A stretch of DNA of 64,000 nucleotides from Vairimorpha necatrix (lineage: Eukaryota), in NCBI GenBank assembly GCA_036630325.1, contig CP142726.1:372001-436000 (forward strand), written 5' to 3'. The notes beneath the pieces are model-generated. The model saw only the letters and a program-made list of their open reading frames with translations. It did not search any database and was not told the origin of the DNA. How positions within the stretch are numbered: position 1 is the stretch's first letter; each line of letters begins with the position of its first letter. The translations under genes and the position numbers were made by a program. Of the stretch, positions 1 through 64,000 are shown one piece after another.

Positions 1-310
1 TTTAAAAATAAATATATAGGTCAAAAAATTAATAGCGTCGAAAAACTAAATATTATTGAATTCAAAATGTTGATAAAAATAGCAGACGTAGGTAAATCGT
101 ATAAAAAGTTCAAAGATTTTATGTGTGGAAGCAAAAAGCTCGAGAAAGAAATTTGCGGCACAAGCATAGGAGGAGCTAAAAAAAGGCAGAAGAAGATGCA
201 ATTCATCTTAAATTATTCCTTACCACTAGCAGAGTGTTTTCTAAAGATTTTAAATTTTTGTATGGAAATACTATTGAAAAACAAAAAGAATCCAATTACA
301 AAAACTTTTT
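1..310 (+). pseudogene. 3' part of class I cyclic-nucleotide phosphodiesterase (copy 1, starts before the window)
   Basis: MLIKIADVG...QF motif of the PDEase_I C-terminal region; near-identical to 21648-21960. Confidence 0.75.
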
Positions 311-697
311 TTTGGAGTGGGCTATTTGTCCGTGGTAATAGAGCAAATATTTTGGCTTTTACAAGCGAATTATACGTGTTTGTCGGGAGTCTATTTTCAA
401 TCCTCCTTTTAAAATGGGAAAACAAGCCGAGAAAAGATATAAAAACAACAATATAAAGCATTTTTTTAGTAATGCAACAATAAAACTTTTAGTTTGTTCG
501 TAACACAGAGGAAATACCTCTTGATCACAAATTTATAATGGACTTACCGGTTCTTTATTTAATTAAGTTATTAATCACTATTTTCGTGCTACTAATGTCT
601 CTGGGTGTAAAGCTTTTTTGGTCTTGTTTTCCAAGGAAATTGTTGACAGATTTTTAGAGTCAAAATATGTGTGTAGAGGAGGAAAAAAATAGTAAAA

Positions 698-730
698 TTT
701 TTGAATAGATCGGTCGAATGGTCTATTTTT
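698..730 (-). repeat. Dispersed palindromic motif AATAGACC-N8-GGTCTATT (degenerate copy; also at about 22344-22376)
   Basis: Reverse complement matches 17294-17332 and 36045-36084. Confidence 0.7.
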
Positions 731-1679
731 TAAAGAAGTATAATTTATTAATAAAACTAAATAGTGTGAGAAGCATGAAGCACGAATCTATTTCTCATCT
801 ATCAATAGCAAAAAAGAATAATGTTTATATTACATGACCATGTGTTTTTCTATTTTGATGGATTTTCCAATGTGGTATATTATCCTACACGAAAAATTAT
901 AATAAAAATATAAAATATTTTTAGTTTTAAATTATTTCACAATATAAAAAGGCACTAGATCAGTCCGAATTCTAATTTGAGCTTTTTAATCTTTCTATAG
1001 AGCTTGTCTAAATATGTAATTCTTATAAGAATTATATATGTGCAATTTTGATTATTAAGTGTAAACAAGGGGCTTGTTAATATTCAAAAATTTTTGAGAC
1101 ATTTTCTTTCCTCAGTTTAAAATAAGAACGTAAATGACAGCCTCTTATGGAATGGTAAGTGCTATACACGTCGTTATTCAATCTTTTACGATGTGCATTT
1201 TTGTTAAGTAGCCACAAGAAAGGAAAATGAAAATACAGTAACTAGATTAATATCACAAGGCAACCTTCTTTAAGACAAAAAATGCACATTTATTCTGCAC
1301 AACTTTGCTTAATTTTGTTACAATTAAAAATTTCGACAGATTATAGAGTAAATAACCACAGTTGGTGCTTACAATACGTGAGTTAATTATCATGAGTGCG
1401 AAGTTTAATTTATATAAATACCATAAAAAATTGAATTTTTTAAATCCCTTTGGATAATAAAAGAACGGAAACCAATAAATCTCGAATTACGAAACGTCGA
1501 TTTGGGGTTGTAAAAAAATAAAAAACGTCCCATTGACGAAATATCGGATATAATTGATCTACATTGTAAACTCGTTGCAGCCATCAATCGAAAACACAAT
1601 CAACATACTAGATCTACCAACCAATTGAATTAAAGCGAAATTCTTACAGTTACAGAACATGTTATTTAAAATATAACTA

Positions 1680-3241
1680 ACGGGGTTTCCGGGTTAAGAG
1701 ATCCACCCCAAAAGTCGAATTTTGCGACTTTTTAAAAAAGAAATTATTATACTAGAATAAGAGGTCCACCCATATAAGAGATCCACCCCACCCCCAGCCA
1801 AATGGTTAAAAAATTATATTAGAAAAATGAACCCTTTATTATAATAAACATTTAAATTTCTATAAAATCTTCAAATAAATTTTAACAGTCTGGGCCTTCG
1901 TCTTCAATTTCAGCACAATTAAGAACATCTTGAAGTTTATTGTTTAAATTAAAAATATTGTTTTCATGAAAAATTGAATCTGTTCCACACAATCTAAAAG
2001 CCTTAGAAGCCATTTCAGGAGTTATTTTTTTTAATGCATCCGCTATTGAATTCAAAATATATTTTCAGCTCGGTCTACGCCTATAACCTTTAATTGTATA
2101 TTCCTTTGGCCCGTTTGCATGCCATTCCTGCCATTTTCTTTTTAATTCGGCCTTAAATGAAGAATTTATCAAAACATCCAATGGTTGTAAAATGGACGTA
2201 GTTTGGGGGGGGGGGGGAATTAAAACGGTTTCAATGTTATTATTAGCAAAACTTTCCATAACTTTTTCAGTTTAGTGAGTTTTATAGGTGTCAAGAATAA
2301 GAAGTTTTTTTTTTCTATTTTCAAATGGCCCATATTTGTTTAAACATGCACATATCCATAATAAAATCAGATTTTGAACATGTTCCCTGATTCAGATGTA
2401 ACTACAAAAAGATTATTTGGCACAAAGCATTTTGGCGGTTTTTTAAGGCCTTTTAAAATGGCCATTCCCCTTAAAACAGTACCTTCTGAGGAAATAATAA
2501 TAACGACGGAAATTTTAGTCTTAAGATTTCCAGTTGTATATGCCTCAGTGTTTTTTTCGCCGGTAAATGATAATGTCGCGATTGCATCATATCAAATGTA
2601 AACAGGAGTTTCATCCATATTATACACCACTGTTTGGCTGTCCATACAGTTAAATTTATGATTAAAGGCTTCAAAATAATTCAACACGGTTTCTTTAATC
2701 TCCTGAGGCCTTTTGTTGTCTTCCTGTCCAAAAGATGTTATTTTTATTAAATGAAAAATGATTTCTTCTTTTGAACCCCATTAACCAACTCATACTTGCC
2801 TTAAAATCTGTAATGGACAACTTCTCTGCTATTTCAAAAGCCTTATCTCTAATATTATAAGTTGAGATAATTCGCTTCTTTTCACCTCGCTCTACCTTCA
2901 CCCAATCCGCAAACATTTTTTCAAGAGGAGGCCATTTGGCAGAAGTACCGGCACGCATTCTATAAGTATTTTTAATGTTGCTTTGGCCTAACATTTTAAC
3001 TTCGGCCTTTATCCAATCACTAGGCATTTTCCTAGTAATCTGCAACTCTAGAGCAGTCATACTCAAATTCCCATTGTTTTCACGCAATCTTTGTAATCCT
3101 GCTAATTTTTCTTTAGAGTGTACGCTTTCTTTTTCATGGGGGTAAATTTAAAAAAATTTAAAAGAAATTTCAAATATTTTATATACTTATAAGAGATCCA
3201 TGGTCTCTTATATGGGTGGATCTCTTAACCCGGAAACCCGG
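1680..3241 (-). mobile_element. pogo/Tigger-like DNA transposon (Tc1/mariner superfamily), disrupted
   Basis: TIRs CGGGGTTTCCGGGTTAAGAGATCCACCC / GGGTGGATCTCTTAACCCGGAAACCCGG; TA flanks; CENP-B-type HTH and DDE_1 motifs (LQPLDV). Confidence 0.92.
1850..3137 (-). pseudogene. pogo transposase, frameshifted
   Basis: ORF pieces 2695-3087 (FKASMSWLMGFKRRN) and 2065-2259 (TTSILQPLDVLINSSFK). Confidence 0.88.
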
Positions 3242-3374
3242 TAATAATAAAACCACAAAAATAAATATTTAAAATCGAACCCGCATATAAGTATGTTCTT
3301 CTTTATATACTTTAAAAGAGCAAAAATTAATCATTTATTACTTGCATATGATTAATAATGTGAACGTGATCTAA

Positions 3375-4162
3375 GGTTTCCTTGGCCCGGTGGTAGAAGG
3401 CGATGCTTTTATTGAGCAATGGCTGGGGTTGAATCCCAAGGGCACCAATTTATATCTACTTTCTATGATGCATTTAGAGCAAATCAGATGATAAAGGCGC
3501 CCACGAAATCATTAAGTTGATTTAATGAAACTTGTGTGTGCCCAGCCACAAGGGGTTAGCATCTAGTGTAGAAACGCGCCCCAAGGGCCAAAAGAAAGTA
3601 TCCCCTTGTCGTGACTTATTGATCCATAAAAGTATCTGATGGGCACGGCCTAGTTGAAACACATGGCTGGTTCATTCTAGCATGGTATTCTAGAGTTAAC
3701 TAAGAGACTAGAAGGAGAAGGGCAATAGAAGGTCTCGTGGATCCTATCTTACAAGATTCTGTAACACGGTGGCCGAAACTAGTGTGATACATGTGGTCAA
3801 TGCAGCCCAATAAAAACGAAGGGCTGGTATGTGTTCGTGTAAGGAACCGTGTATGCAATACAGATGATTCTTTGGAGTTTTGAGTCAGTACGACGACGTC
3901 TCTCCGCGGGTTATAGATAATTATGCCTGTTAAGTATATTCTCTGTGGATGCACTTCCGACGCAATATGAGGTATAAATGGAAAATGTTCTCCTGGTGCC
4001 AAAGTCCAATGGATACGGCGGAACTTGTTGCACCGGCATGTTAAATGGAGGAAGTTTCTAAAAGTAGAAATTTACAGTACAAATTAGACGAGGATCACAC
4101 TCAAATCCCTCTAGTCCTTATGAAAGGTTTCTCCCTGACTCTTACTTGCAAGAAAAAAAAAA
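3375..4162 (+). mobile_element. tRNA-derived SINE-like element, copy 1
   Basis: Degenerate 73-nt tRNA-like head at 3375-3447; body homologous to the other copies; ends CTTACTTGCAAG followed by an A-run. Confidence 0.85.
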
Positions 4163-4886
4163 TTATAAAAATAAAATGAAAAAAATACCCATAAAAAATT
4201 CGTTAAATTTCCGCCAGCAATAATAGACGTCAAATAAAATTTGTGTTCCTTTTGTTCGCGTTGCTCATTCGCAGCGCCGAGAGCATTTGGAGAGTTAAAC
4301 GACAGTTAAAATTAATCTAAGGTGCAATCATTTTTATGTACACACTGTTATATGACAGAAAATCGATATAACACGAGATTAAGAGTCTTGAAGCATCAAA
4401 AATGCCTACAATATAACATTCTTGTTTGTTTTTCTCAAGGTTTTTATAGTTATGTGCCCTTTAGTATTTATTGTTTTTGTTAATCATTTTGGGTACCATA
4501 TTAATTTTAAAGTAATAAAATATGATTTGACAATTAAAGTGTATTTCATAAAAAAAATTACTTTTTTTTACAATGTATTTAATTCTTAAGATTGTGAGAT
4601 GATCTCGATCGAGTTGTAAGACCGAGTGATCTGGCAGAAAAATAAAGTTGAGCTTTGATTCCTTCCTTTCAAATACGCTCAATAAAGTTCTGATAACACT
4701 ATATAAGTAAAAAATTTCCATCTAATCTTTATTTATATTTTCTTTATCGAGTAACTTGAAGAAGTTTTAATAATTAGAGATGATATAGTTAATAAAAGAA
4801 TAAAGGAAAACGAAACAACTTGCCTCGGTACAAAAAATATCACAAAAGTAAATTCTACGAAAATTTTTTTTTTTTAGAATTCATTA

Positions 4887-5241
4887 TGTCACACGACATT
4901 ATTCGACCCATTAGAGATAACAGAGAAGTTATAAATCCCAATTCTCAGTCAGAACTGTCAAATGACTGAGATGTCATTTGCTCTCAATGACTCATTGTAA
5001 ACAAACAATGAACAGAATACAAAGTATTTAGAAAAGCTTAAACACTCAAAACATGCTTACATCCATAACTTCATAAATATCCCGCCTTTTTTGAAAAAGA
5101 TGAAGGGGCGGGAAAATAAAATCATAAAAGGAGTTATTTTTAACCCCAGATTGAGCTATGAGAGAACAAAACAACAATAAAGAATTTTAAAAAAATTCTT
5201 ATTTAGACACACGAGCAGCCAGGGAGGCAGCCCGTATCACG
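4887..5241. mobile_element. Solo-LTR-like insertion (355 bp) in the 3' end of homeobox copy 1
   Basis: Flanked by CATTA direct repeats; starts TGTCACACGAC; both ends homologous to 62216-62580; absent from the paralogous region near 52080. Confidence 0.75.
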
Positions 5242-5246
5242 CATTA

Positions 5247-5564
5247 TATTTGCCCACTTGTATAAGTGCAGCAAATATTTGCGATCTACATTGTCGCAGT
5301 TTTTATTTTTTCTAGCTTCTGGTGTCATGTTTCTTCTTTTCTTTTGAAACCATTACTTAATTGAATTTATATTCAAATCGAGAAGCACGCTCAAGTCTTC
5401 TTCTAAATTCAATGATGGCCATTGACTACTTTCAAAGGTTGAAAGAGCACATAATCTTTAACTGGCGTATAGCTTCTTGGTTTGTATCTTTTGTTTTCTT
5501 TTTTTAGTTTTATCAATCCAAATAGAGCCTCCGCCAAAGTATTATCGTCTCTGAAGTTATTCTT
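5247..5564 (-). pseudogene. Small homeobox gene copy 1 (pseudogene; paralog of 52064-52405)
   Basis: DDNTLAEALFGLIKLKKENK matches copy 4; ATG changed to AAG, a frameshift, a stop before WFQ, and an insertion at the 3' end. Confidence 0.85.
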
Positions 5565-5795
5565 ACCCCGTGGAGAAATTAATAATGAAATACTAGAATA
5601 TTGATAAAAAATCATATTTAATAAATTTTTTAACTAATATGGACTGTTTTTTCAAAAAAAGCAAAGAAACTTATTAATTGTACTTTAACAATAATAATGT
5701 ATTATAATGTAGAAATTTACAAATTGGTGTAATATGATTTGTATATGCGAAAAATGGTTTTCATGATTATTGTTCATTGATTTATCATTATTCAC

Positions 5796-5819
5796 ATATA
5801 TATATATATATATATATAT
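5796..5819. repeat. (TA)n microsatellite
   Basis: Directly visible. Confidence 0.9.
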
Positions 5820-5829
5820 TGATAAAAAT

Positions 5830-8800
5830 TAGGGTAAATAGAGAGCAGGAGGAAAAAATAACAAATCAACCCCCGAAGCGAAAAGGAGCAAAATAGGCAC
5901 TGCTGAGAAAGGAGGGTCCGGAAACACTATGTGTCCACTCAATCATTCTTCAAGACTCTTGTTGCAGTACTTGTGAGTACCGAGGCGAATGAAGAAGAGT
6001 GGCCTCAATGAGTATTTCTCTTAACCATAAATAGATTTGGTAGAATGCCAAGAGGAAAGTGAAATAAAGCTACCGAGTTCTTCTGTGAAAAATTTGGGTC
6101 CAACATGAGTTCATTAGAATTCAAGGGCAAAGCGAAGAAAGCGCTCACTAGTAATAGTGGTAGACAAATGACGGCCCGGGAATTCTTAGTGAATCCTACC
6201 AAAAGAAGAAAAGCCGAAACTGGCCCGAAAGAAGGGAATAGTCTCTTCGAAACCGAGCTCTTCCTGAAAGCACAAATTATTCTTGGAGAAGCTTAGTTGT
6301 ATTCAGAACACATGTGTGGACCAGGTAGAAAGAACAAGGAAGATTTCTTCCTTGAAGGTTGATCTGTTGAAACTTAATGCTAAAGTCAAGGCGGTAGATA
6401 GTTATGTTAGATACCACCCCCCTCATAACATGACAGAGAAGGCAAGGATTCTGCAAGCTGCACAGATCTGCTATCAGGAAATGGCCAGTAAGAAGCCCAA
6501 ACCCACGTCTTGGAAAGAAAGTATCTTGAAAAAGATTACTGAGATCGAAGACAAGGCAGGGCTTTTGATAAACTTTGAAATGAGAAAAAGCGTAGAGTCA
6601 AAAAAGTAATGCCCGAACTTAACAGGCTTGCATGTTCACACCGAGATAATTCTGAAGCTATTGCTATGCTTAACGAGAGGAAAGCTATATACTCAAGGAA
6701 CCTAAGGTCGCAGACCGGCGCAGAGAGTATAGGCGTGAAAATTAAAACTTTGAGCTATATAGAAGCAATTTCTATAGAAAACTCAAGTGTGCCAATGAGG
6801 TTAATCAAAATGTAAGCAAAGAAGATATTAGTTCATTCTGGTCTACCATGTGGAATAAGAAAAAGCAATCCGAAGACTGCAATAGTCTCGAGGAGGTTCT
6901 CCAGAATACATTCCTAATAGCCAAGATCAGATCAATTTCTCAACCTTGCAGGAATTTGTAGATATTATTAAATATTTACCAAATTGAAAGGCTGCAGGCT
7001 GCATATTGTGATGGAATCTTCAATTTCTTTATAAGAAGTGTGAAGCTCTAAACGTATACCTTTACAAGATTGTTAAGGAAGTATGCATGGATGGGAAAGA
7101 ACCCGAAGCTTGGTTCTAACAGGGGATTACTTATATAATACCCAAAGGTATCCCCACTAGTGGTAACGACTTCGGCCTATTGCCTGTATGTCGAACATCT
7201 ACAAGCTTACAACAAAATGCACTACGAAAGTAATGCAGCTAATTGTAGAAAGTAGAGGGCTACTAGCAGAGAACCAACTAGGGACAGTTAGACAAGTCCA
7301 AGGAGCAAAAGAACAAGCTATGATTAATATAGCAGTCAATAAGGACCATGGAAACAAGCTGAAGACCATGTGGATAGATGTAAGGAAAGCCTACGACTCC
7401 GTAGACCATTCTTATCTTTTAACGTGCATTTCAAGTTAAATCTCCCTCAATGGATAAGTAAATTCTATGAAGTCACTGATAAAAGGTAGCCCATTGAGAT
7501 AAAATCAGGATCGGAAACTATACTGAATAAAAAGATTAAAAGGGGCATACTACAAGGTGATTTCTTGTCGCCGCTTTTGTTTGTACTATGTATGGACCCG
7601 TTGAGCAGGAAACTGAATTCAACTTACCCAAAAGTAGGAATACAGACTCACGAAAGTGTTTACGTAACAAACCATCTTCTATTGATTGATGATCTCAAGC
7701 TTTTCGCAGAGAACGATGTCGTTTTAAAACTGATGAATGAGGAAACTAAAAAGGTTTTCTCATCTGTAGGTTTAGAAATGAACAGAAGTAAGTCTGCACT
7801 AACTGTAGTTATTGTAGTGAAGATGCAGTAGTACTAGAAGGGCATCAAAGGTACAAATACCTTGGAATAACAGAGGATGCCTCTAGTGATGTCAAAAGAG
7901 AGAGTTTTGAAAAAGTGAGAAATGAAATCCTACATAGGGTTGAAAAACTGTGCAAGACTCAATTAAATGATAAGAATACGATTCGAGCTATAAACGAGCA
8001 TGAAATGTCAGTAATAAACTATCATATAGGATTATTAAAATTAGAACCAAAAGATTTCAAAAGTCTCGATTTTGATATCCGACAGGTACTTATCAAGTAC
8101 CAGGTCCATCTACAGCCAGCCTGCAAGGGAAGAATATACCTTCATAGATCCGAAATGGGTAAAAGCCTCATAAGTATCGAAGATAGAAGCGAAAGTATGC
8201 TTCTGAATATTTTTAAAACATTAGATGGGTCTAGAAATAGCTCACTAAGACAGGCAGCGGTACTTTAAAAAGAGGCAGAAAGCAAATCCCACTTGTTTAC
8301 AATTAACGAGTATCTAAGGATTAGGTATAGATTTGTAGGAGAGATAACTCAGAAGATGCTAATAGAATCATAAAAAAAGCGCTTTACAACAAAATTAACA
8401 TATAGACAAAATATGGAAAGTTGTTTAAAGCTAGGGACAATATTTTAGTAAGCATTAGGGACTCTTCTAACTGGCTGGTTAAAGGAAACAATCAGGCTAG
8501 ATCCGAAGCAATTTACTGTCTCCTACAGGATAGAATTTTTTTTGTGGACAAGAGAGATAATGTCCCCATTGTGGATCTCATAGGAAACCGTGGATCATTT
8601 AGCTACCAAGTGTGATCGAATGCTGGGTTTTGATTATATGAAAAGACACAACAAGGTAGTTAGATGCATTTATCTCTTACTATGTATTAAATATGGGTTT
8701 AAGAAGACAAAGAAAATACGTGGAGACACAGTACAAAAGATAATGGAGAATGATCGTGCAGAAATAAGAGTAGATACGAGAATATTCACTAATATAAAGG

Positions 8801-9370
8801 TGACCCATAATAAGCCTGATATTCTTGTGTTTTACAAGAATAAGAAAGAAATTCGAAAAGTTTAAGCTGACATCAGGATCAGGTAACGACTTACTTACTA
8901 TAGTCGAGAATAAAAAAAACTATAAAAATTTGTTCCCTTTACAGATGAACGGGACTAATACATAACCCCTGCCAAAAAAAAGTTGTGTTTTTAATGACAT
9001 GGGATGTAGCGGTGACCATATACCACAGAAAGTACATCAGAGAGTTGAAATTCCAACCTTACCTTGAAGCATAAATCCATTTTATTGTGCTGAAGAAGAT
9101 CTAGAGTCCATATCCCAAGATTGGCATTATAAAACGTTCAGGAGGATGCAGGAGAGGGAGAAGTCGATCAACATGTCAGCGCTAAAAAATATGGCGACTG
9201 TTAAAGAAGTGATGTTGTTGAAAGATTGTGGAGCTGAAAATTCTAAGTAGAAAAACGAAAATAATGTCACAGAAACTATAGTCTGTTAAGAGATGAATCT
9301 AATGAACGGTACCAGGACAAGAAGATGTGTTGTAAATATTTAAAAATATGAATAATAAACTCATAAAATT
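5830..9370 (+). mobile_element. RLE-type non-LTR retrotransposon (R4/Dong-like), near full length, decayed
   Basis: RT motifs (MSNIYKL, IDVRKAYDSV, GILQGD..SPLLF, HLLLIDDLKL, YKYLG); CCHC knuckle (DHLATKC); RHN; PDILV restriction-like endonuclease; many stops and frameshifts. Confidence 0.9.
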
Positions 9371-10020
9371 AATTCTGTTTTTTAATATTCGCTGAGATTA
9401 TATACAGACAAAAATAAACGTAATGATTTGGAAAGACTGACGATTGTCAGTTGGCAAATTAGTAAGCTTTTTTTCGTATCGCAAGAATATAGAAGCTTGC
9501 AGGATCCGATTCTAGAGGTAGAAGAACGGTCACATGGAAAATATAAAGATATTGGATTTTTTGCATTTTTAAATGAATCATTATGGTTACTGTGATGTTA
9601 TGCCTAACATCCCAATTGGGCATTACGTGTCTACCCGCCAAACATCAATGGCCTATCGTGAGGTCATACAAACAAACAAACAAAACGAAATCATATATTT
9701 CGTTGTACAATTGTAAGTACTCTAATGTCTGTTGAAATGTTTGAAATCGTAGAAACGTCATTTTAAAATATAAAAACAACTTCACGAAGAAGGGTACGCA
9801 ATGTTCAGAGAAAAGGAAAGGAACATGAAAGTTGATTTTAGAAATGGGAAGAGCCCATACGCCCGTAGCAACGAGAGTAATATTAACCAAAATAAAAGTA
9901 TATTAAATAATTATTTTAAATTTAGGAAACTGCCTGTGATACAAGACAGTTACATAATTTAAATTAATATCTTTTTAATTTTATTAAACATTTTTCTAAA
10001 GTATTCTTCTTTGTTTGATG

Positions 10021-10055
10021 GCGCGTTGATACGTCATCAACGAAACGTTTGACAG
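10021..10055. promoter_or_regulatory. Conserved inverted repeat upstream of PDE (CGTTGAT-N5-ATCAACG)
   Basis: Nearly identical block at 54588-54620 upstream of PDE copy 4, within otherwise diverged spacers. Confidence 0.45.
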
Positions 10056-10193
10056 TTGATGGTTCTATCATTTGGCGGCGTGATGTAGGCATTTATCATA
10101 TCCATAATTACAAAAAGATGACAACACATCGATATAACGTTAAAAGTGCAATATATGTTGTTACATTTATAAATTTAAAAATTAAATTTTTTG

Positions 10194-10990
10194 TACCCTT
10201 TTATTAACTTTGACAATAGAGAATACCAAAGAAAACAAGAAACAGCTTAAAGAGCTGATTTTATGTTATTATCCTAAGTAAGGAATGTAACGTGTCGCAA
10301 ACAAATCTGCACAATTTCTTGGAAGCGCCCATAAGTAAATATAATGATATTCCTTATCATAATGCTACCCATGGGTTCAATGCATTATATAATGGGAATA
10401 TCTTATTGAAACTTATGAATAAACCAAATAATATACGCCAGGTCAAGTTTATTTTCTTAGTCTGTTGCTTATTGCACGATATAGGTCATCCGTGTGTTAT
10501 TTGTTGTGGACACGAAAAAATTATTTAGAGAATCATCATGCAGAACTCATAAAAAAGCTGTTATAGAAATTTTCCCAGAGTACGTGACAGAAGTTAATAT
10601 AAAGTAAATAAAAGAATTGATTTTATCTACGAATGCGAATTTGTATAGTGAGCTGTTAAATACATTTAAATACAAATATTTAGATTACAAATCTAAAAAT
10701 AACATAGAACACAATTCAATCGATTTAACAATGCTAATTAAAATTGCAGATATTGGAGCATCGTACAAAAAATTCGATGATTTCATGTGTGAAAGTAAAA
10801 AGTTTGAGGAAGAAATGTTTGGTAAAATACTAAAATACCGGTAAAAGACTTGGTAAGGATGAATGCTTTTTGATAAATTATTATTTACCACTAGCAGAAA
10901 AGTTTTCTACAGTTTTTCTAAGATTTTTAATTTTATATGAAAAAGCCATTGAAAATCCTAGAAAAATAAAAAAGAAAAAAAAGTTATTAT
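10194..10990 (+). pseudogene. Class I cyclic-nucleotide phosphodiesterase copy 2, disrupted
   Basis: PYHNATHG, CLLHDIGH, ENHH, MILST, MLIKIADIG motifs; stops and frameshifts. Confidence 0.88.
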
Positions 10991-11189
10991 TTAAATACAA
11001 GCTCTTCATTTGTATTAAAAATTATATTGAATCATTTTTTCGGGGTTTCCGATATAGGGACAATAAAAGCGCTAATAAACTTTAGGAAAAAAATCATAAA
11101 AGAGACTTCTTACAAATAATCACTGATTGTTTATTCTAATTTATAGAGTGTACGAAATATCACGCAAATAAATAGTTTTCTGAGTGAAT

Positions 11190-12210
11190 TCCATAGCTTC
11201 AATTTAGATATTTATAGCACAACTTGTCTTGGTACTGCTCATGCGATTCAGTTTTTTATAGATTATGGTTTCTGCAGAATTATTTTCGTTTTTAAACTCA
11301 AAGTAACAGCAACATTCTTCTTCAACGACATTATGTCTTTAACAGTCGCCTATTTGCTAGTGCGCTTTCAGCTCTAGCCATTTCTTCCTATCCTGTATAT
11401 TATTAAAGTATCCTTGTTGCGCTCGAAAGAGTTGGACTTTAAAAATTTCTCTGGCACAACAGAGTATTTTATTTATGTAATTCTTGTCCTCCACTTCCTT
11501 ACTCCTCTTAAAAATTGGGATAATAAAAATATCAACAGAGTGGATGTACGCTTTAAGGCAGGGTTGTATTTTAAGCTCCCCGATGTACATTCTGTGATAT
11601 TCGGTCTCCACTCAATCTCGCGTCATTACTAAGGATCAATCATGTGAAGGATTTATGTATTCGTCTTACATAATTTTCAAATAGGTCAATTCATTAGTTT
11701 TCATTCTCGGCTATGGAATTCGCCCCTGTTGGTATTAATTTTTTATATAAGAATATTGTCTTCTTCTTGTCAAATACAAGAATGTCAGGCGTATGATGGA
11801 CCACCTTTATATTAGTGGATATCTTCGCATCCACTCTTTTTTACGCACGATCATTTTACATGATCTCTTGTACTGAGTGTCAACGTATTGTATTATTCTT
11901 TTTTAACCCGAAGTAATTTTATTTAAGAGCTCGATGCATCTAACCGCCTCGTTTTGGCTTTTCATGTAATCAACCCCAACATTCGATCACACTTGGTAGC
12001 TAAATGATCAAGGTCTTTCTATGAGATCTGAATGAAGAAATTGTTTCTCTTGTCAAAAAAAATTTCTATTTTTGGGTAATCAGTAAATTGCTTCGAACCC
12101 AGCCTGATTGTTTGGGTTGTTCAAAAGGTATGCGAACCTGTTGCTTACTAATTATTTTGCCTGCTTTAAACAACATTTCATGTTTAGTCATATTGTTGAT
12201 TTCGTTGTAA
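11190..12210 (-). mobile_element. 3' fragment of the RLE non-LTR element
   Basis: Reverse-complement homology to about 8400-9330 (DHLATKCDR; YHRMYIGELKIQPCLKAYIHS). Confidence 0.8.
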
Positions 12211-12779
12211 ATTTCTATTTCAAAAAATTGAAATTTATAAACTTATTTAATGATTTATCTTAGAAATATGTTTTTATGGGCATTTTGATTTAGGTTCTGT
12301 AATATTATATACCACATTTTTCGGTCCTTCGAGTAATTATTTTTCCAAATATAATATCTTTTTATCTATTTACTTTTCAAAAGGTAAATTTAATCTTTTC
12401 TTGCAGTTCTCAAGGTTCCTCTTATAATTTAAATGTTAGACACTCAAATACCTTTTGCCGATCAGTACCAAGTTCATCTCCAACTGTTATACTTGGCTTT
12501 TATAAAGTAAATTAAAGACCTGGTGTTCGTAAATATGTTTCCGTAAAATTCTAAGAGCAAAGAAGATATTTTAAATGTGTATCTGTAACTTTTTTTATTC
12601 TACAATGATAAGAAATAGTCGTCTATATCTAGACAAATTCTGGATGTCGGAGAAAGTAGATACATAGACTTTATATCAACACACATAAATATTCACTACG
12701 CAAGGTATTTATCAAAGAAAAAATAAAACCTAAAATTGAGCATTATTACAACTTCAAAAAGCCGATGGGCAGTTTAATA

Positions 12780-13140
12780 GTACCACTGACGATTTCCGAG
12801 GAGATATTTTGAATTTTTTTGAGTAAAATCTTTATATCACCACTTTACATTAAAATTGTTCTGTACCAAGGAGATACAAAAATCTCGACATATCAATAAG
12901 TAAATTATTTACATCATTTAATGCTACGTCTGTATATTATCAGTCGTAAATGGTGATAGTCTGTTGAAAGCGTCATTATATTGAAAAACAGTCTTTTTAG
13001 GTTTTTATAATGCCATTAGGCATTTGCATTCTCCAAACCATTCATATAGAGCTTTTGATCGAAACGCTTTTTGTATAAACTTCATAAGAAAAAAAAGTCA
13101 ATAAAAAACACCCCGGATTCAGACTATACATGAATAGAAG
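12780..13140 (-). mobile_element. Possible heavily decayed Gypsy RT remnant
   Basis: Weak AFRSKALYEW...MPNG-like motif on the minus strand only. Confidence 0.25.
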
Positions 13141-13299
13141 GTCTACGTAAAGCTCCAAAAAATAGAAAAAAAATGTAGAAGACTAGGTAACAGGGCATAT
13201 ACACCAAGGACGAGAACAGGAAATACTTTTAAAATAAGATTAAAGCATGTAAACAGTGTATGCTCAGTTTTAATGATCGAAGGAAGAATCTTGTGATTA

Positions 13300-15120
13300 T
13301 GTATGGCTTTGTTCAATTTTGTTAATTCCTAAAGTTTCTGCTTTCTATGATGCAGTTGGAACAAGTCAGACGATAAAATAAAATTGTGTGCGTCCAGCCA
13401 TGGGGAAATTGCATGCAGTGAAAGCCACACTTTTGGACCGCAAAAATTTCCTCTCGTGTTGACTTACGATACATACAGAATATGATGGTATGCTCTAGAT
13501 GAATCTGTGACTAATGCAAATCCTTGCTATTTTAAAAAAAACAGACCTAGTAGAAACTTAGAATATCTTGCAAAAGTTTCCTATGTTTATTCTAGAATAC
13601 TTTCTTCAAAACTAAAGCAAACCTGTGGTCAACACTTTTAAGAAATGTCTGGCTGAATGTCGCGTGTAATAAGCTGTGTATAGGTTTAAGACGATTATAA
13701 AGACACTTGGGGCTGAAACTATATGTATATTCTAGCGTAACTAATAATCTCCGTTATTATAGTCGCTGTTAAATCATCCTTGACCAGATTATGAATAAAT
13801 AAGAAAATGCATTTTGGAACAAAGTCAAACGGATATGACATATACTGGTCATTCAAATTTTAAGTAGAAACACTTATGTAAAATAGAACTATGGGCGCTA
13901 CTAAATTATCTCGGCCACTTTTCAAAAGAGGGGTAAAAAAATAAAAATTGGTAGATAGAAAATTTTTAAAAAAATAGAAAAAAACAGACTTAAAATTTAA
14001 AATTTTTATTAAAATTTTAATTGGAAGATGTAGAAAAAAGTAATATTATTTTAAAGAAGGCCAAAAAGGGATTTAGAGTCATAATTATTTATATTTCTTT
14101 TTTTCCATACGAATTCATTAAAAATATTTGGATTCTCTTTTTATATACACCACCTCGTGCACGATATTGCTGCTTCAAATACACAGAATTTCAATTCGAT
14201 TGGTGTTTGTTCCTCCCTATGTACTAAACCCTTCACTGTGATTTACAACGTAATGAATTGACCCAAATTGACGTACTGCCCATGGATACGAAGGATATCC
14301 ATCTGTTACTATTATAGAACCCGGCCTAACATATTGTATAAAAAAACTCAAATATTGTTTCTTTTTTTCTGTTTGGAATTATTTTTAAAACAAAATTTCT
14401 GAAATTATCCTTCGCTACGCCGCCTAAAATTCATTGTATCGTAGGAATATCATCATCTACACTTGATGGGTTCTCGATTATTAACCCATTCCAGATAGCA
14501 GTTTCGTCGAATTGTACTTCGACGCTTTCACCGCCAATCTGTTTCTCCTCTTGTTCTCTTTCCCCAACCAGTTCATCAATTATGTTTTTTATTTTATGTA
14601 GGTTGGCTCAGATATTTGTCATAAATTTACTGCGTGGTAGCTGCTGGCGTTAAAAATCCAGCAATGTATTCCTTTTAAAACTTTGTTTGCATCAATTCTT
14701 ATTTTTTCTAACTTTGAACCCTTCCTTGTGGACATCCTTCTCCTACATGATGTAATGACACATCGGAAAACTTTCCCGTCTAGTGCTTTTCTCTCGGTTT
14801 GCAAGCGATTAGCACTACCACTTTTATCACAAAGAAGAGAACTCCGAAAAACATTATGTCTTGTGAAAAATATCAATGCTCTTTCGTTGTTTTGGAATAT
14901 TTCGTGGGAGAAGTCTAAGCTTGTTTGCTCGTCAATAAGTCTTTCCATGTTTGGGGCGGATTTTAACCCTTTTTCACCTTTACTCAATTATCTCGGCCAA
15001 GAAAAAGTTACCCTTTAAATTTGAACGAATTATTTTTTTTTTTTACCCCTATTTTCACCCCTTGGCCGAGATAATTTAGTAGCGCCGAACTATGCACATG
15101 TTGAAAGTAAGATCCATCAG
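13300..15120 (+). mobile_element. Old degenerate SINE copy interrupted by a Merlin element
   Basis: CTTTCTATGATGCAGTTGGAACA, TGTGTGCGTCCAGCCA and CAAAGTCAAACGGATA blocks match the SINE body. Confidence 0.65.
13894..15086 (-). mobile_element. Merlin (IS1595/ISXO2-like) DNA transposon, disrupted
   Basis: 24-bp TIRs GGCGCTACTAAATTATCTCGGCCA; 8-bp TSD GAACTATG; motifs IGGESVEVQFDET, VTDGYPSY, VNHSEGF. Confidence 0.92.
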
Positions 15121-15150
15121 ATGATTTTGTATGGTTTAACTACCTCTAAC

Positions 15151-15939
15151 GGTGCCCCTAGCCCAAAGGTAGAAGGCGATTCTTCCATTGAGCAATAGCT
15201 GGGTTCGATTCCCAGGGGCACCAAAATTGTTTCTACTTTCTATGATGCAGTTGGAACAACTCAGATGATGAAAATGTCCACGATAATCATTAATTTGATT
15301 CAATGAAACTTGTGTGTGTCCAGCCACAAGGGATTAGCATCTAGTGTAGAAACGCATCTCAAAGCCAAAAAGCAGTATCACCCCTTGGTGACTTAATGAT
15401 ACATAAAAGTATCTGATGAGTACGGCCTAGTTGGAGCCCATGGCTGGTGCACTCTAGAGTGGGATCCTAGAACTAACTAAGAGACCAGACGAAGTAGGGC
15501 AATAGAAAGTCTCGTGGACCCTATCCTACAAGATTCTGTAACATGGTGGCCGAAACTAGTGGGAAACTGGTGGTCAACGCAGCCCAATAAAAACGTCGGG
15601 CTGGGGATGTGGTCGTGTAAGGAGCCGTGTGTGCAATACGGATAATTGTAGGGACCTTTGAGTCAGTACGATGATGTCTCTCCTCGGGTTATAGATAACT
15701 ATGCCCGTTAAGTATATCCGCTGTGAGGCCACTCTGGGCGCGATTTGAGGTATAAATGGAAAGTGTTCTCCTGGAGCCAAAGTCCAATGGATACGGCGGA
15801 GCTTGCTGCACCGGCAAGTGTATGGAGGGAGTTTTAGTGAGTAAGAATCTCACAGTACCAGTTGGATGAGGATCACACCAAATCCCTCTGGTCCCTATGT
15901 AAGGTTTCTCTCTACCTCTTACTTGCAAGAAAAAAAAAA
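15151..15939 (+). mobile_element. tRNA-derived SINE-like element, copy 2
   Basis: Head 15151-15223 with GGTGCCC/GGGCACC stem, A box, and B box GGTTCGATTCC; poly(A) tail. Confidence 0.9.
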
Positions 15940-16559
15940 TTAATGTGCAGATGATCTAACTATAAATGTTTTGCGTACATGAAGTAAATAAGATATAACC
16001 GAATAAAATTTTTATCATGTAGGAAACTATGTTTGTTTCCCGTATTTGTAAGATGTAAAATCCATTAATGATGATTTTCATTTTTTTCAAGTTACAATCT
16101 TTTCAAGGGTTTCTAACGATTTAGTCGTATTGTTATCATTGAACTTTAATGATATTAATTAATTTAATAATCACCTATAATATGTCATAGGTAATTTTTT
16201 CATTTCTTGTATTTTAGATCTGTTGCTCGTGCATAAATCTCGTAATATGTTTCTTTGACAGAACTTTTACAATTATAGATTTGTTTGTTCACTTTTGTCT
16301 CAGTAATTACAACCTCTTGGAAAAGTGTTAGTTCTTTGGAGTTAGTATTTGTCTTTACATCATGTATGTATTCGGAGGCCATCGTTTTATAGGTTGACTA
16401 TTTTTGTCTAACACGAACCTTATCTGATTAAAGCCTTAACTTTTTGTGAATAAGTAATAAGTATGTTTATATATTTGTTTATTTAATGTTTATATTTACT
16501 GCGGACATCTTAGATATATAATTTTTTATTGAAGCTATTATTGGGTTAATTTCATTCTA

Positions 16560-16870
16560 CATTTTACTCTACTTCCGCGCACTCATGCTGGTCGCACCAT
16601 CTTTAGCTACCTCTACTATGTTCTTGGTTTTAAATCCTCTGTCGCCGTGTCTCACCGGTGTTCAAAGGAGATGCACTCTAGCGTCTCTTACATAATTCTC
16701 ATTGGATGTAGGCTTCGGTACTAGTCGATAGGTCAAGTGCATTGATAAGATGGTGTGGTATTTTGTCGCAATTCCGTCACATGACATGACGTGTAGTATT
16801 ATTTGCATTTGTAAGTTAGACACAGTTAATTTGCTAAGATATCGTACTTTTTGAGTTATGTTCTACTTTC
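16560..16870 (-). mobile_element. Decayed 3' fragment of a related RLE non-LTR element
   Basis: Minus translation LKKYDILAN...DGIATKYH...EAYIQ resembles the C-terminus encoded at 43830-44030. Confidence 0.55.
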
Positions 16871-17293
16871 GGCAATTATCCTAAAAGGTTAGACATCTTG
16901 AATAATAGGCATAAATTTCTAGATGATGCTAACACAAAGAAATTTCTTTTTCAACCAATGGTTCCATAATTTATCGTTTTATGCTTGTAAATTTTCTACG
17001 CCGTTAGTTCTCTTTTTCCGTGTTTAAAATAGTTGTTATATTTGCAGGAAAATGTATTTTCGGATATGATATATTTCTGGGTTTACTTTACAAGTCAATA
17101 TATACCAAAAATACCATAGATGTTTTATAATTCTAAAGGAAACAATATAAATATTTTACTTATTGAAGAAAATGGTTTTTTTGATATATATATATATCCT
17201 TTATTTTCAAAAACTAATGGCTAGTGGTCAAAAGAGGAATATTGTTACAAAAATTGTGGCATTATAATTACCACAAACAAATAATTTCCCCCC

Positions 17294-17332
17294 TTTTTGG
17301 AAATAGACCATTCGAACGGTCTATTCCAAAAA
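17294..17332 (+). repeat. Dispersed palindromic motif
   Basis: TTTTTGGAAATAGACC-ATTCGAAC-GGTCTATTCCAAAAA. Confidence 0.8.
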
Positions 17333-17665
17333 TTAATTATTTATATAAATTTTACCCCCAGCCCACAGAATTCAACATGATGAAAACTATAAAAACGTTC
17401 TTAACGATTACCCTTGGAATATTAAACCAAGGAAATCAGGAACGCTAGGGATAATTCAATTCCTTTATTGTGCACAACGGAGTCAAGTAAAGACTAAAAA
17501 CTAGTTTCAATTTCGTCGTATTATATTTGTTTAAAGGCAGTATCTGTGTTTCGTCAAAAATTTATATTGAGGGAAGACAGAATTTTTGATATTATTAAAA
17601 ACAATAATCAAATCTACAATTAGCACTTTGAAGATTTCGAAATCGACGAAATCTTCAAGACCTAT

Positions 17666-18348
17666 TTGAAAGTGCACAAGGTTTTCGATGAGGCCCTTCT
17701 AATTGGGCACATCGAAAATTTCCAAAATGAAAAAAACTCCAGGAGCCGAACACCCCAAGAGGTCGAAAGCGCTAAAAACTGGAGGCAGGCACGAAGGGCC
17801 AGTGTCTGCTCAGAGAGAACCATCCTTAATGATCACTCCTCTGTATGCTTCCCCAAGACCAGAAAGACCTATAAATTCTTAATGATGTCTTGATTTCTGA
17901 CATTCCCTTGGTGCAGCTGACGCCAAGACAGAAAGACAAGCTCATTGACATCATGGAATGTGTTGATGTAGAAGAAGGAGAGGTCTTAATTAGGGAAGGT
18001 GGAAAGGGCAGTACCATGTTTGTGGTAGATGAAGGCATTTTTGATGTCTACATCAAAAATGTAAGAATCAAGTCCCTTGAAAGAGATGACATTTTCGGAG
18101 AAATTGCTCTATTTCACAATATTAACAGGACTGCCACTGTTATTAGTAGAGTTAAATCAAAAATTTGGGTCATAGAACAGAAGATGTTTGGAGGCCTGAG
18201 GGCCTCTGACAGAAATAAGAATAAAGGTATAGTTCTGGACGGGATAACCAAAATGAAGTTATATCCCGATCTAATTGAAAAAGAACAACAAAGATTTGTA
18301 AATATCTTAACTTTCAATTATCTTAAAATTGGCAGTACTGCTGATTAA
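17666..18348 (+). pseudogene. cAMP-dependent protein kinase regulatory subunit (Bcy1/RII-like), one frameshift and C-terminally truncated
   Basis: Inhibitor site RRASVCSE; cNMP domain A with FGEIALFHNINRTATV; 1-nt shift near 17880; stop early in domain B; true start uncertain. Confidence 0.8.
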
Positions 18349-18554
18349 ATCACGACAAACTTTCTCTTTACATAGCCGGATTTGGCTAAATGAACAAGAA
18401 ATGTAACAAATAATCTTAGAAGAAAAATATTTGTACAGGAGATTAACCGTTAAACTTTCCATATTTAAATAAATTCCTAAATAATTATTTGTTGTATATT
18501 ATTTAAGTCTATTTGTGTCATCGTAAACTGTAGTATTTCTTAGCTTTCCTTCGC

Positions 18555-21097
18555 AATTGCTATTAGCATCTTCTGGGTTATCTCTCCTACAAAGCTATAC
18601 CTGATCCTTAGATACTCGTTAATTAAAAACAAGTAAGATTTGCTCTCTTCCTCTACTTTAAGTATCGCTGCCCGTTGAAGTAAGCTATCTCTAGACTCAT
18701 CTAATGTTTATTAAATATTCAGAAGCATACTTTCGCTTCTATCTTCGCACATATGAGGCCTCTACCCATTTCGGATCTAAAAAGGTATAGTCTTTCCTCG
18801 CAGGCTGGCTGGAGATGTACCTGGTACTTGATAAGTACCTGTCGTATATCAAAATCAAAACTTTTGAAATCTGTTGGTTCTAATTTTAATAATCTTACAT
18901 GATAGTTTATTTCTGATATTGCATGCTCGGTTATAGCTCGAATTATATTCTTACCATTTAATTGAATCTTGCACAGTTTTTCAACCCTCTGTAAGATCTC
19001 ATTTCTTACTTTTTCAAAAGTCTCTCTTTCGACAGCACTAGAGACATCCTCTGTTTTTCCAAGGTATTTGTATCTTTTATGTCCTTCTATTACTACTGCA
19101 TCTTCGCTACAATAAATACAATTAGTCGCAGACTTACCCCTGTTCATTTCTAAACCTATAGCTTAGAAAACCTTTTGTGTTTCCTCATTCATCAGTTTTA
19201 AAACGACGTAGTTCTCTGCGAGGTGCAAATATCATCAATAAATAGAAGATGGTGCGTTACATAGACACTTTCGTGAATCTGTATTCCTACTTTTGGGTAA
19301 GTTGAATTCAATTTCCTGCTCAACGGCTCCATACATAGTACGGAAAAATCCGCGACAAAATCCCTTTAATATGCCTCCTTCAATCTTCTTATTCTGTATC
19401 GTTTCCGATCCTCATTTTATCTCAACGACACCTTTTAACGGTGGCTTCTAAGAATTTACTTTTCCTTTGTGCGAAATTAAACTTGATAATACAAGTTAAT
19501 AGATAAAAATTTTCAACGGTGTCGTAGACTTTTTTTACATCTCACACTTGGTCTTTAGCTTGTTTGCATGTCCTCATTGGCTGATATATTAATCGAGCTT
19601 GTTCTTACACTCCTTGGACTTTTCAACTGTCCCTTGTTGGTTCTCTGCTAGTAGCCCTCTACTTTCTACAATAGCTGCATTATTTTCGTCGTGCAATATA
19701 TTTTGAGCTTGTAGAGGTTCGACATACTGGTAATAGGCCTGAAGTCATTCCCACTAATGGGGGTACCTTTGGGTATAAAATAAGTAAACTGCTTGTAGGA
19801 CCAAGCTTCGGGTTCTTTACCATCCATGCATACTTCCTTAACAATCTTGTGAAGGAATGGGCGTAGAGCTTCACATTTCTTATAAAGAAATTGAAGATTC
19901 CATCACAGCCAGCAACCCTCATAATTTGGTAAATATTTAATAATATCTACAAATTTTTGCAAGGTTGGGAAATGATCTGATCTTGGCTATCAAGAATGTT
20001 TTTTATGAAAATACGCCTTGAGAGTATTGCAGTCTTCGGATTGCTTTTTCTTATTCCACATGGTAGACCAGAATGAACATATATCTTCTTGCTTACATTA
20101 TGAATAACTTCATCGGCACACTTGAGTTTTCTTTAGAAATTGCTTCTATTTAGCTTAAAAATAATTTTAAGCCCATACAATTGCGTCGATCTCATACCTT
20201 TCGCTTCCTTGAGTATATGGCTTTCCTCTAGTTGAGTATAGCATTAGCTTCAGAAGTATCTCGGCGTAAACATGCAAGCATGTTGAGTTTACGCATTACC
20301 TTCTTAAATTCACGATTTTCTCATTTGAGAGTTTTCAAAGGCCTTGGCCTTTTGATAAGCACTACCTTGTCTTCGATCTATGTGATTTTTTTCAAGATAC
20401 TTTCCTTTAAAGATGAAGGTTTGAAATTCTTACTGGCCATTTCCTAATAGCAGAAAAGTGCAGCTTGCAATATCCTTGCCATCTGGTACATTTATGAGGG
20501 GGTGGTATCTAACGTGACTATCTACCGCCTTGGCTGTGGCATCAAGTTTCAACAGTCCAAATTCGAGGCAGGTATTTTCCTCGTTCTTTCTACCTGGTCC
20601 ACACATGTGTTCTGGATATAACTAAGTTTTCTCCAAGAATCATTTTTGTGCTTTTAGGAAGAGCTCGAATTCGAAGAGACTATTCCTCTTTTGAGCCAGT
20701 CAGGCTTTACGTCTTTTGGTAGGATTAGCTAAGAATTATTGGGCCGCCATTCATCTACAGCTATTTCTAGTGAGCGCTTTCTTCGCTTTGCTCTTAGATC
20801 TAGTGAACTCATGTTCGACCCAATTTTTATACCGAACAAATCGGTAGCTTTATTCCACCGTCCTCTTGGCATTCAACCAAAAATATTTATAATTGATAGA
20901 AATTTTTTGAGGCCACTCTTCTTCATTCGCTTCGGTTCTCATAAAACTGCCACGAGAGTCTCAGAAGTGGATTGAGTGGGCACACTAGTGTGTTCTGGCC
21001 CCTGTTCTTTCTCGGCCGTGTCTATTTCATTCCTTTTCGCTTCGGAAGTTAATTTGTTATTTTTTCGGGTTTAATATCCTGCTCTGTCCTTACCCTC
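18555..21097 (-). mobile_element. RLE non-LTR retrotransposon copy, 3'-truncated and decayed
   Basis: Reverse-complement homology to about 5830-8365; ORF 18719-19147 (YKYLG...HLQPAC). Confidence 0.9.
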
Positions 21098-21140
21098 TTT
21101 TTGTTATATAATCATTGCATTAATTTAAAATTAAATTTAT

Positions 21141-21960
21141 ACCCCCACTTTATTAAATATGACGAGAATGAAGACTAGAGAAGAAAAGGAACAGTTAAAA
21201 GTGCTGTTTTTGTGTTATAATTCCATCTTGGATAATCACATGATAACTCAGTTATCTTATGATATTTTAAGTAAGGAATGTGATTTTGATCAAAATGATC
21301 TGCACAATTTCTTGGAAGCTGCAATAAGAACATATAATGATATTCCCTAATATAATGCTACGCATGAGATTAATGCATTAAATAATTTGAAAATCTTATT
21401 CATAGATCAAAAATTGAACGAAAAGATAGGTTTATCTTTTTGATTTGCTGCCTATTGCATGACATAGGCCATACAGGTTCCAATTCCCGTGGGCATAATA
21501 AATTTGGTTTAGAAAATCTTTATGTGGATTTTAAAAGAAATTTCCGTATTAATTTTTACCCGGGCATTTGACAGAGGAAAATATGAATTTAATAAGTGAA
21601 TTAATCTTATCTACAAATTTAATTTCACATAATGACGTGCTTGACGATTTAAAAATAAATATATAGGTCAAAAAATTAATAGCGTCGAAAAACTAAATAT
21701 TATTGAATTCAAAATGTTGATAAAAATAGCAGACGTAGGTAAATCGTATAAAAAGTTCAAAGATTTTATGTGTGGAAGCAAAAAGCTCGAGAAAGAAATT
21801 TGCGGCACAAGCATAGGAGGAGCTAAAAAAGGCAGAAGAGGATGCAATTCATCTTAAATTATTCCTTACCACTAGCAGAGTGTTTTCGAAGGATTTTAAA
21901 TTTTTGTATGGAAATACTATTGAAAAACAAAAAGAATCCAATTACAAAAACTTTTTTTTA
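21141..21960 (+). pseudogene. Class I cyclic-nucleotide phosphodiesterase copy 3, disrupted
   Basis: LHNFLEAAIRTYNDIP*, CCLLHDIGH, LILSTN, MLIKIADVG; stops and frameshifts. Confidence 0.88.
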
Positions 21961-23325
21961 GAGTGGGCTATTTGTCCGTGGTGATAGAGCAAATATTTTG
22001 GCTTTTACAAGCGAATTATACGTGTTTGGCGGGAGTCTATTTCCAATCCTCCTTTTAAAATGGGAAAACAAGCCGAGAAAAGATATAAAAACAACAATAT
22101 AAAGCATTTTTTAAGTAATGCAACAATAAAACTTTTAGTTTGTTCGTAACACAGAGGAAATACCTCTTGTGCACAAATTTATAATGGACTTACCGGTTCT
22201 TTATTTAATTAAGTTATTAAGCACTATTTTCGTGCTACTAATGTCTCTGGGTGTAAAGCTTTTTTGGTCTTGTTTTCCAAGGAAATTGTTGACAGATTTT
22301 TAGAGTCAAAATATGTGGGTAGAGGAGGAAAAAAATAGTAAAATTTTTGAATAGATCGGTCGAATGGTCTATTTTTTAAAGAAGTATAATTTATTAATAA
22401 AACTAAATAGTGTGAGAAGCATGAAGCACGAATCTATTTCTCATCTATCAATAGCAAAAAAGAATAATGTTTATATTACATGACCATGTGTTTTTCTATT
22501 TTGATGGATTTTCCAATGTGGTATGTTGCCCCGACGAAAAATTATAATAAAAATATAAAATATTTTTAGTTTTAAATTATTTCACAATATATAAAGGCAC
22601 TAGATCAGTCCGAATTCTAATTTGAGCTTTTTAATCTTTCTATAGAGCTTGTCTAAATATGTAATTCTTATAAGAATTATATATGTGCAATTTTGATTAT
22701 TAAGTGTAAACAAGGGGCTTGTTGAATATTCAAAAATTTTTGAGACATTTTCTTTCCTCAGTTTAAAATAAGGACGTAAATCACAGCCTCTCATGGAATG
22801 GTAAGTGCTATACACGTCGTTATTCAATCTTTTACGATGTGCATTTTTGTTAAGTAGCCACAAGAAAGGAAAATGAAAATACAGTAACTAGATTAATATC
22901 ACAAGGCAACCTTCTTTAAGACAAAAAATGCACATTTATTCTGCACAACTTTGCTTAATTTTGTTACAATTAAAAATTTCGACAGATTATAGAGTAAATA
23001 ACCACAGTTGGTGCTTACAATACGTGAGTTAATTATCATGAGTGCGAAGTTTAATTTATATAAATACCATAAAAAATTGAATTTTTTAAATCCCTTTGGA
23101 TAATAAAAGAACGGAAACCAATAAATCTCGAATTACGAAACGTCGATTTGGGGTTGTAAAAAAATAAAAAACGTCCCATTGACGAAATATCGGATATAAT
23201 TGATCTACATTGTAAACTCGTTGCAGCCATCAATCGAAAACACAATCAACATACTAGATCTACCAACCAATTGAATCAAAGCGAAATTCTTACAGTTACA
23301 GAACATGCTATTTAAAATATAACTA

Positions 23326-24873
23326 CCGGGGTTTCCGGGTTAAGAGATCCAGCTTAAAAGTCGAATTTTGCGACCTTTTAAAAAGAAATTATTATACTAG
23401 TATAAGAGGTCTACCCATATAAGAGATCCACCCCACCCCCAGCCAAATGGTTAAAAAATTATATTAGAAAAATGAACCCTTTATTATAATAAACATTTAA
23501 ATTTCTATAAAATCTTCAAATAAATTTTAACAGTCTGGGCCTTCGTCTTCAATTTCAGCACAATTAAGAACATCTTGAAGTTTATTGTTTAAATTAAAAA
23601 TATTGTTTTCATGAAAAATTGAATCTGTTCCACACAATCTAAAAGCCTTAGAAGCCATTTCAGGAGTTATTTTTTTTAATGCATCCGCTATTGAATTCAA
23701 AATATATTCCCAGCTCGGTCTACGCCTATAACCTTTATTTGTATATTCCTTTGGCCCGTTTGCATGCCATTCCTGCCATTTTCTTTTTAATTCGGCCTTA
23801 AATTAAGAATTTATCAAAACATCCAATGGTTGTAAATAAGACGTAGTTGGGGGAATTAAAACGGCTTTAATGTTATTATTAGCAAAACTTTCCATAACTT
23901 TTTCAGTTTAGTGAGATAATAGGTGTCAAGAATAAGAAGTTTTTTTTTCTATTTTCAAATGGCCCATATTTGTTTAAACATGCACATATCCATAATAAAA
24001 TCAGATTTTGAACATGTTCCCTGATTCAGATGTAACTACAAAAAGATTATTTGGCACAAAGCATTTTGGCGTTTTTTTAAGGCCTTTTAAAATGGCCATT
24101 CCCCTTAAAACAGTACCTTCTGAGGAAATAATAATAACGACGGAAATTTTAGTCTTAAGATTTCCAGTTGTATATGCCTCAGTGTTTTTTTCGCCGGTAA
24201 ATGATAATGTCGCGATTGCATCATATCAATGTAAACAGGAGTTTCATCCATATTATACACCACTGTTTGGCTGTCCATACAGTTAAATTTATGATTAAAG
24301 GCTTCAAAATAATTCAACATGGTTTCTTTAATCTCCTGAGGCCTTTTGTTGTCTTCCTGTCCAAAAGATGTTATTTTTCTAAATGAAAAATGATTTCTTC
24401 TTTTGAACCCCATTAACCAACTCATACTTGCCTTAAAATCTGTAATGGACAACTTCTCTGCTATTTCAAAAGCCTTATCTCTAATATTATAAGTTGAGAT
24501 AATTCGCTTCTTTTCACCTCGCTCTACCTTCACCCAATCCGCAAACATTTTTTCAAGAGGAGGCCATTTGGCAGAAGTACCGGCACGCATTCTATTAGTA
24601 TTTTTAATGTTGCTTTGGCCTAACATTTTAACTTCGGCCTTTATCCAATCACTAGGCATTTTCCTAGTAATCTGCAACTCTAGAGCAGTCATATTCAAAT
24701 TCCCATTGTTTTCACGCAATCTTTGTAATCCTGCTAATTTTTCTTTAGAGTGTACGCTTTCTTTTTCATGGGGGTAAATTTAAAAAAATTTAAAAGAAAT
24801 TTCAAATATTTTATATACTTATAAGAGATCCATGGTCTCTTATATGGGTGGATCTCTTAACCCGGAAACCCGG
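23326..24873 (-). mobile_element. pogo/Tigger-like transposon, second copy (part of the segmental duplication)
   Basis: Same TIRs and TA flanks; ORF 24105-24719 with CENP-B HTH and YNMDETP; frameshifted. Confidence 0.92.
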
Positions 24874-25008
24874 TAATAATAAAACCACAAAAATAAATAT
24901 TTACACTAGAAGTCGCATATGAGTATGTTCTTCATTAAAAACTTTCAAAAAGCAAACATTAATTTTTTTACCACTTTTTTGTGATTAATCATGTGATACG
25001 TGATCTAA

Positions 25009-25792
25009 GGTGCTCTTGGCCCGGTGGTAGAAGGCGATGCCTTTATTGGGCAATGGCTGGGGTTAAATCCCACGGGCACCAATTTATATCTACTTTCTAT
25101 GATGCAGTTAGAGCAACTCAGATTATAAAGGTGTCCCCGATATCATTAAGTTTATTCAATGAAACTTGTGTGTGTCCAGCCATAAGAGTCAGCATCTAGT
25201 GTAGAAACGCGCCTCAAGGGCCAAAAGACAGTATCTCCCTTGTGGTGGCTTATGGTTCCTATAAATATCTAATGGGTACGGGCTAGTTGGAGCCCATGGC
25301 TGGTGCACTCTAGAGTGGGATCCTAGAGCTAACTAATATACTAGAAAAAATAGGGCAATAGAAGGTCTCGTGGATCAAATCATAAAGATTCTGTAACACG
25401 TGGCCAAAACTAGGGGGAGACTGGTGGTCAACGCAGCCCATTAGAAATGCCGAACCGGTGATGTGGTCGGGTTAGGAGCCGTGTGTGCAATACAGATAAT
25501 TGTATGGAGCTTTGAGTCAATACGATGATGTCTTTCCTTGAGTTATAGATAACCATGCTCGTTAAGTATATTCGCTGCGAGGTCACTCTGGACGCGATTT
25601 GAGGTATAAATGGGGAGTGTTTTCCTGGAGCCAAAGTCCAATGGATACGGCGAAGCTTGCTGCACCGCAAGTTGTATGGAGGGAGTTTTAGTGAGTAAGA
25701 ATCTCACAGTACCAGTTAGATGAGGATCACACCCGTATCCCTCTGGTCCCTATGTAAGGTTTCTCCCTACCTCTTACTTACAAGAAAAAAAA
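25009..25792 (+). mobile_element. tRNA-derived SINE-like element, copy 3
   Basis: tRNA-like head, homologous body, A-tail. Confidence 0.85.
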
Positions 25793-26269
25793 TATAATAA
25801 AAATTGCGATTTACAATACACTATTGTCGGTAAACATTTACTATTCAAAATAAAGACGATACCTCAAACATTTATAAAAAACTTTATTAACTTTAGTCTT
25901 GGATATAATGCTGTGATGACCTAAACAAACAAAACATAGCTTATCTCACCATTAGTTTACTATTCTTAACAAATACTCCATGTCCATGTAATAAAACACA
26001 GTCTCCTTTCCAAGAATGGTCTTTCTAAAACTTCTTGTTTTTTGTTTGTTTGTAAACAAACAAACATGTAAAACTATAAATAGCGAAAAAGCCCAAAAGG
26101 GCACGGGGAGCAAGAAGGTCAAAGCAACTCAAATAACAATAATGACAACAGTCTTAAAAATAAATTAACCTCTTCGAGACATTTCTTTGCCTAGGATACG
26201 TCAAATGCATATAAAAGTAAATATTTATGTATAAAATTTATTTTTAAAAATTATCTTTTGTCAGAATTC

Positions 26270-26541
26270 TTATCTTTTAGAATTCTCTCTTCTTCGATTT
26301 TTTCCAATTTCTTTAGACCTTTCAATAAAGAACCAGAAATCTACAACATAAGGATCCAGCTTTAACATTCTGGCCATGTGTATAATGTGATTTGGTGATG
26401 GCCATTTACATATTAAAAATACCTGCATGAGTTTTCGAGTTTGTAATGGTGTTATCCATACTCGTTTAGCAGTATCTTTTTTCAATTTTAACAATCCTTC
26501 AATTGCCTCACTTTCCTTTGAAATTCTTTGATTTTTTTTCA
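26270..26541 (-). CDS. Small divergent homeodomain protein (copy 2)
   Basis: KRVWITPLQTRKLMQVF...WPS...MARMLKLDPYVVDFWF; N-terminal EAIEGLLKLKK; start placed at MKKNQR. Confidence 0.75.
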
Positions 26542-28052
26542 TGTCGAATTGAGAAAAAACATTTATATACAAAAAATTATCAAGGATCATTAATTAAATT
26601 TGATTCAGTTTTATGATTTGTTTTTAATATCACAGTAGACAATTAATTCAAAATTTATTAAAATTAACATTAATTTCTATTTTTTAAAAAATCAATGCCA
26701 AATTGTTTTTAATACTACCAATAAAAGGAAAATTTTATGATCATTGTTTTCCGATTTATCATACTGATTAATTCATATATTACATTTGTATATGAAACAA
26801 ATATTTGTGATTGTAACTTACTAGTAATGAATGAAAATGGAATGTAAAAAACACTATAAAAAAGTTTTTTAGTTACTTTTCGAATAATGCAATATGATGC
26901 ATGCAAATGTCACATACTTATTGATAAATTTTTAATAATACAAAAAACAGAAACTCATAAATAAAAATATTGAAAATATGTTTTTAATAAAATTTATTTG
27001 TTACTGTCAAAACACCACATGTCAAATTTTTTAAATTTATGATATTTTTGGCAACTTGTATATAACGAATAAGCTTCAAACTTTAATATCATTAAATCAG
27101 CGTTCACTGACCTTTCTTAATTTTAGATATAAAATACACTTTTTTGTGCATTTGAATTGGAATTCTGTAACATTATTAGTCACATTACTCTATTTTTATC
27201 CCCCAAAAATTTTTTAATTATTTTATCCATAAATGATAAGAATGTCGATGAACAAAGAAAAAAATTCTAGATGAAATGATAAATCAAGAATATATAAGAT
27301 TTTAAATGATAACAACATGAAGATTTATATCTTTTTTAACTCATAATAAAACATTCGCTTGAAAAGAAGAAAGAGCTATCAACTTTTTATGTAATTTCAA
27401 CATTGTATCTAAAACTTTGTAAAACAATTAAGCATGCTTTAGAGTTAAAAATTTGTTAGGTTCCCGTTATAATGTTTAAATTGTAAGGGCTCGTAAATCC
27501 TTATATGATAAAATACTTCTTAATTGCGCCTATTTAGCTAACTTCACAATTATATTTTTTCTTTACAGGTAATGATAGCGGCCCTGACATAGGAACCTTG
27601 GGGGTTTGTAGTGATCTCTAAACAACTTGTACTAATCGATCTTTACTCGCTAAAATTCCTACTATATAAATTGCTGGAGCAGCAACCTGTGCGATATCCA
27701 GTAGACTTGACTCTAGGAGATTATATTTCCTTCTATATCTCGATCGCACGCCAAATAAAATCCCAGCGGGTATACTTAACACACATGTTTTGTGTAACAT
27801 GATAGGATATGTGCTATACTAGCCCAAGGGTCTCTACAATCATTCGTATCGCACACACGTCTCCTTACAGCACAAAAACAACCCCCATTTGATAAACTGT
27901 GTTGACACCAGTTTCTATTTAGTCTTGGCACTATTTTACAAGATCCTGTTGGATAAAGCCCATCATGCCTTTATTTTCTACTTCCTCTTCGTAACCTCTA
28001 ATATCATCCGCCTAGAGTGTACAGACATTGGAACAATTAGGGGTTATCCGGC

Positions 28053-29784
28053 GGTAACCGTAAATTCGCCTGTAGGCGAATTTACGGTTTTTCGCCAAAA
28101 ATTAAAATTTGCTCGTTTTTTCGCCAAAAAAAATACAAAAAAAAATTTATTGGTATTAAGAAAGAAATAAAAGATTTGAAAAGCTTTATTATAATTTTAA
28201 TTAAAATTTATTGGTTATAAAAAAAGCATTTATAATAAAAATAGGTTTATTGAATTAACTTATTCGCATTTGAAATTCACGTGTTGCAGTAAAGCATTCA
28301 TGTACTCTTCACGAGAATAATGTTTATAATTTTTAACGATTATTCTAATTTTTTCCTCTGTATTTTGGGTTTTTTTAGCTTCAAATAATCCCTTTTTATA
28401 ACGTTTTAGATTATATATCCATTTCTTCACAATCGAGTATTCTTGAAATAAAAAGAGCGATATTTGGATTTCTTGTCTCCATCCTCTTGTTTATGGTTCT
28501 ATTCCAGCTTTCTGCATTGTTAGAAGTCCGAGGAATTTCATTTTTTACCCTATCAAATACATTCCAAAAATTTATATTGGCGACAGCTCTCCCACCATTA
28601 TCTTCTCTTGTTACATGGGAAACTAAATAATTATTTTCAAAGTATAACTGAAAGTTAGCTGTGGTTGTAATTGAATTATCTTGTATAAATTTCTTAATAT
28701 CTTTATAAAAAACCGGAACATCTCGTATTGGCACAAAACCTTATACAAGAATCTTTTTGAATACTAGATTATAGTTAGAATCGTTTTTAAACTTTTCTAT
28801 GTCCCCCATTGCCCCGACTCTTTTATAGGCTACCTGCCCAAGATGAAACAAGCATCCATTACAATTTGCTCCAGGGAAAGATATTCGTAATGCATTGACC
28901 AATCCTCTCTCAAAATCAGTCACAAAGTTCTTAACATCCATAGTAACTAATTCCTTGCATTTATCGAAGGCTCTAGAATATGACCTTTCACTTTTTCCCT
29001 TGAGTAAAATATAAATGTATGGAAAACTTTTGCCAAATATATGTCCATGAAAGACGACAATTTTGTAAAATCCTTGAGGAGAAGATTTAAACGTTCCATC
29101 GACAACGAACGTATCTATTTTTTCAATCATACTTTTTTTGAATTCTGAAAAAAATATTATAAATCTATCATTATCCTGCATACCACTATCAAATCTAAGA
29201 AAACGATTTTTTTTAGAATCTACTTGCAAGACTTCGGGTATATCCATAATGCAACCAGTTATAAATCCGAGTCTTGAATTTCTTGTTCGTTTGATTGTAT
29301 CTCTTAAATATTCTTTGGAAGGCATTTTAGTAATATCTAAGCTGGTTGACAATGCTGGGAGTTGTTTTTTTTATTATTTCTAATGAGTTTTCATTACTTT
29401 TAGCAACTTGTTCTTTTATTTTTTTGATAGTTCTTTTAAACATGCATTTCTCAGGTACTGGTTCATGTGAATGAATAACTTTTTTAACGATTTCGTTTTG
29501 TTCATTCATTATAATGGCACCTCTACAAGACCTATTACTGCACCTCCATCGCCTAGTGCCGTCCTTATTGTAGTCTAAAGTGTATATCTGATCTTCATAG
29601 ATAAGATTTTGCCCTCCACGTTGACCTTTAAAAATTTCAAAGTTGTCGTTCATTTTTTTAAGGGTAGATTTTCGGCGAAAAAAAAGGAAAAATTTTATGG
29701 ACAAAATTTTTGGCGAAAAACAACCATTTTTGAACTTTTGGCGGAAAACCGTAAATTAGCCTGTAGGCGAATTTACGGGTACCC
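28053..29784 (-). mobile_element. Mutator/MULE DNA transposon
   Basis: TIRs GGTAACCGTAAATTCGCCTGTAGGCGAATTTACGG...; flanked by an exact 80-bp direct repeat. Confidence 0.92.
28260..29653 (-). pseudogene. MULE transposase with FLYWCH zinc finger, frameshifted
   Basis: WRCSNRSCRG...HSH, VDGTFK, VTDFERGL, GCLFHLGQ, RTSNNAESWN. Confidence 0.9.
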
Positions 29785-30675
29785 ATTTTCTACTTCCTCT
29801 TCGTAACCTCTAATATCATCCGCCTAGAGTGTACAGACATTGGAACAATTAGGGGTTATCCGGCATTTAGTTTTATGTATTTTTAATCGCTACAAAAAAG
29901 ATGTTGTTTTTTCGGGCTTAAGGTGCTTTATCTACTAAGAGAAACCCCCTATGGCTAGATGCACACGAGTTTCCTTTGATCAACTTAATGTTTTTCGACG
30001 ATAATTATATTAACTGTGTTTTCCAACTGCATCATAAAAAGTAGAAACATTTTACTGCCTATGGGATTCGAACCTAGCCATGCATAATGGAAGCATTGCC
30101 TTCAAAACTGGCTAAGGGCCTTTTACCTTTTATATAAAATTTAACATTTTTCTTTAAAATCAACCCGCTCGCTGTCCATGATCATCATTCCAAACCATAC
30201 AGTTTTAAAATTCTTAAAATTTCTTTTGATATTTTTCCGGGGTTCTCCATATTTGTGAAAAGCTCAATCAAACACATTCGTCACGAATTCAGCTTCAATT
30301 ATATTTACACGACTATAATCATTACTTGTTAATTCACGATTTGATTTCGACCCCTGTAATTGTTTATGTCAAATGGGTCGTAAATAATATCAAATAAAAT
30401 ATTATTCTTTTGTAGATTCGGACATCAAAAAAGCAATTTAAAACAAAAGAATCAAATTAAAAATTTATGTCTTTATTTATCATTATAGGGGATAGAAATT
30501 ATACAAATATATCACATCCCCCCTCAAGACGGTTAGTCTCATCTAATTTTCACATCTACCCCAAGCATACCCTTCAGATCATAATGTCTCTTCTTCACAA
30601 GCCCACCATTACTAAGTTTTACAATATAAGAATCTTTTCCACACTTTTCAACAATTTTTCCTGTATCCAAAAATC

Positions 30676-31928
30676 GGTTAAGTTCTCGACTTACCCCCCC
30701 CCCCACCCCTAAAAAAAATAAAAAAGGGGAAAAAATAAAAAAAAATAAAAAAAAATAAAAAAAGGGGAAAAAATAAAAAAAATAAAAAATTTGACCCATA
30801 ATGAGAATTAAAGAATTTAGAAAACTCATCTATAAAAAAAATGAGTTAATGCAATTTTTAATTGCAAAAAACATTTTGAGGGTCCCTATGTGCAATAAAT
30901 GCAATATACCAATGACTCAAAATCGAACCAACACTGAAAACTATCGTTGTTATTCAAGACGTGATGGTAAAAAATGTTCTAACAAAGGAACCATAATGAA
31001 ACAAAGCGTTTTTAAGAACTCAAAATTGCCTATTGAGGATCTTTTAATATTGCTTTGCGAATGGGTAAAGGGTTCAAGTAATTTGGCCGCCACGTTAGAA
31101 CTTGATATAGGTAAATGTACGGTATCAAGATGGTTTACGCGTTTTAATAACGCCGTGTACGTCTCTTATTCAACATATATAAACAATCAAACGATTGGCG
31201 GCGTCGGTTGTATTGTTGAAATTGATGAAACTTTACTTGTAAAAAGTAAAAACCATGCGGGAAGGGTTCTTCAATATCAAGTATGGGCAGTTGGAGGCGT
31301 TGTGAGAGGGGATGCAAATTCTTTTTTCTTTGAGATCGTAGAAAATAGAACAAGAGCTACTCTTGTTGAATTAATTACAAGAAAAATTGCTCCGGGGACC
31401 ACAATTGTGACAGATTGTTGGCGTGGTTATAGTGATATTCAAACAATCTGTGCAGAATATGAGTATCTACATTTGACTGTGAATCACAGCCAAAATTTTG
31501 TTGATAATATAACTGGTGCGCATACTCAGACTATAGAGGGAATGTGGTCGGTTATTAAAAGAGAACTAAGAAAAGGCGGAACTAGTCATGGTACTATTAT
31601 GAATCTTGTAAGAAAGATTTACATTAACAGATTCAAATTAATATATCGTGAAAATCTATTAGATAAAATGTTAGAATTTTTTCAAATAGGTAATTTTAGT
31701 ATTGTAGCTTATGATATTATTCCTGAAATAGACTTTACAATTGTGGAATAGTTTTTTTGTTTTTTTTTTTTTTTTGGGGGGTAAGGGGGGGGTTAAGTCG
31801 AGAATTAAACGTTTTTTTATTTTTTCCCCTTTTTTTATTTTTTTTTATTTTTTCCCCTTTTTTTTATTTTTTCCCCTTTTTTTATTTTTTTTAGGGGTGG
31901 GGGGGGGGGGTAAGTCGAGAACTTAACC
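30676..31928 (+). mobile_element. Intact Merlin DNA transposon inserted in the Gypsy integrase region
   Basis: TIR GGTTAAGTTCTCGACTTACCCC...; perfect 8-bp TSD CAAAAATC. Confidence 0.95.
30801..31751 (+). CDS. Merlin / ISXO2-like DDE transposase (316 aa)
   Basis: N-terminal Cys ribbon; IGGVGCIVEIDET, TDCWRGY, VNHS, HTQTIEGMW. Confidence 0.95.
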   Translation: MRIKEFRKLIYKKNELMQFLIAKNILRVPMCNKCNIPMTQNRTNTENYRCYSRRDGKKCSNKGTIMKQSVFKNSKLPIEDLLILLCEWVKGSSNLAATLELDIGKCTVSRWFTRFNNAVYVSYSTYINNQTIGGVGCIVEIDETLLVKSKNHAGRVLQYQVWAVGGVVRGDANSFFFEIVENRTRATLVELITRKIAPGTTIVTDCWRGYSDIQTICAEYEYLHLTVNHSQNFVDNITGAHTQTIEGMWSVIKRELRKGGTSHGTIMNLVRKIYINRFKLIYRENLLDKMLEFFQIGNFSIVAYDIIPEIDFTIVE

Positions 31929-33263
31929 CAAAAATCTTCCTTTTTCATACTTATTAACACCTGCCAAATTTTCTCGTTTAGCTATTCTTACCAATTGACA
32001 TTTACTAAATTTTTCGATCTTTCCCTTTCCAAACCTATTACAATATTTCCCTATAGGGCTATTTTCAAGCATTACGTCTCCAGTTTTATCTTCAGTCGCT
32101 TCATTTGGTGTACATTTTATTCCCGTATGATAGCTCTGATTATATATATCGATATTTTTATTCACTTTCCATCAAAAGTTTCCGCATCCGACTTTATAAT
32201 ATTTTCTCTCAAAGTTCCAATACCACGCTCTAAGCTTCCGTTACTTCTAAGCGCTTCTGTACTTACTTGTCGGTGTATTATATCCAGATCTCTACACAAT
32301 TTTCATAATTCCACGTTATAAACTTCTTTTCGTTATCCGTAATAATTTCTTCCAGTTTCTTTCCTTGCTCACATAACCTCTTCAAGAATCCAATATAATT
32401 ATTACTTTACTTGTTATTTATAACTACTCCCCATACTCTACGTGTAAAATAATCGATATCAACTAAAATATATTTCTTCTAATTTCTAAAGTCTATCAAT
32501 TCAAATGCAACCTTCTCTAAACATCTCGACGTATCTACAAATTCACTAGTTCCCATATTTTTCCTGTTATATATCTGGCATATCTGACACTGTTTTATAA
32601 CCTCATTTATTTCTTTCTTTACTCCTGGCTAATAGTATTCTTCTCGTATTGCAAAATAAACACTTGTTATACATCTATGACCTACTTTTTCATAATATTC
32701 TTGGAATAATTTTCTCTTAATATTCTCTGGTGGTATTTCAACTTTACGTCCTGAGTCAAATTGCCAATATTGTTTTCCATTCTCGGTTATAACATGCGCC
32801 TTCCATTTACCTTCTGTTTGCTTGATTGTTAGCTCTTTATTTTCATTTGTTTAATATCCTCTCCCATGTTTATTGACTCAACGCATCTGCTGCCACCATC
32901 TAATCAGGTTTTATTAATTTAACACTATAACAATTCTTGTACCTTCTCGATTGTACTATTTATTCCGTTATTGTCAAAAAACAGTTTATTTTTCTTATCT
33001 CCACCAGTCCTTTGTAATCCGTTCCTATCTTGAATTTCCTACCTCTTAACTCGTATTTAAATTTATCAATGCCTTAATATATCGCAAGCATTTCCTTTTC
33101 TGATATACCATATCTTACTTCTGTTGGTGTTAGATTTTTTAGATCCCCATTGTATAGCAACCCATTTTCCATTCTCATTCTTCTGACGTGACGGTGCACC
33201 TAATCTCAAGTTGCTAGCATCTGTTCTTAGAATGAACTCCTTATTATGGTGCGGCAATCTTAG

Positions 33264-33607
33264 TGGCGTGTTTACCGGGGAGCTTGCCTATGGCAAGGAA
33301 GCAGTTAATGATGCTACGGTTTGGTTGCCGTGAAACCCGGAGTTTAGATAATTGAATATTAATTGTTTTTTTGTTACAAAAAGAGTTTGGCTTATCTGAA
33401 TTATAGAAAAAGAGTGTTTGTTATTAATAGAGAGATGAACCATGTTGAAGATGTATTTTCTTTCAAAATAGTTGAGTAACCAATAGAAGTAAATGTGATA
33501 TAACTAATCAATAATTACTGCCCATCATTGATCGTCACGGAGAAGGATCAACGTTTTAGTTTCCATTGGATAATTATAGAACATGCGGTATAATCTATTA
33601 TACCACA
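33264..33607. mobile_element. 344-bp non-coding insertion (solo-LTR-like) in Gypsy pol
   Basis: TG...CA ends; CTTAG direct repeats; removing it restores GRLRLPHHNKEFILRTDAS. Confidence 0.7.
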
Positions 33608-36044
33608 CTTAGTCTCCCCATATTTTATAGCATATTTTTAATTTTAGTAAATTCCTCTTTCATTTCTTCCGTCCATTTTCACGAATAGCCATTTTTTTCA
33701 AACTATCAGTCATTTTCAACGTCAACTCGGCGTAATCTTTTTAAATTGTCTGAACCAATCAGCATATCCTAGAAACTTTCTCAATTCCGTCAAAGTTTTT
33801 GGTTCTAAATGCCTAAAGGCTTCATTTTTCTTTATTTCGTCGGCCGTCATGTCTGTTCCATTCAGCGTCCCACCTAATTATTTTACTCCCGCTTGTCTAA
33901 CCCGTATTTTTTTATTTAATTTCATTTTATTTCTCTTAATTATTTCTAAAACCTCTAAAACTAGTATATCGTGTATACGCAATTTGTTGGTATGTATGAC
34001 TATGTCGTCCATGTATACCTCAACACCATTTCCTCGCAAATCCTCAAAAATCTTATTCATCGTTCGCTGTAGTATCTGCGGGGAGTTTTTGTATCCCATC
34101 ACCATACTATTCCATTCGTAAACTTTTTTATTAAATTCAAACGCCGTCTTATGTTTATCTTTTTCTTCGATTTCAAAATGGTAAAATGCTTCTTCGCAAT
34201 CAACAACAGTAAATATTATCGACCCTTGCATAGCTATTATTATTTCTCTCATATTCGTTAGCTCATACGGGTCTTTCTCGACTAAATCATTCAACCCTAT
34301 AAAGTTACTAACAACTCTTACTATACCGTAGGGTTAAGTATCGCTCTTATTGGGTTTCGCCATTCCGATGACGATCTTCTTATAATCTTTCTATTTTCTA
34401 AATCATGATTATATTCTTCTTTCTGTTTTATAAAAGCCTGTGGGATCGTCTGTCCCTTTCTAACTATCTTCTTACCCTCTGATGTATCAATCTTACACTT
34501 CTCTAATGTACAATACTTCTGAAATCTTCTCCTTGTTAAAACCTCTCCAGAAATCGCTTTGAATCCTCCAACGCAAATTCCCGCTTCAGTATTCTTTTTT
34601 TCTTCTCTTTATTGCTCGCATATATTCTTTCTTTCTGTCTTCTTTTACTATTATTATATTTCTTTACTTTACTCGTTTTGTATGTTCACTTGGTTTATAT
34701 TTTATATCATCATTACTGCTACTACAACTTTGACTTTCGTCTAACTTTAAGTGCGGATTATACTTTTATTATTTTCCTGATCATTTTTCTTTCCTACATA
34801 GCAGTTCCTAGACATATGGCCAAATTTGTTACTATTAAAACAATTCCTATTTCTTCTTAATTCTTGTACTTGATTCCTCGCAACTAAATCTTTCTCTTGC
34901 ATTTCTTTTCCCATAGGTTCTCTAAGATTCTCAGCTATAGCCTCCATAAGCTCTCTCCTGTTTTCTTCTTGTTTTTTTGTGTTTTTCTTCTCTACACATC
35001 TCCTCCTCCAATTCTAAATTATTTTAAAATATTTGTCCTCTCTACTAAGTCTTTCTACCATAAAACTTTTTATTTCTTCACTTACTTTCATAAATATTCT
35101 CTGCTTACACATACTGGATTCTACTTCCTCCATCTCTAACCTATACATGATTCTTCTAACTTCCTTTAATAGCTTTTTGGCCTCTAGAGCACTGTCCACA
35201 CTTGTAAACTTTCGATTCGGTATCGCCCCTATGTACTTATTTATTATTATAAGGATAAAAATTATACAAATATATCAAAATTCATAATAAACAAGCTTTT
35301 CAAACCTAATTTTAGACAATACTAAATAAAAACTATATACCTAATGTTGCACGATAAATTTTAGTTTCAACAACCCTAAATGTTGCAATGAAATGCATTA
35401 TTTATTAGTTTCATATTCTAGCTATTTATATAACTAACCAAATGTTTAGATTATTCTTTTGGGGATATTCTCTGATTTGTCAATTTTTTCGTTAAAGGTA
35501 AAGCATCCTTTTCGACTTCCCATAAAGCAGTTTTTATATACTGTTATGCAAGTGTTGTTGGCCAAACCATTTCTATTGAGTAAAATTTTATTCATATCTT
35601 TAAAAAGCACTAATCATCATATTGCTGCTTATATTGTGATCATTCTATTTGTATATCATTAATCATCAAATTATATATCCGCCTTTGCTAGCATCTGTTG
35701 TCTATAATGTACTTTAGTGATTTTATATACAATGAACACATTTTGTACAATTGTTTAGATCTAATCTAGTTTATATGGGGGTAAATATTTTTTTTTCACA
35801 TATCACAACCACCTTCTTTATGACGCCCACTCATGTATCACCGGATACTTAGAATCCATTTTTTGAATTCATTGTCATCAGTATCTGCACATTTAACCTG
35901 ACACAGAAAGTAGTTCAATATCAAATTTTCAAACTTATTTATGTATATATGTCCACGTTAGGAATTTATTGAAGCGTTTAGTCTTTTCGCAGGGTAATAT
36001 TATAAATACCACAAATTAATTATTTTTATTTTATCAATTTCCCC

Positions 36045-36084
36045 TTTTTGGAAAATAGACCATTCGACCGGTCTATTCCAAAAA
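36045..36084 (+). repeat. Dispersed palindromic motif
   Basis: TTTTTGGAAAATAGACC-ATTCGACC-GGTCTATTCCAAAAA. Confidence 0.8.
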
Positions 36085-36650
36085 TTAAATATTTATTTCT
36101 TTTTGCCCTGACCCCCACCGGACCATGAAGCTGCCAAACGATCAATTCCCTTGTTCGTATGACCAAGGAAGGGCTGTAAGCCAGGGACCAGACTCCCGCA
36201 AAGGATGCCCAACGAGGCCGGAATTACAATAAAACAATTTACTTGATAGAACAATATTTATCCAAAGGTATCTCCTTTGAATTACTTCACGCAAAAACCC
36301 AGTCAAATATTTCGTTTCAAATTGTCAAGCAATTTATAATTTGGAATTGTCCTGATATATTTTTATGAATTTAATTACTTAAAGATTGTACAGAAAATAT
36401 ATATTGAGTATCAGAAAAGAACGATAGCAGCAGAAACAAGTAATAAATACTTAGAAACAAATACCTTAAGATCATTATAAACTATAACAAGTGAAAGTAA
36501 AAAAAATACTTGGAATTTTAAAGAGAGACGTAAAGTGAGCTATCATATCGATAAATTTATTGTAAACAGAGAGAATTGATAGCGAAGGACTATTTACCTC
36601 GATGAATAATATTTTAATGGAAAAAAACGCAAAAAGATTGTAAAAAAGAT

Positions 36651-36994
36651 TTAATTGTTTTTTCTAAAAAATTCCAAAGCACCAATATACATATTTAGTA
36701 GCTCTTCTTCAGTTATAAAATCTGCTTTCAGATAATCTGCAGAAATTATTTTGTTTCTAGTTCTTTTGTTCTGAAACCACCCGTAGATGGTTTGAACATT
36801 GCATCTAAACAAAAAACACAAATCTTTTACCAAAATTTGGTCGGGAAATTTAATATCCAAAAAAACAACCCAAAGTACATATTCTTGTACTTTAGTAAGT
36901 TTCATGGCGTTAAAAGTTTTATTTGTTTTTAATTTCAATATCCCTAAAATTGCTTGGGCTTCGTTCTCATCTCATTGATTCTACTATTCTTCAT
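36651..36994 (-). CDS. Small homeodomain protein (copy 3); apparent 1-nt frameshift near the N-terminus
   Basis: TIYGWFQNKRTR recognition helix; EAQAILGILKLK motif in frame upstream; ATG at 36994 is out of frame. Confidence 0.75.
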
Positions 36995-37855
36995 ACCCAT
37001 GCAAGAAAAAACATTTATATATTATATACTATAAAAAAATTAATTAATAACAATACTAATTAGAGTTTCTTCATCAACAAGAAACAATTGGTTGAATATC
37101 GTTAGTTAATGTGATATTATATTGAATTTTAGAAAATAAAAAAAGTACTAATCCATTTTTAGTATTAACAATGCAATTTGATTCTTTATTTATTGTTTTC
37201 ATAGATCTATCATATACATATATTAATTTATTACATTTAATTATGAATCCAAATTAAAAATTATATTTTTATCAGTGAATTAGTTTAAGACAATAATATT
37301 AGAAAAAAAAGTAGTAGGATATAGTTTTTATTCTATATATAATTATAATATATTTTACCATATTTGCTTCTGATCAATTTAATTTAAATAAGTTATATTA
37401 CCAAAATGATCAGTTATTTGTTTTGAATGAACTGCTATATAATGAAAGTAAAAATACGAAAAAAATTTACGTCGTAATGAATGAACATAAATGCTTTAAT
37501 CGTTTTGTTTTTGTTTTTTGATAAAAAATAAAAAATGTCAAATATTTTGATGTTTGAATCATCAGACATAACAAAACATTCAATAATAAATAAATTATAA
37601 TCTATTCATCTTAATAATGAAATATAATTCATACTATTGTATATTGTTTTTTAAAAAGTTATTGGGTATTAATATTGTATTGAGTTATATAATATTACTT
37701 TATTTATTATGAAACTAGACAAAACTTTCTTAATTTAACAACGGGCACTCATTATATTAGTAATACGTACCTTTTGGCGTCAATGTAAAGATGCAATATA
37801 TTGGACACGAAGGTTCCTCTTTGCAAATATTATTAATTATATATCATCTCAATAA

Positions 37856-38649
37856 AAGGTGCCCTTATCACAGTGGTAGAATGCTATGCTTCCATTGAGC
37901 AATAGCTGGGTTCGATTCCCAGGGGCACCAAAATTGTTTCTACTTTCTATGATGCAGTTGGAACAACTCAGATGATGAAAATGTCCACGATAATCATTAA
38001 TTTGATTCAATGAAACTTGTGTGTGTCCAGCCACAAAGGGATTAGCATCTAGTGTAGAAACGCACCTCAAAGCCAAAAAGCAGTACCGCCCTTTGGTGAC
38101 TTTTTGATACATAAAAGTATCTAATGGGTACGGCCTAGTTGGAGCCCATGGCTGGTGCACTCTAGAGTGGGATCTTGGAGCTAACTAAGAGACTAGACGA
38201 AGCAGGGCAATAGAAGGTCTCGTGGACCCTATCCTACATGATTCTGTAACACGGTGGCTGATACTAGTGGGAGACTGGTGGTCAACGCAGCCCAATAAAA
38301 ACGCCGAGCTGGGGATGTGGTCGTGTAAGGAGCCGTGTGTGCAATACAGATGATTGTAGGGACCTTTGAGTCAGTACGATGATGTCTCTCCTCGGGTTAT
38401 AGATAACCATGCCCGTTAAGTATATCCGCTGTGAGGTCACTCTGGACGCGATTTGAGGTATAAATGGAAAGTGTTCTCCTGGTGCCAAAGTCCAATGGAT
38501 ACGGCGGAGCTTGCTGCACCGGCAAGTTGTATGGAGGGAGTTTTAGTGAGTAAGAATCTCACAGTACCAGTTGAATGAGGATCACACCCAAATTTCTCTG
38601 GTCCCTATGTAAGGTTTCTCTTTACCTCTTACTTGCAAGAAAAAAAAAA
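37856..38649 (+). mobile_element. tRNA-derived SINE-like element, copy 4, with a 15-bp TSD
   Basis: ATATCATCTCAATAA at 37841-37855 and 38650-38664; head 37858-37930; poly(A). Confidence 0.93.
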
Positions 38650-38934
38650 ATATCATCTCAATAACATACATTAATTGCTTTTACATCTTATTTTTAAATT
38701 TCAAATTGTGTTGATTAAATTAATATAAGAAAATTATAGTTTTTTGAAAATAGTAGAAATATTTTCTAACCATATGAATTGTACGAGTGATTAAATTTTA
38801 ATATTATTGTATATAAGAAATTTTTAACATTTCAATGTATTTTTATGTTATTTTCACAATATTTCATTCTAGTAGTAAATATTAAATTAAAACTCTTTGT
38901 TTATGTTTTAACCGTATTCCAAAATCTTTGGGAG

Positions 38935-41900
38935 TGTTGGAGTAAAAACATGGGTTTATTTATTATAAAATATTTAAAGACAGACATGTCAAATCTCAAG
39001 ATAGACACAGTTGGATTTGACATGTGTCACTCTTCCTACACTACTTTACCTTTAAAAGCTTAACATGATTTCGACTTGCCATTATCTAGTAACACCTTAA
39101 ATGAATTAAATCGCAGTTCTACGACCGTTCCCTTTTCTTCCCATTTTGGTTCAAGTTTTCCTCTGAACGGTAGCATTAAATAATACCAAACTCTATCGCC
39201 CACCTTAATAGCATCTTTATCCGTGGAGTTGGCCTTTTTACTCGTGTCGTATTCTCGTCTGTAAACTTCCAAGTTCTTAATCGCTTGCTCTTGAAACTCT
39301 TTCTTATCTTTTGTTAAATGCATTCCTTCTTGTATTTCTAACTTATTTGGAACTATTCCTGTTAAGAGTTCTATTGGTGCACACCCTATAGCCCCATGAT
39401 ATGATTGCATAAAGGCTCTGACTACCTTGGGGACACATTTTGCCCAATCGAATTTCCCAAATTCTGTGACTTTTCTTAATTTTATAGCTATTGTTCTGTC
39501 AAACCTCTCAACAAGCCCTGTGGTTGTAGGTTTATAAGGGGAACCATATTTCCAGATGAATTTTTTGGTCCTCGAATATTCCTCACAGATATTATTTTTG
39601 AATTCTATGCCATTATCGGATAAAATGGCCTTTGGAATGCCCTACTTCCTGATTATATGTTTATCTACCAAATAAATAATTGTGTTCATGTCTTTCGTAT
39701 AAATAGGCACTACCTCTGCAATTTTAGAAAAGTGGTCAATCATTGTCAATAAGAATTTATACCCTTGTTCGTTTTCTCCCAAGGGCCCTACCATGTCTAC
39801 TTCCCAAATTCCGCCAATAGTCTTTGTTACTAATAGTACAATGTCACTAAATTTTCTCTGGGGGTTTTCTTTTTGACAAATTTCGCAATTATCTACGTAG
39901 TTTTTATGTCTCTGCCTATATTTTTCCAAGTAAATTTTCGACCAATATTATATTTCATATTTTGTTTTGATCCATGACCTAATAGATCATGGTAAAATCT
40001 TAAGAGTACTAAAATCCTTTCTTTTTTAATTATTTTCTTTTTTATTGTATTTTCTTCTATAACAGTCTCCTTCTGTTTCTCAAATTCTCTGCTTAGGTGG
40101 TCTGTATAGTTTGATGGTCCTGTAATGTATTCAATATCGAAATCATATTCTTGTTACAGTAATGACCATCTAGCCAACCTAGCTTTACATTCCTAGACTT
40201 AAACAAATATTTCAAAGCCCGATGATCCGTTTTTAGTGTAAATTCCCCTAATAATAAATATTCTCTGAAGTATTGAATAGATTTTATTACTGCTAGCAAT
40301 TCTTGCTCAGTAGTGGAATAGTTTTCTTCTGTCTTGGAATGTAAAGAACTGTAATAAGATATAATCTTTTCTTTCCCGTCACAAATTTGCGCCAATGTGG
40401 CCTCGCATCCCTCATTCGATGCATCTGTAGTCAAAATAAACTTCACCTTTAAATTTGGTATCGTCAATAAGGCCGTTCTCCTCATAGCCCGTTTTACCTC
40501 TTCTATTGCCTTGCAGTATTCCTTATCATTCTCTGCATTTTTCCAGAAGCTATCTGCTTCCTAGTTCTTAAGTCTTATTATATCGAATAGTGGACTAACC
40601 ACTTTGTGACTGTTTTTAATAAATTTGGAGCAATAGTTGTATAGCCCCAACAAAGATTGTAATTTCTTCTTACTCTTAGGAACTGGCAATTCTTGAATGC
40701 TTTTAACTCTTTCTTCGTCAACACTTATTCCCTCCTTTGATATAACGTGCCCTAAAATTTTTAAGTGGGTCTTATTAAATTCGCACTTCTTTTTATTAAG
40801 TTTTAGTCCTACTGACTTGAGCTTTTCTAATACCCTTTTAACATCTCTTCTATGATCTTCATCCGTTTTAGTATAAATTAGTATATCGTCCATATATACT
40901 ACAACAAATTTAAATAAGAATTCTTTTAAGATATTATTCATCACACGTTGAAATGTAGCTGGTCCATTGACAAGCCCAAATGGCATTTTAGTAAATTCAA
41001 ATAGTCCTTCTCTACAGGCATAGGCTGTCTTTTCTATATCACAAGGCGCCATATCAATTTGATGATATCCCGATTCTGCATCCAATTTTGTGAAGTAACT
41101 AGAGCCTTCTAATGCATTTATAAATTCTTCTACTCTTGGTATTGGGTACGCGTCTTTAATCGTCGCATCATTCAACCTTCTATGGTCCACACTTAACCTG
41201 TGAGCCCCATTCTTTTTTTGGAACAATAATAATTGGACTTTCCCATGCACTTTCATAGGTCTTATGATTCCCAAGTTCAGAAATTCTTTTACTATTTTAG
41301 AGGATATGTCTTCTTTCTGCACCACCTAACTTGTATAACTGTTTAAGTATTGGTTTATCATCTTTTGTGATGATCTTGTTATAACCTATGGCTTTCCCCT
41401 TTGCCATTAACCCAGATTCAAATTCCATTCTATTATCCCCAAATTTTAAATTTATTTTGTATTTATCAAGTAACCCATGTCCTATGATACATGGAATTGT
41501 AATATCTCTTGTTATAATAAAATTATCTTCAAAAATCATCCCTTCTATTTTAATCTTAGCTACCGTTTCCCCAATAATTTTTATCTTTGACCCGTTCGCT
41601 GCTCTAAGTTGTTGTTTTGACGGACCAACAATAGTTTTATTTGGTAACAATTCTGGTCTAATCAGATTTAAATCTGCTCCTGTATCGATCAGTACTTTAA
41701 ATTTTGCTTCAAAATTATTCAATGAGGCGGCCTTAAGTGTTACTCTAGTGTCATTAAATCTCGAAAGGGAATAGTTAAAAATAATTTTATTGGAATCACA
41801 TTCTTTATCTTTTTCCTCTTTCTCTTCCATTTTCTCTATTTCTCTCACATTCTTCCTGAGGATATTAAATCTGCATTGAGCAACTATATGACCTTTTTGT

Positions 41901-42611
41901 CCGCAAATAAAGCACCTAATTTTTGCTTTCTTCTCCGTTTTCCAATTATTTTTCTGGGATACCTTTCCCCTAATCGCATCCCCCTCCATTGGCTCTCCTC
42001 GTGCTACTTCTGCATATCTTGGTCCATTTTCGCATTTCACATTCCTCAAAGCTCTGTAGATGTACTCCCATGATAAAGAATCATTATTGTTTATTAACAC
42101 AATGTTTGCTATGTCATTAGGTAGTCCTTTTAATGTAAAAGCTATCATACACATTCCGGGACATTGCCTTTTCGTGCCAATCCCGCCATCTTATCTAGAT
42201 AATTTAATAAAGAACCGCCATGATATCTTAAAGAAGAAAGTTTATCAATAGATATTTTTAATTGTATATTGCTAAAAAATCTTCCTTTGAATCCCTCGAT
42301 CAATTTATCAAGCCCTAGTCCCATCGGCTGGGAGTTAATCCAGTCCCTTGCTTCTTCTTTTAGAGACATTTTAAAAAGGAGTAAAAGCTAAACCAAGCTG
42401 AAAACCTTCAGCCTCCCCAACTCTAACAAGTCCTCCAAGAACTGCTGTGGGTCTTCTTTCTCTTCATTTCTGAAAGTGAGAAAGTTCTTGTCCTTGTCGC
42501 CAAATTGTTGGAGTGAAAACATGGGTTTATTTATTATAAAATATTTAAAGACAGACATGTCAAATCTCAATATGGACACAGTTGGATTTGACATGTGTCA
42601 CTCTTCCTACA
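38935..42611 (-). mobile_element. Ty3/Gypsy element 2 with 106-bp LTRs
   Basis: LTRs 38935-39040 and 42506-42611 (3 mismatches seen); PBS TGGCGACAAGGA; gag CCHC, protease LIDTGA, RT YMDD, RNase H, integrase; several frameshifts. Confidence 0.95.
39060..42522 (-). pseudogene. gag-pol of Gypsy element 2
   Basis: ORF pieces 41297-42154, 40561-41325, 40093-40485, 39642-39929 and 39060-39410. Confidence 0.9.
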
Positions 42612-43224
42612 GAGAATATTTCAAACATTCAAAAAAAGATTTATACTATATTTTGAATTGTGTTTTTATAAAATTGAAAAATCAATAAATATTTTTAGTA
42701 CAAAATATACAAAAAATGGGGGTGAAGGATAACACACTACCCTCTCTGGGAGTGTTCACTTTATTTTTTCGAACCCCAAAAATTAAGCGCAAAAAAGGAG
42801 GACCAAAGAAGCCTCAAAATTTCATCACACTTATAATATTTAAAATAACAACTGAATAAATGACTAGGTAGAAAAATTAAATTTAGATAAAGTCATAATG
42901 ATCATTGAAAGTATTGTACATTTTTAATCCTTCTTAGTTTTCTAATTTTTACAATTGTTGGTTTAACATTGTTATGGAAACATAACATGACACTATTTTA
43001 TTTATTTTTATAATTGGTTCATTTTGAAACAGATTCAATCTATTTCTACCAATAGAATGTTCTATCATAAGGAGAAACTCCTAAAACTATATAAAGAAAA
43101 AATATTTAAATAAATATGTTACCATCTAAGAATATTTCAACTTCACCCATAACGTATTATTAAAGAAACAATGACTTGACACCTGTTTCGGGCAATTATA
43201 AAACAAGATTTTTGAAGAAAATCT

Positions 43225-44300
43225 AAACGAGTATCTAAGGATTAGGTATAGCTTTGTAGGAAAGATAACCCAGAAGATGCTAATAGAATCCCAAAAGCGC
43301 TTTACAACAAAATTAACATAAGGACAAACTATGGAAAGTTGTTTAAAGCTAGGGACAATGATTTAGTAAGCATTGGGGACTCTTCTACCTGGCTGGTTAA
43401 AGGAAACAATCGGGCTAGATCCGAAGCAATTTATTGCTTCCTACAGGATAGAAATATCTTCTGTGGACATGAGGGACAATGTCCCCATTGGGGTGTTCAT
43501 AGGAAGACCGTGGATCATTTAGCTACCAAGTGTGATCGAATGCTGGGTTTTGATTATATGAAAAGACACAACGAGGTAATTAGATGCATTTATCTCTTAC
43601 TATGTATTAAATATGGGTTTAAGAAGACAAAGAAAATACGTGGACACTCAGTACAAGAGATCATGGAAAATGATCGTGCAGAAATAAGAGTAGATACGAG
43701 AATATACACTTTTATAAAGGTGACCCATAATAAGCTTGATATTCTTGTGTTTGACAAGAAGAAAGAAATTTTAATAGTTGAAGTTGGTATAACCAACCAG
43801 GATCGACATACTATAGTTGGAATGATAAACTAAGAAAATATGACCTTCTTGCAAATGAACTAGGACTAATACATAAGTTCCGGACAAGAATAGTTCCTTA
43901 TGTAATAATATGGGATGGAGTGGTGACCAAATATCACAGAAAGTACATCAGAGAGCTAGAAATCCAACGCTATCTGGAAGCATATATCCAGTCTATTGTG
44001 ATGAAGAAGAATCTAGAGCTCATCTCTTCGGAACGACGACGAGGATACGATCAGGAGGATGCAGGAGAAGAAGTGGCTAGAGCTGTAAACGCACTAGCGA
44101 ATATGGCAACTGTTAAAGAAATGATGTTGGCAAAGGGGAATGAAGCTGAAAAGGTGAAGTTGGAAAACATTAATAATTCCACAGAAACCAAAGTCTGTGA
44201 AGACCTGAATCCCATGGGCGATATTGGGAAAAGCTGTGCTATGAATTTTTAATCTTAATTATAAATTAACTCAATAAATCTTTTATTTCCTGAAAAAAAT
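43225..44300 (+). mobile_element. 5'-truncated RLE non-LTR retrotransposon copy
   Basis: ORF 43339-43833 (DHLATKC, RHN, DILV, EVG) and ORF 43920-44252; AT-rich tail. Confidence 0.9.
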
Positions 44301-44350
44301 CTACTTTTATTATAAACCAACAATTAGAATAGATATACCATTTATGTAAG

Positions 44351-47300
44351 TGTTAGACATATCCAATTTTTGGGGCATTTAATAATAAAAATATAAAGCA
44401 AACAATGACATGAGAATGTCACAACATTTCTCCCTCTATAAGAAATAATCGTCTTTGTCGATTTTTTTCGACTGCGTAGCGTGCCTTTTACTTATTTTCC
44501 CATTACTATTGATTTCATATGTATCGATAGTCAAAATGCCTATAACTTCTCCTGTTCCTACAAACTTTGGCTGTCCTTTGTATTTGTGTATATGGTCTTG
44601 TATAATAACTAAATCTCTAAGTTCTTTTTTTTATATTCGGGGTTCTCAAATAAACTCTTGTATTTATTTAATCGGTTTTCAAAATGTTTTCTTTTAACTT
44701 CTGAGAGGTTTTCTAGATCTAATCTTCTATTGGGAGCATCCCCGTTGCTCTATGACTTATTTAATTATACGCCTCAATCATGTTATCGACTCTTTTAGAC
44801 AGTCTGATGCTCTAATCCTGCTTTTTCATTCCTTCGCCCACAGTTTTATTAAATCTCTCTATTCTACCGTTTAAACAATGGTGGTAGGGCGAGGTAATAT
44901 GTTGTCTTATTTTCTTCTCTCATAACCAATTTCGTATCGTTTCACTTATATTTTCTTTTGCGCCGTCTGATATCAGTGTCTGTATATTCACCCTTTTGTG
45001 TACAATTTCCAAAAATATCAATATGTTATCACTAATTTTTGTTTTGAATACTTTTGCAAATGCGAATCTTGAGAAATAGTCTATAGCCGTGAATATAAAT
45101 TTATCTTCTATCGGCCCTATGATGGCAAAAGCAACTTTTTCTCTGGTTTAAATGCTTCACGTGCCCGAATCCTTTAATTCTCGCCGGATTATACTCTTTG
45201 AATTTATAACATCTTTTTAAAACATCTTCTAATCTCTTTAGTGTTATACTTTTTATGCTCTGTTCTATCTTTACTTGTTCATATGTATCGTTTGCGCCTC
45301 TATGAACTAATTTTTCGTGTACCTTCATGATCATATCAACAATTTCTTGCTCTTCAATAACATTTATTGTCCCGTAATGACTCGAGAGAGCATTAACGTG
45401 CCCCAAATTATATGTTGTTTTGTATTGTATTATAAAATCGTGCATCTGTAATCGTTCTATCCATCTTATTATCCTATAAGAATTTATCTCTCTTTTACAG
45501 TTTAAGGCTTCCAGTGCCTTATGATCCTTGTGATTGTAAATTTCCTTCCGAGGAGGAAATATTTAAAATGTTTTATTGCCCCAAGTGTGGTTAACATTTC
45601 CTTTTCTGTAATCGTATAATTTCCTTCGGCCTGTCGTAATTGCCTTGAGGCACGCAATTGGCCTCTCTTGCAAGTCTATTTCCTGGCTAAGTTGGAGCCT
45701 AATCCCGTGTTCGCTGCGTCTGTTGTTAATGCAAAGTCTCGTGAAAATTCAGGTTGATACAAGCATAAATCCGATATTAATGCATCTTTCAACGTTTGAA
45801 ATGCGAATCTTGTTCTTTTTCCCAAATAAACGGTTGTTTCTTTTTTAATAGTTTCACTTTGAGTAAATATCTTTGCGCAATCCTTTATAAATTTTCTGTA
45901 ATAATTTACAATGCCTAAAAATTTTCGTACCTCATCTACATTCCTCGGGGGTGTATATTTTTTTTATTTCTTCAGTATTATCTGTCAACGGAGTTATCTT
46001 ATTATATGTTATGTTGTGAACAAAAAATTATCTCTTTATTCATTATTTCCATTTTTTCCCTATTTGCTGAGAATCCTGCGTTGTTAAGTAGTTTACATAC
46101 TCTTCCCACTGCCTTTTTATGCTCTTCCATTGTTTCAGTATATATTAGAATATCATCCACATACGCGAAACAACATCTCCCAATTTCTTGCTTAAGAACT
46201 TTATCAACTATTCTTTGAAATATTGCTGGGGAGTTCTTAAACCCCATAGGCATCCTAGTGTATTCATATGTCCTGTTTTTTATCCTGAAAGCAGTTTTCA
46301 TCATGTCGTCCTCTTTTAACTTTACCTGAAAGAATGCCTCCTTCAAATCTATCTTAGTAAAATATCTGCTTTTTCCCAGGCGGTAAATAAGCTCTTCTAT
46401 CCTTGGTAGCGTATAACTATCTAGTGCCACTATTTTGTTCAGTTTGATTAAGTTTATTGTAAGCCGTATGCTTCCATCTTTTTTTTCGACGGAACTAACA
46501 TTATTTAACCACGTAGAGTGAGATTTTCTAATATAGTTGTTGGAATATAATCTCTGTATTTCTTTTTCAATTTTCCCTTCCCATGCTTGGGGCATTCGGT
46601 ATGACTTATCTACAACCTTTTTACCATCCTCAGTATCTATATTACATTCAAATCCCTTTATTCCTTCGTTCTCCCAAGCACATAATTTATTTATTTCTTC
46701 ATTAAAATCGGTTATTACAGTGATAGGATTTACGGGCTTTGGTGTTCTCATCAATTTACGTTCTATTATCACCGTCTTATCATTTCGCGTTGGTAAAATA
46801 TAAAACTTCTCTTTGTAGCGTTCTTTGCTATGCTCGAATTCTATTTCCACATATTCATCTATTGTAAACACTTCTAATAAATAGGCAGGTATATTAAGTG
46901 ATCGGCGTTTTCAATAACGATGCTCTGATCTGCAAGAATGCTTGTATCGGTTTTGTTATAAAACTATATTCCGAACCTGTGTCAAAATAGCCCTAAACTA
47001 AAGAACCTTGATATGAACTAAATTTTCTTTAGCAATTTCATCGCGCGTTTCGACGCTTTTCAGCTGTCTTTTTTGGTCTGTTCTCGTTGCGCTACTTGGT
47101 TTTGTATTTAGACTTTTGAAATACGCTTCTCTTGATTACCTCTATTTTCCTTATAGTATCTAAGAATTCTTCATCAATTTTTTTAAACTTAAGTGTTGCT
47201 TATTCACACTCCTCTCTCAACTTCCTCTATCCGAGGTAACTAATCTCTAATATAAGCTCATCATCATCAATAATAGCCTCTCCCAATTTTCTCATCCTTA

Positions 47301-47701
47301 TAAAAAATTCATAACAGGTTTCTTCCTTTTTCTAGAATTCTCTTTAGATATTTTCTTTTTTTGTTTTATATAAAAAAACATGTATTCCTTCCATGCTTCG
47401 TAAGAAATCTTTCTTAGTTTTTTATCCCTTTATAAGCGTTCGTGGGCTTCGATTATAGCCATATCTGCTTTGTCCAAAATTTCCTCAATTTTTTCTTCAT
47501 CCTTAAGGATTTAAAAGCTTTCTTTCTAGTTTTTTTTAAAGTGGCTTCCAGATCTTTACCAGTTATTTGTATGGTGAGATCAGCCAGTAACTTCACTATG
47601 TCTTGTTTTGAAATATTCTCCACCATGTTAGACATATCCAAGTTAAGGGGTATTTAATAATAAAAATATAAAGTAAACAATGACATGAGAATGTCACAAC
47701 A
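44351..47701 (-). mobile_element. Ty3/Gypsy element 3 with 76-bp LTRs, decayed
   Basis: LTRs 44351-44426 and 47626-47701; PBS TGGTGGAGAAT; PPT AGAGGGAGAAA; RT ORF 46002-46871 (YVDD). Confidence 0.92.
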
Positions 47702-48389
47702 GATAGAATGCACTATCGAACTATAAAGTAAATTCGCCAAAAGAGATTACAACGATTTCAAAATTATAAAACCAACGACAGCAACGCTACTCATTTACTA
47801 TCTAACACTGTAAACTACTTAAAAATTCATAAAAGGTACGTAAGTTTAGTGGGCCCATTTAAAAATCAATTGCACTGGAAGTCATAATATACAAGAGAAT
47901 TTATCTTTTTTTCCTAAAAGAAAGCAACATTTATTATATATAAAATGGCGCTTAGTCAGGAAAGATACAAACCAGATATCCAAAAGCCCATGGGTCAAAT
48001 AAACGCTTCTGATTCAGCTATTGGTGCATTCGCATGAAATTAAACCTTTTGAAAGAGCGTTTTATGTCGACAAATAGCAAAACAATGAATAAATGTTGGC
48101 ATATACATCGATAACTGAAAGTAAGTATGGGGGAAAAGCATTTGACATTGTCTTATTGGCTGACAATTTGTCTTGAGATAAATCACGAGCCGTTTGCCTA
48201 CATATGGCAATAGTTAACACCTCTAAATTGAACGTAACACTGTGCTTTTTTATAAAATATTCTTTTGGTAGAATACATAAGATGTCAAAATAACATCGAA
48301 ACTGCGTGTGGCAAAATTCAGTTTTATATAAAGATTTAATTAACGTGAAAAATTTTAAACAGCTCCACAGACACGATATTTTATAAATA

Positions 48390-49070
48390 ACCATGGGGCG
48401 GTTGGACAGAAGCTAGATAATGCGATAAAATTTGCCACATCAAGTAGGTTCATGAAAAATATTCAACAAAGAAACAAAAGATTTTGTCTGTCGATACACA
48501 ACATGCGCAAGTATCAAAGGAAAACGAACGCAGACGAAGGATAAAATTTTTATGTCAAATGAAATAATGAATATGGCAATTAGATCTATTAAAAATAAGC
48601 GAAATAATCTTAGTAATTCTTTCTATTAAATCAAAAACCCCCGGATATTGTAGTAGTAGATAAAAATAAGTAATTGTTATGAATAATTGAAATAGGTGTC
48701 ACATCACACGAAAATCTCCAGCAAATATAAAACGATAAGTTAAGGAAATATGATGTCTTTGCAAACAAACTGGGCTTAATACGTGGTTTTAAAACAAAAA
48801 TAATTTTCTACGTAATTACTTATGACAGTATAGTGTCTAAGTTTTACAAATCTTATACCACAAGACTTGGAATCCATAGGAAGGTAGAAGCGTACATCCT
48901 GATGATCACTATAAAGAAAAGCAGACGCTAGAAAGCGTTTCTCTGGACTACCGAAGGAGAGGAGATAAAGCCGATGTGAAAAGAACTATGAAGCCGGAGG
49001 CTACCTACAAGCAGGAGACTCTAACGCGGAACCATCCTTATTAAATTATGAGTATAAACTAATCTAAGCA
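48390..49070 (+). mobile_element. Decayed 3' fragment of a divergent RLE non-LTR element
   Basis: PDIVVVDK, IEIGVT, KLRKYDV-like, VEAYI motifs. Confidence 0.6.
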
Positions 49071-52063
49071 TACTTTAATTAATTCTTTATATGCTTTATA
49101 ATCGTTTTTATTAAATTCGACAAAATTAATTGAGACACGCGTTTAAAAAATTAAAACCTATATGAATACATCAATATGCTTTGTCAGGGACAGATCTCCA
49201 GTGGTCCTAAGATTACCCTGGAGACCAGAGAATATCATTCCGTAGGTATTCTTCTCTTTCTCTTTAATTATGTTTTGAAGGGAAAATACTTTATTTTCTC
49301 TCCCACAAACATAAATGAAAATCATACCCAGAAAAGTATGAAGCAGTTAAATAAAATAGTAAATAAAACTAACTCTTCTCGAACTGCTGGGCAACCAGTA
49401 GTCTACATGCTTTATTTTGTCAAATTCATAAAACCTAGAACCCAATGCTCATTTTCATAAAATAGGTCTTGGTCTAAAAAACAATAAATAGTAGTGTTAT
49501 ACCCTCACTAAGAACAATTATACTTAATTAAAAAAGATGTTCCAGATCAACGTTTTAATTGGTACTCGGGTAACCAATTCGATTTGATTTAGAAAAAACT
49601 ACTTAAGAAAATTATTTTAAAATAAATATGAACTACTCTCCAACTTGTAAATCTATTTACATCTCCTTTTTAAAAAACAACAAGGTACCGCCAAGACATG
49701 GCAGGTAGATTTAACAAATTCTTAAATTGTTAGTTAGCCGGGTATACCAGCTAACCTTGGGACCAAAGAAGCGTTAAAAAGCAAATCAAATGCTGTGATA
49801 TAAAAAAGCGATTATGAAAATCTGATGGAGAATATGGTTCTACAGGTCATGAATGCTGTCAATATAATATGCAATATATTAATAGCAACCACCCCATCGT
49901 AATTATAATGGCGCTTTACCACTGCTGCTATTGAACAGTACCCATAACTAAATAAAGAATGTAATTCTGAGTCATGCTACATATAAAAATAATAATAAAA
50001 AACAGATATATACAAACAACAAATAATCAAATATGAAGTAGAAGTAGATAGTGATATCTAGATTAACGACGCAGTGTAAATCTATAAAAAAGCTTTATCA
50101 TTGTACTAAAGGCGTGTTGGGAATCACTCTAAGTGTATAAAAAGAAGAATAATTTTTACGAATATAAGTCAAATCTAAAGGCCAAAATTTGCGTCTTAAT
50201 AAAAGACGATATATCATAAACCACAAAAAATATTGTAGTATACATAAAAAAAAATATGCAACGAACAGGGCTTTATGCATTAAAATTCTCATTTTTTCTT
50301 TTGACTAATAGTAAAGAGACGGTTTTCTTTAAAAGCGCGCAGACCCCATGTTTAAAAAAGGACGCAATAAGTCGCAAGATTTTTCCCTTTATTCTAAATC
50401 TTTATTATAATTTTTAATGAAATATGTGCTCAGATATCTCAAACTATTAATGTGTAAATACTCGGATTTTTTTGCTTAAATATTAAAAATGTCTTTGTAT
50501 TTAAAAAGCTTTGTAATGTTATAAATTACATTACTATAATCGGTGTCAATAATATCATCTGTCAAATATTCATCAATGCGTTTCAATGCGTCAATAAACA
50601 AACAAAAGAATGCCTAGCAATAGGTTTATAAATGTAAAAGCATTGACCTATAGTAAAACTGTTAAACAATAATTATATTAAAAATAAAATTTAAAAATTA
50701 GTTTGTCTTTGAAGGGTATGGAATAACAGAGAAGTTATAAAACCATCAATAGATACATTGACATCAACAATATTTTAGACAGCTAATATTAATATAGCAA
50801 AGTCCTGTCTTTACAGGACAAGGTTATTGCTGCAAATAGCATTTTCCACTGGTTATGGCGACTATGCCGAAATAAAATAATAAATATACATGTTTTGCTT
50901 TTTCATGTTTGTTCCATCAAAATTTACTCTCATTGATTTTGTAAAAAAAGTCATATTTGCTATTTAACTTAGATAATATGTGATTTCCACACGTTCTCAA
51001 TATTTTAATCATTATAGAGCGATAGGATTAAAGTTGTTATATACTACATTAAATTCAACATCGCATTGCAAAGTTGTAAGGCCTAACCTTATTTGATTTA
51101 CATTATTTAGATCTTATTAATTTTCTTCTGATCCTGTTTGATTTCAATGTGAGGTTTCTGGGTACATTTAGACGTATCATTAGTAATCACTTTAAAATTC
51201 TATTTTTGGACTACCAGACACATGTTCATATTTTTTTTTATTGATCAAATCCTTTAAGTTATGGTAAATATTTTGTACCTCCTCTCACATAACTTTTCTC
51301 AAAAAAATCCAGAGGACTATAATTTAGCCCATTTTAATATTCTCTCCTGGGAATTATGAAAAAAAAAATATACCCCAAAAAATCCATTCAATTTCTGGCA
51401 GCAATAAAAAACGACTATTGAATTTGTATTTCATATGTTCTCTTTGCTCGGCCGCAACGAACATGGGAATTTGTAAGTTAATAGACATTTGGAATAAATC
51501 TTTACGTGAAATCGTTTACATGTAACACTGACCATTTTTGGGGTAGATATTCAGTATAATATTTGTGTTGAAATTACTATTGTAATAGTTTCATCAGTGC
51601 CGCATTACAACATTCTTATTTGCTTTCTCGGGGTTATCGATTATAACTATATGCCCTTCTATGATGTTGTTGTTTTTGTATATAATTTCTAATATCATTT
51701 TAACGTGTACGTAATAAAACAAGTATCACCAAGTAGAATGTATTTTTTAAATATGATTACTGTTTGTTACAATGTATTAAATGTTATGATTATGTAATGA
51801 CTATGATTGAGGGATAAGAAAGAGCGAATATAGCAGAAAAAATAGTTTGGACTTGTATAAACTTTTATGTCTGTTACATAAATTTAAGCAAAACGTTTTT
51901 TCAATACACTTCCACCTTAATCTTTTTCTATTTTTTCTTTATTGAATAACTTTGGAGAATATTTTTTGTTAGGATTGGATATAGAGAAATAAGGAGGAAA
52001 AGAAATTTTAACACCTTCCTCGGTGCATAAGATATCACAAAAAAGAAATTATACAAAAAATGT

Positions 52064-52405
52064 TTATTTTTCTTTGATAAACAGTACATTCGCCCACTTG
52101 TATAAATGCAACAAATATTTGCGATCTAATTCGTCGCAGCTTTTTCCTTTTCTAGCTCCTGGTGTAAAGTTTCTCCTTCTTCTTTGAAACCACCAATTAA
52201 TTGAATTGATGTTCAAATCAAGAAGCGCGCTCAAGTCTTCTACTAAATTCAACGATGGACATTGAACTCTTTCAAAGGTGTTTATGAGAACATACTCTTT
52301 AACTGCCGTATATCCTCTTTTTTTGTGTTTTTTGTTTTCTTTTTTTAATTTAAGTAGACCGAATAAAGCCTCTGCCAAAGTATTATCGTCTAAAAAGTTA
52401 TTCAT
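52064..52405 (-). CDS. Small homeodomain protein (copy 4, intact, 113 aa)
   Basis: KRGYTAVKEYVLINTFE...PS...LSALLDLNINSINWWFQRRRR; GGGG motif before the ATG. Confidence 0.85.
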   Translation of the reverse strand: MNNFLDDNTLAEALFGLLKLKKENKKHKKRGYTAVKEYVLINTFERVQCPSLNLVEDLSALLDLNINSINWWFQRRRRNFTPGARKGKSCDELDRKYLLHLYKWANVLFIKEK

Positions 52406-53679
52406 ACCCCTCAGAGAAATTAATAATTAAATACTTAAATTTTTATATAAAAATCACATTATATATATTATTAAACTAATATAGGCTGTTGTTTTCAAAA
52501 AAAATCAGAGAAACTTATTGAGTGTATTTAAACATTAATCTTATATTGCAATGTAGAAAAAAATTAAATTAGTAAAATATGATTTGTTAATGCAATATAA
52601 TGTTTACATTCTGTTTATTGTTCAATGATTCACAATTATTCATATATATTGATTTATTACTTTTGTTACCGAAATAAATATTTCATATATTAGCTTTAGC
52701 ATATTATTTAATTAAATTAACACAATTGAAAAACCATTTTTTATGTAAACATACTCATTATTGAAATTTTTTAACTATTTGTAATTACTTTAAGAGGTGA
52801 ATTTAATTTTAAACCATAATGTTAATGGAAATTATAAACAAAAAAATTTTGAATAAATATTTTCACAAAATTTATTTGTTTTGGTAATAATCAAAACATG
52901 TCAAATATTTTGATGTTTTGTTAATTATGCGTCAAAAATATACGAAACATGAATAATATTAAGAAAAATTATTTTACATTTATATAATGAAATATTAACA
53001 ATGTTGCTATATATTTATTTTAATGTTATTAAAAAAATAATAGACTATAATTGTAATCTTACGTTCTTTTAAGAAATATCGGGCCATTATTAAATAAAAT
53101 GTCTATCTGTTTTGGAAATAGAAGATCCTCAGAGCAACATAACATCAAATGGATTTTTATTATAATAGAGGTGTTATAAATTACCAATCAATATGTACAT
53201 TCAAACTGTACAAATTACAAGCCAAATAATGGATTAGCATTATAAATATTCTCTATATAACAACTTTAACATTATACAGTATAAATATGACATAAAAGGT
53301 CACATCAGTATACCATTAAATGCCGATTTTTTTATTCTGTCCCTTCTTTAAATCATAACGAAAACAAGCAATGCGGGAAAAGAAAATTATTATGAAATTC
53401 ACTATAAATACCTAAATTTCATAAGAAAGCAAAGTAGTTTCATTAATTTTTCTAAACTCGCAATCTTTTTTTGTTTGCACAAAACTGTGTCTTACTTAGC
53501 TATAAGAATAAATCATTACTATATCGTTCCAATAAATATTAATGGCTGATATATATAGATATATTTCATTAAATATTTGTTTGTTTATTGAAATTATGTA
53601 AAATAAATCGCTTTAATTTTTAGCACACAAGCAAGAGTTTTATAATGATAATATACAATTAGCGACTTTCTAGCTTTAT

Positions 53680-54300
53680 CAAATGAAAAAATATGGGGGT
53701 TCACATATTAATTATAAATAGTGCGGAAATAAGGGTAGATACGGGATATCCAAATTACAGGGGGACCCATAATAGCCTTATATTCTTGATATTACAAGAA
53801 TCCGAGTGAAATTTTAGAAGTTGAAGTTGTAAAGTTAATCAGGATCGGTTTACTATGGTCGAGAAAGAAAAACTAAGAAAATATGACCTTATTGCATATG
53901 TATTGGGACTAATACATAAATCCCGCACATAAATAGTTCCTTATGTAATTACAAGGAAAGATGTGATGATCAACTATCACAGAAAATACATCGGGGGTTG
54001 GTAAATCAACTTTAACTTGAACATTCGGCCATTATTGTGCCGAAGAAAACTCTAAAATCCCTCTCTGTAAACAGCGACGAGAATGTGACCACAGGATGCA
54101 GGAGAGAAAGAAGTTGGTCAGATGTTGCGCACTTGCAACCATGGCGACTTTAAAGAAGGGATATCTTTGAAGGATAATGAAGCTTTAAATCTGGAGTTAA
54201 AAAACGAATTTAATTTTAAAAACAATAGTCTGCGAAGAGTTTAATCCCATAATCGATATAACAAGCTCTTGTTAAATCTAAATACATGAAAAATAAACTG
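53680..54300 (+). mobile_element. Decayed 3' fragment of the RLE non-LTR element
   Basis: Homology to 43600-44260 (EIRVDT, EKLRKYDL). Confidence 0.75.
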
Positions 54301-54737
54301 CATAGTTTATTTTTATTTTTTTTTACTCATTCTATATACAGATAAGAATCCTTGAAATAACTTGAAAGACTGATGATGGTTAGTTGCCAAATCAAGAAGC
54401 AGCCTCTATACTGGCAGCAGATAGACGCTTGAAGAACTGGGTTTTTGAGATAGCTAGAACAGCTTTGTAAGTAAATCTAAAGACATTATTTAATCCATTA
54501 TTAATTGGAATTTATGTTTATACACTTTAAAACAGGTTAGTGTTGATATATTTAACATGTTGCTGCAGTATTTTTCTTTGTTTGTTGGCGCGTTGATATG
54601 TCATCAACGAAACGTCTGACGGGGAATTGTTCAGGCGTCTGCAACTGCGAACTAGGCATTTATTATGCCCATAATCATAAATAAGTCAAAAGCCTTCGGC
54701 CTTCACTTTAAAACGATATATGATCATTAAATTATAT

Positions 54738-54943
54738 ATGCCTTTTATAAACTATGACGACAGAGAACACAAAGAAGAAAAGAAGCAGCTTAAAGGGCTC
54801 TTTTTATGTCAACCTTCAAGTTTGGAAAATCATAAGATAAGACAGTTATCATATGATATTCTAAGTAAGGAATGTAATCTGAACAAAAAAACTGTACAAT
54901 TTCTTGAAGCGGCCATGAGTCTATAAAAAGCTTTCCCTTATCA
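54738..54943 (+). pseudogene. 5' part of phosphodiesterase copy 4, cut by hAT
   Basis: MPFINYDDREHKEEKKQLKGLFLC...QLSYDILSKEC matches PDE copy 3; ends at the PYH motif. Confidence 0.8.
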
Positions 54944-57558
54944 CAGGGGTCGGCAACCTTTTTGAAATAAAGTTCGAAATGGGCAATTTCAAAATCTTAA
55001 AAAGATAAACGGGCTTAGCTCAAAAAAATATTCAAGAAAGTTAAAATAAATGCTCTGGAAATCTTTTTAAAAAAAAACATTTCGTAGCGAATAATACGAT
55101 TATGATTTTTTTTAGTATTTTTTTAAAGATAGGCATCTTTAACAAGTATAAATCTTTTATATTAAAACGAAAATGATAATTAAATTTTTTAACAAGAGTT
55201 TTCTTAAGTGATTGAAAGAATCGAAAAAAAAAATTTAATTGTTTTATATAGATTTAATAGACATTGTTTTGACAAGAATGCGAAGCAAATTTCTTCATAA
55301 TTACTTTAAAAGGAGGTTTAAATTTTGTTTTCGATTAAATCTCGAAGAAATAACAAAAATTAACTACGTATGGAGAAATACTAAGAAACAATACTTTTTT
55401 TGAGAAACTTGATTTTGCATGTCATCTGTATTTTGGTCATAATTAATGATATAAGATGAATCAGCAGCTCTTAAACAGTTATCTAAATGTTTGTCCGTAA
55501 GTTGTGTTCGATATTTTGATTTTAAATACGTCATATTTGAAAAAAGAGCTTCACAATTATATGTGGTTCCACAATATGAAAATATTTTGAGTGCACATTT
55601 TCTTAAAATGGGAAAACTATTATTTGAAACCTAATTTCCAAAAGTCCTTGTCTAAATAATGAGATTTTCAAACTATATCATTCTTAAAATCAATAATTTC
55701 AATTTCTAAGTCGTCCATGTTAGCTATATGAAAAAAATTAGAAATTTTTATTGGTAAATCAGAAACAAAAACATTAAAAGGATTAACAAAAAATGGAATT
55801 AATTCCTCTAATGATCGAAAATCATGAAATCTTTTAGAAAACTCAAACAGTAATAAATCTATTGCGCCTATGTCCGATGTAGGATCGAATTCATGAATAC
55901 TTAAATTTATTTTTTCAATTATTAACTTAGTATTTTAAAAATGAGATAAGGTTTTCTTCATTAAATGTATTTTAAAAAGTTCTAACTTATTTGTAAGAGA
56001 ACTAATTAAGCTTATCATATCTGCAATATGTAAATTCTTTTGTTGTAATTTTAAATTAAGTTCAGTAAATTACATTGTGATATCCGCTAAAAATCCGAGA
56101 TCTATAACCAACATTAGTTTTCAAATTCTATATAAGTTTCATTTCTCATTTCAAAAAATCCCAAAATTTGCGGTAAAAGCTTAATAAAGCATTCAAGAAC
56201 TTTGCCTCGGCTAAGCCATCTCACTTCTGTATGAAAAACTAAACCTTCAAAATCCGCGTTTTCTTTTTCTATAAGCAGCTTAAACAGCCTATTTTCTGTT
56301 GCTCTGGCTCTTTTTGAATTTATAATTTTAGTAGCATTTAATAAAATATGATTAAAATTAACACTTTTTAGAAATAAAACTTGTTGATGAATTATATAGT
56401 GATATGAAATAAACTTTGGAAACAAAGAATCTTTTCTACATAAACCAATAAATCACGTTTTCTTTTCCGACCATTGCTCGTGCACCATCAGTAGTAATAG
56501 AAGAAAGTTTTTGAAGTGGCATATTTTTATCGACAAAAAATTTTTTAAATAAAGAAAATATGTCTTTTTGTTGTACGAGCAGTTAAAGGTAGAATTTTCA
56601 TCTTTTTTCTTTAAGAAAAGTCATTAAATACCATTTTTATAGAAACAATTAGTTGTGCTGTGTCAACTACATCGGTAGATTCAATAAGGTGAAAACGAAA
56701 AACATACAATTTCTTAAGTCTTTATGTAATTCTGATTCCAAATTATTAGCAATTAATTTTATTCTTATTGATGCAGTTCTAGCTGATAACTGAAACATAT
56801 TGGTAGCTTTAAAAATTTTTCCCCGTTTCAAAATCTTCAAAAAGAGAATCCGCCGCTGTTATCTTAGCTTCTCTTATAATTTCTGCATCAGTAAAGGGTT
56901 TTTTCTTAGCCGAAAGATGTGCAACTTTTATTGAAACTACATTGGCCTCCTTCGAAAGCTATTTTGGCTTTGTAAAATATCTCTGCTGTTTTACAATTGC
57001 TGATTTTGTCGATATCAAATTACTTTTTCGCAGTTCGGAATTCAGTGGGCATTCAATATTTATATTTTCATGCAAACCATAAAAGTATCGTTCTAAGTTA
57101 CTTTTTTGTATATTGCAATGCTTTTGTTGCACAATAAACAAATACATCTACCTTGAAATTTTATAAAGAAAGCATCTTCTTCACATAAATTATTGAATTG
57201 ATAATTTCTTTTTTTTGAAGGTTCCATAAAAAGGCAAAAAAATTTTGTAATAAATTTTTAAAATTTATTGAATGTTGAATTAGCATGTTTTATGGCATAA
57301 TTATTGTCAAAATAAATTTATAAAGAACTTTATATTTATAATAAATATTTTTAATGTGAAAATCATCATATGTAAGAAAATTTTTGTTGAAAGGTCTTTT
57401 TGCTTAACGAAAAATACATCAACTCATTATAATGTACTCCCAATATATAGCATTAAAAATGTAATTGTCCAAATTTTTTTGATAAAATGAAATATTAAAT
57501 TTTTAAAATTTTTTCTCAATGTGAAGAATGAAAACAGACACTTCGTTGCCGACCCCTG
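54944..57558 (-). mobile_element. hAT transposon (Buster/Charlie, GTF2IRD2-like), decayed
   Basis: 14-bp TIR CAGGGGTCGGCAAC; motifs ESTDVVDTAQL, TTDGARAM, HYIIHQQ, HTEVRWLSRGKVL. Confidence 0.9.
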
Positions 57559-58080
57559 TTCTATTGCATTAATATTTTTTTTTGAAGAATTAAATAAATC
57601 CGCGCAAACAAATAGAACGTTATATTGGAACTAAGTTTTACAAAATAATATTTGAATCATAAAGTATACGCATTTTGTATACGCATTAAAATTTATCAAA
57701 GTAAAACATTAAATCAAAATTCGATATTATTATAACAATAAAGTCTAAAATATATGGTTTAAGGATAAAAATCATGAAAAGGAAAGTTAAAAATTATAAT
57801 CGAAATCTTATATATATATGTGTATATATATATCCCTATGATTTAAATTTCACACAGGCTGGTGTAATAATTTTTTTATACTTTTGAAATAAATTATTAA
57901 TACCATAAAACGATAGGCTAATAGAGAGCGTACAAGCGATCACAGAGCGCAAATGTCCTAAAAATCTTTAATGATCTTACCAAATTATTACCTTTCCAAA
58001 TTTACAAGAAAAATTGTTTTATACCAGTTACATACCAATGTTTTTGAGATCATATAAAAAATATTGACAGCAAGCACCCT

Positions 58081-61000
58081 TGTAGGAAGTGCTACACGTG
58101 TCAAATACATAGTGTCATTGTTTTGATATATTTGACACTGTGCTTCTTTAAATATTTTAGAGTAAATAACCATACGTTTTCATTCAAACAATTTAAAAAA
58201 AACGAAAAGAAATTCTTAATATCTAGAAATGTGAGAAGGATGACCCACAGCAGTTCTTAGAGGACATGCTTGAAGTAGGGAGGTTACAGGAGTACAGTAT
58301 GGTAAACTGATGCTCCTGTTTAAATGTCTTTTAAAGAAGAAGTGAGAGACTTGGTTAATTCACTGCCCTTAGGACTGGGACTTGACAAGTTGATTGCATC
58401 ATTTAAAGAAAGGTTCTTTAGTGAAATGCAGTTAAAAATTTGCATTGATAAACTCTCTGCTTTAAGATACAATGGGCTCGATTTTGAATTATCTGATAAT
58501 ATGGCGGGACTAGCACGCAGGGGTAATGTTCCTGAGAGCATCTTATTTGCTTTTGCGCTAAAGGGGCTACCCAATGATTTAGCAAATATTGTTCTAGTGA
58601 ATAGCAATGATTCGTTATCGTGGGTACATCTATAGAGCTTTGAGTAATGTAAAGTCTGAGAATGTTCAAAGATACTTAGAAGGGATGCGTGGAGAGCCCA
58701 TGTAAGTAGATGCTATTAAAAGGAAAGTCTGGCTTAAAAATAATAAAAAAACAGGTAGGAATGGGGAAAACAAGTGTTTTAATTGTGGGAAAGGGGGCCA
58801 TTTAGTTGCACAATGCAAATTAATACTTTCAGTAAGAATCTTAGAGTTGTAGAAAAGATCACAAAGAAGGAGGAAGAATATGAGGAAAAAGACTCTAATT
58901 AATTTATTTTTATTTTGCCGTATTAAAGTTTAATGACATTAGAACAACGCTTAAAGCTGCGTCACCAAACGATTCAAGAAATAAAAGTTAAAGTACTCAT
59001 CTATACAGGAGCTGATATAAATTTGATCAGACTAGAGCTTTTGCCAAAGAAACCCGTTGTTAATCTTTCAAAAAAACAGCTTAGAGCGGCCAATGGATCA
59101 AAAATAAAAATCATTAGAGAAGCAGTAACTAAAATTAAATTTGAGGGGATGATATTCGAAGATAAATATATCATTACTAGAGGTATCACAATGTCTGCAT
59201 TATAGGGCAAGGGTTACTCGACAAATATAAGATAAATATAAAATTTGAAAATAACAAAATGGAAATCGAATCTGGACATTTGACAAAAGGGAAGCCATAG
59301 GGTATCACAAAATTATCACGAAGGATGATAGCTCAATAATCTCAGTTGTACAAGTTGGGGGAGCAAAAGAGGATATTGCGTCGTAAATAGTGAAAGAGTA
59401 TTTAAAACTTGGAATAGTTAGGCCAGTGTAAGCGCATGGAGAAGTACGATTATTATAGTCCTACAAAAGCATGGAGATCATAGATTATGCGTCGATTATA
59501 AAAAATTAAAAGGTACTACTATCAGAGACGCATTTCCAATGCCCAGAGTGGAAAAATTCATCAATGCTTGAGAGGGAGCAACGTATTTTACTTAATTAGA
59601 CGTAGAATCTGGCTATCAGTAAATAGTAATGCGCCTTGTGATATTGAGAAGACAGATTTTACCAGTAGAGAAGGTCTATTTGATTTCTCAAAAATGCCTT
59701 TGGACTTGTTAATGGTCCAGCCACTTTTAAGCGGGCGATGAATGATATATTGAGGGAATTTCTGTTATAGTTTTTTGTAGTATACATGGATGATATACTT
59801 ATATTTTGTAAAATAAACGAAAATCAAAAGAGGAATGTTCAGAGGGTATTAAAAAAGCTTAAGTTGGTTGTATTAAAACTCAATAAAGACAAATGTGAAT
59901 TAATAAGACCCACATAAAGATTTTAGGCCATGTGATATCTAAGGAGGGAATAAGTGTAGATGAAGAAAGGGTCAGGAGTATTCAACAATTACCAATTCCC
60001 TAAAGTAAAAAAATTATAATCTTTATATGGCCTGTATAATTATTGCTCTAAATATATTAAAAACAGCCATAAAGTGATTAGTCAGCTATTCGACGTAATA
60101 AGACTCAAGAAGGAGGACGTGGATAGCTTTTGGAAAAATGCAGAGAATGATCAAAAATACTTCAAGGCAATCGAAGAGGTAAACAGGTTATATAGATAAC
60201 GGCTTTTTTGACTATACTAAACTTAAAGGATAAGTTTATTTTAACAACAGATGCATCGAACAAGAGATGTAGAGATACATTGGCGCAAATAATTGGAGGG
60301 AAAGAAAAGATTGTTTCTTATTACAGCTTTCTACTTTCGAAGACAGAAAATAATTACTTCGAGACGGAACAAGAACTATTGGCGGTTAAAAAAATATCCA
60401 ACATTTCAGAGAATATTTATTATTGGGCAAGTTCACATTAGCAACTGATCATCAAGCTCTGAAATATCTGTTCAAGTCTTGAAATGTTAAAGTCGGGTTG
60501 GCTAGATGGTCATTGATTTTACAGGAATATGACTTTGATATTGAATATATAACGGTCCATCAAATCATACAGATCGCCTAAGCAGAGAATTTATAAAGAT
60601 AGAAGAGAATGTTCATCAAATTTATTTAGTACAAAAGAAAAGCATCAAAAAAGAAAAAACATTGACATTACTGAGGTTTATCATGATCTTTTAGGCCACG
60701 GATCAAAACAAAACATGAAGTATAATATTGGACAAAAATACTTATGGTTTCATATGAATAAAGATTTAAAAGACTATATTGATAATTGTGAAGTATGTCA
60801 AAAAGAAAAATTAAAGAAAAAATTTGAGGATTTTGTACTAGTGGTGGCTAATAAATTGGGGGAGATCTGGGAATTGGACATGGTAGGCCCTCTGAATTTG
60901 AGTGAGCAAGGATATAAGTATCATTGACAATGATTGACCATTTCTCAAAAATTGCAGAGGTTGTGCCGGGGTTTACAAAGGATATGAATAGGTTGTTTAT

Positions 61001-61752
61001 TTGATTGATGAACATATAGTCTGGAAACATGGTGTTCCGAAACCATTCTGACTGATAATGGTAGAGAGTTCAAAAATAAAATCTGTGATGAATATGCAAA
61101 AGTTAAGAATTTTATCTGAAAATATGGTTTCCCTTATAAACCTACGACCACGGGGCTTGTGGAGAGATTTAATAGAACAATAGGTTCAAAGTTAAGAAAA
61201 TTCCGGAAATTAAGAAATTTGATTTTGCAAGATGCGTATCTAAATTGGTCAGGGCTCATATGCAGTCTTACCATAGGGCTATAGGCTGCGCTTCAGTAGA
61301 ACTTATCACAGGAATGACACTTAATGATATGGACTTACAGGAAGGGATTAAAACATCAAAAGATAAGAAAGAGTGTCGGGAACAGGCCAGTAAGAATTTA
61401 GAAGCCTACAGGCTTGAATATAACACAAGTGTAAAAAAGAATGCTGATAGTAAGTACACCATAAAGGTAGGAGATAAAGCCTGATACTATTTAATTCTCC
61501 CGATAAGAGAAAAACTTGAACCTAAATGGGAAGAAAAGGATTGGTAGTAGAACAAAAATTATATTCATTTAAAGTTTTATCGGACAGTGGGAAAACAGTT
61601 ACGGCGAGTCGAAATCATGTCAAGCTTTTTAAGGAGGGGTAGTGTAGAAAGTGCTACACGTGTCAGGTATATAATGTCATCGTTTTAATACATTTGACAC
61701 TGTTCTTCTTGACAAATTTTAGAATAAATAAACCTATGTTTTCATTCCAACA
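58081..61752 (+). mobile_element. Ty3/Gypsy element 4 (same family as element 2, older) with 110-bp LTRs
   Basis: LTRs 58081-58190 and 61643-61752; flanks ACCCT/ACCCC; PPT AAGGAGGGGTAG; gag-pol remnants homologous to element 2. Confidence 0.92.
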
Positions 61753-62136
61753 ACCCCATTAAGACATTTGTAAAAAACTCAATGGTGTCACTATTTTCTC
61801 CGTTAATTTTAGCAATACATGTAGAATTGCATCAAGATTGTTTATCCTTCTAAATACACAAATTTTTGTTCGTTGTATTTTTGTGTTCTATATGATCTAA
61901 TCTACGTGGTCTCTTTGATATTAAATTTCGATATTAAATCAAGGCTTGTGAATGTTCTTTTCATTACCTAAAAACCACAAGCGTTATGGTATCATTTTAT
62001 ACTTTATGCGCACCTCCTTATTTTGTACATTTTTTTAGTACCATTTAATATTATAAGTTGATAGATAGAACCAGAGCAAAATTCCTATAAATCTACTATT
62101 TAATATAGATCTTAATTCAACCCCAGGTCGCATAAG

Positions 62137-62139
<3 letters not shown>

Positions 62140-62172
<33 letters not shown>
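62140..62172. repeat. (TA)n microsatellite
   Basis: Directly visible. Confidence 0.9.
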
Positions 62173-62174
<2 letters not shown>

Positions 62175-62215
62175 GCTTGATTATGAGTTAAGTGTAACAG
62201 TTTGAGTTTATAACT

Positions 62216-62580
62216 TGTCACACGACATCCTTCCTGTTCCTAAGACAAGCCCAATGAGACTCTAACACTCGAACCCCCGGGGGCTGTCATATCTCAATTA
62301 CGGCCGAGCCATAGACGTAAACAAATACGTCTTCGTCAACAAACAAATGACGAATAAGAAAATGTCTAATCTAGTGAATAATGTCAGAATATGAAAATCT
62401 GTACAAGAGGCCATCTTTTCCTCCAATAATTGACATGCTTGACATTTATTAAAAATAAAACATAAAAGGATGAATTTCTAGCCCTTGGTCGAGTTATGAA
62501 AAGAACAAGAGTCAATAAAAATTATACTAAAGTAAATTATTTAAACAAGCCAAGCGGCCAGGAAGGCAGCTCGCACCACA
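62216..62580. mobile_element. Solo-LTR-like element (365 bp)
   Basis: TG...CA ends; perfect 5-bp TSD TAACT; ends homologous to 4887-5241. Confidence 0.8.
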
Positions 62581-62969
62581 TAACTCATTTTAAACTTCAG
62601 ATTATACATATTTTTGTAAACTGAAAGAAATTAACTGTGAAGCATACAATCAAAATAAAAATTCTTTAAAGGTTTCTTGTATCTATTCCAAAATATTCAA
62701 CCTATTCATAAAAAACCAACATTAAAATGAACTATCAAAAAATATTTTTATAATGTGACAATAACAGCTTTTTGCAAGAAATTAAAATCTTTCGGGCCAA
62801 CATGGCAATAAAATGTGTTGATTGGTATAATGAAGCTAAAAGGCAAAAGGAACTTTTTTAGCATCTTCTGAGGTGCACAATTTCTAATTTGATTGAGACA
62901 ATTTTGAATTTGACGAGAGGTTATTGTAGAAATTTAAAAGTGTTTTTTAATATAATCCATTTCTACTAA

Positions 62970-64000
62970 ACATATTTATTCTAAAATTAAGGATATAAAA
63001 TATAATTTTTTAAATCTCAACATCCCCTCTTAAAAACATTCGTCTATTTTTAATTTCGGCTGAGAAGAATGTCACTTAATAGTTTTGTTTCCTGTCCTCA
63101 CCAGATATGTGTTGTTTTCTAAAACTTTATAAATTAAACATAGAACTCTAAATTTGGGTTCTCCTTTTCTGACCCCCGTTTCCGTTTTTATAATAACGCT
63201 ATCTCCCTGTAAAAATTGTGGTTCGGTTTCTCGGTTTTTATTTCTTTCATTGAATTTTAGTATCTCCTCATATTGTTTTTCTTTCACCTTTTGGAAATTA
63301 GTCGGGGTTAAAGCTTCATTCGGAGACATACCTAATTTACTATGATTTATATAGTTATATACATCTAAAACCTTTGAAAGTCTAATTTAAAGATTTTCTT
63401 TTCCCTCTTGTTTGTATATTCCTTCTTGTATTGTCCTATTAAATCTTTCCACTCTTCCATTGGACTGGTGGTGAAATGGCGAGGTATAATGTAATTCGAC
63501 ATTATTACTCGCTGCCCAACATCTTATTTTTTACTTAGGTTTTCTTTCGATTAATCTAAAATTAGTTTATGTATCTTAATTTTTTGATTTATCATATCTA
63601 AAAATTTTACAATTTTCTTACTCTCCCTGGAACTTAGTACCTTTCCAAATCCGAATCGACTAAAGTAATCAATCCCAGACACGATATATTGGTTGTTAAT
63701 TGGACCAATAATATCTATTGCTACTTTCTCTCCAATTGCATGTGACTTTACAAAAAAATTCTTTTCCCTCTTTTAAAATTATACATTTTACACCGAATAC
63801 ACCTCTTTAGCTAGTTTTTAGTCAATTTTTCCATATATTTCAAATCGTATTTCTTTTTAAATTCATTTTGAACTGCTTTATAACCTCTATGGACAAGTTC
63901 TAGAAGTTTATCACGATTAATTTTTCTTTTGTCTTCCTCAGTCATTTCTAATTCTAGATTTTTAATCTCTAATATTTCTTGTCTTGGTGATCTGGATAAG
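62970..64000 (-). mobile_element. Ty3/Gypsy element 5, integrase and 3' end (continues beyond the window)
   Basis: SPFHHQSNGRVERFNRT integrase motif; PPT AAGAGGGGA followed by TGTTG at 63022; LTR end uncertain. Confidence 0.85.

Follow-up and report, generated by a model that had tools for sequence, protein, structure and literature searches.

A probable tRNA-derived SINE family of about 790 bp, recently active in a repeat-rich microsporidian genome

Introduction

The tRNA-derived SINEs of fungi include MgSINE of Magnaporthe, Foxy of Fusarium and the ~700-bp Eg-R1 of Blumeria, and SINEs as a class are usually under about 600-700 bp in length. Genome reduction has its classic example in the Microsporidia, yet repeats make up half of the larger genomes in the group. 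Published surveys of microsporidian repeats deal with LTR elements, LINEs and DNA transposons. Our literature search, confined to main texts, found no published microsporidian SINE; the word is absent from the main texts of the microsporidian genome and transposon literature searched. A second system of interest is R2, which, together with its derivatives, inserts site-specifically in 28S rDNA and is not known to leave long duplications or A-tails. Non-autonomous elements derived from R2, the SIDEs, are reportedly treated by Eickbush and Eickbush in 2012, and we know of no 15-bp duplications made by RLE elements such as R2.

Here we analyse a repeat family of about 790 bp in a stretch of 64,000 nucleotides (the window). 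With the tRNA-derived SINEs, fungal ones included, it shares a tRNA-related head, box A- and box B-like motifs, a non-coding body and an A-rich tail, as well as target-site duplications (TSDs), a dispersed multi-copy spread and subfamilies of different age. It differs from them in its length, which reaches or exceeds the upper limit of the class, in its microsporidian host and in having no recognisable LINE-derived tail. The full copies, at 784-793 bp, exceed the usual SINE range, but we treat length as a convention and not as a mechanistic criterion.

Copies of the family in the window

That the host is a probable microsporidian, as the first-pass annotation of this DNA had proposed, is supported by the similarity of three window genes to Vairimorpha: an intact IS1595-type transposase ORF (94% identity to a Vairimorpha necatrix protein, across 49% of the ORF's length), a pseudogene of a PKA regulatory subunit (88% identity to a V. 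necatrix protein) and the LINE endonuclease ORF (82% identity to Vairimorpha apis proteins). A Protein Atlas search with the transposase returned animal and bacterial clusters, which are uninformative for taxonomy.

BLASTN with copy 4 and an nhmmer profile built from the four full copies recovered all six copies of the family at the places first claimed for them, namely four full-length copies on the plus strand and two old ones (Table 1). The old minus-strand copy is split by an insertion of ~1.75 kb carrying MULE-type ORFs (30119-27555). Besides the close pair indicated in Table 1, copy 3 has 87.0% identity to copy 4 and 86.7% to copy 2, and copy 1 has 82.2-83.6% identity to the other full copies; between-copy divergence spans 5% to about 30%. 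GC content falls with copy age, from 46-47% in the young copies to 35-40% in the old ones. The ends of the unit are fixed: in the four full copies, and likewise in the old minus copy, the first position lies no more than 3 nt from the tRNA 5′ end, and the unit finishes at CTT(G/A)CAAG plus an A-run. Copies 2 and 4 and the old minus copy have unrelated flanks. The exception to independent flanks is the pair formed by copies 1 and 3, whose 5′ flanks match over 100 bp or more and which lie at the right end of a duplicated 4.2-kb block whose homology stops within ~10 bp of the A-tail. Since the 5′ flank is shared, this pair represents one insertion, duplicated afterwards together with its flank, and the earlier count of two insertions here is not borne out. 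The six copies, amounting to five independent insertions, occupy 6.9% of the window. Two exact patterns taken from conserved parts of the element matched 0 stretches in metagenome_contigs and 0 in viral_contigs.

Table 1. Positions in the window of the family copies and of the parts of copy 4.
Feature	Positions	Strand	Description
Copy 1	3375-4162 (end 4161/2)	+	Full length, A10 tail, most diverged of the four full copies
Old copy without head	13334-13838	+	5′-truncated, profile positions 78-645, GC 35%
Copy 2	15151-15939	+	Full length, A10 tail, 95.1% identity to copy 4
Copy 3	25009-25792	+	Full length, A8 tail
Old minus copy, tail-side half	27555-28040	-	Profile positions 276-786, A6 run at end
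Old minus copy, head-side half	29796-30119	-	Profile positions 4-333
Copy 4	37858-38650 (end 38649/50)	+	Full length, A11 run
TSD of copy 4, 5′ copy	37841-37855	+	ATATCATCTCAATAA, 15 bp, then two A before the head
Head of copy 4	37858-37930	+	73 nt, acceptor stem 7 bp, weak D arm, anticodon position CAT (ARAGORN)
Body of copy 4	37931-38631	+	About 700 nt, non-coding, GC about 46%
3′ domain of copy 4	38524-38629	+	Rfam RF00524 (R2 element 3′UTR) matched below threshold, model positions 79-206
Terminal palindrome of copy 4	38632-38639	+	CTTGCAAG
A11 run of copy 4	38640-38650	+
TSD of copy 4, 3′ copy	38650-38664	+	Exact 15-bp repeat of 37841-37855

Anatomy of the element

The tRNA-like 73-nt start first described for the preserved copies is recovered by ARAGORN, which at a relaxed threshold gives a 73-nt cloverleaf in all four full copies (anticodons TAT, CCA, TAT and CAT in copies 1 to 4) and at default settings calls two of the four heads, 15151-15223 with anticodon CCA and 37858-37930 with anticodon CAT. 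In size, and in the 7-bp acceptor stem and canonical T arm seen in copies 2 and 4, the heads are like genuine tRNA genes. A B-box-like GGTTCGA(T/A)TCC is exact in three copies: the head of the old minus copy contains GGTTCGAATCC, the T arm of copy 4 contains GGTTCGATTCC, and copy 2 has one of these two forms. The A-box-like motifs carry 1-2 mismatches against the consensus, which is TRGCNNAGTGG for the A box and GGTTCGANNCC for the B box. Judged from the letters, these motifs are a putative RNA polymerase III promoter. In other respects the heads are unlike genuine tRNA genes. Their D stem has 2-3 pairs, and none of them attains the gathering score of the Rfam tRNA model: the window as a whole has no Rfam match at gathering level, and the best head is that of copy 2 (25.9 bits against a gathering score of 29); the copy 4 head scores as mascRNA-like (24.2 bits) and as tRNA-Sec-like (19.1 bits), in each case below the respective gathering score. 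Because the anticodon triplet occurs in three versions, the head is not a working tRNA. A functional tRNA gene was rejected on this variation and on the sub-gathering scores. In contrast to genuine tRNA genes, moreover, the head is in every case fused to the same 700-nt body.

A comparatively GC-rich, non-coding body of about 700 nt had also been claimed, and it stands: GC is 43-47% in the element against 31% in the remaining window. The longest stop-free frames, of 91-123 codons, lie on the minus strand in a frame that differs from copy to copy, and none of five ORFs tested reached a Pfam cut-off. A coding body was thus discarded, there being no conserved ORF and no Pfam family. The suggestion that the body might be a captured structured ncRNA is not supported. 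Its folding-energy z-score is -0.49 in sense and -0.41 in antisense, no more stable than shuffles, and Rfam searches at E up to 10 returned no family for the body beyond noise-level miRNA and snoRNA rows; on the same grounds, rRNA was rejected along with captured ncRNA as the source of the body. The body of copy 4 holds a T5 run, and that of most copies a T4 run; such internal T runs could stop polymerase III. Only copy 4 has the T5: at 38103-38104 both public runs considered below, X1 and X2, have A as the majority letter. Depletion of T runs as a polymerase III signature is uninformative here, with 1-2 runs of at least T4 per copy against ~3 expected on our own rough estimate.

At the 3′ end, CTT(G/A)CAAG followed by an A-run closes all four full copies, in agreement with the original description, and the tails measure A10, A10, A8 and A11 in copies 1 to 4. 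The perfect 15-bp TSD reported for copy 4 is likewise present as an exact repeat. For the other copies the expectation of A-tails and TSDs held in its first part and failed in its second, inasmuch as copies 1, 2 and 3 yielded no convincing TSD; a candidate at copy 2 was rejected as a split 8+6-base match that does not adjoin the element ends. A clear TSD is thus present in one of four full copies, or one of three independent full-length insertions.

Empty site and depth in public runs

Contigs of X1 and X2 contain the empty site of copy 4, joining 37840 directly to 38650 and omitting 809 bp, which removes exactly the unit and one TSD. At the joint, 14 letters are compatible with either side. 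The evidence consists of one contig in X1 (depth 5.4, shorter side 96 letters) and one in X2 (depth 44.3, shorter side 43 letters). In two further data sets, therefore, the matching site lacks copy 4.

Between the bins of 37858 and 38650, summed contig depth rises from 5-11 in the flank to 227-1014 in X1 and from 23-129 to 6,468-247,188 in X2, or to about 40-190 times and about 100-3,800 times the flank, respectively, where summed contig depth is not to be read as copy number. Within the element, X2 shows a 5′ to 3′ gradient of about 40-fold, and X1 shows none. In X2, the loose ends behind 38650 run through A-runs into differing flanks (8 contigs), and in X1 the loose ends before 37857 are mutually discordant (3 contigs, agreement 0.59). 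Moreover, the majority letter differs between X1 and X2 at no fewer than 6 places (37990, 38291, 38302, 38343, 38529 and 38577), which suggests separate subfamily expansions. Eight of 12 public runs contain any of the stretch, and none contains more than 0.40 of its words; none of the 12 is registered as an RNA run. X3 has pieces of the element with a flank depth of 0, and X4 a few short, poorly matching pieces; runs with a small share of the stretch are bat gut, freshwater and bovine metagenomes.

Relation to the co-resident LINE

Only one LINE family was recognised in the window, and its endonuclease is of the RLE (R2) type. The absence of a 3′ tail common to this LINE and the element, already remarked upon in the first-pass annotation, was confirmed. 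Alignment of four LINE 3′ ends showed that the 3′UTR spans about 100 nt and lacks an A-tail. Local alignment of the final ~200 nt of each of the four SINE copies with four LINE 3′ regions gave no score above shuffles in any of 16 comparisons (every observed score was reached by 72 or more of 200 shuffles). The four-copy profile, run over the window, matched SINE copies only and no LINE 3′ end. Two LINE ORF fragments had no match in a PDB sequence search; a full-length relative, P0103, for which RVT_1 is the only Pfam domain, is matched about equally by L1 ORF2p and R2 reverse transcriptases.

The 3′ part of the element resembles the R2 3′UTR element and the SIDEs: the ~105 nt just upstream of the terminal palindrome match positions 79-206 of RF00524, a model derived from insects. 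The match scores 23.4 bits (E 0.016) in copy 4 and, at the same place, 21.7 bits in copy 2 and 20.4 bits in copy 3 (three of three copies tested, sense strand), against a gathering score of 38. RF00524 is not listed in the Rfam search of the whole window and has no match in the LINE 3′UTRs of the window. Consensus folding and pair counts over five tails revealed no covariation above shuffles (169 of 500 reach the observed score). The element is therefore unlike the R2 3′UTR element in score and covariation, and we take its R2-like 3′ fold as a lead only. The resemblance to R2 extends to the R2-type endonuclease of the co-resident LINE; unlike the 28S-specific R2 and SIDEs, however, the element is dispersed and has a 15-bp TSD and an A-tail.

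Discussion

The family very probably consists of tRNA-derived, non-autonomous SINE-type retroposons of ~790 bp in the repeat-rich genome of a microsporidian close to Vairimorpha necatrix, a reading already advanced from the letters and supported by fixed ends, the tRNA head, the lack of coding capacity, the A-tail, and the TSD and empty site of copy 4. Weighing against it are the single clear TSD among the four full copies, the length, the lack of a LINE with a matching 3′ end in the window, the sub-gathering scores of the heads and the T runs inside the body. The family is recently active and has been mobile over a long period, given that its copies differ by 5% to ~30% and that copy 4 is absent at its site in X1 and X2. 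Its proposed mechanism is that of an ordinary SINE. RNA polymerase III would transcribe a source copy, using the A and B boxes within the degenerate head. The transcript, which would carry a templated A-tail and perhaps a stem-loop domain at its 3′ end, would be captured in trans by a LINE reverse transcriptase. The LINE enzyme would nick an AT-rich target, and the RNA would be copied by target-primed reverse transcription. Such an insertion would end in an A-tail and a 14-15-bp TSD, of which the duplication and the empty site are observed, and the inserted copies would then decay neutrally toward the AT-rich background, the fall in GC being observed as well.

Within the SINE reading, and not exclusive of it, is the possibility that the SINE came by horizontal transfer from an animal, either an insect host or some other one. 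Two published reports describe transposon transfer between microsporidia and animals (PMC4202319; PMC4038834). The element lies about 15 GC points above the genome background, and its 3′ domain weakly resembles the insect-derived R2 3′UTR model. Against this, the stretch occurs in only 8 of 12 runs, with no more than 0.40 of its words in any of them, and a repeat common in insects should turn up in far more runs; we regard a horizontal origin as quite unlikely.

Very unlikely is the proposal that the copies are retropseudogenes of an ncRNA gene whose long product serves the host and has a tRNA-like domain at its 5′ end, and thus a by-product instead of a selfish SINE. Such a source would keep about 46% GC in a region of ~31% GC while its copies decay, which matches the GC values, and the head does score as a mascRNA-like tRNA mimic (24 bits). 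But the body has no Rfam family and a fold z-score of -0.49, no candidate master locus is known, and a depth of tens to thousands of times the flank, with at least two subfamilies, is typical of a self-propagating family.

Alternatively, the unit could be the 3′ part of a longer retroelement, with the sequence upstream of copies 1 and 3 as its remainder and copies 2 and 4 as 5′-truncated versions. The upstream sequence common to copies 1 and 3, the end of the 4.2-kb homology ~10 bp from the A-tail and the 40-fold gradient in X2 could all be read in this way. However, the tRNA 5′ end is the starting point of copy 2, of copy 4 and of the old minus copy, with unrelated sequence upstream, and random truncation would not produce three such starts. 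Moreover, depth steps at 37858 in both X1 and X2, X1 is free of any gradient, and the empty site corresponds exactly to the unit and one TSD, all of which makes a longer parent element highly improbable. Spread by DNA-level segmental duplication only, without an RNA intermediate, fits the duplicate pair of copies 1 and 3 but has next to no chance of accounting for the family, since copies 2 and 4 have unrelated flanks and the A-tail, 15-bp TSD and exact empty site of copy 4 contradict it.

To return to the SINE reading, it raises a question: with the RLE type the only kind of LINE seen in this genome to date, which reverse transcriptase mobilises an A-tailed element? In a bolder version, the element would be the first SINE family of Microsporidia and would be moved by the RLE LINE itself and not by an APE-type LINE; recognition would proceed via the R2-3′UTR-like fold together with the A-tail, and insertion would be dispersed, with 15-bp duplications. 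We consider this version unlikely. If true, a SINE partnered with an RLE LINE and inserting at non-specific sites would represent a novel form of retroposition. For the biology of the group, a recently active, polymorphic SINE would supply a transposon class that has been missing for Microsporidia, and the presence or absence of its copies would offer markers to distinguish the ~96%-identical haplotypes and strains of tetraploid Nosematidae.

Results

Public sequencing runs bear directly on whether the tRNA-headed, A-tailed repeat of ~790 bp has moved. Parts of 37600-38900, the region around full-length copy 4, are present in 8 of the 12 listed runs, none of which holds more than 0.40 of its words, and contigs from four runs were aligned to this region at 80% likeness or more. 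Summed contig depth, which is not equivalent to copy number, is far higher over the element than beside it: flank values of 5-11 compare with 227-1014 within the element in one run (X1), and values of 23-129 with 6,468-247,188 in another (X2), with the step located in the bins containing 37858 and 38650. The family is clearly highly repeated, with the ends proposed for it in the first-pass annotation. Moreover, one X1 contig and one X2 contig join 37840 straight to 38650, skipping 809 bp, and 14 letters at the joint can be placed on either side of it; this joint is the pre-insertion site, with neither the element nor the second copy of the duplication. The empty-site contigs differ from the window at about 4% of nearby flank positions, and since V. 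necatrix is described in PMC10759460 as tetraploid with haplotypes that are 96% identical, the empty allele may be that of another haplotype, strain or sister species. The loose ends of eight X2 contigs past 38650 consist of A-runs and then other sequence, and those of three X1 contigs before 37857 are mutually discordant (agreement 0.59), such varied flanks being as expected for many insertion sites. The majority letter differs between X1 and X2 at no fewer than six places (e.g., 38291, 38302, 38529, and 38577), at which copy 4 is of the X1 type; this suggests that the subfamilies that expanded differ between the two organisms. X2 depth also climbs ~40-fold from head to tail of the element, a gradient not seen in X1, and over 37858-38650 the X2 contigs include many internal skips whose sides are short. 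The gradient and skips could reflect many copies truncated at the 5′ end or deleted internally, or a different repeat with a common 3′ part.

Within the window, BLASTN of copy 4 matched three fragments besides the full copies, and these were assigned with an nhmmer profile made from the four full copies to two old ones, a head-less copy on the plus strand and a minus-strand copy whose halves lie ~1.75 kb apart, with MULE-type ORFs in the DNA between. The six copies first reported are thus real and correctly positioned, and SINE-derived DNA accounts for 6.9% of the window. Pairwise identity is highest between copies 2 and 4 (95.1%), followed by copies 3 and 4 (87.0%), copies 2 and 3 (86.7%), and copy 1 against the others (82.2-83.6%). 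However, copies 1 and 3, taken earlier as separate insertions, lie in a common 4.2-kb duplicated block that includes the upstream flank and count once, so the window holds five independent insertions. The block (1-4172 and 21648-25804) is a direct duplication of 4,178 columns, 94.6% identical. Over its first ~3.27 kb, each of 16 bins of 200 columns has 185-200 identical positions (92.5-100%); at 3271/24903 identity drops abruptly to 73-90%, a level that holds through the entire element and the ~100 bp of flank just before it, and this step is not where the pogo-like element within the block has its inverted repeats. Block homology ends within ~10 bp of the A-tail, and the copy 3 3′ flank has no other match within the window. 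Since the homology of copies 1 and 3 extends into the 5′ flank, they are one old insertion that was duplicated along with its upstream flank; our guess is that the left part of the block was homogenised later, perhaps by gene conversion, or has another history. Retroposition of a read-through transcript via the SINE tail (5′ transduction) would also account for homology ending at the A-tail, but it leaves the identity step unaccounted for.

Features of the window (full copies 1 to 3 located by BLASTN of copy 4, old copies by the nhmmer profile)
Feature	Position	Strand	Remarks
SINE copy 4	37858-38650	+	73-nt tRNA-like start; ends CTTGCAAG + eleven A
SINE copy 1	3390/3375-4162	+	full length
SINE copy 2	15151-15939	+	full length
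SINE copy 3	25009-25792	+	full length
Old minus-strand SINE, first half	30119-29796	-	profile positions 4-333
Old minus-strand SINE, second half	28040-27555	-	profile positions 276-786
Old head-less SINE	13334-13838	+	
LINE copy	~5832-9420	+	
LINE copy	18560-21102	-	
LINE copy	43226-44290	+	
LINE copy	53718-54400	+	
LINE copy	11203-12211	-	
Short pogo/Tc5-type element	23329-24871, also ~1680-3240	-	23-nt perfect TIR 23329-23351/24849-24871; ORF with HTH_Tnp_Tc5
cAMP-dependent protein kinase (PKA) regulatory-subunit copy	17573-18339	+	frameshifted, C-terminally truncated; residues 2-257 of 313
IS1595/ISXO2-type (Merlin-like) DNA transposon	30676-31928		apparently complete; intact 316-aa transposase ORF 30801-31751
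Ty3/gypsy-type LTR retrotransposon	38929-42611	-	106-bp LTRs 38935-39040/42506-42611, 97% identical
Ty3/gypsy-type LTR retrotransposon	58081-61758	+	LTRs 85% identical
Further repeat family	4171-5809 and 51356-52657		67-80% identical; starts directly behind copy 1 A-tail

With default settings, the only tRNA-like genes that ARAGORN called anywhere in the window were two SINE heads, those of copies 2 and 4. At a relaxed threshold, all four full-copy heads form a 73-nt cloverleaf with a D stem that is two or three pairs long, a T arm, and a 7-bp acceptor stem, the last paired completely in copies 2, 3, and 4 and with one mismatch in copy 1. The T arm of copies 2 and 4 contains GGTTCGATTCC, and GGTTCGAATCC is present in the head of the old minus-strand copy. 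The anticodon triplets of copies 1 to 4 are TAT, CCA, TAT, and CAT, and no window match attains the gathering level of the Rfam tRNA model (best head, copy 2, 25.9 versus 29 bits). The heads are thus not tRNA genes but putative promoter modules of tRNA origin. The body is non-coding: its longest frames without a stop (91-123 codons) run along the antisense strand, in a frame that varies between copies, and none of five ORFs tested reached the Pfam cut-off. The idea that the body is a captured structured RNA found no support in tests that are themselves weak, with no Rfam family accounting for it and a fold no better than shuffles (z of -0.49 sense and -0.41 antisense). All four full copies end in CTT(G/A)CAAG and then 8-11 A, and an A6 run still terminates the old minus-strand copy. 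The perfect 15-bp target-site duplication (TSD) claimed for copy 4 was confirmed as an exact direct repeat (37841-37855 and 38650-38664). Among full copies only copy 4 has a clear TSD; at copy 2 the best match is split (8+6 bases) and away from the junctions, and a search at copies 1 and 3 found none.

GC content is 46-47% in young copies, 43% in copy 1, 35-40% in old copies, and 31% in the rest of the window; this fall with age implies that inserted copies decay toward background while the source stays GC-rich. Such a source fits either selective constraint on its RNA or an origin in a GC-richer genome, from which the family would have arrived fairly recently, and transposon transfer between microsporidia and animals is documented (PMC4202319, PMC4038834).

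Only one LINE family was recognised in the window, as five decayed copies. Its coding order is reverse transcriptase, then a CCHC motif and a C-terminal PD-(D/E)xK-type endonuclease (RLE, R2-type), with no APE domain recognisable in these copies. The 5′ end of the copy at 5832-9420 adjoins a (TA)n microsatellite. Public relatives are 1,143-1,185 aa long, with named matches that include V. apis, Hamiltosporidium, a bee, and Theileria equi; the full-length 1,185-aa relative has RVT_1 as its sole Pfam domain, and its matches to L1 ORF2p and to R2 reverse transcriptases are about equally good. Four aligned 3′ ends define a 3′UTR of ~100 nt without an A-tail. As previously noted, the SINE and this LINE have no common 3′ tail: the search with the SINE profile matched only SINE copies, and 0 of 16 local alignments scored above shuffles. 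About 105 nt before the terminal palindrome of the SINE resemble positions 79-206 of the Rfam R2 3′UTR model (RF00524) on the sense strand, with 23.4 bits for copy 4, 21.7 for copy 2, and 20.4 for copy 3, all well short of the gathering score of 38 (E of 0.012-0.024, in small searches); the model is absent from two LINE 3′UTRs used as controls (best rows with E of at least 1.7). This 3′ domain is a candidate lead only. Weighing against this lead are the low scores, the non-independence of the three matching copies, the lack of covariation by pair counts, and the habits of R2-type elements, which are site-specific and are not known to leave 15-bp duplications. The TSD and A-tail of copy 4 would fit an APE-type LINE outside the window.

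The window is nearly all transposon debris, with Ty3-type reverse transcriptase and integrase ORFs, a pogo/Tc5-type ORF, a MULE, and an IS1595/Merlin-type transposase. The suggestion of a microsporidian host held, on the strength of three matches to Vairimorpha proteins: the intact transposase ORF aligns over 49% of its length with a V. necatrix protein at 94% identity, the PKA regulatory-subunit copy is 88% (BLASTP, larger ORF) or 83-84% (tblastn) identical to V. necatrix versus 65% to V. bombi, and the LINE endonuclease ORF has 82% identity to V. apis proteins. By these identities the host is a nosematid microsporidian and a near relative of V. necatrix. The PKA copy is probably a pseudogene; it adjoins a LINE fragment. 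The Merlin-like transposon, ~550 bp from the old minus-strand SINE head, has inverted repeats of ~110 bp (30676-30781 and 31812-31928, 90.6% identical). The two Ty3/gypsy-type elements are of one family (73% mutual identity), the minus-strand one with long gag/protease, reverse transcriptase, RNase H, and integrase ORFs. In the further repeat family, an ORF at 52064-52426 on the minus strand has a weak homeodomain-like match.

Discussion

Anatomy and the empty site of copy 4 support the proposal that this family is a SINE. In both respects, and on the points tested, it is like a tRNA-derived SINE; it differs in being over the conventional length limit and in that no matching LINE partner was recognised in the window. 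In listings and abstracts of the literature on microsporidian and Nosema SINEs and transposable elements, no microsporidian SINE is described, and none appears in passages of PMC11585130, PMC13702014, PMC6190962, PMC6416283, and PMC10946416. The main texts of the genome paper for V. necatrix (PMC10759460), two microsporidian transposon surveys (one being PMC4202319), and two recent comparative papers likewise do not use the word SINE, and the RepeatMasker table for Microsporidia sp. MB in one paper gives 0 SINEs. The family may already be listed in a repeat library under some name, supplements, Repbase, Dfam, and SINEBase lying outside this comparison. It is probably the first SINE reported from the phylum Microsporidia.
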